From: Patescibacteria group bacterium
Lineage (GTDB): Bacteria > Patescibacteriota > Patescibacteriia > UBA9934 > GWF2-40-263
NCBI GenBank assembly: GCA_035290185.1
Contig: DATDUW010000022.1
Span: 1,579-65,578, forward strand
Direction: 5' to 3'
DNA: 64,000 nucleotides
Shown: positions 1-64,000 of the stretch, in pieces
Numbering within the stretch: position 1 is the stretch's first letter
How the letters are laid out: each line of letters starts with the position of its first letter
Notes under the pieces: generated by a model
The model's input: only the letters and a program-made list of their open reading frames with translations
What the model was told of the DNA's origin: nothing
The model's database searches: none
Program-made: the position numbers and the translations under genes

Positions 1-16
1 TTGCAACGGATCTCCT

Positions 17-1285
17 ATGCGCTTCATCAGTTGGAAAAAAACGACGAGACATAACGATTGGAAAAGATTGACCTCGGTTGCGTGGGCAGCTCTTTTTGCT
101 GTTTTTTTGATGATTGGAAATTCGTTTCCGATACATCAGGTTCTGGCAGCGGAAGATGCGGATGATGTTCGGTTTCTCCACGAGGAAATCAAGGAAAAAA
201 AGGCGCATGTGGATCAGATCAATCGGAAGATCGAAGCGTACAAACAGGCTATTGAAAGGAAACAGGCCGAAGCAGCCAGCTTACGCGGGGAAGTCGACCT
301 GCTGGAAAATCGAGTGGCTAAAACCGAGCTTGAGATTGTGGCTGCGCAGGAATCCGTCCGTGCGGTTGATGCCGAGATTCGCCTTTTGCAGGCGCAGATC
401 GGGGAGGCCGAGGAAAAACTTAAACAGCAACGTGATCTCATTGCTTCCCTTGTTCGAGAAATTGACCGGTCCGACCGCCAACCCATGCTGGCGCTGGTGT
501 TCGGTGTTGGGACCTTTAGTGATATTTTCGGAGAAATTCAGCGATTGGAACTCCTGGATGCTGATCTGCACGACACACTTACGTCCGCAGAAGCGGAAAA
601 AGAACAGCTGGTCGGATTTCAGACTGAACAGGAAGGAAAGCGAGCATCGATTGAAACATGGAAAAAAACCTTAGAGGCCAAACAGGGTCAACTTGAACAG
701 GAACGGGAATCCAAAGACGTCCTTTTGGATCAGACACAAGCCTCTGAAACCGCCTTTGCAATGCTTTTGCGAGATCTCAAAGAAGAGGAACAGGACGTGA
801 CAAACCAGGCGGCTGCGCTTCAGCAAACACTTGAGGAAAAACTCCGGGAGCGGGATACAGGAGAGAGCGGGAGTTCAATTCTCTCTTGGCCTTTTGAACC
901 CAAAAAAGGCATTTCAGCTACGTTTCACGATCCGACCTATCCATTCAGAAATCTTTTTGAACATCCTGGTATTGATTTACCGACACCCGTGGGAACGCCC
1001 GTGGGATCCGCCGCTCCTGGCTATGTCGCCTGGGTCAAGCAGGGAAAGATGTATGGAAACTACGTCATGGTTGTTCACGCAAACGGCCTGGCCACGCTCT
1101 ACGCCCACCTCTCAAAGATTCTGGTTGAGCCAGAACAGTTTGTGGGACGTGGCGAGGCTGTGGGGTTGAGCGGTGGCAAGCCAGGATCGCCTGGAGCAGG
1201 CCTTTCAACCGGAGCCCACCTCCACTTTGAGGCGCGCAAAAATGGGATTCCGACGGATCCGATGAAGTATTTGGCTTCCGATTAA
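17..1285 (+). CDS. M23/LytM-family metallopeptidase with N-terminal TM segment and long coiled-coil (EnvC-like)
   Basis: C-terminal M23 signature visible in translation (HPGIDL...GYVAWV...GNYVMVVHANGL...YAHL...GAHLHFE). The N-terminus has a hydrophobic segment followed by heptad-rich Glu/Lys/Leu sequence. Confidence 0.85.
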   Translation: MRFISWKKTTRHNDWKRLTSVAWAALFAVFLMIGNSFPIHQVLAAEDADDVRFLHEEIKEKKAHVDQINRKIEAYKQAIERKQAEAASLRGEVDLLENRVAKTELEIVAAQESVRAVDAEIRLLQAQIGEAEEKLKQQRDLIASLVREIDRSDRQPMLALVFGVGTFSDIFGEIQRLELLDADLHDTLTSAEAEKEQLVGFQTEQEGKRASIETWKKTLEAKQGQLEQERESKDVLLDQTQASETAFAMLLRDLKEEEQDVTNQAAALQQTLEEKLRERDTGESGSSILSWPFEPKKGISATFHDPTYPFRNLFEHPGIDLPTPVGTPVGSAAPGYVAWVKQGKMYGNYVMVVHANGLATLYAHLSKILVEPEQFVGRGEAVGLSGGKPGSPGAGLSTGAHLHFEARKNGIPTDPMKYLASD

Positions 1286-1294
1286 GATTTTTTT

Positions 1295-1489
1295 ATGTTT
1301 TGGATTACTTTTATTGGTTGGATTTTTTTTATTGTTCCGGTTTTGGCTTTTTTTGTCTTTAGCGTTTGGATGATCAGCGAGGCGAAGAAGGATGATGATC
1401 AAATTGGCGCATTTATTGGCCTTCTCTTTCTGCTTTGGGTGATTGGGATCGTGCTTCTTGCGGTTTCCTATCTTTCACGTTATCTTTGA
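1295..1489 (+). CDS. 64-aa two-TM small membrane protein (copy 1 of a duplicated gene; see 19676-19870)
   Basis: Hydrophobic ORF with the central motif WMISEAKKDDDQIG. A near-identical paralogous ORF lies 18.4 kb downstream on the same strand. Confidence 0.6.
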   Translation: MFWITFIGWIFFIVPVLAFFVFSVWMISEAKKDDDQIGAFIGLLFLLWVIGIVLLAVSYLSRYL

Positions 1490-1498
1490 GGGAAACTT

Positions 1499-1939
1499 AT
1501 GGAAAAAAGAGGAAAGGGTTTCACGGTCATCGAAGTTTTAATCGTGATGGCGGTTATGATTATTTTGATGGGGGCAATCATGCCTGTTTCCTCTTCCTTT
1601 CTTAACAAAAACGATTTGGATTTGACCGTCCAAAAAATTGTTCAGTCCGTCAGGCGCGCTCAGTTTTTGGCTCAAGCAACTGACAGTGATTCAACATGGG
1701 GGATTCATGCCCAGTCAGGGAGTGTTATCCTTTTTAAAGGAGCGAATTACTCTGCCCGCGATGCAACGCGGGATGAGATTTATACATTTTCGAACAACGA
1801 GGTATTAGACGGTACTACAGATTTTTTGTTTTCAAAATTAACCGGTTTTCCAACAGCTACCGGCACGCTTTCCATAACTTCATCGGATGCTTCTGTGAGA
1901 AATGTGTCCATCAACGCCTTTGGCATCGTTCAGTATTAG
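1499..1939 (+). CDS. Prepilin-type (type IV pilin-like) protein, probable minor pilin
   Basis: N-terminus KGFTVIEVLIVMAVMIIL matches the prepilin cleavage/methylation motif (G|F-T-x-I/V-E plus hydrophobic helix). Confidence 0.75.
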   Translation: MEKRGKGFTVIEVLIVMAVMIILMGAIMPVSSSFLNKNDLDLTVQKIVQSVRRAQFLAQATDSDSTWGIHAQSGSVILFKGANYSARDATRDEIYTFSNNEVLDGTTDFLFSKLTGFPTATGTLSITSSDASVRNVSINAFGIVQY

Positions 1940-1940
1940 T

Positions 1941-3323
1941 ATGAGATTAAAAAACGACAAGGGTTTTTCTTTGGTCGAAATCCTCCTGGCTGCGGCCCTG
2001 TTGCTTCTTTTTTTTACCGCTGTCACTGCCTCGTTTGTCTATGGCTTGCGAGGTGCAGCTTGGGGTGGCGATCGAATACGAGCGGTTTTTTTGGCCGAAG
2101 AGGGTTTGGCGGCCGTGCAAAATATTAGGGATGCTGATTTTAATAGCTTATCTGACGGGGTATTTGGTTTAGACAGTTCGGGTGTGCAGTGGGCCTTTCG
2201 TGGTTCTTCAGACACCATTGGAAATTTTCTTCGCCAGTTGAGAATCGTTTCGGTTGATGCAACAACCAAGGATGTGACCAGTATCATAACGTGGTCCAAG
2301 TCAGCTGTTTCCACGGGAACGGTTGCTTTAACAACCAGATTGACGAATTGGCTTGCCAATACCGTTAGTGCCTGGGCAACCCCCATTCAGGCGGGGACCT
2401 ATAATGCTAGTGGTTCGCAAGACGGATGGAAAGTTCAAGTTTCTGGGAACTATGCTTATTTGGTTCGCAATGGCGGTTCGCCAGACTTTTTGATTTTTGA
2501 CATAACGATTCCAACAACACCGATATTGGTTGGTTCGGTCAATGTCGGATCAACCCCAACCAACCTTGCTCTTTCTGGAAATTACGCTTTTGTGATTGGT
2601 CGCAATAATTCGTCGGAATTGAAAATTATTAACATCGCCGTTCCATCCGCGCCCACGGTTGTTGGAAATTATAACGCTGTTGGTAATGCCGATGCGCTCG
2701 GAGTTGATGTTTTCGGGGACGTTGTTTATTTGACTCGTGCTTCGAGTTCTGATCCAGAGTTTCTTGTTATTAATGTTGCGAATAAGTCCGCACCAACCAT
2801 CCTTGGTTCGTTGAATTTGGATGAGAGTGGGAATGAGGTTACCCTTTCCGGATCCTATGCTTTTGTGGCTTCGAGCAGCAATACACAAGAACTGCAGATT
2901 GTGGATATAACGAAGTCATCAGCCCCCACTTTGGCTAGCTCATACGATTTTCCTGGGAGTACCGTCAATGCCACGGCCGTGGCGGCTTCTGGAAACATGA
3001 TCTATTTGGGGAAGGGAACAGCGGTTTTTGTCTTTAAACAAGGAACCCCCCCCACGGCGATTTTGCAAGGTTTTTTGGATTTGACCGGAGCCGTGAACGA
3101 CCTGTCCCTTGGCGCAGCTGATACGATTTTTGCTGCGACTTCCAACTCGACCAGGGAATTTCAAGTGGTTGATGTTGCGGTTCCAACCTCACCTGTTCTG
3201 CTTGGTTACGTTGATTTGACAGGCGTAGCAGCAAACGGCATAGCATATGATGAGATACGTGATCAATGTGCCGTGGCTGGTGAAAATAATGCGGCAGAAC
3301 TCCTTCTCGTAACACACCCATAA
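1941..3323 (+). CDS. Large prepilin-like protein with LVIVD-type repeats
   Basis: ORF 1902-3323; likely start at the internal Met (MRLKNDKGFSLVEILLAAALLL) giving a prepilin N-terminus. The body has at least four repeats of the form IxDIxxPxxPxxxGxxxxxG, resembling LVIVD repeats. Confidence 0.65.
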   Translation: MRLKNDKGFSLVEILLAAALLLLFFTAVTASFVYGLRGAAWGGDRIRAVFLAEEGLAAVQNIRDADFNSLSDGVFGLDSSGVQWAFRGSSDTIGNFLRQLRIVSVDATTKDVTSIITWSKSAVSTGTVALTTRLTNWLANTVSAWATPIQAGTYNASGSQDGWKVQVSGNYAYLVRNGGSPDFLIFDITIPTTPILVGSVNVGSTPTNLALSGNYAFVIGRNNSSELKIINIAVPSAPTVVGNYNAVGNADALGVDVFGDVVYLTRASSSDPEFLVINVANKSAPTILGSLNLDESGNEVTLSGSYAFVASSSNTQELQIVDITKSSAPTLASSYDFPGSTVNATAVAASGNMIYLGKGTAVFVFKQGTPPTAILQGFLDLTGAVNDLSLGAADTIFAATSNSTREFQVVDVAVPTSPVLLGYVDLTGVAANGIAYDEIRDQCAVAGENNAAELLLVTHP

Positions 3324-3326
3324 TCT

Positions 3327-3836
3327 GTGGAAAAAGAGAAGCAAAAACAACGCGGATTCACCTTGGTGGAATTAATTTTATACATTGGGCTTTCCGCTTT
3401 TCTTTTATCGTCCGTTGGAGTTGTCATGAATGTTTCCTATCAGACTAAAGCCAGGCAACAGGTCATAACCGAGGTAGAACAACAGGGAACCGCAGCGTTA
3501 CAGAGCATCTCTCAAATTATCAGAAACGCCTCTTCTATTATTTCACCCGCGGCTGGGGTTAGTGCAACATCTGTTAGTGTAAACGTTTCTGACCTTTCAA
3601 AAACACCCACCACTTTTTTTCTGTCTGACAGCGTTCTTCAGGCGGTTGAGAACACCATTATCACCCCGTTGACCACTACTCGCGTGCAAGTATCCGCCGT
3701 CTCTTTTAAAAACTTAAGCGCGGTCGGGTCGCCTGGAACCGTGAAGTTTCAATTTATGGTAGCTTATAACAATCCAGGTGGTTCACCGCGGTTTGTGTAT
3801 TCGAAGATTTTTTATGGTTCGGCCAGTTTGCGATAA
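3327..3836 (+). CDS. Prepilin-type protein, probable minor pilin
   Basis: GTG start; N-terminus RGFTLVELILYIGLSAFLL is a prepilin cleavage motif. Confidence 0.7.
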   Translation: MEKEKQKQRGFTLVELILYIGLSAFLLSSVGVVMNVSYQTKARQQVITEVEQQGTAALQSISQIIRNASSIISPAAGVSATSVSVNVSDLSKTPTTFFLSDSVLQAVENTIITPLTTTRVQVSAVSFKNLSAVGSPGTVKFQFMVAYNNPGGSPRFVYSKIFYGSASLR

Positions 3837-3852
3837 TCACGGTTTTGCGGCC

Positions 3853-4224
3853 ATGCTCGGTGTCTTGGTTGCTGGTTTGATTGCCTCGACGATTGCTTCG
3901 GCTGTGTTGTTTTTCGGCATGGATTTTTCTCGTTCAGCCCTTCTATTTCAGCGATCATTCCAGGCCAAAGCCCTGGCTCGCGCCTGCGCCGATTCCGGGC
4001 TTTTGAAACTTCATGATAACGTTTTGTTTGTTGGGGCCGGCTCACTTACTATTGGCATTGGTACCTGTTCTTATACGGTGGCAAATCTTGGTGGGGGAAA
4101 CCGTCGCATTCAAGCCAGCGGCACGGTAGAGAATGTCGTCCGGAAAATCGAGGTATTGATCAGTGCTGTGAGACCAAAACTCTCCGTCTCTTCTTGGCGA
4201 GATGTGGCGGATTTCACGCCATAA
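3853..4224 (+). CDS. Putative pilus-associated small protein with N-terminal hydrophobic helix (start uncertain)
   Basis: ORF 3778-4224 overlaps the upstream gene. Internal Met at 3853 gives MLGVLVAGLIASTIASAVLFF, preceded by GFAAM, so a non-ATG start upstream is possible. It sits in the minor-pilin operon. Confidence 0.4.
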   Translation: MLGVLVAGLIASTIASAVLFFGMDFSRSALLFQRSFQAKALARACADSGLLKLHDNVLFVGAGSLTIGIGTCSYTVANLGGGNRRIQASGTVENVVRKIEVLISAVRPKLSVSSWRDVADFTP

Positions 4225-4245
4225 TTTGTTGAGGAATTTTTTCTT

Positions 4246-5940
4246 ATGTCCCTAACGAGAGATCAACTTTTTGACGCGCTCGTCGGTCGAGGAGCGATAA
4301 CAGCCCAGCAATTTGAACAGGCATCCCAGACGCACGAAGCGCAGGAAATCGGTATCGGTGAAACCTTGGTCGCGCACGGAGTAATTTCGGAGCAGCAATT
4401 CGGTCAGTTATTGGCTTGGTGGCACCAGATTCCCTATTTTGATTTTCAGAAAGAGAGGGTTGATAATGAAGTCCTCGATTCTCTCCCAGAAATTTTTGCT
4501 CGAGCGCACGATATCATCCCGGTTCAGAAGGAAGGGGATTTGATTATTGTCGTCACTTCTGAACCCTACGACTTACCGCTCCGTTCCTTGTTGGAGAAGT
4601 ACCTACGTAAGAAGGTTTCTTTTGTCTTTTCAACCCGGCGGGATATCCTGAACCATTTCTATCTTTTTCAACGTGATCCAAACAAGGTCATCGGAGATAT
4701 TTTACAACGCCAATCCGTTCGCAAAGGCGGAATCGATACTTCGGCCATCGACATTGTTGATTCCTTGATTACGTTTGCTTTTCAGACCGGCGCATCCGAC
4801 ATTCATTTCGAGCCGGAGGAATTTCATTCGGTCGTTCGTTTCAGAACCGATGGTCTTCTCCACGATGTTGTTGAATTGCCGAAAGAAATGCACGAATCTA
4901 TCCTTCTGCGCCTCAAAGTGATCGCACGGCTTTCAACGGACGATTATCAAAAGGCTCAGGATGGAAAAATTTTTTATAAGACTCCCTGGAGCAATTCTGT
5001 AGATATTCGTCTGTCTATTGTTCCGACAACTCATGCAGAAAAGGCAGTCCTGCGTCTTCTGTCCGACAGCAACCGTAGTTTTTCTCTGAATGATTTGGGT
5101 TTGCAAACCGAAGATTTTCGTAAGATTTCCAATGTTATTCATCAGCCATGGGGCATGCTTTTGATCACCGGACCAACCGGGTCCGGGAAAACAACCACCT
5201 TGTATTCTCTTCTCAAGATTCTTAACCAACGGAACGTAAATATTACTTCCATCGAGGATCCGGTCGAGTATGATATGGAGGGCGTCAGTCAGATCCAGGT
5301 AAACGAAAAGACCAATTTGACGTTTGCAAAGGGACTACGTTCGATTGTCCGCCAAGATCCAGATATTATTATGGTTGGAGAAATTCGGGATCAAGAAACA
5401 GCCGAAATTGCTTTAAATGCCGCCATGACGGGTCATTTGTTGCTTTCGACTTTTCATACAAATGACGCTGCAACAGCCTTTTCTCGCCTTATTGACATGG
5501 GACTTGAAAATTATTTGATTGCTTCAACGGTAAATGCCGTTATTGCTCAACGTTTAGTTAGGCACGTTTGTATGAATTGTATTCAGAGTAAATTTTTAAC
5601 GAAAGCGGAAGAGATGATTATCAATGAAGTTCCTTTTGTGCGGGAAGAACTCTTGCATATAAGCGAAAAAAAGAAATTAGCGGAAATAAGATTTTTTGCT
5701 GGCAGCGGTTGTCATGTCTGTTGTGGGACGGGATACAAAGGAAGAGTTGGAATATTTGAGATTTTGATGGTTACTGATAAAATACGTGAAGCCGTTGTTT
5801 CGAAACAGGATGCGGAAAAAATTAAAGAAATGGCTGTTAAGGAGGGTATGACAACCATGTTGAATGACGGTTTGAAAAAGGCAATCATTGGTTTAACGAC
5901 CGTTGAGGAAGTATTGAAGGCTTCAAGAAATGGGCTTTGA
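4246..5940 (+). CDS. pilB: Type IV pilus assembly ATPase PilB (GspE family)
   Basis: Walker A GPTGSGKTTT, Asp box, Walker B IIMVGEIRD, His box LLSTFHTNDA, and C-terminal tetracysteine (C-x2-C...C-x2-C) typical of GspE/PilB. Confidence 0.92.
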   Translation: MSLTRDQLFDALVGRGAITAQQFEQASQTHEAQEIGIGETLVAHGVISEQQFGQLLAWWHQIPYFDFQKERVDNEVLDSLPEIFARAHDIIPVQKEGDLIIVVTSEPYDLPLRSLLEKYLRKKVSFVFSTRRDILNHFYLFQRDPNKVIGDILQRQSVRKGGIDTSAIDIVDSLITFAFQTGASDIHFEPEEFHSVVRFRTDGLLHDVVELPKEMHESILLRLKVIARLSTDDYQKAQDGKIFYKTPWSNSVDIRLSIVPTTHAEKAVLRLLSDSNRSFSLNDLGLQTEDFRKISNVIHQPWGMLLITGPTGSGKTTTLYSLLKILNQRNVNITSIEDPVEYDMEGVSQIQVNEKTNLTFAKGLRSIVRQDPDIIMVGEIRDQETAEIALNAAMTGHLLLSTFHTNDAATAFSRLIDMGLENYLIASTVNAVIAQRLVRHVCMNCIQSKFLTKAEEMIINEVPFVREELLHISEKKKLAEIRFFAGSGCHVCCGTGYKGRVGIFEILMVTDKIREAVVSKQDAEKIKEMAVKEGMTTMLNDGLKKAIIGLTTVEEVLKASRNGL

Positions 5941-5946
5941 GTCAAT

Positions 5947-7497
5947 GTGTCAGGGGTATTTTACAGGAAAATAATCGGAAAAGGGATCGGACTTTTTTTA
6001 AGCGTTCTGTTTTTTGTTTTCTTTTTTCGCGTTGTTGTTGTTGAAGCCATTGGTCTTTCTCCTCCCAAAATTGATCTTGGTGAGATGCAGAACGGTGAAC
6101 AACACGCGTTATCTATGAACCTCATTCGCGGAATCGGAGAGGTTGGTGATCTACGTATCGCCATAGAGAAAAGAGGGGAAGGGGGTGCTTTTGTGGAAGG
6201 GGAAGACGTTCTGATTCTATCGGAAAATCAAAATTTGGTTCCATATTCTTTTGTCTTTCACCCTGAAAATGTCGAGGCCGGTGATCACGAGTTCAAAATT
6301 GATTTTTTTCCTGAATCGGAAGATCCTGACAGTATTGATGGATCTGCGGGAGTGGTCATTAGGGCAGGTATTACGGGTGTCGTGACCTATCGTATTGCCC
6401 CTGCTCCTTCCGGAGGTGGAGGCGGCGGATCCTCCTATCTAAATCAAGAAAACGAAACCGAAGGCGAAGAAATTGTTGAAAAGACAGAAGAAACGTCGGC
6501 CGTAGCCGTAGTAGAAGAAGTTCCAGGAACCGAGGAATTAGAATCATCACCGGAAATCGGGAAAGATCAAGAAGAAACTGAGACCAAAACAAGCAAAGAA
6601 ACAACGCCGGTGAGCGAATTAAAGACGAAAGAAGAGTCTGGTGTCCAGATGAAAGAAGATTTAACAGGAGATGGAGTTGTGGGTGAACAGGATATAGTGG
6701 TTTTTTTAAAAAATTTCAACACGAAAAATGATCTTGCCGATTTGAACCACGATGGGGTCGTGGACGCACAAGATTTGTCGATTTCGGTTTTTCATTGGAC
6801 GGCTCGAAAAAAAGTTGCCCGCGGTATTTCGCCGGTGGCCGTTGGTCCGCCTCACAGCGAAGATGGAGTTATTTTTCATTTTCAGGTCGATGCGAGAGAT
6901 ACACAAAAGTTTGATGTTATCCTTGCCAGTTCGACGGATGAAAATGAACGCAAAAATGATTATTTGACCTTTTATTTACTGGTTGATACTGGCATAAACG
7001 GCATTAACACAGCTGATCTTGAAATTCAATACGATTCGGAAAGATTAAAATTTGTCCAATCAGATGTTACTGCGTCATTTTTTGATATTTTTCCCTCGTT
7101 GCCACACGAGTCTGAATCTGGACACTTACGTTTTTTAGGAGCTTCGTCTGAAGGTTTTGCAGGGACAAACGGTTTTTTGGCAAGGTTAGATTTTTTGCCT
7201 ATTCTTGGTGGTGAGACAAGGTTAGATTTTTTGAAAGTTTTGGCTTTCAAAAACCAAGGAGACGCTGAAGACGTTGAGGTTCTTGGATTGAGGGGTACTC
7301 TCAACAAAATAACGGAGATCCCCCCTCCGGAAGTTTCCAGAAGCTTCTCCATGTCAGGAGGAAACCTGTTGAGGGAGAAGGAGTCTGAATTTCTCCTGAA
7401 AAAATGCTTTTTTTGGATTTTTATCCTGATTTTGATTCTTGATGTTTTTGCCGTTACCATTTGGCGACGACTCTCTAAAAAATTGAAAAAAATATGA
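5947..7497 (+). CDS. Surface protein with signal/TM N-terminus, acidic linker, dockerin-like Ca-binding repeats and C-terminal TM anchor
   Basis: GTG start. N-terminal hydrophobic stretch then AIGLSPPKIDLGE. Two dockerin-like repeats (DLTGDGVVGEQDIVVF; DLNHDGVVDAQDLSI). C-terminal FFWIFILILILDVFAV hydrophobic tail. Confidence 0.7.
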   Translation: MSGVFYRKIIGKGIGLFLSVLFFVFFFRVVVVEAIGLSPPKIDLGEMQNGEQHALSMNLIRGIGEVGDLRIAIEKRGEGGAFVEGEDVLILSENQNLVPYSFVFHPENVEAGDHEFKIDFFPESEDPDSIDGSAGVVIRAGITGVVTYRIAPAPSGGGGGGSSYLNQENETEGEEIVEKTEETSAVAVVEEVPGTEELESSPEIGKDQEETETKTSKETTPVSELKTKEESGVQMKEDLTGDGVVGEQDIVVFLKNFNTKNDLADLNHDGVVDAQDLSISVFHWTARKKVARGISPVAVGPPHSEDGVIFHFQVDARDTQKFDVILASSTDENERKNDYLTFYLLVDTGINGINTADLEIQYDSERLKFVQSDVTASFFDIFPSLPHESESGHLRFLGASSEGFAGTNGFLARLDFLPILGGETRLDFLKVLAFKNQGDAEDVEVLGLRGTLNKITEIPPPEVSRSFSMSGGNLLREKESEFLLKKCFFWIFILILILDVFAVTIWRRLSKKLKKI

Positions 7498-8423
7498 AAT
7501 TTTTTGTGGGCACAGTCGTTTTAATTTCGATTTTTTCTTTTTTGTATCCTTCAAAAATTTTGGCTAACTCTATTGGTATTTCTCCAGGAACCCTTTCCGT
7601 TCAGGTACTTGAGGGAGAGAATTCAGAACAGAAATTTCTTCTTTCACGCACGGAAACAGCAGAAGAATATCGTTTCACTGTTTCTGTGCGTGAAGGGGCG
7701 GAGTATCTTGATTTGAAGGGTCAGCAAGAATTGGTCATACCCACAGGCCAACGTATTGCTCATTTCCCCTTTCTCATCAAAGCCACTAATCTTGATTTTG
7801 GTGATTACGAGGCCGTGGTTGAATTCACCCTCGAATCCAAAGCAACAGGAGAATCCGTTGCGATCAACCACCGTTTGGCTGGAAAAGTTTTTTTTTCCGT
7901 GGTGGGAGAGTCGTTTTTTTTGGCGCAACCCATTGACGTTTCTTTAACCCCAGAGGTTGGTAATGAGGTGGTCGTTTCTCCTGTTTTTATAACGAGAGCG
8001 GTTGGACGATCAAAAGTGTTAGTTGCGAATTGGTCTTTAAAGAATACAGGTGATAGATCTCTACACAACGTTCTTTTCCTTTTTTCAATAACGCAAAATG
8101 GCCTGTTAATTTATTCGAACCGTGGGTTGGTTTCGGAAACGATCGATGCAGGTCAGTCGGTTTCCGTTGAACGTTTATTTGAATCAAAAAAAGGGTTATC
8201 CCCAGGGATCTATAAAGTTTTGGTGTCTTCCGGTCCCTCAAGCCAATCTGCGGAAATCGTTCTTTCTGGATTTTTTGGTTCCACGGTCGAAAATAGAATT
8301 TTTTTTACGTTGTTTTTTCTCCTTTTTGGGATGGTTTTAATTAAAAAAACCTTCTTTTCTTGGCAAAAAGAAGGAAAGGGTTTTTTCAACGTCGGCACCG
8401 ATTATTTCAAAAACGGTAATTGA
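7494..8423 (+). CDS. Secreted/surface protein with C-terminal TM anchor (paralogous N-terminal motif to 5947 and 9281 genes)
   Basis: Signal-peptide-like N-terminus then SIGISPGTLSV. C-terminal hydrophobic FFTLFFLLFGMVLI. Its start overlaps the upstream stop (ATGA). Confidence 0.6.
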   Translation: MKFFVGTVVLISIFSFLYPSKILANSIGISPGTLSVQVLEGENSEQKFLLSRTETAEEYRFTVSVREGAEYLDLKGQQELVIPTGQRIAHFPFLIKATNLDFGDYEAVVEFTLESKATGESVAINHRLAGKVFFSVVGESFFLAQPIDVSLTPEVGNEVVVSPVFITRAVGRSKVLVANWSLKNTGDRSLHNVLFLFSITQNGLLIYSNRGLVSETIDAGQSVSVERLFESKKGLSPGIYKVLVSSGPSSQSAEIVLSGFFGSTVENRIFFTLFFLLFGMVLIKKTFFSWQKEGKGFFNVGTDYFKNGN

Positions 8424-8920
8424 ATGGCCTGTCCAAAAATTTGAGAGCGGTGTACGGGGCCATAGTTGCGGGAATCAGTACTTTCACGACGATTATCGCC
8501 AAGGACAAAATATTCGGCTCTTTTTAACTTTGGATAAGTTTCCGTTGTCAATAAGCGTGATTTTGTTGCTACACCATCTGCAAGATAGACTTCAGGGAGT
8601 TTCCATGTTTGTTGGTCGACGTCCGTGATGAAAACCCCATTTTGTTTGATGGTGATCTGTTCGCCGGGCAGTCCGATGATTCTTTTAACCATGATTTCAT
8701 TTAAGGATGGTAGGTAAATTTGCACGATTTGCCCGCGTTTTGGTGAAGAAAAAAGCAGGGAAAATTTTTCGACCAAAAAAATATTTTCATCCAAAAAAGT
8801 CGGTTCCATTGAAATACCGTTTATTTTTCCAGGTTCGATAAGCAAAGATCGGATGAGAATGAGACAAATGGTAGCTGTAAAGACAAAGTTAAGGGTTTTC
8901 CAGATGTAATTTTTCAACAT
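8402..8920 (-). CDS. lepB: Signal peptidase I
   Basis: N-terminal TM, catalytic Ser region GISMEPTF, Lys-box VKRIIGLPGE, and GDNRRESTDSR motif. Confidence 0.88.
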   Translation of the reverse strand: MLKNYIWKTLNFVFTATICLILIRSLLIEPGKINGISMEPTFLDENIFLVEKFSLLFSSPKRGQIVQIYLPSLNEIMVKRIIGLPGEQITIKQNGVFITDVDQQTWKLPEVYLADGVATKSRLLTTETYPKLKRAEYFVLGDNRRESTDSRNYGPVHRSQIFGQAIQLPFLK

Positions 8921-8949
8921 AATTTTTCCATGTGGTATAATTATAACAC

Positions 8950-9300
8950 GTGGAGGTTATGGAGAATTTTTCTTTCGGACTTAAAGCCATAGGGAACAAC
9001 ATGGTTTTCATGTTCAAACAAGTAGCTGAATACCAACTATTTTGGGGGTTTGTTTTAGGTTTTTTTGTTGCCACCCTGGTGTATGGATTTTTCATCACCG
9101 ATCATCCCAAACAGGTCCCGACAATTTTATTTCGCGATAAGTCAAAAAGTTTTGAAAAATTTTATCAACGTCAAGAAAATAAGCCCTACGTCAAGTCTTT
9201 TTATGATTTTTCAAAAAAAGCCGATCGCGTAAAAATCGCTTTTTGGTCAGCGGCAACCCTTGCCTTTTTATTAATCCTTTTTGCCCTTCTCAGTTTTTAG
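8950..9300 (+). CDS. Small membrane protein (two predicted TM helices)
   Basis: Hydrophobic segments near both ends; no recognisable domain. Confidence 0.45.
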   Translation: MEVMENFSFGLKAIGNNMVFMFKQVAEYQLFWGFVLGFFVATLVYGFFITDHPKQVPTILFRDKSKSFEKFYQRQENKPYVKSFYDFSKKADRVKIAFWSAATLAFLLILFALLSF

Positions 9301-10588
9301 TCTTATGAAAAGAGATTTTTTTCTCCTTTTCGGTCTCGTTTTGACCCTTGGATTTTTTTGGATTCCACCTTCGCCTGCGCAAGCTATTGGTCTTTCTCCG
9401 CCTATTGTAGAGGCTCCGTCCGTTTTGCGTGACCTGAAACAGACGAAGATGATCCGTGTCTCTCGTTCACCGTCCGAACAAGGGGATGTTCATATAACCG
9501 TGGAAAAAAGCGGGGAATACGCCCGCTATCTCAACGCCCCAACCGAAACGACCATCCTCAAAGGACAGAATTTTACGGAGTATTTTTTTGATATTTATCC
9601 GGCGAGCGCGGCTACGGGTAACTATGAAGTCAAGTTGACTTTTAAAGTAGCTCCGGTTGCACAGCCAGATTTACAAAAAACAGGGAATATAAGTGCCCAG
9701 GTGGCGGTTATTACGGGTGCAGCAGCTATTATTAGATTTACCGTTTCAGGAGAAGAAGTCATCGATTATGAGATCCTTGGCGTGAGCGGGGCAGACACAG
9801 AGATAGGTCGTCCGGCTTATGTGAAATTTTTTCTTAGCAACCTCGGAAATGTCAATTGGAAACCTAGCAGGATTGATCTTACGTTTACCGATGTCAACGA
9901 TCCAACGAACGCCGTCACGGCGTCTTTGAAAGAAGGAGAGATCCCTCTTCTCGAGCCAGGAAAGGAGAACAATGTTCTTTCATTTGAAATTCCTTTGAAT
10001 TTGATTGAGGGTAAGTATGTTTTGAATGCGAGATTTTTTTCTCAAAATGAAGGGATAGGCGAATTTGTTTCACCGCCGTTTTTTGTGTACCCAGAGGGGA
10101 CGCTCCAACAGTTGGGCGAGCTGGTTTCTATTGGGATTGATAAAACCTCCTATGGGTTAGGCGAAAAAATTAAGTTCAATGCGATCTTTAAAAACGTTGG
10201 CAGCATTCCAATGAAGGGGGTTTTAAATACCGATATTTACCTCGGTTCGGATTTTATCGACATGCTCCGTGGTGAAGAATTATCCGTTGGAGTCAACGAA
10301 GAAGCGGTTTTTTCTGAAGTTATCGAACCTGATAGACCAGGGGGGTATCGGCTGTCTTCTTTTATTAAATATGGAAACAAAAAATCAGAGACACAAACCA
10401 TCAATTTTACTGTGATCGCACCGGAAAATAAAACATTAGCTTTTTTGAATTCGAAGCTTGGTTTAATTGGTTTGGTTTTCTTCATTCTTTTTGTCACCAT
10501 TTTTTTGAAATTTCACCAAAGAAGACAACACCTGAAGAAGAAAAGTTCAAAAAAAATTCACGAAGCATCTGTGGATAACAAGGAATAG
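9281..10588 (+). CDS. Surface protein with signal peptide and C-terminal TM anchor plus basic tail
   Basis: Signal-like N-terminus ending PAQAIGLSPPIVEAP, the same motif as the 5947 and 7494 genes. C-terminal LIGLVFFILFVTIFL followed by KFHQRRQHLKKKSSKK. Confidence 0.65.
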   Translation: MPFSVFSLMKRDFFLLFGLVLTLGFFWIPPSPAQAIGLSPPIVEAPSVLRDLKQTKMIRVSRSPSEQGDVHITVEKSGEYARYLNAPTETTILKGQNFTEYFFDIYPASAATGNYEVKLTFKVAPVAQPDLQKTGNISAQVAVITGAAAIIRFTVSGEEVIDYEILGVSGADTEIGRPAYVKFFLSNLGNVNWKPSRIDLTFTDVNDPTNAVTASLKEGEIPLLEPGKENNVLSFEIPLNLIEGKYVLNARFFSQNEGIGEFVSPPFFVYPEGTLQQLGELVSIGIDKTSYGLGEKIKFNAIFKNVGSIPMKGVLNTDIYLGSDFIDMLRGEELSVGVNEEAVFSEVIEPDRPGGYRLSSFIKYGNKKSETQTINFTVIAPENKTLAFLNSKLGLIGLVFFILFVTIFLKFHQRRQHLKKKSSKKIHEASVDNKE

Positions 10589-10829
10589 TTAATTTTTTTC
10601 TTCTGTTAAAATGTGCTATAATTAAAAAAGAAAAATTTGTTTGGAAAAGTTTTCATTTGAAACTCATGGGAGTTTATCCACTCCAATCTGAGTCGGAGGA
10701 AACTCAGATTGGCGAGATGAAGTTATTTTTAATGTAAAATTGATGAAGGGAGAAGACAACATTTTTGACGCAACCATCAAAACAACTAATCCACAGAGCA
10801 TTTTTTAATGCGGAATTTTTAAGTGATAT

Positions 10830-11789
10830 ATGCAAGAACAAAAGTCTTTGCACTATATACTTGGAGCATCGTTGGCTGTCATCGCTGTATTTGTGGTCGT
10901 GGCTTTGGTCATGATCAATTCTCAAGCCTCTGATACACAGGTGACGATCAACAACGTAGCTCCGTCCGTTGCAGATGTTTATCTCGCCGATTCAGCCTAC
11001 GAACAAGCATTTTTCTATTCAGGCACTGGTTTTGGTGTGATCAACGACCTGTCTGCTGGTTCTACTATTACGAGATATGTAACAGGTACGGTTGAGGACT
11101 TGAATGGTAATGGGGATATCGCAACCGTTACAGCTACTCTCTATCGATCTGGAGTAACAGACGGACATAGCTGTACAGCGGATAAAAATTCCTGTTATCG
11201 CGTTACTTCTTGTGAACTTCAGACCAATGGTAACGATGATCAAAAGGATTTCAGTTGCGAAATGGCGTTGAATTATTTCATGGACTCAACCGATGTTGGG
11301 GGTCGTTACTCAGCACAAAATTGGGTTATTTATGTTACGGTGTCTGATGGAACAGCAAACGGAAGCGATGAAGCGAAAACAGGAGAAGTTAGCACACTCT
11401 TGGCTTTAAGTATTCCGGGAAGCATTGGTTACGGGACCTTGGCTTTGGGCGCAACCACAACAAGTAGTACAAACCAAATCATGACTATTACTCAAACCGG
11501 CAACGATGAAGCCGATGTTGAAGTCTCGTCGAGCACTGCGATGGGTTGTACTGTACGCGGTTTAATCCCAGTAGCCAGTCAACAATGGTCGTTGACTGAT
11601 GTAGATTATAGCGCTGAGGGTACTACCGCACTTAGTGGTTCGGCTGCAGACACTGCTCTAAACGTTGGTTATCAAGACGATGAAGCGACTGCTCCAACAA
11701 AAAGTCTCTATTGGAATATTTCAATTCCATCCAGTGGCGTTGAGGGAGTTTGTACTGGTGCAGATACCGTCACGGCTATTGCTCATTAA
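10830..11789 (+). CDS. Secreted protein, paralog of 12138-13034
   Basis: N-terminal TM/signal. The C-terminal ~30 aa (LYWNISIPSSGVEGVCTGADTVTAIAH) is almost identical to the end of the 12138 gene. Both share a CYRxxxC motif mid-protein. Confidence 0.65.
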   Translation: MQEQKSLHYILGASLAVIAVFVVVALVMINSQASDTQVTINNVAPSVADVYLADSAYEQAFFYSGTGFGVINDLSAGSTITRYVTGTVEDLNGNGDIATVTATLYRSGVTDGHSCTADKNSCYRVTSCELQTNGNDDQKDFSCEMALNYFMDSTDVGGRYSAQNWVIYVTVSDGTANGSDEAKTGEVSTLLALSIPGSIGYGTLALGATTTSSTNQIMTITQTGNDEADVEVSSSTAMGCTVRGLIPVASQQWSLTDVDYSAEGTTALSGSAADTALNVGYQDDEATAPTKSLYWNISIPSSGVEGVCTGADTVTAIAH

Positions 11790-11810
11790 TTACAGTTCAT
11801 CCGCAAAAAT

Positions 11811-12038
11811 ATGAAATTTTTAGCTGGATTAGCTGTACTTGTCGCCTTGGTTTGTGGTCTGACCGTGGTTTCTTTGGCAAAATCATTTAAGAGTCAAGGT
11901 GCGAAAATCACGCCAGTTTCTCCGGGGACGCAAGAAGGGGTGGAGAGTTCTGTCCCTTACTCAAAGACTTCCCAAACCAAAACAGGAGTGACAATTAGCG
12001 AGTCAACAACAAAAACACAGGTGGAGATCGGCGAATAG
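11811..12038 (+). CDS. Small secreted Thr/Ser-rich protein
   Basis: 75-aa ORF with hydrophobic signal-like N-terminus, followed by an intrinsic terminator. Confidence 0.4.
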   Translation: MKFLAGLAVLVALVCGLTVVSLAKSFKSQGAKITPVSPGTQEGVESSVPYSKTSQTKTGVTISESTTKTQVEIGE

Positions 12039-12054
12039 TTTTTTGTGGAAGGAA

Positions 12055-12094
12055 ACCTCGTCCTATTTTTCTTAGGACGAGGTTTTCGTTTTTT
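12055..12094 (+). terminator. Rho-independent terminator
   Basis: ACCTCGTCCTA / TAGGACGAGG hairpin followed by TTTTCGTTTTTT. Confidence 0.7.
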
Positions 12095-12137
12095 AAAGAT
12101 TTTGTTATAATAGATCCATTCGAGATGTTAATCTGAT

Positions 12138-13034
12138 ATGTCATTCAAGCGTTTTTTCGTTTTTATCTTCGCCCTCGTTTTCGTAACAACAAAGGTCGCT
12201 ATTGGCGGAGATAATTTTACCCCAACTGTGGAATCAGTCTTTCTTCATAAGAGTCCTTTTATTAATGCAGACGCTTATGAGAATGGTATTATCAATGATT
12301 TGGTGGCTTCCGGGACGCTGAATCTTTATTTGAATGGTTTGGTTCAGGATATGGATGGGAGTAGTGATATCGTGTCGGTCTCCGGGGTTTTTTATCGCAG
12401 TGGTGCACCTATTGGAGCGGATTGTTTGGCTGATAACAATTTTTGCTATCGTATCGCCACCTGTAATACGCAAACCACGGAGAATCCTTTTCAACTTCGT
12501 TACAGCTGTCCATTGAGTGTGTGGTATTACGCCGATGCCACGGTAGGCGGCGGGCGTTATGAAAATGAGGATTGGCGGGCTTTTATTCAGGTAAACGATC
12601 AGGTTTCCTCCAGTTTTAATAATTTTTTTTCTAGGGAAGTTTCTACTCTTTTAGCGTTGACTATTCCCGATAGGATTGATTTTGGTCCCAGGAGTCTTGG
12701 AAGCATCACGACTAGCGAAAATAATGTGGCAATGCCTATTTCGCAAGGAGGAAATGTTTTAGCTGATGTCGAGGTCTCTGGATCGGAACCCTTGATTTGT
12801 TCAGAAAATGGCAGTATTCCTGCACAGAATCAAGGCTGGGCGTTAATGGACGTCGGTTTTGGTGACAGCGTAGCACTCACGTCGTCGGCTGTGGATACCA
12901 ATCTCAATGTTTTTTATCAAGAAGACGATTTACAAGCTTCTTTTAAGGAGCTTTATTGGAACATTTCTATTCCTTCGAGTGGCCTTAGGGGCGTTTGTTC
13001 TGGGTCCACAGTTATTACAGCCATTGCTCATTGA
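12138..13034 (+). CDS. Secreted protein, paralog of 10830-11789
   Basis: Signal-like N-terminus; conserved C-terminal block LYWNISIPSSGLRGVCSGSTVITAIAH shared with the 10830 gene. Confidence 0.65.
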   Translation: MSFKRFFVFIFALVFVTTKVAIGGDNFTPTVESVFLHKSPFINADAYENGIINDLVASGTLNLYLNGLVQDMDGSSDIVSVSGVFYRSGAPIGADCLADNNFCYRIATCNTQTTENPFQLRYSCPLSVWYYADATVGGGRYENEDWRAFIQVNDQVSSSFNNFFSREVSTLLALTIPDRIDFGPRSLGSITTSENNVAMPISQGGNVLADVEVSGSEPLICSENGSIPAQNQGWALMDVGFGDSVALTSSAVDTNLNVFYQEDDLQASFKELYWNISIPSSGLRGVCSGSTVITAIAH

Positions 13035-13056
13035 TTGCTCAAAAAATAGGGGGAGT

Positions 13057-15300
13057 ATGAAATTTTCCGATCTAAAAATAACTAGACAATTGATCGTCTT
13101 TTTCTTTTTTCTCCTAACTGTTCCCCTACTAGGCTTGAGTATTTTTTTCTATTTTCAAACGGTTAGGATCATCCAGGATACAAAAAATAACCTCCGCTAT
13201 GTATCTGTTATTCATGAAAATCGTCTTAATACGATTCTCCAGGGTTTTAATCGTCGTTTTGAAGACATGAGAGCAGACAGCGTTTTTCAGGATATTTTTT
13301 TGGATTTTTTGAACGTTCCAAGTAAGGAGAACCGATTAAAGGTAGAGACGGCCGTAGTGAATCGACATATTTCTGATGGTTCTTTTCCGGATTTTTTTCT
13401 CTTGAATCAGGACGGGACCGTTGTTTTTTCTTCTGATCAGAGGGAAGGGTTGGGTCGAAACCACGCATCCGATTCTTTTTTTACCACAGGAAAAGCAGCA
13501 CGCAGATGGCATATCCAAAAATATGGAACAACGGACGTTTTTGCATATCTTTCCGGTCCGTATATTAGAGAAAATCAGTTTTTTGGCGTTTTGGTTCTAC
13601 GAGTAGATTTTGCTCCCTTCCTTTCTTTGCATGAAAATTTTAAAACCCTGAATAAGACGGGAGAACTGCAACTTGTCGAGGCTAATGGGAACGGATGGAG
13701 ATTGATTACGCCCACAAGATTTTCTACAACCACCAACCCCTCGTCGCTCACAGACCGACTTTATGACCAGACCATGGTCTTAGAAAACAATTTTTTTGAG
13801 GCCAAAGATTATCGAGACAGAAACGTTTTTGCCATTTTGCGTCTTTTGGATGAAAAAAACCTTGGGTTAATAGTAAAAATTGACAAAGACGAAGTTTTTC
13901 TTCCACTCCTCCTTTTGGCAAGGTCCATCATTTTGATTTTCTCCTTCCTATTGGCGTTCGGTCTTGTTCTAATTTTTTTCTTCTATGTGCATGTCACCAG
14001 GCCATTGGCGCAATTGGTACGTGCAACCAAAAGCATTGAAAAAGGCGAGAAGAATTATGACCTACCAGCTGAATCAAAAAATGAGATCGGGATTCTGGTT
14101 ACGGCTTTTCAAAGAATGACGAGAAATCTTTTATTGTCGAACTCCCATCTTGAAAAAAGGGTTGTTGAGCGAACGCTCATGTTGAATAAGCGCATTGCAC
14201 AAATTAACAACGAAAAGGTTAAAGACGATGCGTTATTGTCGAGCATTGGCGAAGGATTGATTGTCACGGATAAAGAAGGTGTCATTCTTTTAGTCAATCA
14301 AGCTACAGCAACAATGTTTGGAATTAAGAAAGAAGATGTTAGTGGAAGTCATTTCTCCGAGGTTGTCCTGCTGAAGAATATTTCGGGACGTCCTATGCCT
14401 TTTCTTGCCGGTCATCCGGTATTTGAGGCTTTATCTGGTGCTAAAAAAACAGTGGGTGTTGAATTTATCTCCGAACGGTTTGGTGGTGGAAGCGATGGGA
14501 GCGGTTTTTTTCCGCTTGCCCTTACAGCAACCCCCATTGTTGTGAATGGGCAGACGATCGGATCGGTGGCAATCGTCCGCGACATTACGAAAGAAAAGGA
14601 GGTGGATCGCATGAAATCGGAGTTTATTTCTATTGCCTCACACCAATTGAGGGGTCCGATTGCTTCCATCAAATGGTATGGAGAACTCCTTGGAAAGCAA
14701 AAGGGGACTTTTCAAAAGGAATCACGCGAGTTTGTTGAACGCATCAATGTGTCCACCGAGCACCTAATTTCGCTTGTGAACGACTTTTTGAACGTTTCGC
14801 GTATTGAATCCGGAAGTTTAAAGAGCGAACCAAAAACGATTCACCCTTCGGTTTTGGTGAAAAATATCGTCGAAACGTACCAACAGGAGATTGAAAAGAA
14901 AAAAATAACCGTTCGGATAAAGAACAGGTCGTTGTTCAAGGATTTTTTTATGGATCCGGAGATGATAAGGGAGATTTACGCCAATCTTATTGCCAATTCT
15001 ATTAAATATTCTAAAAGATGTGGGAATATTTCAATACGACTCTCTGATGAAAGCGAGACAACGGATTTGGTGTTAGAAATCAAGGATGACGGCGTGGGTA
15101 TTGCCAAGGAGGAACATGGAAGGATTTTTACGAAATTTTTCCGCGCCAGCAATGCGCTGGAAGGAGGATATAAGGGTACGGGGCTTGGTTTATACACCGC
15201 GCAGATGCTTGCAACGCAAATTGGTGGTAGAATTTGGTTTGAATCGGAAAAAGGTCATGGTGCGACCTTTTGGGTTCGCCTTCCCAGGAAGGCCAAATAA
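13057..15300 (+). CDS. Sensor histidine kinase (TM, HAMP, PAS, HisKA, HATPase_c)
   Basis: ORF 12907-15300; the Met at 13057 has an AGGGGGA Shine-Dalgarno sequence. Two TM segments; H-box SHQLRGPI; N-box NLIANSIKYS; G-boxes DDGVGI and GTGLGLY. Confidence 0.85.
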   Translation: MKFSDLKITRQLIVFFFFLLTVPLLGLSIFFYFQTVRIIQDTKNNLRYVSVIHENRLNTILQGFNRRFEDMRADSVFQDIFLDFLNVPSKENRLKVETAVVNRHISDGSFPDFFLLNQDGTVVFSSDQREGLGRNHASDSFFTTGKAARRWHIQKYGTTDVFAYLSGPYIRENQFFGVLVLRVDFAPFLSLHENFKTLNKTGELQLVEANGNGWRLITPTRFSTTTNPSSLTDRLYDQTMVLENNFFEAKDYRDRNVFAILRLLDEKNLGLIVKIDKDEVFLPLLLLARSIILIFSFLLAFGLVLIFFFYVHVTRPLAQLVRATKSIEKGEKNYDLPAESKNEIGILVTAFQRMTRNLLLSNSHLEKRVVERTLMLNKRIAQINNEKVKDDALLSSIGEGLIVTDKEGVILLVNQATATMFGIKKEDVSGSHFSEVVLLKNISGRPMPFLAGHPVFEALSGAKKTVGVEFISERFGGGSDGSGFFPLALTATPIVVNGQTIGSVAIVRDITKEKEVDRMKSEFISIASHQLRGPIASIKWYGELLGKQKGTFQKESREFVERINVSTEHLISLVNDFLNVSRIESGSLKSEPKTIHPSVLVKNIVETYQQEIEKKKITVRIKNRSLFKDFFMDPEMIREIYANLIANSIKYSKRCGNISIRLSDESETTDLVLEIKDDGVGIAKEEHGRIFTKFFRASNALEGGYKGTGLGLYTAQMLATQIGGRIWFESEKGHGATFWVRLPRKAK

Positions 15301-15321
15301 TCTTTTTCTTTATCTATCCCT

Positions 15322-15699
15322 ATGAAAGGACTAAAGAAGTTTATCCTCATTGTTGAGGATGATAGTTTTTTGTCAGATATCTATCAAAATCAGCTAAAAC
15401 AAGAGGGTTTCGAGACCGAGGTATCGACTGATGGAAAAAGTGCTTTGAAAGTTTTAGAAAAAAAACGGCCGAATTTGATCGTCCTTGACATGATTATGCC
15501 GGGCATGAATGGTTTCGATTTTCTCGAAATTATGCGTAAAGAGAAGAAAAACGATGATATTCCAGTTTTTATTCTTACCAATCTCGGACAGGACGAGGAC
15601 AAGAAGCGTTGTCGCGAGCTTCGCGAATGTTCCTATTTCGTCAAGACGGAAATTTCTATTGATGACGTCGTGAGGAAAATTAAAGAACAGGTTTCATAG
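15322..15699 (+). CDS. Single-domain response regulator (CheY-like receiver)
   Basis: Receiver domain motifs (ILIVEDD...LIVLDMIMPGMNGFDFL...K). No output domain. Confidence 0.8.
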   Translation: MKGLKKFILIVEDDSFLSDIYQNQLKQEGFETEVSTDGKSALKVLEKKRPNLIVLDMIMPGMNGFDFLEIMRKEKKNDDIPVFILTNLGQDEDKKRCRELRECSYFVKTEISIDDVVRKIKEQVS

Positions 15700-15729
15700 C
15701 GATTCAAAAACGAGGGAATTTTAAAAGAT

Positions 15730-16818
15730 ATGTTGGGGTGGTCATCGGACTTTTTGAAGAAAGGAATGCACCTCTTTCCGATCAAATCGTTCGACCTGAT
15801 TGTCACAACCAAAAGCCTGTCTGTTATGCTTGGATCCGGCTTGACGGTTGTCGATGCTTTGGATATTTTAGCGGAACAAGGCCGTGGACCGCTGAAATCG
15901 GTTTTGACGCGCGTTGTTGATCGCATGAAGGCCGGACAGACGTTTTCAAATTCTTTAAAAGGCGAAAAAGGGGTCTTTAGCCCCGTGTTCATTGGCTCGG
16001 TGGAAATCGGAGAAAGGACCGGAACCTTGACAAAAGATCTAGAGCGTTTATCGGTTCAGATGGAACACGATTTTTCCGTGCGGAGAAATTTGAAATCAGC
16101 CACGGTTTATCCAGCTTTTGTCCTCACGGTTATGCTGGTGGTTGCTTTCGGTGTAGCAAAATTTGTTCTTCCGCGATTTGCCGATACCGTTCGTTCCTTT
16201 GGGGCAGAGCTCCCTTTGAGTACGAGGATTGTCGTAATTTTAGCGGAGTTTTTTGAAAGTTACGGTTCGATTTTTGCTTTGATTCTTTTGTTTTTTATCG
16301 CGGTCATTGTCGGTTTGTCGCGACGAGAATCTGCGCGGCGCCTTCTTCACCCCCTTTTTTTGAGGATACCGATCATAAATCTTTTTTTCCACGATGCCAG
16401 TCGAGCTGTTCTGTTTCGTTCTTTTGGAACCCTGCTTGACAGCGGGATTCCCATCCAAGAGGCTTTAGAAATTCTAAAACGCACGACGTCTAACTATGTC
16501 TATGCCCAGGCCATAGGAGACATCAACCGCAGGATCGTAGCCGGTCGTAGGTTGACGGAACTCTTGTCTTTTCATCCGCGTCTCTTTCCAAAGATGGTTC
16601 AAAATATGATCGGAGTGGGCGAGAGTTCTGGAGAGATGGGGAGGATTTTTTCTTTTTTGGCTCAATATTTTGAAGAGAGAATTGAAGTCCGTTCAAAAAA
16701 TTTTTCCTCCCTTTTTGAACCGATCCTTTTGCTCATTGTCGGTGCGGGCGTATTATTTTTGGCTCTTTCCGTGATCTTGCCGATCTATGATATTACGTCG
16801 TCTATTTCCATCAAATGA
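15730..16818 (+). CDS. pilC: Type IV pilus platform protein PilC (GspF family)
   Basis: Two GspF repeats with conserved E-x-G/ER-TG and GESSG motifs; three TM segments. Confidence 0.85.
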   Translation: MLGWSSDFLKKGMHLFPIKSFDLIVTTKSLSVMLGSGLTVVDALDILAEQGRGPLKSVLTRVVDRMKAGQTFSNSLKGEKGVFSPVFIGSVEIGERTGTLTKDLERLSVQMEHDFSVRRNLKSATVYPAFVLTVMLVVAFGVAKFVLPRFADTVRSFGAELPLSTRIVVILAEFFESYGSIFALILLFFIAVIVGLSRRESARRLLHPLFLRIPIINLFFHDASRAVLFRSFGTLLDSGIPIQEALEILKRTTSNYVYAQAIGDINRRIVAGRRLTELLSFHPRLFPKMVQNMIGVGESSGEMGRIFSFLAQYFEERIEVRSKNFSSLFEPILLLIVGAGVLFLALSVILPIYDITSSISIK

Positions 16819-16840
16819 TGTATTTTGAGGATAGCAATTT

Positions 16841-17839
16841 ATGTTTGATCATTTTTTTTCTGGTATTGGCGTTGACATCTCAAATCGTCATGTTCGTTTT
16901 GCGCGTGTTTCTCTCTTTCAAAAGATCCGGGGATTGAAAGAAATAGTCTTGCCAAGCGGGTTGATGGAGGACGAAATGGTGGCCCATCAAGAGGAGATTA
17001 GGAAGCGCATTGAGCGTGGTCTTGAGGAATGGCATTTGCCGAAAGGTTCATTTCGAACCACGATGCTGATTCCTGAATCAAGGATTTTTTTTACGAACGT
17101 TCTTTTAGAGAAACAGGCACCAGCCATAATGGAAGATGAGGCAAAACATCTGGCACAAAAGGATATCCCCATCCCTTTTGAACAGGCCTTTCTTACTGTT
17201 TCCAAAGGGGAAATTTCCCTTGAAGGACGATTGTTTAATGTCTACGCCTGTCAGAGAGAAATCATCAATGGTTTGAAGGCCGTGGTTGAAGTTCCGTCTT
17301 TTCGATTAATCGCCATGGAGACGAACAGTAAGGCGTTGTTGCGCCTTTTTAACCATTTCGCCTCAAAAAAGGAGAGACAGAAAGTTAAAAAAAGTCTGAT
17401 TGGTGTTGTCGATATCGGATACGATTGGACGACGGTTTCCATTTATTCGTCTTTTGGGTCCCTCTTTTTTTCTAGAACATTGTCACACAGTCACCTGGTT
17501 CAGAAAGACGGGGACGTTCCACCCCTCCCACCAGAGACCATTGGGTTGGTTCTTGAGACGATGAGAGAAACAAAGGATTTTTTTTCTAAACAAGGAAAAG
17601 AGATAGCCCTCTTTTTGTTGGGGGGGGTTGAGGCAACGCAGAAAGGCGTTCTTAAGGCCTGTCAACGAGAAGAGAAGACTCTCCCTCCCACAATCCCCAT
17701 CGGTCAGAAGTTACAGATTTCAGGTTTTGCCGCTGATGATATTCACCGTTTTGGACCAGCTATTGGTGCAGCCTATCGATCGCTCTTTCCACAAAAGTAC
17801 GCCCATCAGCACAATTTTTTTGATTCTTCCAATTCATGA
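16841..17839 (+). CDS. pilM: PilM-like actin-fold pilus assembly protein
   Basis: Sits between pilC and pilD. N-terminus IGVDISNRHVRFARV resembles the PilM/FtsA phosphate-1 motif. Weak by sequence alone. Confidence 0.45.
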   Translation: MFDHFFSGIGVDISNRHVRFARVSLFQKIRGLKEIVLPSGLMEDEMVAHQEEIRKRIERGLEEWHLPKGSFRTTMLIPESRIFFTNVLLEKQAPAIMEDEAKHLAQKDIPIPFEQAFLTVSKGEISLEGRLFNVYACQREIINGLKAVVEVPSFRLIAMETNSKALLRLFNHFASKKERQKVKKSLIGVVDIGYDWTTVSIYSSFGSLFFSRTLSHSHLVQKDGDVPPLPPETIGLVLETMRETKDFFSKQGKEIALFLLGGVEATQKGVLKACQREEKTLPPTIPIGQKLQISGFAADDIHRFGPAIGAAYRSLFPQKYAHQHNFFDSSNS

Positions 17840-17861
17840 TTTTTCGCCACCACCAGATAGT

Positions 17862-18647
17862 ATGTTTTTTTCCTTAGGGGTTTTTTTTATCGGTTCCGTC
17901 TTGGGTAGCTTTCTTTCTTCCTTGGCCAATCGAGAGAAAAAGAATGAATCAAATTTGTTTGGTCGCTCTCATTGTGTCGAGTGTAGAAAAATGTTGCTAG
18001 CGAGAGACCTTATCCCCCTTATCAGCTTTTTTCTTCTCAAAGGTCGTTGTCGTTTCTGTCACCGACCGATCGGTTGGAGAGAACCCGTGGTCGAAATCGC
18101 GGTTGGTTTTCTCTTTTTGGTTGTCTGGTGGGTTCATGGAAGTGAAGGAATCGATGTGCCTCTTATTCGTGACCTTATTTTCACGACTTTTCTGTCCCTC
18201 CTTTTTTTAACAGATGCCTATGCAGGCGTTCTTCCTCATCGATTTACCATAACAGGTATTTTTCTTGCCGTCGGATTTCATTTCTTTGTTGGTATCGCTT
18301 CAATGAGTACCCTGTTTTTTACTATTCAAAATTTTTTTTTCGGCATGATGGTCGGCGGTGGATTTTTTGCTTTACAGTACTATGTATCACAAGGGCGTTG
18401 GACAGGTGGTGGAGACATTGGTATGGGGATACTTCTCGGAGCTATTCTTGGATTTTGGTCTAGCCTGTGGGCGCTTGCCCTCGCCTATATTTTAGGTGCC
18501 TTCTGGGCAATTTTTTTGTTGTTAAACAAAAAAATAGATGTAAAAGCCCAAATTCCTTTTGGTCCATTTCTTGCCACAGCCACGTGGATTTTTTTGTTGC
18601 TTTCCCAGGTGTCGAATAGCGGACTTTACGATTTTTTACGATTTTAG
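17862..18647 (+). CDS. pilD: Prepilin peptidase PilD (A24 family)
   Basis: ORF 17628-18647; internal Met at 17862 follows the upstream stop. N-terminal TM, cytoplasmic tetracysteine zinc motif (CVEC...CRFC), and polytopic membrane body with conserved Asp. Confidence 0.85.
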   Translation: MFFSLGVFFIGSVLGSFLSSLANREKKNESNLFGRSHCVECRKMLLARDLIPLISFFLLKGRCRFCHRPIGWREPVVEIAVGFLFLVVWWVHGSEGIDVPLIRDLIFTTFLSLLFLTDAYAGVLPHRFTITGIFLAVGFHFFVGIASMSTLFFTIQNFFFGMMVGGGFFALQYYVSQGRWTGGGDIGMGILLGAILGFWSSLWALALAYILGAFWAIFLLLNKKIDVKAQIPFGPFLATATWIFLLLSQVSNSGLYDFLRF

Positions 18648-18751
18648 CACGATCTCTAGACAATTTTATGAAGGCATAGTACTATTTTCCAAGGAAAAAT
18701 GATTTCTTTTTTTGTCAAAAGTTCCTTTTTTAAGAATTTAAATTAACACGT

Positions 18752-19234
18752 ATGCGCAAGGATTTTCAGAAAGGTTTCACCCTTATCGAACTGCTTATCG
18801 TAATCGCCATCATCGCGATTTTGGCGGCTGTTGTATTTGTCGTTCTTAATCCGACTCAACGTTTCTCGCAGGCTCGCAATGCACGCCGCCAAAGCGATGT
18901 GGAAAATATTGTTGCGGCCCTCAAAATTTCTCAAGTGGACAATAATGGCAGTTATCCATCAGCAGTTTCAACACTAACGAACGGGAAATTTTATGAAATA
19001 GGGACAGCTACGACTGGTTGTGATGCTGGTTGTACAACAAAGACCACGGAAGGGTCCTGTGTGGACTTGACTGCTGGGTTGGTGACAGGCGGGTATCTTG
19101 GAAGCATTCCCATGGAACCGACCAGCGGGACAGCTTCCAAAACCTTATATTACCTCTCAAAAAATGCCACAGGAACAATTGAAGTCGGGGCTTGTACCCC
19201 AGAATTAAGTACCGCTATTTCCGTTATTCGATAA
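18752..19234 (+). CDS. Type IVa major pilin
   Basis: N-terminus MRKDFQKGFTLIELLIVIAIIAILAAV is a canonical class III signal. C-terminal Cys pair forms a disulfide loop. Confidence 0.9.
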   Translation: MRKDFQKGFTLIELLIVIAIIAILAAVVFVVLNPTQRFSQARNARRQSDVENIVAALKISQVDNNGSYPSAVSTLTNGKFYEIGTATTGCDAGCTTKTTEGSCVDLTAGLVTGGYLGSIPMEPTSGTASKTLYYLSKNATGTIEVGACTPELSTAISVIR

Positions 19235-19256
19235 TTTCATTTTTAATATCTATTCT

Positions 19257-19655
19257 ATGTCAGAATTTGAACATCATTCTTCTGATGAGGTGGCACAAGA
19301 AGAAAAGAAAAATAACGTAAGAGATTTTTATCTTACGTTGCAAGAAAAAGCTGAAAAATTGGGATGTGTAGTGAGGTTTCCGGAAATGGAGCAAGATAAA
19401 AAAGTGAAAGACACAGCCGAAAGCAAGCTAGTCATTGAAAAGGATGGTGTTTATATTTTATTTAATGGTAAGACAATAGAAGAGGTTGCTAACAAAATTG
19501 GAGAAGAAGAAAAAAGTTCAAATCTTCTGGGAGAGCTTGTTAGAGGCTGTGGTGAAGATTTTGAATTTGACTCTGTAGCACTAAATAAACATGAATCTGG
19601 AGTAATAGGCAAAGATGGAAAAATTAGATCCATGCCAAATAGTTTGAGGACCTAA
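19257..19655 (+). CDS. Hypothetical acidic protein
   Basis: 132-aa ORF directly downstream of the pilin gene; no recognisable domain. Confidence 0.4.
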   Translation: MSEFEHHSSDEVAQEEKKNNVRDFYLTLQEKAEKLGCVVRFPEMEQDKKVKDTAESKLVIEKDGVYILFNGKTIEEVANKIGEEEKSSNLLGELVRGCGEDFEFDSVALNKHESGVIGKDGKIRSMPNSLRT

Positions 19656-19675
19656 CTAGTAGATACGTCTCGATC

Positions 19676-19870
19676 ATGTTCTGGATTGCAGTCGTTGGCT
19701 GGGTTTTTTTTACGATTCCTCTCCTGGCTTTTTTCGTCTTCAGCCTATGGATGATCAGCGAGGCGAGGAAGGATGATGATCAAATTGGCTCATTCATCGG
19801 CCTCCTCTTTTTGATTTGGGTGATTGGAATTGTTCTCCTTGCGGTTTCCTATCTTTCAAAGATGTTGTAA
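19676..19870 (+). CDS. 64-aa two-TM small membrane protein (copy 2)
   Basis: About 85% amino-acid identity to the 1295-1489 product, with long identical DNA stretches (tggatgatcagcgaggcga.gaaggatgatgatcaaattggc; cttgcggtttcctatctttca). Confidence 0.6.
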   Translation: MFWIAVVGWVFFTIPLLAFFVFSLWMISEARKDDDQIGSFIGLLFLIWVIGIVLLAVSYLSKML

Positions 19871-20046
19871 ATTCGTCTTGAAGTTTTTTTCTTTCTATAC
19901 TAGGGTGGGGTAAACTTAAATTTTAAGTCTATGAGAGATGCGGGAGGTCATCCTCAAGAAGTTCATCCGCTTCTGCTTTTTCTGGGTTGACCCTAGGCAG
20001 CGGAGGCAAAGCAAAAAACGATAAAAATAAATTATTCTGAAATCCT

Positions 20047-20160
20047 ATGGGTATTCGCAAATTTTCCCGCAATCTTTGGAAAGCCGGACGCAAGATCGAA
20101 GAGGCCGCACGGCGTCGGGCAAAGGCAAAGCGTCTAGCCAAAGCCGAAACAAAGATCTAA
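20047..20160 (+). CDS. Possible 37-aa highly basic small protein
   Basis: ATG ORF MGIRKFSRNLWKAGRKIEEAARRRAKAKRLAKAETKI ending just before a bidirectional terminator. Below the ORF-track size cutoff. Confidence 0.25.
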   Translation: MGIRKFSRNLWKAGRKIEEAARRRAKAKRLAKAETKI

Positions 20161-20180
20161 ACGTCTTTCAAAAACAAAAA

Positions 20181-20212
20181 TCCCCCAGGTTTCCCTGGGG
20201 GATTTTTTTCTT
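20181..20212. terminator. Bidirectional Rho-independent terminator
   Basis: TCCCCCAGG-ttt-CCTGGGGGA hairpin flanked by an A-run on the 5' side and a T-run on the 3' side. Confidence 0.7.
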
Positions 20213-20392
20213 TTAGGGTCGTGCATTGCGTGACTTGTTGCATGGGTAGCAATAAATCATGCCGTAGGTGCCGTCCTGTTTAACCGTTGGGACGAAAGGC
20301 AACTTGTCGATCTTTGCCCCGCACTGGGTACAGGTAATGTTAAGATCCGTTACGTCGTTCAACTGGCGGGCCGGTCGTGAAGCATCGTTCAT
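20213..20392 (-). CDS. 59-aa zinc-ribbon protein
   Basis: Minus-strand ATG ORF MNDASRPARQLNDVTDLNITCTQCGAKIDKLPFVPTVKQDGTYGMIYCYPCNKSRNARP with C-x2-C...C-x2-C, ending at the bidirectional terminator. The frame stays open upstream, so the start is uncertain. Confidence 0.4.
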   Translation of the reverse strand: MNDASRPARQLNDVTDLNITCTQCGAKIDKLPFVPTVKQDGTYGMIYCYPCNKSRNARP

Positions 20393-20679
20393 AATCGCTG
20401 GCGATAGGGTTAAAGGCTCATTATCGCGGTTCGACGAACGACCTTTCGGGATTCCGCCTACTCGGATAATCTTTTTAAAGAGTATCCTTTTTTGGCCGGT
20501 CTGTCAAGGGGCGATCCTTGTGTTCCGCTGTTGATTTTCTGTCCACACCGCTTGGAAAACGGGGAAATTGTTCGTTTTTTGTCGGTTGAATTTTCCTCAA
20601 AATTTGATAGAGTATCTTTGTAGGTGACCCTCTCCCCATCCGAAAGAAACTCCCTGTTTTATTCTTTTCAGAAAAACGT

Positions 20680-21042
20680 ATGACAGACGTTTCTTCCGAG
20701 CCAACGAACGGGGATATCCTCGAAGCCATCAATGCTTTTGCTGACGCGACAGAACAGAGGTTTGAAGGTATAGAAACACGCCTCGCGCGTGTTGAATCTA
20801 CGATGACAACGAAAGAAGATTTGAAGCAGTGCGCAACCAAGGAAGATCTTCGAAAAACCGAACACAATCTTCGAGATTATACCGATCGTCGGTTTGAGGA
20901 TTTCCAGGTCAATGTCATTGGTTTGGTTCGCAAAGAGGATGCTCAGGTGACGACTCTGGTTGATGTTTTGAAACACCGGAAGGTCCTCACACCATCGGAC
21001 GCCCAGCGGGTGCTTTCCACGCGGCCATTAGTTTCCTCTTGA
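20680..21042 (+). CDS. Hypothetical coiled-coil protein
   Basis: 120-aa ORF with a TTGAAT-N17-TAGAGT promoter-like sequence about 90 nt upstream and a terminator hairpin downstream. Confidence 0.5.
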   Translation: MTDVSSEPTNGDILEAINAFADATEQRFEGIETRLARVESTMTTKEDLKQCATKEDLRKTEHNLRDYTDRRFEDFQVNVIGLVRKEDAQVTTLVDVLKHRKVLTPSDAQRVLSTRPLVSS

Positions 21043-21057
21043 CCTTTTTTAACCGAA

Positions 21058-21090
21058 AACAGCCTTTTCAAGCAAAAGGGCTGTTTTTTT
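21058..21090 (+). terminator. Rho-independent terminator
   Basis: CAGCCTTTT-caagc-AAAAGGGCTG hairpin plus TTTTTTT. Confidence 0.65.
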
Positions 21091-21101
21091 GTCCCAGCCT
21101 C

Positions 21102-21130
21102 TTGACATATTTTTGTAGAAATGCTACTCT
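21102..21130 (+). promoter_or_regulatory. Sigma70-like promoter candidate (TTGACA-N17-TACTCT)
   Basis: Perfect -35 hexamer, 17-nt spacer and a weak -10, placed at the 5' edge of the GC-rich island. Confidence 0.4.
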
Positions 21131-21150
21131 GCTCCCTTGTTCCTTAAAAC

Positions 21151-21251
21151 CGCACTGAAGCCGATGCGAGGCGATTACGTCTCTCCCCCTTCCCAAGGGG
21201 GAGATGAAGAGGGGGTTGCCTTCGTCTAGTCCTCTCGCATCGGTTTCAGTG
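21151..21251 (+). ncRNA. GC-rich structured 5' leader / candidate cis-regulatory RNA
   Basis: Outer stem of ~19 bp (CACTGAAGCCGATGCGAGG / CCTCTCGCATCGGTTTCAGTG, one G-U pair, one bulge) encloses a CTCTCCCCC / GGGGGAGA inner hairpin. It lies between the promoter candidate and the RBS of the 21373 gene. Confidence 0.35.
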
Positions 21252-21372
21252 TTAGGATAGATTGAAAAAAAGAGGGGTCGACAGAGAATAGTTTCTGTTG
21301 ACCAAAGGATAGGGCAGGTGGCCAGGGGGGAGTCTCCCTGCCACGAATTCTCAGACAAAGGAGAAAAGATCC

Positions 21373-22431
21373 ATGAAGATGTTGTTGACCTTGGCAGGAA
21401 AGTCCTTTGAAAAGCCCGACATGGGGCCGAACAACACCCTCGCAGAGTTCCAGGTTTCGGCAGTTGGGAATGGAGAGTTGATCTTTGTCGAGGATAAAGG
21501 GAAGAGGATTTTTGGGGCTGCCACAAAGAGGCCTCTTGTCCTCGGTGAATTCAGTGAGATCGACGGAATTGAGCCGTTCGAAATCAATCTCCAGAACGCA
21601 GGCACCTTCCAGATCATCCTCGACACAGCCAACCGGAACCTCTGGAAGGTCAAGTTGGAGGAGGTTTCGCCGGAGGAGCTCGAGGATCGGAAAAACGCCA
21701 AGACCGGGAAATCCCTCCTCAAGGGTTTCGGGGGAAGCTTCCCGATCTCGGGCGAGGTCACGGCACACCAGAAGGATGGCGACGTATACCAGATCGCGCT
21801 GCCCACCTGGGCACTGCCGGTGGCCGTCATCGGTCTCCTGCTCCTCGGCGGAATCCTCGTCTCTCAGGTCTTCGGGACCGATAACGGCGTCGTCGGGGCG
21901 ATCACCGCCAGCACCAATGTGATCCACGGGGATCTCACACTGGAAGACAGCAGCGGCGGCCGGGTCAAGACCATGGCCGGGATGATGGAGGAGATCCGGC
22001 TGTCGACGTCCTCCACCGCGACCAACACTGGCAGCGCAGCCAGTGCCGCGTCTGAGACAGCGACAGCGGTCGCTGAACTCAAGGGAGCCCTTGGCAAGAA
22101 GGTCGCGCAGGAGCCGACCCTCGTTCTCATGGCTGCGGACGCCTGGAAGGCCCAGGATACGGACGGCGATGGGGTGACCAATCTTCTCGACGCCTGTCCC
22201 AAAGACCCGGCAAAGGGGCAGAGCCTCTACGCCGGGTGTCCGAATCCCGAGGCCCTCATCAAAGGGGCCAAGGCCGTGAAAAGGGCCAAGGCCGACGCGG
22301 AAGGGAACATGGTCTTGGTGCGTGGTCCGGCCACGTTCTTAGCCAAGGCTCTCCCCCCGGCCACGCCCGGCGGTAAGTCGCCTGGATTTGACCCGACGTC
22401 CGTCAAGGGCGTCGTGGTCAAGGCCCGCTGA
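21373..22431 (+). CDS. Membrane protein encoded in a GC-rich island (central TM, TSP3-like DTDGDG Ca-binding motif)
   Basis: Strong Shine-Dalgarno sequence AAGGAG 9 nt upstream. The 352-aa ORF spans the island. TM segment WALPVAVIGLLLLGGILVSQVF. DTDGDGVTNLLDACPKD motif. Bounded by a promoter upstream and a hairpin downstream. Confidence 0.55.
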   Translation: MKMLLTLAGKSFEKPDMGPNNTLAEFQVSAVGNGELIFVEDKGKRIFGAATKRPLVLGEFSEIDGIEPFEINLQNAGTFQIILDTANRNLWKVKLEEVSPEELEDRKNAKTGKSLLKGFGGSFPISGEVTAHQKDGDVYQIALPTWALPVAVIGLLLLGGILVSQVFGTDNGVVGAITASTNVIHGDLTLEDSSGGRVKTMAGMMEEIRLSTSSTATNTGSAASAASETATAVAELKGALGKKVAQEPTLVLMAADAWKAQDTDGDGVTNLLDACPKDPAKGQSLYAGCPNPEALIKGAKAVKRAKADAEGNMVLVRGPATFLAKALPPATPGGKSPGFDPTSVKGVVVKAR

Positions 22432-22544
22432 CCCCCCCGGCCACACAAACACCTCCCCCCCCTGGTACCCGGCGCAATGGGAGGATCACCCGCGTTTCTG
22501 CTGCCAGGAGTAGGACGCAAAATCTCGCGCACCTGATGCGTGAG

Positions 22545-22620
22545 ACGAAAAGTGCCCCGACAGATTCCTGTCGCGGAAGCCATTCGTCTCTCTGTCGGGT
22601 GCGCTTTTCGTTTTGCAAAG
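22545..22620 (+). terminator. Long imperfect inverted repeat plus T-run (possible terminator or structured element)
   Basis: ACGAAAAGTGCCCCGACAG ... CTGTCGGGTGCGCTTTTCGT then TTTTG. The ~28-nt loop is atypical for an intrinsic terminator. Confidence 0.4.
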
Positions 22621-22677
22621 CTGATTGTTTTTTTTTCAAAATTTGGTAGGATCATTTTGTTCACTTCTTAAAAATGT

Positions 22678-22965
22678 ATGAAAGAAGATCAAATTTTTTT
22701 TGAAATAAAAAAACGCCTGGGAGAGATTTTACCGAAAAGCCATTGTGGATTTTTATTCGGTTCTTTTGCAAAAGGGACGGCCATGAGGGGTTCTGATGTT
22801 GATATTGCCATTGAAGGTCCGTCTCCTCTCCCTTTTGAAATCTATCTTCGCTTGAAACAGGCCCTTGAAGATATTCCGACCTTGCGAAAAATCGATCTGG
22901 TGGATTTGCAGAACGTCAGCAGCCGTTTTCGCGAAGAAGTTTTGACTTATGCAACCTCTTTATGA
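22678..22965 (+). CDS. Minimal nucleotidyltransferase (MNT) antitoxin-like protein
   Basis: GS-x9-13-DxD Pol-beta NTase signature (GSFAKGTAMRGSDVDIAI); 95 aa. Confidence 0.75.
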   Translation: MKEDQIFFEIKKRLGEILPKSHCGFLFGSFAKGTAMRGSDVDIAIEGPSPLPFEIYLRLKQALEDIPTLRKIDLVDLQNVSSRFREEVLTYATSL

Positions 22966-23330
22966 AGCATCCTCTTTTTCAATCGTACAAAGAAGCCTTG
23001 AACCGTCTCAAAGAGGCACTGGGTCGGGAAAAAGATGATCTGATTCGCGATGCGGCCATCCAACGGTTTGAATTTACGGTTGAACTGGCATGGAAATCGA
23101 TGCAGAAGCGTTTGCAGGAAGAACAGATTTTGTGTCGGTCTCCAAAAGAATGTTTACGGGAGGCTTTTGCTTTCGGACTCATTGAGGATGATCCCGGATG
23201 GATTCGGGCTATGGAGGACAGAAATCTTACCTCTCATACGTACGATCAAAAAATAGCAGAAGAAATTTTTGTCCGTTTGTCAGAATATATCAGGCTGTTC
23301 GACGAACTTGAAAAAAAATTGGAGTCATAG
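22962..23330 (+). CDS. HEPN-domain protein (NTase substrate-binding, HI0074-like) toxin partner
   Basis: R-x4-HxY HEPN motif (RNLTSHTY). Overlaps the MNT gene stop (ATGA), the classic MNT-HEPN operon arrangement. Confidence 0.75.
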   Translation: MKHPLFQSYKEALNRLKEALGREKDDLIRDAAIQRFEFTVELAWKSMQKRLQEEQILCRSPKECLREAFAFGLIEDDPGWIRAMEDRNLTSHTYDQKIAEEIFVRLSEYIRLFDELEKKLES

Positions 23331-25045
23331 TGGACGAAAATGAATCTATGTCCCAAGCGCTCTATCGAACCTATCGTCCCCAAACGTTTGCAGACCTGAC
23401 GGGTCAGGAGCATGTGAAACGAACGCTCCAGAACCAGCTCAAAATCGGGCGGGTGGCCCATGCCTATCTTTTTACTGGTCCGCGCGGAGTAGGGAAGACC
23501 ACAGCCGCTCGGCTGCTTGCCAAGGCCGTGAATTGTCAGGGGATTACGGAAGGGAAAGATAGCCTTCCAGAACCCTGTAATGTCTGTTCAAGCTGTCAGG
23601 AAATCACGGGCGGGTCATCGCTGGACGTCTATGAGATCGATGCGGCTTCTAATACCGGCGTGGATCATGTACGCGAGCACATTATTGAGAGTGTCCGTTT
23701 TTCTCCGAATAAGGCGAAGATGAAGGTGTTCATTATCGATGAGGTCCACATGCTTTCGACCTCGGCTTTTAATGCGCTGTTAAAGACGCTTGAGGAACCT
23801 CCGGCTCACGCCCTGTTCATCTTAGCAACAACGGAAATTCACAAGGTCCCAGCCACGATCATCAGTCGTTGTCAGCGGTTTGATTTTCATCGTATTCCCT
23901 TTCAGGAAATGACCGATCGACTCAAGGCGATCTGTGCGGCCGAGGGAGTGACCATTGAGGATGGCGTCTTGCGCGAGCTTGCGCGACAATCCGAGGGGTG
24001 CGAGCGCGATGCGGAGAGTCTGCTCGGCCAACTCATGGCGCTCGGAGAAAAGACCATTGGAGCTGAACAGGCTTCTCTCGTGCTGCCCATTGCCCAAACA
24101 TCCTCTGTGGTGTCACTTCTGGAACTGCTTCCGGAGCACCGAACAGCGGATGCGGTTCGACTTTTAAACGACTATCTCGAGCAGGGAATGGATGTTGGCG
24201 CGTTTTTAGACGCGTCTGCCGAAGCTCTACGAACCGCTCTTTTGCTCAAGCTTGGGGGCATGGATTCTTTTCATCCTCCGTATGATCCAGAAACGGTTTT
24301 GCGACTTAATACCCTTGGACAAAAATGGAGTTCATCGATTTTAAGCCGAGCTATTGAAATGTTTTTGGAGGCCAAGCGGTCTAGTCGTTTGGATTCAATT
24401 CCGCAGGTGTCAGCCGAAATCGCTATTGTTCGGTTGTGCGAGGGAGATGGAGGAAATACGCCGCCGGTGGCAACCCCCCCCAGCCCCCCCTTGGGAAGGG
24501 GGGGAGACGTCGAGAAACCACCTTCAGCCTCCCTTGGGAAGGGGGGAACAACTCGTCCCCCATCCCCCTTTGTAAAGGAGGGGCCGGGCCTGTCCGACAT
24601 AATAGAGCAGAAGGGGGTGGTTGACGTACATCAGGGACATGGAGAAGTCGGGGCTATCTCTCCTTCTTCTGATTCTCCTCCGATCAAAGATGTGGCCCTT
24701 GGTGATATCCCCGTTCTTGATCTTCAAGACGTTATGCGCAAGTGGCCCCAGGTATTTGCCAAGGTGCAGGAATGTAATGCGTCCCTGCCGCTCATTCTCC
24801 AGAGCGGGGAGCTGGGAACCGTCGAAGGGAATACGGTGGAAATTCGTTTTGCTTATTCGTTGCATGCGGAGACGTTGAATCGCGCGAAGAATCGGGATTT
24901 AGTGGAAAAGATTCTTCAAGACGTGCTGGGTGCGTCCGTGCGTGTGCGGGCTGTTCACGATCCTGACGCATCCGAAACTCGAAAAACGTCCGCGGATGGG
25001 GCGGTAGCTGCGATTTTGCAGAATTTCGGGGGGCAGGTGATTTGA
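23330..25045 (+). CDS. dnaX: DNA polymerase III subunit gamma/tau
   Basis: AAA+ clamp-loader motifs (GPRGVGKTT, Zn module C-x-x-C...C-x-x-C, DEVHML, SRC motif IISRCQRF). Start is either GTG 23330 or ATG 23348. Pro/Gly-rich linker before the C-terminal domain. Confidence 0.9.
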   Translation: MDENESMSQALYRTYRPQTFADLTGQEHVKRTLQNQLKIGRVAHAYLFTGPRGVGKTTAARLLAKAVNCQGITEGKDSLPEPCNVCSSCQEITGGSSLDVYEIDAASNTGVDHVREHIIESVRFSPNKAKMKVFIIDEVHMLSTSAFNALLKTLEEPPAHALFILATTEIHKVPATIISRCQRFDFHRIPFQEMTDRLKAICAAEGVTIEDGVLRELARQSEGCERDAESLLGQLMALGEKTIGAEQASLVLPIAQTSSVVSLLELLPEHRTADAVRLLNDYLEQGMDVGAFLDASAEALRTALLLKLGGMDSFHPPYDPETVLRLNTLGQKWSSSILSRAIEMFLEAKRSSRLDSIPQVSAEIAIVRLCEGDGGNTPPVATPPSPPLGRGGDVEKPPSASLGKGGTTRPPSPFVKEGPGLSDIIEQKGVVDVHQGHGEVGAISPSSDSPPIKDVALGDIPVLDLQDVMRKWPQVFAKVQECNASLPLILQSGELGTVEGNTVEIRFAYSLHAETLNRAKNRDLVEKILQDVLGASVRVRAVHDPDASETRKTSADGAVAAILQNFGGQVI

Positions 25046-25347
25046 GTCCTCTTATGGATGAGGAAGTTCCATCTTTTTCCATTTTGGCCGAATCCGTACG
25101 GCCAGGCCTTTACGAGCACTATAAAGGCCACCACTATCGCGTGATCGGCGTGGGACACCACAGTGAAACGTTGGAGGAATTTGTTGTTTATCAGCGGATT
25201 GACGGAGAAGAGGCCGGAGCACTCTGGGTGAGGCCTGTGGGGGTGTTTTTGGAGGAGGTTGAAGTGGATGGAGACCCGCCTTCGTCCGCCTCAGACGGAC
25301 TACGGCGGGTAAAGAGGAGAAAAAGGTTTAGACGGATTGAAGATTGA
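25042..25347 (+). CDS. DUF1653-like small protein
   Basis: YEHYKGHHYRVIGVGHHSETLEEFVVYQ...LWVRPVGVFLEEVEVDG matches the DUF1653 pattern from memory. Start overlaps the dnaX stop. Confidence 0.5.
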   Translation: MSPLMDEEVPSFSILAESVRPGLYEHYKGHHYRVIGVGHHSETLEEFVVYQRIDGEEAGALWVRPVGVFLEEVEVDGDPPSSASDGLRRVKRRKRFRRIED

Positions 25348-25358
25348 AGGGAAAATTT

Positions 25359-26885
25359 TTATCCGATTTTTTTCACTACTCCCTTGTCCGCATTGACTTC
25401 GACCAGATCGCCGTCATGCAGAACTTTGGTGGCGATTTTGGTTCCGACGACGCACGGGATGTGGAGTTCGCGACTGACAATGGAGGCGTGACAGGTAAGG
25501 CCTCCTTCGTCCGTGACAATAGCAGCAGCTTTTTTCATGGCAGTCACAATACTCGGAGTCGTTGCCACGGAGACAAGAATGTCTCCAGGCTGCATTTTTT
25601 GCATGTCCTCCGGCCTGTTGATAAGGCGGACGCTCCCCGTCGCTGTTCCCGGAAAGGCCGTGGAGCCGGAAAGTTCGGAAACGGAGGCCATCTCTTCGGA
25701 TGCTGATTGCAGGACATGGAGGGTGGAAAATTGTTTGGCCTCATTTCCAGAGATGACGATCGTTTCCCTCTCGTCCATGGAAACGAGGTGGTGTTTGTAC
25801 TGACGATCAAGGACAGATGGGTCAATTTTTCCTTCCAGAAGCGCTTCCCGAATCTGTTTTTGAGTTGCGGAACGTGCGTGTTTAAGAGAGACATCGAATC
25901 GTCGGCTGAACTCGCGGAAAAAGGATTCCATGTGGAAATAGGAATGGGATTGGTAATCCTTGCGCCGCGGCTTGGCCCAGACGTATTCGTTTACAAGAAG
26001 AAGAAGCCGTTTGGTCGATTCGTCCGGCCGGAGCTGTTCAAGATATTTTTTGCGTTCTTCGGCTAATCGGCATCGTTCCTCTTTTTTCCGTTGAGTCTCT
26101 CCTTCCGGTTGGATCCTTTTATGGAGGAGGTCTTGAAGGAACTCTACAAATTGCATTTCACCAAACGCCGGACCGGCGTAGACGTAGTAGACCCATCCAA
26201 ATTTTTCCGCATGTCCCCGAAGCGCTTCAGAAATTTCCGGAGCGGATTGTTGGAGCAGGGAAGGAATCTCGTTGGGTAGATGGTTTTCTAGCACGTCGCG
26301 GCAGGCCTTGTTTGAAAAACAACGCGGAGCAAGTTCGAGGAGGGCATCTTCCTGGTCTAAGGCAAAAGAGTTTTTCAATGGCGTTGTAAAGACCGCAAAA
26401 GCCCTTGCGGCTTCTTCCGGCGAAAGGCGAGAAGCGAGAAAAGTTTTCAAAAAAGATTCGAGAAACGAAACACCGCCGACTTCAAGCAGAGGAAGGAGAA
26501 TGCCGACGGCGTATTGACGCGCTTGGAGGTTGGCAAATCGTTCATAGAAATTCCAAAGGTCGGTTCCGCTCCATGAGGAAAGATTTGCGGAGCGGGCTTG
26601 GGATGTGAAACGATTCATCTCCTGTCCCCATTGTTCTGAACATTCGATGAGACGGTCGAGTTCTTCCGGATTTTGTTCGATCCGTTTTTGGAGGATTGCG
26701 CGATCTTTATTCCAGAGATCCATGTCCAGCAGATAGGCGATCGTGTCCTCGTGTGATTCAATCGCATAACCCGGATTGGGAAGATCAAAAAGCTCCGGCC
26801 AGAGGAAACCGGATTGGATCCAAATTTCATTTCGCATGAGCGGCGAATGGAAATCATGGGCAGCGGGGAGCAGTTTATTTTCCAT
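25359..26885 (-). CDS. PEP-utilizing-enzyme mobile (phosphohistidine swivel) domain protein with uncharacterised N-terminal domain
   Basis: C-terminal ~80 aa match the swivel domain (GDILVSVATTPSIVTAMKKAAAIVTDEGGLTCHASIVSRELHIPCVVG). The ~420-aa N-terminal region has no recognisable motif. Confidence 0.75.
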   Translation of the reverse strand: MENKLLPAAHDFHSPLMRNEIWIQSGFLWPELFDLPNPGYAIESHEDTIAYLLDMDLWNKDRAILQKRIEQNPEELDRLIECSEQWGQEMNRFTSQARSANLSSWSGTDLWNFYERFANLQARQYAVGILLPLLEVGGVSFLESFLKTFLASRLSPEEAARAFAVFTTPLKNSFALDQEDALLELAPRCFSNKACRDVLENHLPNEIPSLLQQSAPEISEALRGHAEKFGWVYYVYAGPAFGEMQFVEFLQDLLHKRIQPEGETQRKKEERCRLAEERKKYLEQLRPDESTKRLLLLVNEYVWAKPRRKDYQSHSYFHMESFFREFSRRFDVSLKHARSATQKQIREALLEGKIDPSVLDRQYKHHLVSMDERETIVISGNEAKQFSTLHVLQSASEEMASVSELSGSTAFPGTATGSVRLINRPEDMQKMQPGDILVSVATTPSIVTAMKKAAAIVTDEGGLTCHASIVSRELHIPCVVGTKIATKVLHDGDLVEVNADKGVVKKIG

Positions 26886-26888
26886 AGA

Positions 26889-27974
26889 CTAAGATAGTCG
26901 GCGAACAACTCCTTTATGTGCGTTTACTTCGACGAAATCCCCATCCTTCAGAACCTTCGTCGCGATTTTTGTTCCGATGATGCAAGGGACTCCAAGCTCG
27001 CGAGACACGATCGCGGCATGACACGTAATTCCGCCTTCGTCTGTAATGATTGCGACCGCTTTTTTGATGGCGGGGAGATACCACGGCGTTGTCATGGGAG
27101 CGACAAGAATGTCCCCTTGTTCAACTTTTCCAAGTTCTTCCCGATTAAAAACGATCTTCACTTTCCCCTTTGCCATTCCCACGTTTGCGGGATTTCCTTT
27201 TATTTCTCCAGGCTGGCTAACAGCGGTTTGATCCTGCGGAAGGATGTAGCTCCTTTTTGAAAGCTCTTTCCCCAAATCATTTTCAAAAATCAATTGTCCG
27301 TCGATATAAGCGAACGGTATCGCACGCCGTTTTTCCAGGTCATTTTTGTTTAACTTTCCACTCTGAAGGGACTCAAGGAGTTCGGAATGACTGACGTATC
27401 TTGTGTAAACGTCGTCCCATCCTTGCAGCTCAAATAAGCGATGGATGATATGGAGGATCGTTTCTATGGAACGATCAAAGAACGGGTCGGTCTCCGTCCG
27501 CCATTTTCGACATTGATTAAAAACGTTTTCGCTGAAAAGATGGGTTGTTTCCTGCCACAGGGGAAGAAGGTAGGTTGTTACAATGCCTGGGAAGCCTTGG
27601 ACAAACGAAGCCTCCATTCGACGAAGGGCATCCAAGGCCTCTTGGGTCGTTGCCAACGGCCACTGTCGGATGTCGGCACGTGTTTCCAACGCTGCTTTTT
27701 GTCTTTCATAAGTTTCCGGAAGTCTTGCTTCATTTCCTTCGATCCATTTCGCAAGACCAAAAGGAATTTCCTCCATGCGTTTAGAATCCCGATAGCACTC
27801 TACCGTCCCTTTCGTAAACAGAAAGAGGTTTTCTGGAAAAGGGAATCCAAAGAAACACTCCGTTTCATTTGTGATTCCTTCATACCAGCTTTCCACGCCG
27901 ATAAGAGGAGCCTCACGGGTGATGATTTTTACGAAGGGAACGAGAGGTTGATTTTCTGAGGGAGGAGATTTCAT
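26889..27974 (-). CDS. Second PEP-utilizing mobile-domain protein (paralogous C-terminus, different N-terminal domain)
   Basis: C-terminus GDILVAPMTTPWYLPAIKKAVAIITDEGGITCHAAIVSRELGVPCIIG. The N-terminal ~270 aa are unrelated to those of the 25359 gene. Confidence 0.75.
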   Translation of the reverse strand: MKSPPSENQPLVPFVKIITREAPLIGVESWYEGITNETECFFGFPFPENLFLFTKGTVECYRDSKRMEEIPFGLAKWIEGNEARLPETYERQKAALETRADIRQWPLATTQEALDALRRMEASFVQGFPGIVTTYLLPLWQETTHLFSENVFNQCRKWRTETDPFFDRSIETILHIIHRLFELQGWDDVYTRYVSHSELLESLQSGKLNKNDLEKRRAIPFAYIDGQLIFENDLGKELSKRSYILPQDQTAVSQPGEIKGNPANVGMAKGKVKIVFNREELGKVEQGDILVAPMTTPWYLPAIKKAVAIITDEGGITCHAAIVSRELGVPCIIGTKIATKVLKDGDFVEVNAHKGVVRRLS

Positions 27975-28016
27975 AGGGAAGAAGATTTGGTTTTGTTCTG
28001 TTTGGCCTTCAGTAGA

Positions 28017-28994
28017 CTAGAGTGTCGTCACTGGCCTTGACTGCGTGATAAAGAATACCCCAGCCTCCTGGGCCCATTCGATGTCGCAGGGGAAGCCGTA
28101 GTGTTTTTCGATTCCTTGGCAGATGTCCGCGAGTTTGCGGATCTGTCCCCCATCGATTTTTTGGCGAGTTCGTTTGTCTTGCGGAACCCGCACCTGTTCA
28201 TTGCCTCCGTCTTCTTTGCGAATCAGCCCGCCTGCGTCCTCTCTTGGACTCCGGCGGGCAAGCATGATCTCCTGCTCGCTGACGTTGACATCCAGAAGCG
28301 TCCCATCCCGCTTGTCCAGGACATAGGAGTCGGGCGTGACCACACCACCGACAATGTACTCGCCCAAGCCCCAACAGGATTCGATGATCATTTGATTCGG
28401 ATCTTTCGTAACGGGATGTACGGTAAAGCAGATGCCGGAAATTTCAGAGTTCACCATTTTTTGGATAACCACGGCCACGGAGACATGACTCTTCCGCATG
28501 CCTTTTTCATTGCGATAGACAATGGCCCTTGGGGTAAACAGAGATGCCCAGCATTTTTTGACATTGCCCAGCAGGGTTTTTTCGGTCGTGTTGAGGTAGC
28601 TTTCGAGCTCCCCGGCCCAGCTAGCTGTGGAGGAATCTTCGGCCGTGGCAGAGGAACGCACGGCAACGAATTTTGCATTGAGCTCTCGGAAGGAGGTGAG
28701 GACCTCTTCCTCAATGTCGCGTGGGAACCGGGCGTCATGGATAAGGTCATGGATGACGCGCGAGGCCCGCTCCACCGAGGCCACGTCTTCGTAGTTAACC
28801 TGATCGAGCTGGGCTTCGATTTCTTGAACCAGATTCGTCTCGCGTAGGAATTGGTCAAAGGAGGGAGCCAGCACAACAAACCCTGGAGGAACAGGAATTC
28901 CTGCCTGGGTCATCTCTCCAAGTGATGCTCCTTTGCCTCCGGCTAGGTGCGTATCGTTTTTGGAGAGGTCGGAAAAGGGGCGGGTGAATGGCAT
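28017..28994 (-). CDS. PPDK_N-type ATP-grasp nucleotide-binding domain protein (PEP synthase / pyruvate phosphate dikinase N-terminal domain as a stand-alone protein)
   Basis: N-terminus FSDLSKNDTHLAGGKGASLGEM is the PPDK_N hallmark. Length (325 aa) fits the ATP-grasp domain only. Confidence 0.8.
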   Translation of the reverse strand: MPFTRPFSDLSKNDTHLAGGKGASLGEMTQAGIPVPPGFVVLAPSFDQFLRETNLVQEIEAQLDQVNYEDVASVERASRVIHDLIHDARFPRDIEEEVLTSFRELNAKFVAVRSSATAEDSSTASWAGELESYLNTTEKTLLGNVKKCWASLFTPRAIVYRNEKGMRKSHVSVAVVIQKMVNSEISGICFTVHPVTKDPNQMIIESCWGLGEYIVGGVVTPDSYVLDKRDGTLLDVNVSEQEIMLARRSPREDAGGLIRKEDGGNEQVRVPQDKRTRQKIDGGQIRKLADICQGIEKHYGFPCDIEWAQEAGVFFITQSRPVTTL

Positions 28995-29018
28995 AATGGA
29001 AGGGGAGAAGGGGAGATC

Positions 29019-29990
29019 TTAGACTCGTACCTCCCGTTCCAAGTCGTCTTTTTCTTTGATGATTTCCAACAGCTGTTCTTTGGTTAGGTTCCATTGGTTA
29101 TCATTGAATCGAACGCGGATTTCTTCCGTGCCGGTTTTATTTTTTCCGAGAACGACCGAAAATCCTTGATTAACATCAAAGCCGTTGGTCGAAGGAAGGG
29201 AAGCAATGAATTCATGAATAGCCTTCTCGGCTGCTTCTTTTGGATTGTGTCCTTCGCGTTCGGCTTTGGCCTCTTCTGCCTTCTCAATCGCCTTCATGAG
29301 AAAGCATTCCGTGACGGTTTGATGCGATCCCATAAAACGCTGAAGTTCATTATGAAATTTTTCGTATTTTTTAGGCTCCTTTTTCGCAATACGTTCCCAG
29401 TTTTCCAGGGCTCGCAGATATCCGTAAACGAGATCAGCGACATTTCCGGCTGCCCGGGAATAAGAAGTGGATTCGTGATCTTGGTTCTCACGGATAATAT
29501 GGTCGCTATCATTACGTAGAAAGTTCATGCAGTCTTTCGATTTCAGAAATCGATCATAGCCTTCTTTTTTAAAGGCCGGGGATCCGTCAAAAGAAAAATC
29601 CAGCGCTTTTCTTTTTCCACCTTTTTTCTGTCCCCTCAGTCCTTGCTCTTCAAGATATTTTTCAACAGTTTTTTCAATCTCGGATAAGGCCATTTCAGGC
29701 GGAATTTCTTCCGTGCTGGCAAACATCTGATGGTGGGCAGTTTCGAGCGCCCGATTTCGCCGTGATCCGTATGCTACCGCAACTTCCGGTTGAGGATTTT
29801 TGTTTGCACCAGTTGCCTGCGCAGCCACCCTTCCTTCCGGAGTCAGAAGAATGTCGTAGTCTGTTTCACCTTCCTTTTTATCTGCCTTAATGCTGTGCCT
29901 AAAAAATTCCAACCGAATCGTTGGTTGGGGGGCTTGTTCCGTTTCTCTTGCAGAAATGGTTTCGGGAGGAGTTGAACGTTCGCCTGTCAT
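29019..29990 (-). CDS. Histidine phosphatase superfamily-like protein (divergent)
   Basis: FFRHS followed by LTPEGRVAAQA resembles the RHG...LTxxGxxQA catalytic core of PGAM/SixA-type phosphatases. The long C-terminal extension is uncharacterised. Confidence 0.4.
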   Translation of the reverse strand: MTGERSTPPETISARETEQAPQPTIRLEFFRHSIKADKKEGETDYDILLTPEGRVAAQATGANKNPQPEVAVAYGSRRNRALETAHHQMFASTEEIPPEMALSEIEKTVEKYLEEQGLRGQKKGGKRKALDFSFDGSPAFKKEGYDRFLKSKDCMNFLRNDSDHIIRENQDHESTSYSRAAGNVADLVYGYLRALENWERIAKKEPKKYEKFHNELQRFMGSHQTVTECFLMKAIEKAEEAKAEREGHNPKEAAEKAIHEFIASLPSTNGFDVNQGFSVVLGKNKTGTEEIRVRFNDNQWNLTKEQLLEIIKEKDDLEREVRV

Positions 29991-30083
29991 AGAAAAAGAA
30001 GTTCAGATGAGATAGAATTTGATCAACTATAAACAAATTCAACTTTCGAAACAATAGAACCGTTGTCCGTTCAACACAACACT

Positions 30084-30875
30084 ATGAATAAAATGAGCCT
30101 GGAAACGTTGGGGTATCTCGGGTTGGATCCTGAACAAAGCAAGGTCTATGCGGCTTGCTTGAAGTTGGGAAAGGGAAAGGCCCAGGAAATTGCAAAAACC
30201 GCAAACATTCATCGCACCGTGGTTTATCAGCACCTGGAAAAGCTGGCAGAGCGCGGGCTTGTCCACGTCTCCGTTGTCAAAGGAACGCGTGAGTATGCGG
30301 TCGCAAACCCGAACGTGATCCTTTCGATTTTTAAGCAGCGCGAAAAGGAGATCGAAGCCGTGCTTCCGCTTCTGCTTTCTCTGTATGCAGCCGGGCATCC
30401 GTCCAAACCGCAGTTTCGTTTTTATACGGACATTGCCGGAGTCCGCACGGTCCTTGAGGAAGTGCTTGAGAGCTCCTCAAAATTTTATCGGCACATCGGG
30501 GCTTTTTATGACAGGGAATTCCTTCTTTTGTTGGGATTGGATTTTTTGAAAGACTGGTCAGAGCGGCGTATAGCCCGCGGCGTAGACCATCGATCCCTTA
30601 GGCCGGAAGGGCGCAAGCAGCTTGATAGAGAAATGGACGATATTTTTATCGGAAGAGGGAAAAAATTTCTCCGCGACTATCGGTATCTTTCCATTCCCGC
30701 GGATCTCCCGATCCTCATTTATTTGTTTGATGAAAAAGTGGCTTTCGTGGGTGCTCGCGTGGGGCATGTGTATGCGGCCGTCCTTGAGTCAAAAGACGTG
30801 TATGACGTTTTGGGTCATATCTTCGACCGACTTTGGGAAACAGCAGAAGTGCCGGAAAAGGAAATGGAAAGGTAG
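30084..30875 (+). CDS. TrmB-family HTH transcriptional regulator
   Basis: N-terminal wHTH (LGLDPEQSKVYAACLKLGKGKAQEIAKTANIHRTVVYQHLEKLAERGLV) typical of TrmB. ORF 30063-30875; the likely start is an internal Met. Confidence 0.65.
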   Translation: MNKMSLETLGYLGLDPEQSKVYAACLKLGKGKAQEIAKTANIHRTVVYQHLEKLAERGLVHVSVVKGTREYAVANPNVILSIFKQREKEIEAVLPLLLSLYAAGHPSKPQFRFYTDIAGVRTVLEEVLESSSKFYRHIGAFYDREFLLLLGLDFLKDWSERRIARGVDHRSLRPEGRKQLDREMDDIFIGRGKKFLRDYRYLSIPADLPILIYLFDEKVAFVGARVGHVYAAVLESKDVYDVLGHIFDRLWETAEVPEKEMER

Positions 30876-30973
30876 GGCGTTGTTGGAAAAGCACGACAGA
30901 GGACGTGACAAATACGTCCTTTTATGGCAAGGTCTGCCTTAGTTTTTTGTGAGTCCGTACATTCAATTAGGAG

Positions 30974-31528
30974 GTGGACATGAAGAGGGTTATTTTGCTG
31001 AGACACGGCGAGAAGGGTCAGGGGAACCAAAAAGAGATGCTCTCCTGGGCTGGGATGAAGCGGGCAAGAGAATCGGGTCAAGACATGATGTTTGGGGGAG
31101 TTGGGGGGTTTGATCTGTATGTGGTAAGTGAAGCCTTCAGAACCATACAGACCCTCGCGGCTTTGGCTGTTGGAGCTGAATGGGTTGTTCAGACGTTAAA
31201 AATCATGGATCTATGGGGGGCAACGCCGTATGAGTGGAAGTGCGCTGTGGAGAAAGCCGGGGGGTCCAAAGAGTTGGCGGATCTTCGCTCTTCGAATCCC
31301 GGATTTTTTTCGGTCACCTCGCTGAGGTTATCCTTGACCTTCTGGGAGATCAGGGGGTTTGTTGAAGAAGAGGGTTCAGTCCTCTTCATCGGGCACTCGC
31401 CTACGACCGAAATGCTTGTTTTGTCACTGACCGGGAAGGAGATCATTCCTCTCGGCGAGTGCGAGGGGGTCGAGCTCGAGGTCGAGGGGAAGGTGGTGCA
31501 GATCGTCCGGGAAATTCGGAATCCCTGA
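30974..31528 (+). CDS. Histidine phosphatase family protein (SixA/PGAM-like)
   Basis: ILLRHGEKG catalytic RHG motif at the N-terminus; 184 aa. Confidence 0.65.
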   Translation: MDMKRVILLRHGEKGQGNQKEMLSWAGMKRARESGQDMMFGGVGGFDLYVVSEAFRTIQTLAALAVGAEWVVQTLKIMDLWGATPYEWKCAVEKAGGSKELADLRSSNPGFFSVTSLRLSLTFWEIRGFVEEEGSVLFIGHSPTTEMLVLSLTGKEIIPLGECEGVELEVEGKVVQIVREIRNP

Positions 31529-31575
31529 ATCCGCCCCCTCCCTGCCAATTCCACATTCATTCGTCTGCTCCCTCC

Positions 31576-31608
31576 GAGGCGGCCTTCACCGCCTCGTTTT
31601 CGTTTTCA
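31576..31608 (+). terminator. Rho-independent terminator
   Basis: GAGGCGG-ccttcac-CCGCCTC followed by GTTTTCGTTTTC. Confidence 0.7.
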
Positions 31609-31646
31609 GAGAAATGTGTCACGATGGCGATGATTTGGACTAGAAT

Positions 31647-31695
31647 AATTGTCATCCTGAGAAGCTTCCCATTTTCTGTGCGACGAAGGATCTCT
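31647..31695. repeat. REP-like intergenic element, copy 1 (core GTCATCCTGAG ... CGACGAAGGATCTCT)
   Basis: 49-nt sequence nearly identical at both ends to 36004-36050. Its 5' half also has an inverted partner at 31756-31778. Confidence 0.6.
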
Positions 31696-31777
31696 TTTTG
31701 TTCTGATTTCAGTTCATTTTCTTACAGAGGTTCTTCGGTCGCTACAAAAAACAAGCTTCCTCAGAATGACAATTTAT

Positions 31778-32281
31778 ATGAAAAAGCCCCAACTTTTTCC
31801 TTACATCCTGATTCCCCTTTTTGTCGTCTTTCTTATCCTTCAAATTCGTTCTTGGATTGTGAAACCCGAAGCTGAAACAGCCGTGCTTCAGAAGGAAACT
31901 ACCTCTGTTATTTTTCCGGACGGTTTTGACGTGAAGGCGGAGGTTGTTCGCACGCCAGAAGCACAGGCACAAGGATTGTCCGGACGTGAAGCGTTGAAGC
32001 CAGAGGAAGGCATGTTGTTTTTTTTGGAAGAGCCCGGGAAGTTGGCTATCTGGATGAAAGGCATGCGGTTTCCCATTGATGCGCTCTGGATACGTCATGG
32101 GACGGTCGTCTATGCCGTTTATAACGCTCCTGTGCCAGAGGTTGGAAAAAAAATCCCGTCGTTTTATCCTTCAGAGGAAGCGGATACCATTTTGGAAGTC
32201 CCAGCAGGAACAGCGGAGGCGCATGGAGTAAGCGTGGGGACGGAGGTGCGAGTAGAGGAGGTTGATGAGAACTCTTTGTAA
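31778..32281 (+). CDS. DUF192 (COG1430) family protein
   Basis: N-terminal TM then MLFF...MKGMRFPIDALWI...G.VV pattern typical of DUF192. ORF begins at 31766; the second Met at 31778 is the likelier start. Confidence 0.6.
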   Translation: MKKPQLFPYILIPLFVVFLILQIRSWIVKPEAETAVLQKETTSVIFPDGFDVKAEVVRTPEAQAQGLSGREALKPEEGMLFFLEEPGKLAIWMKGMRFPIDALWIRHGTVVYAVYNAPVPEVGKKIPSFYPSEEADTILEVPAGTAEAHGVSVGTEVRVEEVDENSL

Positions 32282-32288
32282 TCTCTCT

Positions 32289-32418
32289 CTCGTCATTGCG
32301 AGCGGAGTCCCGCCCCGGTTCTGTGGGAAGACGGGACGAAGCGAAGCAATCTCACGGGAAATGAGTTAACGAGAGATTGCTTCGTCGTACAAAAGAACGC
32401 ACTCCTCGCAATGACGAG
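32289..32418. repeat. Large nested-palindrome intergenic element (REP-like / structured RNA candidate)
   Basis: Outer arms CTCGTCATTGCGAGCGGAGT / ACTCCTCGCAATGACGAG and inner arms CGAAGCAATCTC / GAGATTGCTTCG. Shares the GTCATYSYGAG and GACGAAG motifs with the 31647 and 36004 elements. Confidence 0.55.
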
Positions 32419-32461
32419 TTATTTTCCATTTTTCTTCCCTTTCCTCCTCCCTCTTTTTATG

Positions 32462-33724
32462 TCCAACTTATTTTCCGTTCGTGGAGAAAACGAGCGCCGG
32501 AAGGGGGCGCCGCTGGCGGATCGCATGCGGCCGCGTTCGCTTGCGGAATGTGTGGGGCAGGAGAAACTCCTGGGAGAAGGAGGCGTGCTTCGGCGCGCCC
32601 TTTCGCAGGATCGGATTCCGTCGATGATTTTGTGGGGCCCCCCAGGAACAGGGAAGACGACGCTTGCGCGCATTATTGCCCACGAGACCTCTGCACGATT
32701 TATCGCGTTGTCCGCGGTCACAGCCGGCGTGCCTGAGGTGCGAGTCATTGTTCGGGAAGCGAAAGAACAGTTGGAATTGCACGGAGTCCGTACCATCGTT
32801 TTTGTTGATGAAATTCATCGGTTCAACAAGGCACAACAGGACGTTTTTTTGCCACACGTGGAAGATGGGACGATTGCGCTCATCGGAGCCACGACCGAGA
32901 ATCCGTCGTTTGAGGTGAATGCGGCTCTTTTGTCGCGTTCTCGCGTATTCGTTTTAAACAAGCTGTCTCCGAAAGACCTCTGGGTCGTCTTGCAACGCGC
33001 CCTGGAGGATTCAGAGAGAGGATTCGGTAGCCGATCCGTTGAAGCAGAAGAGGAAGCCCTTTCTCTTCTGTCTACGCTTGCGGATGGCGATGCCCGCGCG
33101 GCCCTTAACGCGCTTGAGATCGCGGTTGATACGGCGCCCGTGGAAAAGAGTGGGACGATTCGCCTTACTACCACACTTGTACGGCAGTCTTTGCAAAAAT
33201 CCCATCTGCTTTATGACCGTGCCGGGGAGGAACATTACAACATTATTTCCGCCCTCCATAAGTCCATGCGGGGCAGCGATGCGGACGCGGCTCTTTACTG
33301 GCTCGGACGCATGCTTGAAGCCGGGGAAGATCCGTTGTATATTGCGCGACGGCTGATCCGATTCGCTTCTGAAGACGTTGGCCTTGCGGATCCTGGCGCT
33401 CTTGTTCAAGCTGTGGCAGCTTTCCAGGCCGCGCATGCGGTGGGAATGCCAGAGTGTTCGGTCAACCTTTCCCAGGCTGTGGCGTATCTTTCCCAGGCAC
33501 CGAAATCTATCGATCTTTATCGTGCTTACGAAAAGGTAAGGGAAACAATCCAAAACCGTCCCGCCTATCCGGTTCCGCTCCATCTGCGCAATGCTCCGAC
33601 CGGACTGATGAAGGAGCTTGGCTATGGAAGGGATTCTGTGTATCCTCCGGAGGAAAAAGGAAAGACCCAGCCGTCCTATTTGCCGGAGGAGTTAGAAGGA
33701 AAAGTCTTTTTTGAAAAGGAATAA
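32462..33724 (+). CDS. rarA: Replication-associated recombination protein A (RarA/MgsA AAA+ ATPase)
   Basis: Walker A GPPGTGKTT, Walker B VFVDEIHRFNK, sensor and MgsA C-terminal helical domain motifs. ORF 32411-33724; the Met at 32462 lies after the palindromic element. Confidence 0.88.
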   Translation, partial: SNLFSVRGENERRKGAPLADRMRPRSLAECVGQEKLLGEGGVLRRALSQDRIPSMILWGPPGTGKTTLARIIAHETSARFIALSAVTAGVPEVRVIVREAKEQLELHGVRTIVFVDEIHRFNKAQQDVFLPHVEDGTIALIGATTENPSFEVNAALLSRSRVFVLNKLSPKDLWVVLQRALEDSERGFGSRSVEAEEEALSLLSTLADGDARAALNALEIAVDTAPVEKSGTIRLTTTLVRQSLQKSHLLYDRAGEEHYNIISALHKSMRGSDADAALYWLGRMLEAGEDPLYIARRLIRFASEDVGLADPGALVQAVAAFQAAHAVGMPECSVNLSQAVAYLSQAPKSIDLYRAYEKVRETIQNRPAYPVPLHLRNAPTGLMKELGYGRDSVYPPEEKGKTQPSYLPEELEGKVFFEKE

Positions 33725-33736
33725 TGTGCCCACCCT

Positions 33737-34189
33737 ATGACGACCGAGGAACTTCTTTCCAACCTTGAGCCAGGGAACACCCTTCTTGCTCGCAACGATC
33801 CATTCGATTACCGCGGTAAGGCCGAGATTACCCTTGATGGCGGCGACCGCGTCTACTGGCTTTTCGGCGATGAGGGGGCTTTTCTTTCTGTGAACCCCCA
33901 GACGGACGAAATCATGATTTTTACGCCAGCGGAAGGGGAAGTGGAGGAGGAGGAAGACATTGTGAGCTATTTTAATGATAGCTATGAGCTTTCCTATGAG
34001 GACCATGGAGAAATGACTTCCGTGGAAGAGATCGTCTCTGGTGAGGAGGGAAATCAATTTCATTTTAGAGATTTTGAAGACGAGGAGGGAAGGGTTATCC
34101 GTTTGCTCGAAAATGAGAGTACGAACGAAGAAAACGCCTATGCCGGTTCCGTGCTTTTGGAGGAAGATTTGACGCTCGTTGAGGAATAA
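33737..34189 (+). CDS. Hypothetical highly acidic protein
   Basis: 150-aa ORF, Glu/Asp-rich C-terminal half; no identifiable domain. Confidence 0.45.
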   Translation: MTTEELLSNLEPGNTLLARNDPFDYRGKAEITLDGGDRVYWLFGDEGAFLSVNPQTDEIMIFTPAEGEVEEEEDIVSYFNDSYELSYEDHGEMTSVEEIVSGEEGNQFHFRDFEDEEGRVIRLLENESTNEENAYAGSVLLEEDLTLVEE

Positions 34190-34206
34190 AAAATACCTGA
34201 TCGGTT

Positions 34207-35979
34207 ATGACGCGGAAAAACCGGTCTTCCGGACAGCGACGTCCGCCGGCAGCTTGGCGGCCACGTGTTCTGTTTGGAACGCTGGTTTTTCTCTCCGTTG
34301 CTATTGCGGCACGACTTTTTGTCCTCCAAATTTTCGATGCGGATTTTTATCAGGCTCTTGCTTCGGATCAACACAGCCTGTTTCAGGAATTTTTTCCGAA
34401 ACGCGGCCGTATTTTTGTCCACGACGGCAAAGAGGGTCGGTTGGTAGCTTTGGCAGCCAACGAACAACGGGCTTTCGTCTATGCCGATCCGAGACTTCTG
34501 TCCGATCCGGCGTCCACCGCAAAACGGATTGGAGAGATTTTGGGTCTTGGTGAGGAAAAAATTGCCGCGCTTTCTGTCAGGTTTTCCCACAAGGAAGATC
34601 CGTATGAGCCCGTGGCCCATCGGGTCACAGAGGAACAATTGCAGAAAATTTTGGAGCCAGGGGAAAAGGGTATCGCTTATGCCTGGGAATCTGTTCGCTT
34701 CTATCCGGAACCAAACACAAGTGGTCATGTCTTGGGTTTTGTGGGGGCGGACGAAGATGGAACGTTAGCAGGGAAATACGGCATCGAAGGAGCGTTTAAC
34801 AAAATTCTGACTGGGACGCCTGGATTTCTCCATTCGGAACGCGATATCGGCGGCCGTCTGATTGCCGTGGGAAATCATGCTTTTGTTCCCGCTGTCGATG
34901 GGGCGGATCTGGTGTTGACGCTGGATCTGCCCATTCAGTATGTCGCCTGCACGAAGCTTCAGGAAGCGGTTTCCAAGCACGAAGCAGACAGCGGTTCTGT
35001 TATTATCGTCGAGCCGAAAACAGGAAGAATCCTCGCTATGTGCAGCGTTCCGGATTTTGATCCGAATCGATACAATGAAGTGGAAAATGCTTCCGTGTTC
35101 AACAATCCAGCAGTTTTTGACGCTTATGAGCCCGGCTCTGTCTTTAAGCCGTTTACGATGGCAGCGGCTTTAGACACGGGGGCTGTGGAGCCAACGACGA
35201 CGTTTGAAGACACGGGATCCGTTATAGTAACGGGATGGCCCGCACCCTTGGCCAACGCAGAAAATAAAAAGTACGGGGTCGTTGACATGACCCAGGTTCT
35301 TGAGGATTCGATTAATACCGGCGTGATTTTTGCCCTTCGGCACACGGGGCTGGAGACGTTCGCCACCTACATCCATTCTTTCGGATTCGGAGAACGGACG
35401 GGTGTGGAGCTCGGAGCCGAATCCTCGGGGGACATTGCCTCCTTGGAGAACGTAAAAACGGAGATTTATCCTGCAACAGCTTCGTTCGGTCAGGGCATCA
35501 CGGTTACACCTCTTCAGATCGTTATGGCCTATGCTGCCATTGCCAATGGTGGCCTGTTGCTCCAGCCTAGGATCGTGGACGAGGTGAGGTATGCGGACGG
35601 TCGCATGGACCGTTCTGCTGTCAAGGAGGTGCGGCAGGTTATTCGCCCAAAGACGGCAAATTTGCTAGGGGCCATGCTTATTTCCGTTGTCGAGAACGGT
35701 CATGGAAAGCAGGCGGCTGTTTCGGGTTACTATATTGGCGGAAAAACCGGGACGGCGCAGGTGGCAAGCAAGGATCGTTCGGGTTATGATGCAGATGCCA
35801 CGATTGGTTCTTTTGCTGGCTTTGGCCCTGTGGACGATCCGCGTTTTGCCATGATTGTGCGTATTGACAACCCAAAGGGCGTGACCTGGGCTGAATCAAC
35901 AGCCGCACCAGTCTTTGGCGAGATTGCGGATTTTTTGGTACGTTATTTAGAAATTCCACCCAAGAGAGACCTCAAATAG
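34207..35979 (+). CDS. Class B penicillin-binding protein (PBP2/FtsI-type transpeptidase)
   Basis: N-terminal TM, PBP dimerisation region, transpeptidase motifs SVFKP (SxxK), SIN and KTGTA. Confidence 0.88.
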   Translation: MTRKNRSSGQRRPPAAWRPRVLFGTLVFLSVAIAARLFVLQIFDADFYQALASDQHSLFQEFFPKRGRIFVHDGKEGRLVALAANEQRAFVYADPRLLSDPASTAKRIGEILGLGEEKIAALSVRFSHKEDPYEPVAHRVTEEQLQKILEPGEKGIAYAWESVRFYPEPNTSGHVLGFVGADEDGTLAGKYGIEGAFNKILTGTPGFLHSERDIGGRLIAVGNHAFVPAVDGADLVLTLDLPIQYVACTKLQEAVSKHEADSGSVIIVEPKTGRILAMCSVPDFDPNRYNEVENASVFNNPAVFDAYEPGSVFKPFTMAAALDTGAVEPTTTFEDTGSVIVTGWPAPLANAENKKYGVVDMTQVLEDSINTGVIFALRHTGLETFATYIHSFGFGERTGVELGAESSGDIASLENVKTEIYPATASFGQGITVTPLQIVMAYAAIANGGLLLQPRIVDEVRYADGRMDRSAVKEVRQVIRPKTANLLGAMLISVVENGHGKQAAVSGYYIGGKTGTAQVASKDRSGYDADATIGSFAGFGPVDDPRFAMIVRIDNPKGVTWAESTAAPVFGEIADFLVRYLEIPPKRDLK

Positions 35980-36003
35980 AACAAACTTGCAAAGTAAAAT
36001 GGT

Positions 36004-36050
36004 ATTGTCATCCTGAGGAGTGCGATTTTCTGTTACGACGAAGGATCTCT
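36004..36050. repeat. REP-like intergenic element, copy 2
   Basis: ATTGTCATCCTGAGGAG...ATTTTCTGTTACGACGAAGGATCTCT; matches copy 1 except for the central ~9 nt. Confidence 0.6.
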
Positions 36051-36105
36051 CATCCTTGTTGAAATGAATTAAATAGCCGACGATTTTATCTCCTCCACAT
36101 TTTTT

Positions 36106-37383
36106 ATGAAACGTCTCATCCAATCTCTCCTTCGCCACAAGGCCAAACGGTTTCTTGCCAAACACAAGCCGCGCGTGGTGGCCGTGACTGGATCGGTGGG
36201 GAAGACGTCGACTCGGATGGCGATTGCTCTCGTCCTTTCCGGACGATTTAAGGTGCGAACTGCCCCGGAGAATTACAATAACGAATTCGGCGTTCCGCTT
36301 GCGATCCTAGGACTCAAAAGCCCGGGTCGTTCCATTTTAGGATGGCTTTCCGTCCTCCTCCATCGGGAAAAGGATCCGCCCAATGTCCTTGTGCTCGAAT
36401 TTGGTGCAGATCGCCCTGGAGATATTGCTGCTTTGTGTGACATTGTTCCGCCCGAAGTCGGTGTGGTCACCGCGCTCTCTCCCGTTCATGCGGAGTATTT
36501 TGAAAACATCGAAAAGCTGGCGGAGGAAAAGGCAATTCTCGTCGAGCGGTTGCCGGAAGATGGTCTGGCTGTTTTGAATGCTGATGACGAACAAGTGTCT
36601 GCTTTCGCTTCAAAAACGCGTGTGTCGGTCATCCGTTATGGTTTCTCTTCCGCAGACGTGCAAGCCGGACCGCCAACGCTTTCCACGCGCGAGGATTTTT
36701 CGTTTGATCCAGGCGAGACATTTTGTTCCCTTACCTTCCCTGTCCGTGGAAAGACCGGGGAAGCTGCTATTTTCCTTCCGAATGTGCTGGGAAGACAGCA
36801 AGCAACAGCAGCTCTTGCGGCTGTCGCGGTTGGGGAACATTTCGGATTGACCGTTGGAGAGATGGCTGAAACACTGAAAAATTATCAGGTCCCGCCCGGA
36901 CGTTTGCGTCCGATTCCCGGCATTAAAGGGACGCTCATTTTGGACGATTCCTATAATGCGGCTCCGGCTTCGGTTGCTGCCGCGCTTAGGGTTCTGCGCG
37001 AGTTTCATCCCGTCGAATCTCGTCGTCGCATCGCTGTCTTGGGCGACATGGCAGAGCTGGGACAGTACCGTGAGCAGGAACATCGTCAAATCGGTCTTCT
37101 GGTTGCAGACGCTGCTGATGTCCTTGCTTGCGTGGGTGAGAAAGCAAAAGGAATTTCCGAAGGGGCCAGGGAAGCCGGAATGGATCCGGACGTTATAAAA
37201 GAGTTTTTGGATGTTGAAGACGCCGGCCGTTGGTTGGATCCGTTTATCAAACAGGGAGACGTCATCCTTGTTAAGGGGTCCCAAAGCTCGCGGATGGAGA
37301 AAATTGTAAAAGAAGTGATGGCCGAACCTTTGCGAGCCTCCGAGCTTTTGGTGAGGCAGTACGGGAAATGGATAAGCCAATAA
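36106..37383 (+). CDS. murF: UDP-N-acetylmuramoyl-tripeptide--D-alanyl-D-alanine ligase
   Basis: Mur ligase P-loop VTGSVGKTST, central and C-terminal Mur domains, and MurF-like ending KGSQSSRMEKIV. Confidence 0.85.
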   Translation: MKRLIQSLLRHKAKRFLAKHKPRVVAVTGSVGKTSTRMAIALVLSGRFKVRTAPENYNNEFGVPLAILGLKSPGRSILGWLSVLLHREKDPPNVLVLEFGADRPGDIAALCDIVPPEVGVVTALSPVHAEYFENIEKLAEEKAILVERLPEDGLAVLNADDEQVSAFASKTRVSVIRYGFSSADVQAGPPTLSTREDFSFDPGETFCSLTFPVRGKTGEAAIFLPNVLGRQQATAALAAVAVGEHFGLTVGEMAETLKNYQVPPGRLRPIPGIKGTLILDDSYNAAPASVAAALRVLREFHPVESRRRIAVLGDMAELGQYREQEHRQIGLLVADAADVLACVGEKAKGISEGAREAGMDPDVIKEFLDVEDAGRWLDPFIKQGDVILVKGSQSSRMEKIVKEVMAEPLRASELLVRQYGKWISQ

Positions 37384-37723
37384 TTTGCAGAGTCGAACAA
37401 TCTTTGTGGGGTGATTTTTTGTTTTAAAAAAGGATTTGAGGAAGGGGCTGCATCCTTGACAAAAAGGAAAAAACGAAGAAGGATATCTGAGATGGTCTTT
37501 TGAATGAAGATTTCCCATTGAAAAGGAGTGACAGGTGATGAGAGGAAAAAAGATTTGGTTGGTATTCAAAGAGGGGGGAAAGGAATTTGGGGGCTCGAAT
37601 GTCTTTCTTTTTGGCTTCGCGGTTCTCTCCGTTCTTGATGAGGGATCTGTTTGGTCTCGCGCCATCATCGCTTTTCTCTTTTTGAGGGCCGTGGAAATTC
37701 TTTGGAAAAAGAGAAAGAAAAAG

Positions 37724-38284
37724 ATGGTTCTCACCAAAGAGGAACGGTGGCGGGCGGCTATTCACGAGGCGGGACACGCCGTTATGGGTCGTATCAATGG
37801 ATCGACAGTCGAAGGGGTGAAATGTGGGGAGTCGTACTCCATTGATGGGACGCAATGTGAAATCCAAATGGGAGAGACCCGATTTGGGCAAGGAGAGGGA
37901 GAAGATGTCTTTGGCTCTTATGCCCAAAGATTGAAGTTTCTGCAGCAGATGTTTGGGGGCCGGGTAGCTGAGGGTCTGTTTTTCGAAGCATGTTCTTTTG
38001 GCGGGGGAAACGACCTTCAAAATGCTACTCGGATATTGAGAGAACTTTTTTGGTCCCATGGAGTCTCGAAGACGCTTGGTCTGATCAGTATAGACGACGA
38101 GGATTCCATTTCTCAGGGGACTTTAGAAAAACTTGAGGAGGAAATGAAGGAGGTCTTGCAAGAAGCAGAAATGGTTTGTAGGAAAAGTCTTGAAGGAAAA
38201 AAAGAGGAAATAGAAAAAGTTGCAAGAGCTCTCCTAGAGAAAGGGGAACTTTCTGGAGACGAATTTCTCGCCCTCGTCTCATGA
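37724..38284 (+). CDS. Stand-alone peptidase M41 (FtsH protease-domain-like) protein lacking the AAA module
   Basis: HEAGHAV zinc motif and downstream Glu/Asp residues of the M41 fold, with no Walker motifs. ORF 37535-38284; start assigned to an internal Met. Confidence 0.5.
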   Translation: MVLTKEERWRAAIHEAGHAVMGRINGSTVEGVKCGESYSIDGTQCEIQMGETRFGQGEGEDVFGSYAQRLKFLQQMFGGRVAEGLFFEACSFGGGNDLQNATRILRELFWSHGVSKTLGLISIDDEDSISQGTLEKLEEEMKEVLQEAEMVCRKSLEGKKEEIEKVARALLEKGELSGDEFLALVS

Positions 38285-38342
38285 GGGCGGTTACAAAAAT
38301 GTTGTCTCAACCGAGCTGTATTCATCAGAATGCGGCTTTTTT

Positions 38343-40322
38343 TTACCAATTTTGATCGATTTTTTCCGTCTGCCGCAGTACCGTTGATTTGTCGTAATTT
38401 CGGCTACTGTCAACGGAAGGGCCTAGACGGTAGTTGCCAAAGAACGCCTCCGGCAGGTCATCTACTTCGGCTGCCCAGGCAGGGCCATAGAGAGCCGCGG
38501 CGATTTCTTCATTCGCAATGGCGCGCAGGACTCCGCCGCGCGACACGGCATAGACCGTGGGGTCGCTTGGAAATTTCACTAATTTTTTTCCAGGACGATA
38601 GGTGACGTTGGGACCGAGCGGAAGGGAAGCCATGACCTCTTTAGAAACCGAAACGACTTTTTTGAAATCAGCAAACCACGTTTTAAAAATTCGTTCATTG
38701 GGAAAGGCATGGCGTTTTCCATCTGCACCGTAGTAATAGACGGCTTTGCACGGATCATCCGCAGTTGCGCCTGCTCCACACCCGATTTTAACCAGATCTG
38801 CAGGTCGAACGTCGCTGGAAACAGGTAAAATGGTTACAGGAGCATCAAGGCCGTCTACCCTGTTTCCTTCACTGTCCACACAAGAGGCATGAACGGGAAA
38901 TGTCCCGACGTTTGGGAAGGAGAAGGAGGTGCTGGCATATCCATTGGAAACGGTCATGGATTGTTTGCGGACGTCGTCTACATACAAGGTACAGTTAAGG
39001 ACGTCCTGGTCATCCCAAACTTCGGCTGAAAGGGTGATGGATGATCCAATAATCGCAGAAGTCGGGGAAATCAGACCTACGACGGGAAGGGCGGAGCCGG
39101 TAACGGTGAAGGACAGTTTTGTTTCGGATCCAGCATTGCCGCCAGCATCTATGGCACGGACGCCGACCACATGATCGCCGGGTTTGAGAGGTTCGTTCGG
39201 AATGAAAATAAGGCTTGATCCGGCGCTGCGATAAGAACCGTTGTCAAAGCGAACTTGATAAGAAGCAACGGACGTTTCGTCATCCGAGGCCTCGTCCCAC
39301 TGGATTGTTGGGGTCGGGTCATTCGTGACAGTCCCCTTATCGTCCAAACGAACATGGGATGGAGCTGAAGGCGGATGGGCATCATAACGAATAATTGTTC
39401 CTCCCTCGCCGGCCCCAAAACGCGTATCAGAACTTCGAAAGGAGAGGATCTGAAGGATGGAAGATCCCGGCAAGGACGATTGCAGCCATGTGGCACCGCT
39501 GTCTGTTGTCTCAAACAGAGTCCCGTCGCTCCCAGAAACCAGGCCGTTCCCAAAGGAGAGGAAAGCGAGGTCTGTTAAATCGGACGCTTTCCAGTCCAGG
39601 ATTCGGATGGATTTCCATGTTTTTCCGCCATCGGATGTTTTGAGAAGTGTACCGTCTGAAACTCCGGCCCAGCCTTCGCTTTGTGAAATCATTTGCAAGG
39701 ATGGAATATCCTGGGCCGTTCCGGAAGGAAGCATGCTCCACGTTGACCCCCCGTCCGCTGTTTTTAAAAGGATGCCGTTCGCTCCAGCAATCCATGCCGC
39801 GGACGTGTTGGATCCGGGGACGCTTACGTCCAAAAGGTCTGCACTTGTGCCGGATGGTTTTTGTTTCCACGTTTTACCGCCGTCTGTTGTTTTAAGGATG
39901 AGCCCACCTTCCCCGACCACAAAGCCGGTGGAGGAAGTAATCATACGAAGGTCGTAGAGATTTTTTTCCGTTCCCGTTTCGAGTCTCTGCCAGGTTGACC
40001 CCCCGTCGGTTGTTTTGATAAGTATCCCTTTTTGTCCAGCAGCCAGGACGGTTTTTGAATCAAGGAGGGAAACAGCAAAGAAGTCCCCCGAACCCGGTTC
40101 GCCAGAGGGTTTTTTCCAAGTTTTGCCTCCATCTGTTGTTTTGAGAACGGTCCCTTCCGCGCCAACGGCATAACCCGTTGAACTTCCGGAAAAACCGAAG
40201 TCATAGAGTGCTTTATTTGTTGGAGAAGAAACAGAAGCCCACCCGGCAGCTTCGGCAACAAAAGGGACAACGAAACAGAGAAAGAAGAGGACCGCAATAC
40301 TGGGAAGAAAACGTTGAGGCAT
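38343..40322 (-). CDS. Secreted BNR/Ycf48-like repeat protein with C-terminal Ig/FN3-like region
   Basis: Signal peptide, then at least six S/T-x-D-G-G-x-T-W BNR repeats (TTDGGKTWK and variants), then a beta-rich region. Confidence 0.8.
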   Translation of the reverse strand: MPQRFLPSIAVLFFLCFVVPFVAEAAGWASVSSPTNKALYDFGFSGSSTGYAVGAEGTVLKTTDGGKTWKKPSGEPGSGDFFAVSLLDSKTVLAAGQKGILIKTTDGGSTWQRLETGTEKNLYDLRMITSSTGFVVGEGGLILKTTDGGKTWKQKPSGTSADLLDVSVPGSNTSAAWIAGANGILLKTADGGSTWSMLPSGTAQDIPSLQMISQSEGWAGVSDGTLLKTSDGGKTWKSIRILDWKASDLTDLAFLSFGNGLVSGSDGTLFETTDSGATWLQSSLPGSSILQILSFRSSDTRFGAGEGGTIIRYDAHPPSAPSHVRLDDKGTVTNDPTPTIQWDEASDDETSVASYQVRFDNGSYRSAGSSLIFIPNEPLKPGDHVVGVRAIDAGGNAGSETKLSFTVTGSALPVVGLISPTSAIIGSSITLSAEVWDDQDVLNCTLYVDDVRKQSMTVSNGYASTSFSFPNVGTFPVHASCVDSEGNRVDGLDAPVTILPVSSDVRPADLVKIGCGAGATADDPCKAVYYYGADGKRHAFPNERIFKTWFADFKKVVSVSKEVMASLPLGPNVTYRPGKKLVKFPSDPTVYAVSRGGVLRAIANEEIAAALYGPAWAAEVDDLPEAFFGNYRLGPSVDSSRNYDKSTVLRQTEKIDQNW

Positions 40323-40405
40323 ACAAAAAAGAGGTCTCTTCAGTTTAACACGTTCTTTTATTTGACGAAATCCAAAAAAAGACGTAAAATAGTAAAAACT
40401 TTTTT

Positions 40406-40972
40406 ATGTCGACTTCCACCCACGAAGAAATCGTTTCCCGTTTTCAAAGGATTCTTCAAGAAGCAAAAGAGAAAGGGGTTGTTGTCCAAACAACAGACAG
40501 AACAAAAGCGGAGCCACTTCTAGCGGATGTAGCGCAAATGGCGGATGTCATCCATGAAGCAAACAGTCAGTTGGAGTTTCAGAGGAATCCACAAAAAGAG
40601 AGGGAACTTCTCGATCTTCTCAAAAAAGGAAGAGATCTTCTCGTCCAATACGAAGATGGTTTGCATTCTTTATGGCAAGCGTTAAAAAAAGAAACAAGAC
40701 AACCGGCTTCGGCAGAGACCCTTGAGTTGGAGAAACGTATAGAACAGGCTCGTGAAGTCACGGGTGCAGAATTACGTTTTACGTCGAAAGAATTGAAAGA
40801 ACAGGGTTATCTGGAGGGGGGTAGGGATCTTGACGAAGAATTAAGAAGAGCGGAAATTTCTCGGAAAGGAGATGATGAAACGACGTGGGCAAACCCCTGG
40901 GGATGGAAAGAGGGACGTGTCATGGTAAAACCCGGGAAGCGACCAGAGGGATCAGAGGGAAGAAGATTTTGA
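40406..40972 (+). CDS. Hypothetical coiled-coil protein
   Basis: 188-aa charged ORF; no identifiable domain. Confidence 0.45.
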   Translation: MSTSTHEEIVSRFQRILQEAKEKGVVVQTTDRTKAEPLLADVAQMADVIHEANSQLEFQRNPQKERELLDLLKKGRDLLVQYEDGLHSLWQALKKETRQPASAETLELEKRIEQAREVTGAELRFTSKELKEQGYLEGGRDLDEELRRAEISRKGDDETTWANPWGWKEGRVMVKPGKRPEGSEGRRF

Positions 40973-41191
40973 GAGGAGCGAAAGCACCTGGTCCGCCCAA
41001 AATCGGTCGGTTTCTTTTTGATCCTCGGGGAGTTCTTCATACGTTTTCCATTGTTTCCACCATCGTTCCAAGATTTCCCTAGGGAGGGAACATTCCTGTG
41101 CCAGCGCCCGGCTCCAGGTCAGCCATTGTTCATGCTCGAGTGCAGCAAGGCGCTCGCGGAGTTCAAAAAGGTCCTTTGCATTTTTTTTCAT
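40952..41191 (-). CDS. Hypothetical Trp-rich small protein
   Basis: 79-aa ORF convergent with, and overlapping by 21 nt, the 40406 gene. Trp-rich pattern (EHEQWLTWSR...RWWKQWKTY). Confidence 0.3.
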   Translation of the reverse strand: MKKNAKDLFELRERLAALEHEQWLTWSRALAQECSLPREILERWWKQWKTYEELPEDQKETDRFWADQVLSLLSKSSSL

Positions 41192-41320
41192 AGATTGGTA
41201 GAACTTTCTCCTTTGGATGCAGAACGAGGAGAAATCGAGGCTTTTTGTGAGCTGTACTTGTTGGTACAGCGAATCAAAAAACGGAGATTTCGACGAAGTT
41301 ATGCGCCAAAGGAGAAAGTT

Positions 41321-42523
41321 CTAATTGAGTTTTTTCCAGGCCTCTTGAACAAGCATCGCTGTCCCAAGCGCGGTTCCGTCAAAAATAGTTTGGGAAATCA
41401 CGGGAAGGCTTGAAATTTCCGATTGAATTTCAGCCAGAAGGCCGTCGCGGGTGACACCGCCGTCGATAATGAGAAAGCGTGGAGGAGAGGGAAGAAGGGG
41501 AAGGGATCGATGAACATCTCGTGCAATGGAACGCAGGACCTGGCGCAGGCGCATGGGATTTTTTAAATACGGTTCCACGCGGGCGCCGCAAACCCCGACT
41601 TTTGCTTCGAGGGCGTAGCGGGATCCGCTTTCCGGAGGGACGAGCGTTGTAAAAAATGGATCTGCTATTTTGAAAATTTTTCCCAGGCCCTGAACCAGAA
41701 AGGCGCCTGTGCCGTACGTAACTTTTGTGACGTGAGAGGAATTTTGAACAGTCGGATGGCGCGCGGCGGCCACGAAACTTGCTTGTTGATCGCCACAGAC
41801 AGCAAGGACGGGAACGGAGAAACCGAAAAGTGAGGCATCCATGGTTCCGAATAAGGAAGAGGATGGACGGATTTCTGGAAGGGTTTCCGCTGGCACCCCG
41901 AAGAGTTCCAAAAGTTTTGGATCCCAGGCATGTTTGTGCAAATCACAGAGTAAGGTGCGCGAGGCATTTGTCTCATCGGTAAGGTGCTGGTGTTCTTTGC
42001 ACAGGTGAAAGAGGAGCCAGCTATCTATGGTTCCAAAAATCAGGCGTTTTTCTTTCAGAAGTTTTTGAGCCTTGGGAAGAGAGAGGAGAATCCATCGTAT
42101 TTTAGAGGCAGAGAAGTATGGGTCCGGCGGTAATCCTGTTTTACGCCGGATCCAGTCTCCGTGCTTGCGCACAAGGGTGCGACAAAATTTCGCCGTACGC
42201 CTGTCTTGCCAGACAAGAGCTGGCCCAACAGACCTTCCTGTTTTCCGATCCCAAGCGACCACGGTTTCCCGCTGGTTGGTCATACCAAGACCTGCGATGT
42301 CCGAGGCAGAAAGTTTTGCGGATCGGACGACTTTTTTTAGCACCCGGCAACAGGCGGAAAGGATCTCTTGCGGATTTTGTTCGACCCATCCATTTTTGGG
42401 GCGGTCTATACCGATTGATTGGTATGCCTTGACCTGAACCGAAAGGGTTTCGTCAAAAACAAATGCTTTGACCCCGGTTGTTCCCGCGTCAAGGACCAGA
42501 ATTTTTTGCCCGGGTTTTTTCAT
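41321..42523 (-). CDS. glpK: Glycerol kinase (FGGY family)
   Basis: N-terminal LVLDAGTTGVKAFVFD phosphate-1 motif and GlpK-type FGTIDSWLLFHL motif. Start assigned to an internal Met; shorter than canonical GlpK. Confidence 0.7.
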   Translation of the reverse strand: MKKPGQKILVLDAGTTGVKAFVFDETLSVQVKAYQSIGIDRPKNGWVEQNPQEILSACCRVLKKVVRSAKLSASDIAGLGMTNQRETVVAWDRKTGRSVGPALVWQDRRTAKFCRTLVRKHGDWIRRKTGLPPDPYFSASKIRWILLSLPKAQKLLKEKRLIFGTIDSWLLFHLCKEHQHLTDETNASRTLLCDLHKHAWDPKLLELFGVPAETLPEIRPSSSLFGTMDASLFGFSVPVLAVCGDQQASFVAAARHPTVQNSSHVTKVTYGTGAFLVQGLGKIFKIADPFFTTLVPPESGSRYALEAKVGVCGARVEPYLKNPMRLRQVLRSIARDVHRSLPLLPSPPRFLIIDGGVTRDGLLAEIQSEISSLPVISQTIFDGTALGTAMLVQEAWKKLN

Positions 42524-43431
42524 AAGGTTTCCTTTTTCCCATACAACAGTTCTTGAAACACTTTTTTCATCGGTTCGCATCCGATCAGGATGCGTTTCAT
42601 GGCGTAGAAGACAGGGAGGGAATCGGCCGCCTCTTCGAGCAGGGAAGAGAGGAAAGTGAAAGAGATCACTCCTTCGCTTTTTTGATTGCATAGGCCAGTT
42701 TGAGCCCACGCAACACCTGCCTGGCGATTGTTGGAATAAGGGCTGAAAGCAGTAGCAAAAAAATCGCCTAGTCCTGCCGGACCACGGGCGGTTTCCTTGC
42801 GGCCGCCGAGTCGTTCCACGATTTCGATCAATTCAAAGGAGGATTGGGCGCCGATCCAGCCGGTCATGTTTCCTCCCCATCCAAGGCCTTGGACCACGCC
42901 AATGGCCGTGGCATAGACGTTTTTTGCCACACCGGAAAGCGTCACGCCGCGCAGGTCGTCCGTGGACGCAAGAGCCAAGCAGGAACCTCGAAAGAGGGCA
43001 GAGAATTTTTGAAACGTTTCGGGCGACCGTGTGGCTACGACACCGATCCCGCCCAGCCCCTGTTCAAGCTCTTCTGCAAGCATGGGTCCACCAACCAGGG
43101 CAAATGGCTGATGAGGAGGGAGGAGCGACGGGAGGAGTTCGTCCATGGTTTTTCCGCTTTCCCGTTCAATGCCCTTGGAAAAACAGATGACCGGTGCGGA
43201 AGGAGAAAGGTACGGAACCACATCAGATAGGACGTTGGGGAGAACCCAGGAAGGAACACAGAGGAAAAGGAAATTCGCCTCTGGAACATCTTCGGAAAGC
43301 GGCCGGACGGACGTAGCCCGTGCGGGATTAACATCCCAGATTTCAACGGAAGGATCCTGGGGGAGAAGAAGAGTGCGTAGGGAGGAACCTAGCCGTCCAC
43401 CGCCGAGAATGAGAGCATGAGGAGAAACCAT
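42520..43431 (-). CDS. gpsA: NAD(P)H-dependent glycerol-3-phosphate dehydrogenase
   Basis: Rossmann GxGxxG (ILGGGRLGSSL) and GpsA catalytic region (SKGIE...); stop overlaps the glpK start. Confidence 0.7.
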   Translation of the reverse strand: MVSPHALILGGGRLGSSLRTLLLPQDPSVEIWDVNPARATSVRPLSEDVPEANFLFLCVPSWVLPNVLSDVVPYLSPSAPVICFSKGIERESGKTMDELLPSLLPPHQPFALVGGPMLAEELEQGLGGIGVVATRSPETFQKFSALFRGSCLALASTDDLRGVTLSGVAKNVYATAIGVVQGLGWGGNMTGWIGAQSSFELIEIVERLGGRKETARGPAGLGDFFATAFSPYSNNRQAGVAWAQTGLCNQKSEGVISFTFLSSLLEEAADSLPVFYAMKRILIGCEPMKKVFQELLYGKKETL

Positions 43432-43646
43432 AGAAAAAGTCGTTTTTTGAAAAAAAGAAAGGCAAAAACGCATAATAAGGACAAGGAAAGTATAACACAG
43501 AGTCATCCCTCATGCTGTTTTTCCCCTTGCGTGTAATAAAAAGGAAACATCTATTGTAGGAGAGAGTGGAGCCGTTTGACGAGAAGGGAAAAATCCGTTA
43601 TGGTGAGGTTCAGTTCTCTTTCTTATTTTTCATTTTTTTCCCCTCT

Positions 43647-43913
43647 ATGCGGAAACAAAGCATGGGAGCCGCGGCCTTTCTTGCCGCGTTGGTTCTCCTC
43701 GGAGCTGGATGCGCTTCTTCCCAGCCATCGTCTTCCGGAACGTCTTCCCAAACGGGAAACACGAAAACGTCTGAGAGCCCTTCTTCCGGAACAACGGTTT
43801 CCGGCAAACCAGCCGTTCCATCCGCAAATCAATCCCTTGATGAATTGACCAAGGGGTTGGAGGGGATGAATGCGAGCGTGCAGAGTCTTGATCAGGCGGG
43901 GGCAGAACTGTAA
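43647..43913 (+). CDS. Small lipoprotein
   Basis: Signal peptide with lipobox LLGAGC, followed by a Ser/Thr-rich region. Confidence 0.5.
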   Translation: MRKQSMGAAAFLAALVLLGAGCASSQPSSSGTSSQTGNTKTSESPSSGTTVSGKPAVPSANQSLDELTKGLEGMNASVQSLDQAGAEL

Positions 43914-43936
43914 TTTTTTCCGTAAGATTTTTTTCT

Positions 43937-44698
43937 ATGAAGAGACAGCTTTTTTCTGTCCTGGGCATCCTTTCCTTCGTCCTCATGCCCATGACGTCGG
44001 CTTTAGCCGCAACTCAGCCCACACAAGAGCAGATCGACGCTGCCAAAGCCACGGCGGCTGAGGCAAAACAGAACGCCGTTGATGCGGCCAGCGCGGCTGG
44101 TGTGACCTTCGATCAATATAAGGTGAAATTGATCGAGTTACTTGATAAGGCCGTTTCCAAACTTGATACGGCCGAGGAGACTTTGAAAAACAACGCCTAC
44201 TTGTCCCAAGCAACAAAAGACGAGCTTGTGAAGGGCCTGAACACCCTGGAAGCCAAATTGGTCGATTATAAGAATGCCGCAGATGACGCCACCTCGCTCT
44301 CGGATTTGGAGAATTTGAATAAACAGGTGATCGAACTCTTGAAACAGAATCGGACGGTCATTCAGGAAGCCATGAGGAGCGGAATCATGGTGATTGCCGG
44401 AGAGATGGTGGAGAGCATCCAGATTATCGTTGACAAGGCGGAGGCTATGTTGAAGACCCTCGAAATCCAATGTGACGTTGTTGTTCGCGACGACGCCAGC
44501 AAAGCTGATAAGGTCGATGTCACGGGCGAAAAAATTGAGGATGAAATTGCCCAGCTTGAGGACTACGGGACTCAGTTGCAAGCGAATATCACCGCCAAGG
44601 ATAAGGAAGCCACAAAGGCGACCATGAAGGCGGCCGCACAGGTAGCAGCCCAGCTTGCCAAAGACATTGCGTATTTGCAGCAACTCTGCGCTTCCTAA
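43937..44698 (+). CDS. Secreted alpha-helical/coiled-coil protein
   Basis: Signal peptide (LMPMTSALAA), Ala/Lys/Glu-rich helical sequence, C-terminal Cys pair. Confidence 0.55.
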   Translation: MKRQLFSVLGILSFVLMPMTSALAATQPTQEQIDAAKATAAEAKQNAVDAASAAGVTFDQYKVKLIELLDKAVSKLDTAEETLKNNAYLSQATKDELVKGLNTLEAKLVDYKNAADDATSLSDLENLNKQVIELLKQNRTVIQEAMRSGIMVIAGEMVESIQIIVDKAEAMLKTLEIQCDVVVRDDASKADKVDVTGEKIEDEIAQLEDYGTQLQANITAKDKEATKATMKAAAQVAAQLAKDIAYLQQLCAS

Positions 44699-44854
44699 AT
44701 AACAGCCGCTTCCAAAAACGATTGAGCAGGCCTCCGGAAAAAACCGGGGGCCTGTTGTTATCCACAAATGGTTTTTTGCGGAGTAAGCGTTCTTTTTTTC
44801 TTCTTGTTTCCCGGGGAGGGATACGGTATCGTGTGGATGATTCTTTTTACCTTT

Positions 44855-45379
44855 TCTATGTCCCTTTCTGTCCATTTTTTTCCCGGGAGTTTCCAGCCGT
44901 TTCACAACGGTCATTTGATTGTCTTGCGGGGTATGGCAAAGGTTTGCGAGCGCATCGTGGTCGGTATCGGGAGTGCCCAGGCTTCAGGGACGGCCGAGCA
45001 CCCGTTTTCGGCTGCGGAACGTCGTGAAATGATTCAGCGCTCTCTGCAGGCCCTGAATCTGATTCCGTCTCATGATATTTCTTTCGTGGATCTTCCGGAT
45101 ATAAAGGGGAATGATGAAGCGTGGGTCAAACAGTGCCGCGAACTTGTGCAAGCAGAAATAGCAGCTATTTGGACGGGGAAGGACGAAGTGAAGGCTTGTT
45201 TTGAGACAGCGGGTCTTCCGGTAAAGACCATTAAACCCGTTCCAGGAATCAGTACAGCGGATGTGCGTAGGCGCGTGGCCGCCGGAGAGGATTGGAAGGA
45301 GCTCGTTCCGGCGGATGTTGCCGACTACTTGGTGGAAATTGGTGGTATTGAACGTCTGCGAAAATTGATGTTGGTTTAA
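44855..45379 (+). CDS. Nicotinamide-nucleotide adenylyltransferase (NadM/archaeal-type cytidylyltransferase fold)
   Basis: FPGSFQPFHNGH (HxGH) and ISTADVRRR (ISSTxxR-like) motifs. ORF begins at 44768; the likely start is an internal Met. Confidence 0.65.
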   Translation, partial: SMSLSVHFFPGSFQPFHNGHLIVLRGMAKVCERIVVGIGSAQASGTAEHPFSAAERREMIQRSLQALNLIPSHDISFVDLPDIKGNDEAWVKQCRELVQAEIAAIWTGKDEVKACFETAGLPVKTIKPVPGISTADVRRRVAAGEDWKELVPADVADYLVEIGGIERLRKLMLV

Positions 45380-45396
45380 ACGGGATTGGGGAGGAT

Positions 45397-46050
45397 ATGC
45401 GTCCCTTGATTATCGGACTCTCCGGTCTTTCCGGTTCGGGAAAATCTACGTTGGGAGAGCGGCTGGAACAGACAGACGACCGAATCGTTCGCCTGAGGTT
45501 CGATGCCTTCTATAAAGACGCAGCTGAGTGTCCTCGCAAGGGCAGTTGGTTGCTTTGGGATGACCCAGACAGTTTCTTATTCGAGGAGGGGGTTCAGGCT
45601 TTGGAACAGTTGAAAGAAGGGAAGGATGTTCTTCTTCCCGTCTACAGCCGTCCGCTTTCCTGTCGGACGGGTTTTGTTTCCTTTCCTGTGAAGCCGATTA
45701 TCCTGTGCGAAGGGTATTTTCTTTTCGTTCATGAGCGTCTGCGTAGCCTGTTTGATCTGCGGCTGTGGTTGGATGTTCCTCCGGCAACGGCCCTGGCCCG
45801 CCGCCGGTCGCGGCAAGCCAATTTAGATATGGAGTATTTTGCCCAGATCATGGGGCCGCTTCAAGAGACCGTTCATTTACCCTCCCGTATGCATGCCCAT
45901 CAGTCGATTGACGGGACGCGTTCTCCCGAGGAGGTAGTTATGGAAACCAAGGAGACGATTCTCTCCTTTGCGGCTTCTTTTGCCGCCGCGCTCCATCCCT
46001 CCTCGTATCCGACCTTTTGGGAAGGGAACCCCTCCCTTGCCCATTCATAG
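45397..46050 (+). CDS. P-loop nucleoside kinase of the uridine kinase / NRK-like family
   Basis: Walker A GLSGLSGSGKSTL at the N-terminus and a uridine-kinase-like fold; directly downstream of the NMNAT gene. Confidence 0.55.
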   Translation: MRPLIIGLSGLSGSGKSTLGERLEQTDDRIVRLRFDAFYKDAAECPRKGSWLLWDDPDSFLFEEGVQALEQLKEGKDVLLPVYSRPLSCRTGFVSFPVKPIILCEGYFLFVHERLRSLFDLRLWLDVPPATALARRRSRQANLDMEYFAQIMGPLQETVHLPSRMHAHQSIDGTRSPEEVVMETKETILSFAASFAAALHPSSYPTFWEGNPSLAHS

Positions 46051-46116
46051 GAGGCGAGGATTGCTTTTTCTTTCATCCTTTTCTACAATAGCGCTCGTTC
46101 GACCTTTTTTTCTCTT

Positions 46117-48195
46117 ATGCCTTCATCTTGGAAACGTCAGAAACGCCTTTCGGCCCACCGGGCCGCTCAGAGCTCTGTTGCGGGGAAACGATGGAAGACG
46201 TCGGTCTTGGCTGCTTTTTTTCTCGTTGCAACGGTCGGTTTGGCCGTTTTGAATTTTCCCAGTTCGTGGAATCGAGGCCTCGCCTCTGCCGGTTCTCTCG
46301 TCGGTCGTGACCTTTCGTTCGTAAATCTGTCCGAAAACCCTTTTCGTCTCGGTTTGGATCTGCAGGGAGGCACCCATCTGGTCTATGAAGCGGACATGGC
46401 CCAAATTCCTTCCGAAGATCGCGAGAATGCTCTTCAGGGCGCACGCGACGTGATTGAACGACGTGTGAATGCCTTTGGGGTGGCTGAACCGGTTGTCCAG
46501 ACAACATCCGCTGGAGGTTCCTATCGCGTTTTTGTGGAATTGGCGGGTGTTTTGGACGTGAAAGAAGCTATTAAACAGATCGGAGAAACGCCGATTTTGG
46601 AATTTAAGGAAGAGGGGCAACAGCTGGACCGTGCACCAACGGAAGAGGAAACAGCCGAGCTGGCGCGGCGGCAAAACGAAGATCGTGGGCGTGCCCAAGA
46701 GGTGTTTGTCAATGTACAGGCAGGCACAGATCCTGGCACGGCTCCGGATGGAAAACCGTACACCTGGCAAAGCGTGAAGAGTGCGACTCTCTCCCTTGTG
46801 GCTTACGCCCCGATTCTCAAAGCTATCGAGGATGCCAGCACTCCTGCCGGAAGTCTTGTCACGTCTGTGATCGAGACGCCGGAAGGGTTGAACATCGTTC
46901 GATTCGTAAAAAAAGATCCGGCCAAAGAGCTGCTCCTCTCCCATCTCCTCATTTGTTTTGAAGGAAAGATGGCTTGTACGAATCCGATTCCGTCTTTGGA
47001 GGCGGCAACGAAAATTCGCGATCTCCGTGCGCAGGCGACTCCAGAAAATTTTGCCGTGCTTGCGGATCAGAACTCAACAGACAGGACCACACCGGGCGGT
47101 GACCTCGGATGGTTGTCTCCTGGGCAGACCATTCCTGCCTTTGAATCCGCTGCTTCTGCCCTTTCCGTCGGGAATATTTCCGACGTTGTTGAAACAGATT
47201 TCGGCTATCATCTCATTTTCAAACGGGAAGAGCGCCCGGTGACCGTTTATGCTTTTGAGCGGATCCTCCTTCCCCTTACATCGATAACGGATATCGTTCC
47301 ACCTGCTTCGCCTTGGAAGAATACAGAGCTTTCGGGAAAGCAGCTGAAGCGCGCGACCGTCCAATTCGACCAGCAAACAGGGACACCGATGGTTTCCTTG
47401 CAATTCAACGATGAGGGTTCAAAGCTGTTTGGAGAGCTGACAGCCAAAAATGTTGGGAAACCCGTTGCTATTTTTTTGGACGGAGCGCCGATCTCGACGC
47501 CGGTGGTCAATGAAGCCATTTATGGCGGGAGTGCGGTCATTACGGGAGATTTTACCATTGAAGAGGCTAAAACACTGGCACAACGCCTGAATGCCGGAGC
47601 TTTGCCGGTTCCCGTTCAACTTCTTTCCCAAGAGACTGTCGGTCCAACGCTTGGCCTTGCTTCCCTGACTAAGAGTGTTCAAGCGGCTTTGATCGGATTT
47701 TTGTTGGTGTCGCTGTTTATGATTGTGGTCTATCGATTGCCTGGCGTTTTGGCAACTCTGGCTCTTGTTTTCTATGCCATGTTGAACCTGTTTATCTATC
47801 GGTTGTTCGGTGTGACCGTGACTCTGGCTGGCGTTGCCGGGCTTGTGCTTTCACTGGGGATTGCTGTGGATGCTAACGTCCTTATCTTTGAACGGTTTAA
47901 GGATGAGTTTCGATCCGGTCGTGACCTTGCCTCTTCTTTGGAAGAAGGGTTCAGGCGTGCCTGGCCGCCTATCCGCGACGGGCATGCGACAACGCTTATC
48001 AGCGCTCTGGTTCTATTCTCTTTCAGTTCGAGTTTTGTCAAAGGGTTTGCCTTAACGTTGGCCATCGGCGTTTTGCTCAGCCTTTTTACAGCCATTGTCG
48101 TCGTCCGTGCCTATTTGAGGACGATTCGGGGATGGCGGTGGTTTAAGGCCCCGTGGTTTTACCGCACGGGTCGGTCGTCTGTTTCTGAACGCTAG
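46117..48195 (+). CDS. secD: Protein translocase subunit SecD with an inserted PpiC/parvulin-type PPIase domain
   Basis: SecD GLDLQGGTHL motif, P1-head region and six C-terminal TM helices. An embedded parvulin signature (DLGWLSPGQTIPAFESAASALSVGNISDVVETDFGYHLIFK) sits between them. Confidence 0.85.
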   Translation: MPSSWKRQKRLSAHRAAQSSVAGKRWKTSVLAAFFLVATVGLAVLNFPSSWNRGLASAGSLVGRDLSFVNLSENPFRLGLDLQGGTHLVYEADMAQIPSEDRENALQGARDVIERRVNAFGVAEPVVQTTSAGGSYRVFVELAGVLDVKEAIKQIGETPILEFKEEGQQLDRAPTEEETAELARRQNEDRGRAQEVFVNVQAGTDPGTAPDGKPYTWQSVKSATLSLVAYAPILKAIEDASTPAGSLVTSVIETPEGLNIVRFVKKDPAKELLLSHLLICFEGKMACTNPIPSLEAATKIRDLRAQATPENFAVLADQNSTDRTTPGGDLGWLSPGQTIPAFESAASALSVGNISDVVETDFGYHLIFKREERPVTVYAFERILLPLTSITDIVPPASPWKNTELSGKQLKRATVQFDQQTGTPMVSLQFNDEGSKLFGELTAKNVGKPVAIFLDGAPISTPVVNEAIYGGSAVITGDFTIEEAKTLAQRLNAGALPVPVQLLSQETVGPTLGLASLTKSVQAALIGFLLVSLFMIVVYRLPGVLATLALVFYAMLNLFIYRLFGVTVTLAGVAGLVLSLGIAVDANVLIFERFKDEFRSGRDLASSLEEGFRRAWPPIRDGHATTLISALVLFSFSSSFVKGFALTLAIGVLLSLFTAIVVVRAYLRTIRGWRWFKAPWFYRTGRSSVSER

Positions 48196-48200
48196 TTTTT

Positions 48201-49118
48201 ATGTCTGTTATTTCTTCCTTTCCTTTTGTCCGTCTGCGCCGCGTTTGGTTTGCCTTTTCCGCGATGCTGATTCTGGCGAGCCTTGTGGTTCTCGCGGTTT
48301 TTGGTCTTCGCTTCAGCATTGATTTTACCGGAGGGAGTTTGCTTGAGGTCCGTTTTTCCGACGAGGTTCCCTCAACACAGGAGATCGGCACGCGAGCTTC
48401 CGAAGCTGGCTATGCTGCAGCCACCGTTCAAACGGCAGGAGTTGGAAAAGCGATTCTCCGCCTTCCAACGCTTTCGGAAGAGCAACACCAGGCCCTTCTC
48501 GGATCCCTTCAGCAGGCCTATTCCGGTCTGACGGAAGAACGGTTTGATTCCATTGGGCCTGCTATTAGCGGAGAGCTGCGCCGAAGCGCCTTTATCGGCG
48601 TCGGTGTTACCCTTTTCTTGATCGGTTCCTATATCGCTTGGGCGTTTCGGAAAGTTTCCGAGCCGGTTAAATCATGGAAATACGGGATACTGACGGTTTT
48701 GTGTGCTCTCCACGATGTGGTGGTTCCCCTCGGGGCGTTTGCACTCTTGGGAGCCTTTTTCCATTGGGAAGTGGGAACAGCCTTCATTGCTGCCCTTTTG
48801 ACGATTCTTGGTTATTCGATCAGCGATACGGTCGTGGTTTTTGACCGGACGCGGGAAAATCTGCTGCATCATCCGGAAGGGACGTTTGGGGACGTGGTGG
48901 AACGCAGTATCCGTCAGACGTTCGTCCGCTCCCTTAATACGAGTCTTACGACCTTGTTAGCCCTGGCGGCCATTGCCGTGTGGGGAGGAGAAAGTACCCG
49001 TCCGTTTGCCGTGGCCTTGGGTATCGGCATTCTGATCGGGACTTATTCGTCCATTTTTATCGCGAGCCCCTTGCTCGTCTCTTGGGAAGAATGGCGGAGG
49101 AAGCGAAGGGTGGCTTGA
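48201..49118 (+). CDS. secF: Protein translocase subunit SecF
   Basis: N-terminal TM plus periplasmic domain and five C-terminal TM helices with the conserved SecF LD...GYS...D motif; directly downstream of secD. Confidence 0.85.
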   Translation: MSVISSFPFVRLRRVWFAFSAMLILASLVVLAVFGLRFSIDFTGGSLLEVRFSDEVPSTQEIGTRASEAGYAAATVQTAGVGKAILRLPTLSEEQHQALLGSLQQAYSGLTEERFDSIGPAISGELRRSAFIGVGVTLFLIGSYIAWAFRKVSEPVKSWKYGILTVLCALHDVVVPLGAFALLGAFFHWEVGTAFIAALLTILGYSISDTVVVFDRTRENLLHHPEGTFGDVVERSIRQTFVRSLNTSLTTLLALAAIAVWGGESTRPFAVALGIGILIGTYSSIFIASPLLVSWEEWRRKRRVA

Positions 49119-49201
49119 GGAGGGCTCTTCTTTTCAGAAGGAGAAAAGTGATCGTAGGACGGTCGCTTTTTTCTTTTTCTGTGCTATACTTTTTTCAGTC
49201 T

Positions 49202-50902
49202 ATGTTCGACATTTTGTTTTCGATTCCCGATCATTTTTCGTTTGAGGAATTTTTCCGTCAGCCGATCGATGTCATTGTTTTTCAACTGATCCTTTTTTTT
49301 GGTTGGATTCCGTTCGTAGGTCTGCTTGTTTGGGGTTATCTTCAAACGTACCTTCAGTTTAAGCAGGAAAAATACGTGAAGGGGTTAAAGAATATCATGC
49401 TGGCTATTGATGTTCCGCGCATGACCGAACAAAGCCCCAAGGCCATGGAGAACATGTTTGCGACCTTGCAGGGCGCATTTTCTACGCCGACCTGGAAGGA
49501 GAAGTGGATCCTGGGAAAGATGCCGGCGAAATTCAGTTTTGAGATCGTTTCACGGGACGGTTATACGCAGTTTTATGTCCGTTGCGAAACCAAGTACCGC
49601 GATCTCATTGAGGCTGGGATTTACGCCCAGTACCCGGATGCCCAAATTATGGAAGCAGAAGACTACGTGACAGATGTCCCTTCGGAGTTTCCCGATAATG
49701 AATGGAATTTGTGGGGAACGGAACTCACTCTGGCAAAGGACGAGTTTATGCCCATCCGGACCTGGCCCTTGTTTGAGCACCCTCTGACCCAGGAACTCAA
49801 GGATCCGCTGGCTATTATTTTGGAACAGATGGGACGTATGCGTCCAGGAGAGGTTTTTTGGTTTCAGATCCTTTGCGTTCCGTTCAGTCAGGAATGGAGG
49901 GAGGCCGGAATTAAGTATATCAGCAAGATTTACGGAATTAAGGAAACCGTAAAAAAATCCAAATGGGAAGAGGCCTTAGCCTCTACGCTCTGGCTTCCAC
50001 ACCAGGTTTTGGAAGAGACCACCGGAGCGAATTTGCTCGGATTGCTGGGGGTGAATTCCGGCGACCAAGCCAAGCCAAAAGACGAAGACATGTGGAAAGC
50101 CTTTAAAATTACGCTTCAGGAAAAGACTCAAGTGGAGGGGATTGCGAATAAGGTTTCCAAACTGGGATTCAAAACGAAGATTCGCATGGTCTATGCGGCC
50201 AAAAAGTCGGTTTACAGTAAGGGAACCCGCGTGCCCTTTGTCAAAGGCATGCTTTTGCAATTTTCCCACCAGGATTTGAATTCCTTTAAGATGGTGGGTT
50301 CTCAAATGCCAAAGGACGATTATTTTTGGCAGGCATGGTCTTATGGAAAGAGACAGACAAAATTGGTCAAAGCCTACAAGAGGCGTCTCTTGACCGTTGG
50401 TTCCACCCCAAAGATTTTGAACATTGAAGAGCTGGCTACTCTTTTTCACTTCCCGTCTATTACCGTTAAAGCCCCGCTTATTAAGAAGACCGAGGCACGT
50501 CGCGCTGAGCCTCCGGTCGGGCTTCCCGTGGCTTTCGGGGATGAAAAAGATCTTTTTTCGTCTTTTCCTCCGAAAGTTTCTGAACCAGTGTTTGTGCCTT
50601 CCTTGCCGGTAGAACCGCCTTTAGAACCAGAAATCCGTTTGCCTGGGCCGGCGGTCTCACCGCCCATCCGCCGGGTTGATCCCTCGCCCGCGCCAGTCAA
50701 AGAATCTTCTTTTTCCGTTTCTCTTCCTCCGGTTCCAGATCGGAAGAGCACGATTCCGGATGCCATTCGAGTCTTGATTGAGCCGGGAGTGGAATTTGAG
50801 GATGTCATGCGAGCAAGATTAACGGACCAGACAGGAGGAAAAGCATCGAAAACGGACGTGGAAGACGAAGGAGGAAAACCGCCTGAAAATTTGCCCGTGT
50901 AA
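49202..50902 (+). CDS. Membrane-anchored hypothetical protein with Pro-rich C-terminal tail (first gene of the ATPase/Cys-rich cluster)
   Basis: ORF 48980-50902 overlaps secF. The Met at 49202 gives a single N-terminal TM (VIVFQLILFFGWIPFVGLLVWGYL), then ~400 aa of unknown fold, then PxxP-rich tail. Confidence 0.55.
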   Translation: MFDILFSIPDHFSFEEFFRQPIDVIVFQLILFFGWIPFVGLLVWGYLQTYLQFKQEKYVKGLKNIMLAIDVPRMTEQSPKAMENMFATLQGAFSTPTWKEKWILGKMPAKFSFEIVSRDGYTQFYVRCETKYRDLIEAGIYAQYPDAQIMEAEDYVTDVPSEFPDNEWNLWGTELTLAKDEFMPIRTWPLFEHPLTQELKDPLAIILEQMGRMRPGEVFWFQILCVPFSQEWREAGIKYISKIYGIKETVKKSKWEEALASTLWLPHQVLEETTGANLLGLLGVNSGDQAKPKDEDMWKAFKITLQEKTQVEGIANKVSKLGFKTKIRMVYAAKKSVYSKGTRVPFVKGMLLQFSHQDLNSFKMVGSQMPKDDYFWQAWSYGKRQTKLVKAYKRRLLTVGSTPKILNIEELATLFHFPSITVKAPLIKKTEARRAEPPVGLPVAFGDEKDLFSSFPPKVSEPVFVPSLPVEPPLEPEIRLPGPAVSPPIRRVDPSPAPVKESSFSVSLPPVPDRKSTIPDAIRVLIEPGVEFEDVMRARLTDQTGGKASKTDVEDEGGKPPENLPV

Positions 50903-50904
50903 TT

Positions 50905-53016
50905 ATGCCTGCTTACGAAGATCACGATCATGAGAAGGACGTCATCTATTTTGCCGCGACGAATTATCGCAATCAGATGCGGAAATTTGGCATTCGCACG
51001 GATGATCGGCGTCGACACATGTATGTGATCGGGAAGACAGGCATGGGAAAGACGACGCTCCTCGAGAACATGATCTTGGCGGATATTTATAAGGGCCATG
51101 GATGTGCTTACGTTGATCCCCACGGGGACACGGCTGAAAAGATCATTGATTTTATTCCGGAATGGAGACAGAAAGACGTTGTCTATTTCAATCCGTCCGA
51201 TTTTGAATATCCGATGGGTTTTAATATTCTCGAGTCGTATGACCCCAACACCCGGCACGTTATTGCCGCCGGACTCATGGGGGTATTTAAAAAGATCTGG
51301 CCGGATGTGTGGAGCGCTCGCATGGAGTACATCCTCAACAATTCGATTTTGACGCTTTTGGAAAATCCAGGCAATACGCTTTTGGGGATCAATCGTCTGC
51401 TGGTTGATCGAGATTTTCGGGTAAAAATGGTTGGAAAGGTGAAGGATCCAGTGGTGAAATCCTTTTGGATCACGGAGTTTGAACAATGGGAGCCAAAGTT
51501 TCGCACCGAGGCTATTGCCCCGATTCAGAACAAGGTCGGACAGTTTCTTGCAACATCCCTTGTGAGAAACGTTGTTGCCCAGGTCACGTCGACCATTGTG
51601 CCGCGCAAGTTCATGGACGAGAGCAAAATTTTTATTGTCAATCTTTCTAAGGGACGGATCGGAGAAGATGCCATGAAACTTTTGGGTGGAATGCTCATTA
51701 CGAAAATGCAACTTTCCGCCATGGAACGCGTAGACATCCCCGAGAAGGAACGGCGAGACTTCTATCTCTATATCGATGAGTTTCAAAATTTTGCCACAGA
51801 GAGTTTTGCTTCCATTCTTTCTGAGGCTCGCAAATATCGGCTGGCTTTGATCATGGCCCATCAATACATTGAACAGTTGACCGAAGAAGTCCGTGATGCT
51901 GTGTTCGGAAACGTCGGGTCTCTCCTTACTTTTCGTGTTGGTTCTCCGGATGCGCTCTTTTTGGAAAATGAGTTCATGCCCACGTTTACGCATGAGGACT
52001 TGGTCAACCTGGCCAAATATGAAATTTACCTGCGGCTCATGATTAATGGGGTTGCCTCTGAGGCCTTCTCGGCCCTAACGTTGCCTCCGATTGCCCAAAC
52101 AACGCATTCAACGGATTCGGTGATTGCAAGTTCGCGCGACCAATTCGCCAGGCGTCGATCCGACGTGGAAGCGGCGATTCTTCAATGGAGCGAGATGAAC
52201 CCCGAAGAGACGGGAGCAGAGGAAGTGGAAAAGCTTTTCGATGAGGCCGATGCCAAGCGCAAGGCTGCAAAAAAGTTTGGCAACCGGCCCGTGTTCGAAT
52301 ATGACTGTTCGCGCTGTGGCAAACACATGGTTTTGCCCGTAGAGTTGGATAAGAGCCGGCCGATCTACTGCGAAACGTGTATTGAGGCTGTGCGAGAGGA
52401 TCGCCGTCAAGGGAAAAAGCCGGAAGGAGCCGTTGGCTCCGCATCCTCCCCGAGTCCAGTCCCAACCCCCCAGACCGTTGTCAGCCCCGAGACGCCGCCG
52501 TTGGTTCCGCCGCCTCCGCCTCCTCCGACGGCCCCTGCTCCAGCAGTGAAGCCTTTGTCCGCTCCCAAGGCGCCTTCGTTACAAGCTGGGACATTCGTTG
52601 TAAAAAAAACAGAAGGAGAAATCAGTCTTGCCTCCCTTCAGGAAAAGACAAAGACCCTGCCTGAGCCGTTGCCACCGCAACCTATTCCTTTAGAACTTCC
52701 GAAAACCGGAATGGATTTTCTCTCTTCTCAAAAAGCAAAGATTCCCCCTGTTTCTCCTCTGCCTGCTGCTGCGGCTGATCCTCTTTCTTCTTCGCAAAAA
52801 CGGAAACGGCGGCATAAGCATTCCTCCTCCATCTCTTCGGCTTCTCCCCCTCCTCCATCCCCCCCGCTAGGATGGAAAAATGACCCGGCCCCCCGGCGAC
52901 CCGGCCCGGCAAACCCCGTCTCCGGACCCCGTGTTTCCCCGCCCACGCCGGCATCTTCTGCCCCTGTCAAACCCCCTCCATCGCGTCCAGATCCCGGTGA
53001 AATTTTTCCCTGGTAG
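50905..53016 (+). CDS. TraD/VirD4-like (type IV coupling protein family) P-loop ATPase without TM anchor, with C-terminal zinc ribbon and proline-rich tail
   Basis: Walker A GKTGMGKTT, Walker B YLYIDEFQNF, arginine-finger region ARKYRLALIMAHQ. C-x2-C...C-x2-C ribbon, then a ~200-aa Pro-rich low-complexity tail. Confidence 0.75.
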   Translation: MPAYEDHDHEKDVIYFAATNYRNQMRKFGIRTDDRRRHMYVIGKTGMGKTTLLENMILADIYKGHGCAYVDPHGDTAEKIIDFIPEWRQKDVVYFNPSDFEYPMGFNILESYDPNTRHVIAAGLMGVFKKIWPDVWSARMEYILNNSILTLLENPGNTLLGINRLLVDRDFRVKMVGKVKDPVVKSFWITEFEQWEPKFRTEAIAPIQNKVGQFLATSLVRNVVAQVTSTIVPRKFMDESKIFIVNLSKGRIGEDAMKLLGGMLITKMQLSAMERVDIPEKERRDFYLYIDEFQNFATESFASILSEARKYRLALIMAHQYIEQLTEEVRDAVFGNVGSLLTFRVGSPDALFLENEFMPTFTHEDLVNLAKYEIYLRLMINGVASEAFSALTLPPIAQTTHSTDSVIASSRDQFARRRSDVEAAILQWSEMNPEETGAEEVEKLFDEADAKRKAAKKFGNRPVFEYDCSRCGKHMVLPVELDKSRPIYCETCIEAVREDRRQGKKPEGAVGSASSPSPVPTPQTVVSPETPPLVPPPPPPPTAPAPAVKPLSAPKAPSLQAGTFVVKKTEGEISLASLQEKTKTLPEPLPPQPIPLELPKTGMDFLSSQKAKIPPVSPLPAAAADPLSSSQKRKRRHKHSSSISSASPPPPSPPLGWKNDPAPRRPGPANPVSGPRVSPPTPASSAPVKPPPSRPDPGEIFPW

Positions 53017-53022
53017 CCTTTT

Positions 53023-54444
53023 TTGACTCCTATGCCCCCTGAAATTCAGGAAAATCTCGTCGCACGCCGTCACGAACCGCCGGCTGCGCTTCCCACCAAA
53101 GATAATACGCCTGTTGAAGAAATTTCGTTGTTCGGAAGAACGAATTTTAGTTCCGGCTATGTGGTGAAACGTCAAATTTTTGGTCTGAAACGACAGGATC
53201 GCATGCGGCACCTGTACGTGATCGGAAAAAGCGGGGTCGGAAAAACGAAATTGCTTGAGCAACTCATCCGCGCGGACGCGTTTTTTGGTCACGGCGTTTG
53301 CGTGATCGATCCGCACGGCGATCTGGTTCAGAACATCCTTGATTTCATTCCAGAACACCGCCTGGAGGACGTGATGATCATCAATCCGGGGGACCGCGAA
53401 TTTCCCATTGCCTTCAATCCGATTGCCAACGTGACCGAAGACGACCGCTTTCCCGTGACCAACGAGCTCATCGAAATTTTTAAAAAACAGTTCGGGTCTG
53501 ATTGGAATCCGCGCATTGAACATCTGCTAAGGTTTACAACCCTGGCCATGATCGATTTTCCGGGTGGAACCATTAACGGCATGGTGTCCCTCCTTTCCAG
53601 TGGTCGTTTCCGCAGCCGGGTGATCGAACACGTTAAGGATAGTGTCGTGCGCCGTTTTTGGGCCATTGAGTTTCCGGAGTGGTCGCAGCGCTACGATGCC
53701 GAGGCTGTGAGTCCCCTCTTGAATAAGTTGGGCCAGCTTTTGGCTGATCCCCTCATGCGCCGTATTTTTGGACAGCAGCAGAACCGGGTGGATTTCTTTG
53801 ATCTCATGCAGCAGCGCCGGATCGTCCTGGTCAATTTGGCCAAGGGACTTTTGGGGGATGATGTCAGTTCTTTTTTCGGGGCCCTGGTTATTACCAAACT
53901 CAAGCAGTCAGCCATGAAACGCGTGACGCTCCCCCCTCATCTGCGTCTGCCGTTCTACCTCTACGTCGATGAGTTTCAAAATATCGCCACCAAGACGTTT
54001 GAAAACCTGTTGGCCGAGGCACGCAAGTTCGGCATCGCCATTACGGTAGCAAACCAAAATCTTTCACAACTCGACTATTCGTTGAAGGCTTCGTTGTTCG
54101 GGAATGTCGGATCCATCATTACGTTCCAGGTGGGGGCGGATGATGCAAAAATACTTCAGGATGAGCTGGCGCCGATTTTTGAATTTCGGGATATTATCAA
54201 TCTGGGCGAGCGGGAGATTTACGTGAAGATGACGATTGAGGGAAAACGCTATGATCCGTTTTCCGCCGAGGTACTCGCCGTGAATGATTCCAAACACCCG
54301 TCCTATTTTGAACAGATTCTCCATCGGTCTCGAGAACGCTGCGCCATGCCGCGCGCAAGCGTAGAGGCTGCGCTGGCCCAGGAAGAACAGGAATCCAACG
54401 GTTTTCCGTCCGCACCGGTTTCTCAGGACGAGATTATTGTTTGA
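53023..54444 (+). CDS. Second TraD/VirD4-like P-loop ATPase (paralog of 50905 gene, no ribbon or tail)
   Basis: Walker A GKSGVGKTK, Walker B YLYVDEFQNI, ARKFGIAITVANQ; collinear with the core of the upstream ATPase. Confidence 0.75.
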   Translation: MTPMPPEIQENLVARRHEPPAALPTKDNTPVEEISLFGRTNFSSGYVVKRQIFGLKRQDRMRHLYVIGKSGVGKTKLLEQLIRADAFFGHGVCVIDPHGDLVQNILDFIPEHRLEDVMIINPGDREFPIAFNPIANVTEDDRFPVTNELIEIFKKQFGSDWNPRIEHLLRFTTLAMIDFPGGTINGMVSLLSSGRFRSRVIEHVKDSVVRRFWAIEFPEWSQRYDAEAVSPLLNKLGQLLADPLMRRIFGQQQNRVDFFDLMQQRRIVLVNLAKGLLGDDVSSFFGALVITKLKQSAMKRVTLPPHLRLPFYLYVDEFQNIATKTFENLLAEARKFGIAITVANQNLSQLDYSLKASLFGNVGSIITFQVGADDAKILQDELAPIFEFRDIINLGEREIYVKMTIEGKRYDPFSAEVLAVNDSKHPSYFEQILHRSRERCAMPRASVEAALAQEEQESNGFPSAPVSQDEIIV

Positions 54445-54482
54445 TTTGATGAAAAGAAAAAATAGAATTGTGATTGTGGCCT

Positions 54483-56222
54483 ATGTCCCAAACGCCGAAC
54501 TACGACACTAAAGTGAAAGTGATTCTCGACGCCACGATTCCCGGCGAGCGGACATGCGAACTCACGGGAGAGAAGTGGAACATGACCGACGAGGAAATCG
54601 GTTGGTATCGCAAGTTCAACGTGCCGCCGTCGCGACGGAGCCCATTGACCCGCTGGTGGACCTTAACGGGCTTTTGGTTGGCCTATCAGTGGTGGTGGAA
54701 CAAACACGCGGAAACCGGCAAACCCATCTTTACTTACGTCCATCCGGCAACCGGACTAAAAGTTCTTCCGGATAAGGAATGGTTTGAGAAGGATTTTTCT
54801 TCCACGAATCGGCATTACGACGCGAACCGGTCTTTTTTCCAGCAACTTCGGGAAATTCAACTTCAAATTCCCCTCCAAGCTTCCCAGAACACCAAAGAAC
54901 CGGAACAGAGCATCTCCCTTTTTTCCTTCGGCGACGTAAACAGCTATTTCGTAACGTTCTGTCGGTCGCGCGACACGTTCTATTCCATTTGGGGACTGGA
55001 CGTCGAAGATTCCGCTGAAATTTGGAATTCGAGCTCAATCTCCCGCTGCTATCACGTTTTTGATTCGCACCGGATGCATTTCTGTCAGTTCGCGCAGGCT
55101 TGTTTGGACTGTTCAAATAGCGCATTCCTATTTGATTGCAGGAATTGCGAATACTGCTTTGGGGCCGCGAACAAGCGCAATCGCAAGTATCTTTGGTTCA
55201 ATGAACAGCTTTCAAAAGAAGAATGGGAGGCCAGAAGAAAGGAAGTGGATTTTGGAAAGCGGTCGGTTTTGGAGAAATGGAAGAAGGCGTTTGAAGGCCT
55301 GATGAAAACCCACGCCGTCTGGCCGGAAAATTTTAATGAAAAGGCCCAGGAGAGCGTGGGGGAATATCTCACGAACGTGCATCGGATCCGATTCGGCTAC
55401 GCGTGCATGCATGGGCCTCACGATTGCTATCAGGTGATCGGTTGCAACGGAGATACGTATGATTGCGCCATCGGCGGATGTTTTGATTCCAACAATTGCT
55501 ATTACACCACCAATGCCACTTCCTGCTCTTTCATTCGGTTTTCTTATAACTGCTCCCGTTCCCTGGATCTGGAATACTGCCTTTACTGCTACGATTGCGA
55601 ATCGTGCTTCGGATGCGTTGGAATACGGCGGAAGAAATTCCATATTTTCAATAAGCCGTACGGGGAAGAAGAGTACTGGCGGAAAGTAGACGAGCTGAAA
55701 TCTTCTATGCTCGAACGCGGGGAGTACGGGGAATTCTTTCCCCTTTCCATGTCCCCAAGCTGCTTTGAGGCGTCCGGAGCTACCATGTACGTTGGCGCCC
55801 CTAGAGAGATCGGGCAAGAAAAATTGGGAGCCATGGATTTTGATTCGGATGAAGAGGGAGCGTTCGGCGAAGAGATCCGTCGTGCCGAACCAAAAACCAT
55901 TGAAGAGATTCCAGATTCTGTTGATGATCTGGCGGCGGAGACGTGGGCCAACGTTCCAATCTATGATCCCGAGCTGCGCAGGCGTTTCGTCTATCTCAGA
56001 CCGGAGATTGAATTCTATCATCGTCACCGGATCGGTCCTCCGCGCCGTCATTTCATTCTCCGGACGCAAGAGCTGCATCTTGCCTCCAACAGCGGGCGGT
56101 TTGAACAAACGACGTGCGGAAACTGCGGAAAAGGACTGCTGACGGCGACGAATCTTACTTATTCGGATCGGAACGTCTTCTGTCGGGAATGCTATCTCAA
56201 TTATCTCGAACGGTGTGGTTAG
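54483..56222 (+). CDS. Cys-rich ~580-aa protein, paralog A of a tandem family
   Basis: Conserved N-terminal module (TPNYDTKVKVILDATIPGERTCELTGEKWNMTDEEIGWYRKFNVPPS), two internal C-x2-C-x2-C-F-G-C ... F-N-x-x-Y-x-EEEYW repeats, and C-terminal zinc ribbon (CGNCGKG...FCRECY). Confidence 0.8.
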   Translation: MSQTPNYDTKVKVILDATIPGERTCELTGEKWNMTDEEIGWYRKFNVPPSRRSPLTRWWTLTGFWLAYQWWWNKHAETGKPIFTYVHPATGLKVLPDKEWFEKDFSSTNRHYDANRSFFQQLREIQLQIPLQASQNTKEPEQSISLFSFGDVNSYFVTFCRSRDTFYSIWGLDVEDSAEIWNSSSISRCYHVFDSHRMHFCQFAQACLDCSNSAFLFDCRNCEYCFGAANKRNRKYLWFNEQLSKEEWEARRKEVDFGKRSVLEKWKKAFEGLMKTHAVWPENFNEKAQESVGEYLTNVHRIRFGYACMHGPHDCYQVIGCNGDTYDCAIGGCFDSNNCYYTTNATSCSFIRFSYNCSRSLDLEYCLYCYDCESCFGCVGIRRKKFHIFNKPYGEEEYWRKVDELKSSMLERGEYGEFFPLSMSPSCFEASGATMYVGAPREIGQEKLGAMDFDSDEEGAFGEEIRRAEPKTIEEIPDSVDDLAAETWANVPIYDPELRRRFVYLRPEIEFYHRHRIGPPRRHFILRTQELHLASNSGRFEQTTCGNCGKGLLTATNLTYSDRNVFCRECYLNYLERCG

Positions 56223-56230
56223 AAAACCAA

Positions 56231-56258
56231 AAACCCCGTTTACACGGGGTTTGGTTGT
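56231..56258 (+). terminator. Hairpin with short T-tract after paralog A
   Basis: AAACCCCGT-ttaca-CGGGGTTT followed by GGTTGTCT. Weak U-tract. Confidence 0.45.

Positions 56259-64000: not shown

Follow-up and report, generated by a model that had tools for sequence, protein, structure and literature searches.

The window analysed here, a stretch of 64,000 nucleotides from a Patescibacteria contig, carries two adjacent genes for ATPases related to coupling proteins (T4CPs), hereafter ATP1 and ATP2. They lie downstream of secD, secF and a gene for a DUF8128 protein. The features of these genes are the following:

46117..48195, + strand: secD, whose periplasmic region contains an inserted PPIC-type PPIase domain (Pfam and NCBIfam)
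48201..49118, + strand: secF (TIGR00966, 276 bits, cutoff 160), its stop 83 bp before the start of the DUF8128 gene
49202..50902, + strand: DUF8128 protein, 566 aa, proposed anchor and scaffold of a motor
49271..49339, + strand: its single N-terminal transmembrane (TM) helix, residues about 24-46 (Kyte-Doolittle maximum over 19 residues, KD19, 2.41)
50882..50899, + strand: its C-terminal peptide PENLPV, family consensus PPNLP[VILF] (alignment)
50905..53016, + strand: ATP1, T4CP-type ATPase without TM segment, 703 aa (profile matches, KD19, TrwB alignment)
51031..51054, + strand: ATP1 Walker A, GKTGMGKT, kept in 70 of 70 ATP1 homologs
51763..51780, + strand: ATP1 Walker B, YLYIDE, with D291 and E292 invariant in the alignment
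52306..52380, + strand: ATP1 zinc ribbon, CxxC-x17-CxxC, treble-clef type, residues 468-492, CSRCGKHMVLPVELDKSRPIYCETC
52381..53013, + strand: ATP1 tail after the ribbon, 211 aa, 25.6% proline
52996-53013, + strand: ATP1 C-terminal peptide GEIFPW
53023..54444, + strand: ATP2, T4CP-type ATPase without TM segment, 473 aa from a TTG start

The original prediction of a tandem pair of T4CP-like ATPases at 50905-54444 is borne out. Both open reading frames are present and both exceed the gathering cutoffs of the Pfam T4CP domains, with 40.9 (ATP1) and 43.6 bits (ATP2) for TrwB_AAD_bind (cutoff 20.5) and 23.1 and 28.4 bits for TraG-D_C (cutoff 22). The two proteins, encoded 6 bp apart, are paralogs with 40% identity across 423 residues (E 7e-115), and neither is a decayed copy: ATP2 (470 aa if it starts at the alternative ATG at 53032) has intact Walker motifs, GKSGVGKT and YLYVDE, just as ATP1 does. 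With established T4CPs (TrwB of R388, VirD4, TraD, DotL) they share the nucleotide-binding domain, which is homologous over its full extent, and a similar spacing between Walker A and Walker B. Their best PDB sequence matches are TrwB and DotL, and the profile of the ATPase family aligns with residues 118-465 of R388 TrwB over 324 columns (hhalign, 95% probability, E 4e-8), an alignment that also covers the TrwB region with the all-alpha domain (AAD), which T4CPs have between Walker A and Walker B, with low per-column confidence there. By contrast, TrwK/VirB4 is aligned at the P-loop only (probability 4.8%), and the NCBIfam model VirB4_plasma scores 14-16 bits for a cutoff of 590. With the NCBIfam T4CP models (TraD, VirD4-like CD1115, TrbC) the proteins reach no more than 38.5 and 47.9 bits, where the cutoffs are 250-800. 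The profile searches place the pair with TrwB rather than with HerA or FtsK, since DUF87/HerA stays under its Pfam cutoff of 23.2 (20.7 and 21.3 bits) and FtsK_SpoIIIE has no match in either protein. Among the matches listed, ATP1 homologs across Patescibacteria are 63-84% identical.

In T4CPs, an N-terminal TM domain anchors the hexamer, whereas ATP1 and ATP2 have no hydrophobic segment of TM grade on the 19-residue Kyte-Doolittle scale. They peak at 1.28 and 1.24, whereas SecD, SecF and the DUF8128 protein of the same window reach 2.4-2.65; among 70 ATP1 homologs, only 3 have a value of 1.6 at any point. The absence of membrane anchors that had been claimed is thus correct for the ATPases themselves, but it does not extend to the module, where the adjacent DUF8128 protein, a separate one, appears to supply ATP1 with the missing anchor in trans. 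Its gene, which ends 2 bp before the ATP1 start codon, had escaped the original prediction, and its open reading frame was previously unannotated. The protein is 100% identical to a 566-aa homolog annotated with PF26449 (P0121), and the same family is found in the precomputed annotation of all listed DUF8128 homologs that have a domain record (2 of 120 have none). A profile search collected 2,865 cluster representatives. Of 83 homologs, 75 have the TM-like segment and the remaining eight are borderline at 1.47-1.58. The N-terminal side of the helix is acidic and the side that follows is basic, which by prediction places the large domain in the cytoplasm. The AlphaFold2 model (pLDDT 72, residues about 10-430 confident) retrieved R388 TrwK/VirB4, the sole protein with a significant match, as all of its best ten PDB matches in Foldseek (best E 2e-5, probability 1.0), with low TM-scores of about 0.27 (TMq) for this comparison of one predicted model with one PDB protein. 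This likeness is one of fold, without counterpart in the sequence profiles (hhalign to TrwK, probability 0.4%).

The association of the two proteins is conserved in the phylum. An ATP1-type ATPase directly follows DUF8128 in 69 of 73 evaluable Patescibacteria loci, taken from different species-level genomes, while four have no adjacent ATPase; the conservation of the neighbourhood in related genomes, which had been proposed as a check, therefore extends to at least 69 of them. Of 59 loci that could be evaluated for secD and secF, 47 have them at most 2.5 kb upstream of DUF8128 and 12 lack them nearby; in 34 loci, secF and DUF8128 are separated by the gene for a sigma-region-4/HARE-HTH protein. 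Downstream one finds mainly UppP, or else a hydrolase. Some genomes go further and join the parts: an 852-aa paralog (L079:1041-3599) consists of a TM helix, a DUF8128 domain (residues 61-408, hhalign probability 99.7%, E 6e-26) and a T4CP-like ATPase, and a second one (L070:3-2543) has the same three parts. The ATPase of these fusions is 40-45% identical to ATP1 and T4CP-like, not VirB4-like. Such a fusion in a single polypeptide suggests that the two parts work together; together with the single TM helix and the VirB4-like fold of DUF8128, it argues that the ATPases are probably not free-floating. The fused layout, with a membrane-proximal N-terminal domain and a C-terminal ATPase, resembles that of VirB4, and the TM helix in front recalls VirB3-VirB4 fusions. 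However, VirB4 is one polypeptide whereas the DUF8128 protein and the ATPase of the window are encoded by separate genes, and the ATPase of the module sides with TrwB.

Compared with T4CPs, ATP1 also has a zinc ribbon, a proline-rich linker and a C-terminal peptide. The ribbon and the proline-rich tail of about 200 residues were rightly recognized in the original prediction. The ribbon scores 22.9 and 22.4 bits with TIGR04272 and PF23477, under their cutoffs of 36 and 27, and PF23477 figures in the precomputed annotation of many ATP1 homologs; a CxxC-x17-CxxC domain binds zinc in small proteins of M. mazei (PMC12704099). Among 120 close homologs, 119 have the ribbon, as do 52 of the 67 complete ATP1 proteins of the loci; since the other 15 do without it, the core function evidently does not require it. 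That the tail might span a cell wall is ruled out, as it belongs to a cytoplasmic protein without TM segment. Its length varies from 50 to 474 aa among homologs, while its end is conserved, reading D[DE][IV]FPW in the subclade that has ATP2 and G(Q/E)xhxF[DE] elsewhere. DUF8128 is built alike at its C-terminus, a variable proline-rich linker preceding the PPNLP[VILF] motif, which lies at or near the end in most of 80 loci and is confined to DUF8128 within them. The terminal peptides of both proteins are conserved and family-specific, and a variable linker closed by a conserved peptide, as in ATP1, suggests a tether to a partner.

A conjugation module was considered for this locus and rejected, in agreement with the original prediction. 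T4CPs have relaxase and Mpf genes as neighbours; here, Pfam finds no relaxase, VirB4 or VirB6 among the 40 open reading frames scanned in the 64-kb window, and no VirB3, VirB6 or VirB8 near the module. The annotated flanks of three loci (L001, L002 and L004) consist of housekeeping genes, and the module is chromosomal and phylum-wide, unlike T4CPs carried by mobile elements. The type IV pilus genes (PilB, PilC, PilM, prepilin peptidase) are indeed remote, 33-46 kb upstream:

4246-5940: PilB
15730-16818: PilC

Orphan VirD4-like T4CP homologues, about two per genome, have been reported in Patescibacteria (Quinonero-Coronel et al., 2025; PMC12102498). Their genes are often distant from virB4 and rarely near it, T4CP homologs and VirB4 both being widespread in the phylum; in S. 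epibionticum, T4SS genes were reported to be essential for epibiotic growth and t4cp to be non-essential, and exaptation is left possible by the authors. These homologues are almost certainly the same proteins as ATP1 and ATP2. What the survey gives is counts and distance to virB4 only, and the architecture of the module does not figure in the portions of it that were searched. In a full-text search of the literature, no paper mentioned DUF8128, and none described this partner, its synteny with secDF or its fusion to the ATPase, nor the ribbon, the terminal peptides or the set of ATP2 and its Cys-rich neighbours (see below).

With odds a little better than even (about 0.55), we take DUF8128 and ATP1 to make up, one half each, a single translocation ATPase that is tethered to the membrane, specific to Patescibacteria and a fixed part of their chromosomes. 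DUF8128 would be held in the membrane by its single N-terminal helix and present a VirB4-like scaffold domain to the cytoplasm; ATP1, being of the TrwB/VirD4 type, would form a hexameric ring by homology and dock onto this scaffold. The proline-rich linkers, presumably disordered, and the terminal peptides of both proteins would most likely hold the two proteins together or link them to another partner, and the ribbon is a candidate module for binding substrate or partner. The motor might thread a polymer towards a membrane channel encoded elsewhere, or receive one from it. As cargo we prefer nucleic acid or nucleoprotein, to which T4CP ancestry and the zinc ribbon weakly point, the main alternative being protein exported alongside SecDF, to which the secDF linkage points. 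Several facts count against this translocation motor: the link to VirB4 comes from one predicted model, the module has no gene for a channel (DUF8128 has one TM helix only), and ATPase-less loci and ribbonless ATP1 proteins exist. In addition, the T4CP homolog of S. epibionticum is reported to be non-essential (PMC12102498), so that the function may be conditional. If the reading is right, ultra-small Patescibacteria possess, lineage-wide, a two-part motor of T4CP type tethered to the membrane. Patescibacteria are unable to make their own nucleotides and depend on scavenging nucleic acids. A bolder proposal, something of a long shot, is that DUF8128 and the ATPase import nucleic acid (host RNA or DNA) across the cytoplasmic membrane independently of any T4SS; the module would then be the missing energising step of this scavenging, the ribbon a nucleic-acid handle, and ATP2 with the Cys-rich proteins a lineage-specific system of cargo adaptors.

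Other readings start from the same genes. ATP1, with or without ATP2, could be the coupling protein of a chromosomal T4SS (VirB4/TrsD/VirB3/VirB6) encoded elsewhere, DUF8128 being its adaptor. The sequence type of the ATPases agrees with this, as do the phylum-wide occurrence of T4CP homologs and VirB4 and the often large distance between their genes in the survey, and the modelled VirB4-like fold might slot into an inner-membrane complex that contains VirB4. However, the conserved linkage is to secDF and not to T4SS genes, the module's own anchor and the fused paralog suggest a self-contained unit, and the T4SS and t4cp of S. epibionticum differ in essentiality, so that we hold this alternative to be unlikely though far from fanciful. 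Distinctly less probable is an accessory motor for the export of unfolded protein with SecDF and SecYEG. The gene order secD-secF-DUF8128-ATP1 and the short gaps seen in the window (83 bp, then 2 bp) would suit it, as would the envelope genes downstream, and T4CPs do translocate proteins, as is established in T4SS effector systems; yet we know of no Sec accessory from this ATPase family, and the HARE-HTH insertions and the loci without secDF nearby suggest that the linkage may reflect inherited gene order rather than function. Very improbable is a DNA pump like FtsK or HerA, acting in chromosome segregation or repair: the ASCE superfamily is the same, DUF87/HerA matches weakly and the context is one of housekeeping genes, but the subthreshold DUF87 scores, the lack of FtsK_SpoIIIE, the full-length alignment to TrwB and the dispensable homolog reported in S. 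epibionticum all weigh against it. To a role as cytoplasmic anti-phage proteins we give hardly any credence. The best PADLOC match, mad8 of the eight-gene MADS operon (64 bits; E 3.5e-18 for ATP1, 2.6e-17 for ATP2), is the top profile score from any library, DndH and HerA matching weakly, and mad8 and DndH are likewise soluble and belong to the clade of these ATPases. However, there is no methyltransferase or nuclease partner here, and mad8 is alone among the MADS and Dnd genes in having a counterpart; PADLOC finds nothing in DUF8128 or in the Cys-rich protein, the partner of ATP1 is membrane-anchored, and synteny fixed beside housekeeping genes across a phylum is unlike a defence island.

The original prediction saw in the tandem pair either a hetero-hexamer or specialised roles. 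Most lineages lack the pair: of the roughly 70 loci in which an ATPase adjoins DUF8128, only 8 encode ATP2 there, all from one Uhrbacteria subclade (L001, L004, L006-L008, L015, L019, L026), and elsewhere ATP1 is the sole ATPase of the module. In these loci ATP2 always has intact Walker motifs and never a ribbon; in the window it also lacks the long tail, ending in DEIIV. In five of six evaluable loci it is accompanied by a tandem array of Cys-rich paralogs, which in the window comprises:

54483..56222, + strand: paralog 1, 579 aa, with a terminal CxxCGK..CxxCY zinc ribbon
56481..58229, + strand: paralog 2, HMM score 925
58222..59967, + strand: paralog 3, its real start being ATG 58222 and not TTG 58108
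60698..62437, + strand: paralog 4 (alignment, HMM)
62442..64000, + strand: paralog 5, at least 519 aa, interrupted by the window end, HMM score 726

An obligatory hetero-hexamer of ATP1 and ATP2 draws on the adjacency of two Walker-intact paralogs and on a switch at the ATP1 end, where ..FPW replaces ..F[DE] in precisely the ATP2-bearing subclade. This switch is, however, a single phylogenetic event, and a ribbonless, tailless ATP2 confined to one subclade and travelling with a Cys-rich array fits a separate specialised ring equally well or better. We therefore find the obligatory complex doubtful and specialised roles likelier, and we read ATP2 and the array as a lineage-specific specialisation added to the machine and not part of its core.

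Paralog 1 is possibly an accessory of ATP2. The AlphaFold2 model of this protein has pLDDT 86 and pTM 0.84, and its search against PDB folds gave nothing significant; the family, with 1229 matches, has no Pfam domain. Paralog 1 is 100% identical to P0389. The five paralogs, which end in a ribbon like that of ATP1, had been overlooked in the original prediction.

A large part of bacterial diversity belongs to the Patescibacteria, whose genomes are tiny and which depend on host bacteria for macromolecules or the units to build them. The module described here, a DUF8128 (PF26449) protein together with the coupling-protein-type (T4CP) ATPase ATP1, may bear on the question of how material passes through their membrane. 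Its genes belong to a tightly packed run, composed as follows.

46117-48195, forward strand: secD
48201-49118, forward strand: secF
49202-50902, forward strand: gene of the DUF8128 protein (566 aa), unannotated in the window, between secF and ATP1
50905-53016, forward strand: ATP1 (703 aa), open reading frame (ORF) confirmed as real
53023-54444, forward strand: ATP2 (473 aa), a second T4CP-type ATPase, ORF confirmed as real
downstream of ATP2, forward strand: a series of ORFs of about 580 aa that ends the run, namely five tandem Cys-rich paralogs starting at 54483, 56481, 58222, 60698 and 62442 (the last continues to the window end, 64000)

ATP1 and ATP2 each score above the Pfam gathering thresholds of TrwB_AAD_bind and TraG-D_C and retain their Walker A and Walker B motifs; they share 40% identity across 423 residues (E 7e-115). 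The NCBIfam conjugation models all stay far below their own cutoffs on these two proteins. Compared by hhalign, the ATPase domain aligns with residues 118-465 of TrwB at 95% probability over 324 columns, and with TrwK at 4.8%, through the P-loop only. Its best PDB sequence matches are TrwB and DotL, and on these comparisons it reads clearly as TrwB-like, not VirB4-like; an FtsK/HerA identity was rejected on profile scores. A hydrophobic stretch of transmembrane grade is absent from both proteins (KD19 maxima of 1.28 for ATP1 and 1.24 for ATP2, against 2.4-2.65 for the SecD, SecF and DUF8128 proteins of the window). Residues 468-492 of ATP1 form a CxxC-x17-CxxC zinc ribbon, followed by 211 residues with 25.6% proline. 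Pfam, KD19 values and motif positions therefore agree in every particular with the original prediction of two anchorless T4CP-like ATPases, one bearing a ribbon and a proline-rich tail. Judged from sequence, conservation of ATP1 is very strong: the 120 homologs listed, from at least 8,000 candidates scored, are all 63-84% identical, and the best of them (79-84%), where named, come from Candidatus Uhrbacteria or Patescibacteria.

The same prediction held that this is not a conjugation module, which stands, no relaxase, VirB4 or VirB6 match having been found in the 40 window ORFs scanned. It overlooked, however, the decisive neighbour. We infer that the anchor missing from the ATPases is the upstream DUF8128 protein, a separate polypeptide whose stop codon lies 2 bp before the ATP1 start. 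An identical database protein (P0121, 566 aa, 100% identity) was called independently. The protein has a single strong N-terminal transmembrane segment (residues ~24-46, KD19 2.41). An acidic N-terminus in front of this helix and a basic stretch behind it predict a cytoplasmic position for the large domain.

A scan with the DUF8128 alignment, using one genome per GTDB species, returned at least 590 stretches encoding a relative; the ORFs of the best 80 loci were searched with HMMs for neighbours. These 80 belong to Uhr-, Falkow-, Kerfeld-, Komeili-, Buchanan- and Magasanikbacteria and to Paceibacter. Of the 73 among them that could be evaluated, 69 have an ATP1-type ATPase as the next gene downstream of DUF8128, and the remaining four have housekeeping genes in that place; SecD-SecF stands no farther than 2.5 kb ahead of DUF8128 in 47 of 59. 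Three unrelated long contigs have in common the order SecD (with an inserted PPIase), SecF, PF26449 and ATP1, followed optionally by ATP2 and optionally by one or two 579-aa proteins. The module is conserved phylum-wide in the chromosome, away from conjugation genes. A protein of about 400 aa with sigma-70 region 4 and HARE-HTH (RNA polymerase delta-like) domains stands between secF and DUF8128 in 34 of the best 80 loci, none of them from Uhrbacteria (for example at L079:8599-9888, and in L041, L052, L061 and L076, L numbers denoting loci of other genomes); it is absent from the window. In the window's SecD the isomerase is a PPIC-type insertion at residues ~260-385 that separates the SecD_1st domain from the P1 head, a fusion shared with L001, L002 and L004.

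The two halves of the module also occur as one polypeptide. At L079:1041-3599 (852 aa) and L070:3-2543, with incomplete copies at the borders of L053 and L082, a single protein of about 850 aa combines a transmembrane helix (residues ~20-45), DUF8128 and a T4CP-like ATPase. Its DUF8128 domain is complete (hhalign 99.7%, E 6e-26, DUF8128 residues 63-442 aligned to residues 61-408 of the fusion), and its ATPase part is 40-45% identical to ATP1. The neighbours of these fused paralogs are cysS, dnaX and metK, not genes of type IV secretion systems (T4SS). No match to the Walker A or Walker B patterns was found in the L079 copy, which may be catalytically degenerate. It is mainly because of this natural fusion and the near-universal adjacency that DUF8128 and ATP1 are treated here as two parts of one machine, a new architecture within a known ATPase family, found widely and in conserved form in a phylum that is poorly understood. 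The literature search yielded no account of the DUF8128 partner, synteny, fusion or tails, and the term 'DUF8128' was absent from full-text search results.

The AlphaFold2 model of DUF8128 (pLDDT 72, pTM 0.62) is confident over residues ~10-430 and disordered from 430 to 515. Searched against the PDB with Foldseek, its ten best matches are chains of one protein, TrwK/VirB4 of R388 (best E 2e-5, probability 1.0, about 450 columns, with TM-scores of only ~0.27), and beyond these there is no match below E 0.02. Sequence profiles lend this VirB4 link no support, the DUF8128 alignment reaching 0.4% probability against TrwK by hhalign and giving no match among PDB sequences, while Pfam searches with 25 family members returned noise only, even at a threshold of E 10. 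DUF8128 has no P-loop, and its derivation from a degenerate paralog of the ATPase was rejected at the sequence level (hhalign of 0.2% between the two family alignments). The layout of the fused paralog, with helix, DUF8128 and ATPase in that order, would mirror the VirB3-VirB4 fusion, in which a membrane-proximal N-terminal domain precedes the ATPase, and such a layout would fit the fold match.

The ribbon of ATP1 (C[ST]RC..LPVELDRSRPIYCEDC) recurs in 119 of the 120 closest homologs listed and in 52 of 67 complete ATP1 proteins from the more diverse loci. A CxxC-x17-CxxC domain binds zinc in small proteins of Methanosarcina (PMC12704099); the literature found on this motif covers zinc binding in archaeal small proteins only, with no further function. 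Beyond the ribbon, ATP1 proteins carry 50-474 residues of variable sequence with a conserved end, ..G(Q/E)xhxF(D/E) in most lineages and, precisely in the ATP2-bearing subclade, D(D/E)(I/V)FPW. DUF8128 similarly has a variable proline-rich linker before a terminal PPNLP[VILF], and ATP2 ends in (D/E)x(I/V)(I/V)V. Since these ends are conserved and, in the loci examined, confined to their own families, the preferred reading of the proline-rich tail is that of a flexible tether bearing a docking peptide. The earlier suggestion that it might span the cell wall over-reads it: the tail of ATP1, a cytoplasmic protein without a transmembrane segment, cannot do so.

ATP2 occurs in only eight of the best 80 loci (L001, L004, L006-L008, L015, L019 and L026), all of the window's Uhrbacteria type, so that the weight first placed on the tandem pair was excessive. 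In these eight its Walker motifs are always intact, and the ribbon and long tail never present. It shares 39-44% identity with ATP1 proteins and only 30-35% with the ATPase of the fused paralog, and is read as a fast-evolving duplicate of ATP1. Members of the Cys-rich family, of ~579 aa, follow it in five of six evaluable loci. This family, present in multiple copies per Uhrbacteria genome, numbers at least 1,229 proteins, every one annotated as hypothetical; the five paralogs of the window are 39-46% identical. The protein has no Pfam, NCBIfam or PADLOC match. Its confident AlphaFold2 model (pLDDT 86, pTM 0.84) contains two blocks of short repeated beta-strands resembling a beta-helix, and nothing in the PDB matches it significantly, the left-handed beta-helix enzymes LpxD and GlmU coming closest (E 0.014, probability 0.11). 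Every member ends in an ATP1-like CxxC..CxxC ribbon. It is an attractive, if conjectural, idea that ATP1 carries its ribbon in cis and ATP2 is served in trans by these proteins. As an obligate partner of ATP2 the array is a weakened candidate: Cys-rich tandem pairs also sit at other housekeeping loci (L086 beside Mur/FtsW genes, L087 beside LeuRS/ComEC, and L088), so that the tie is suggestive, not strict. A perfect hairpin with a 9-bp stem (AAACCCCGT GTAA ACGGGGTTT, 56231-56252) begins 9 bp past the stop of the first paralog and precedes a 258-bp gap; it probably marks the end of a transcription unit running from secD to that paralog. It is the sole structural cue in 45.3-64 kb, where counts from a promoter and terminator scan equal the shuffle expectation. 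Between the third and fourth paralogs, a 235-aa ORF (59976-60683) resembles REP-associated tyrosine transposases, though its 51 bits with NF047646 fall short of the cutoff (80) and its Y1_Tnp match is weak.

As to what the module does, the ATPase would form a ring, as its relatives do, dock on DUF8128 at the membrane, and there move a polymer. The secDF and UppP context argues for a role in the envelope or in export. Competence genes are common in Patescibacteria, and their dependence on imported nucleic acids is known; this dependence, T4CP ancestry, the ribbon, and the sigma4/HARE-HTH neighbour of many lineages argue for a nucleic-acid cargo. Uptake of host RNA by Patescibacteria has been reported in a 2026 preprint, which leaves the machinery unresolved (10.64898/2026.06.21.733656). 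A concrete candidate for one part of such machinery, and one open to test, is this highly conserved, chromosomally fixed translocation ATPase of coupling-protein type, with its own (inferred) anchor, its fused and split versions and surroundings free of conjugation genes. It would be a new T4CP-type build, with anchor and predicted VirB4-like scaffold on a separate polypeptide and parts apparently joined by disordered linkers with short terminal peptides, and its split architecture bears on the divergence of the VirB4 and VirD4 ATPases.

In the strongest rival reading, the module ATPase serves the chromosomal T4SS of Patescibacteria as a remote coupling protein. A recent survey counts 5,713 VirD4-like T4CP homologs across 2,918 Patescibacteria genomes, with just 148 of these homologs near virB4, and its authors leave room for exaptation (Quinonero-Coronel et al., 2025; PMC12102498). 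The resulting figure of about two per genome fits ATP1 with ATP2, or ATP1 with the fused paralog. According to the same source, published Tn-seq found T4SS genes essential and t4cp not, which speaks against a remote coupling protein, though not decisively (PMC12102498). Were that reading true, the result would be more modest, yet DUF8128 would be a previously unrecognised T4SS component. A defence function was also considered. Against the PADLOC defence-system library, and indeed against any library, both ATPases match best with mad8 from the anti-phage operon MADS (E 3.5e-18 for ATP1, 2.6e-17 for ATP2), more strongly than with the Pfam T4CP models; the match shows that this ATPase clade has soluble members elsewhere as well. 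The text of the MADS preprint gives no description of the mad8 domain. Despite this kinship, the window context is not a defence island, no other MADS component lies near ATP1 or ATP2, and the defence reading was rejected on these genomic grounds.

The remaining window is ordinary chromosome, with a type IV pilus cluster, DnaX, PBP2, a Mur ligase, MgsA and kinases. Its G+C content is 0.41-0.47 in positions 1-20000 (type IV pilus cluster, histidine kinase) and ~0.48-0.54 in most of 20001-64000. On the minus strand, at 25359-28994, an enzyme resembling pyruvate-phosphate-dikinase/PEP synthase is apparently split into three consecutive ORFs, one with a PPDK_N domain, then two each ending in a PEP-utilizers mobile domain. 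Many module-bearing TPA metagenome-assembled genomes (L006, L012, L019 and others) are titled 'uncultured Gammaproteobacteria bacterium', and one 'Acutalibacteraceae', titles that look like placeholder or mis-binned taxonomy.
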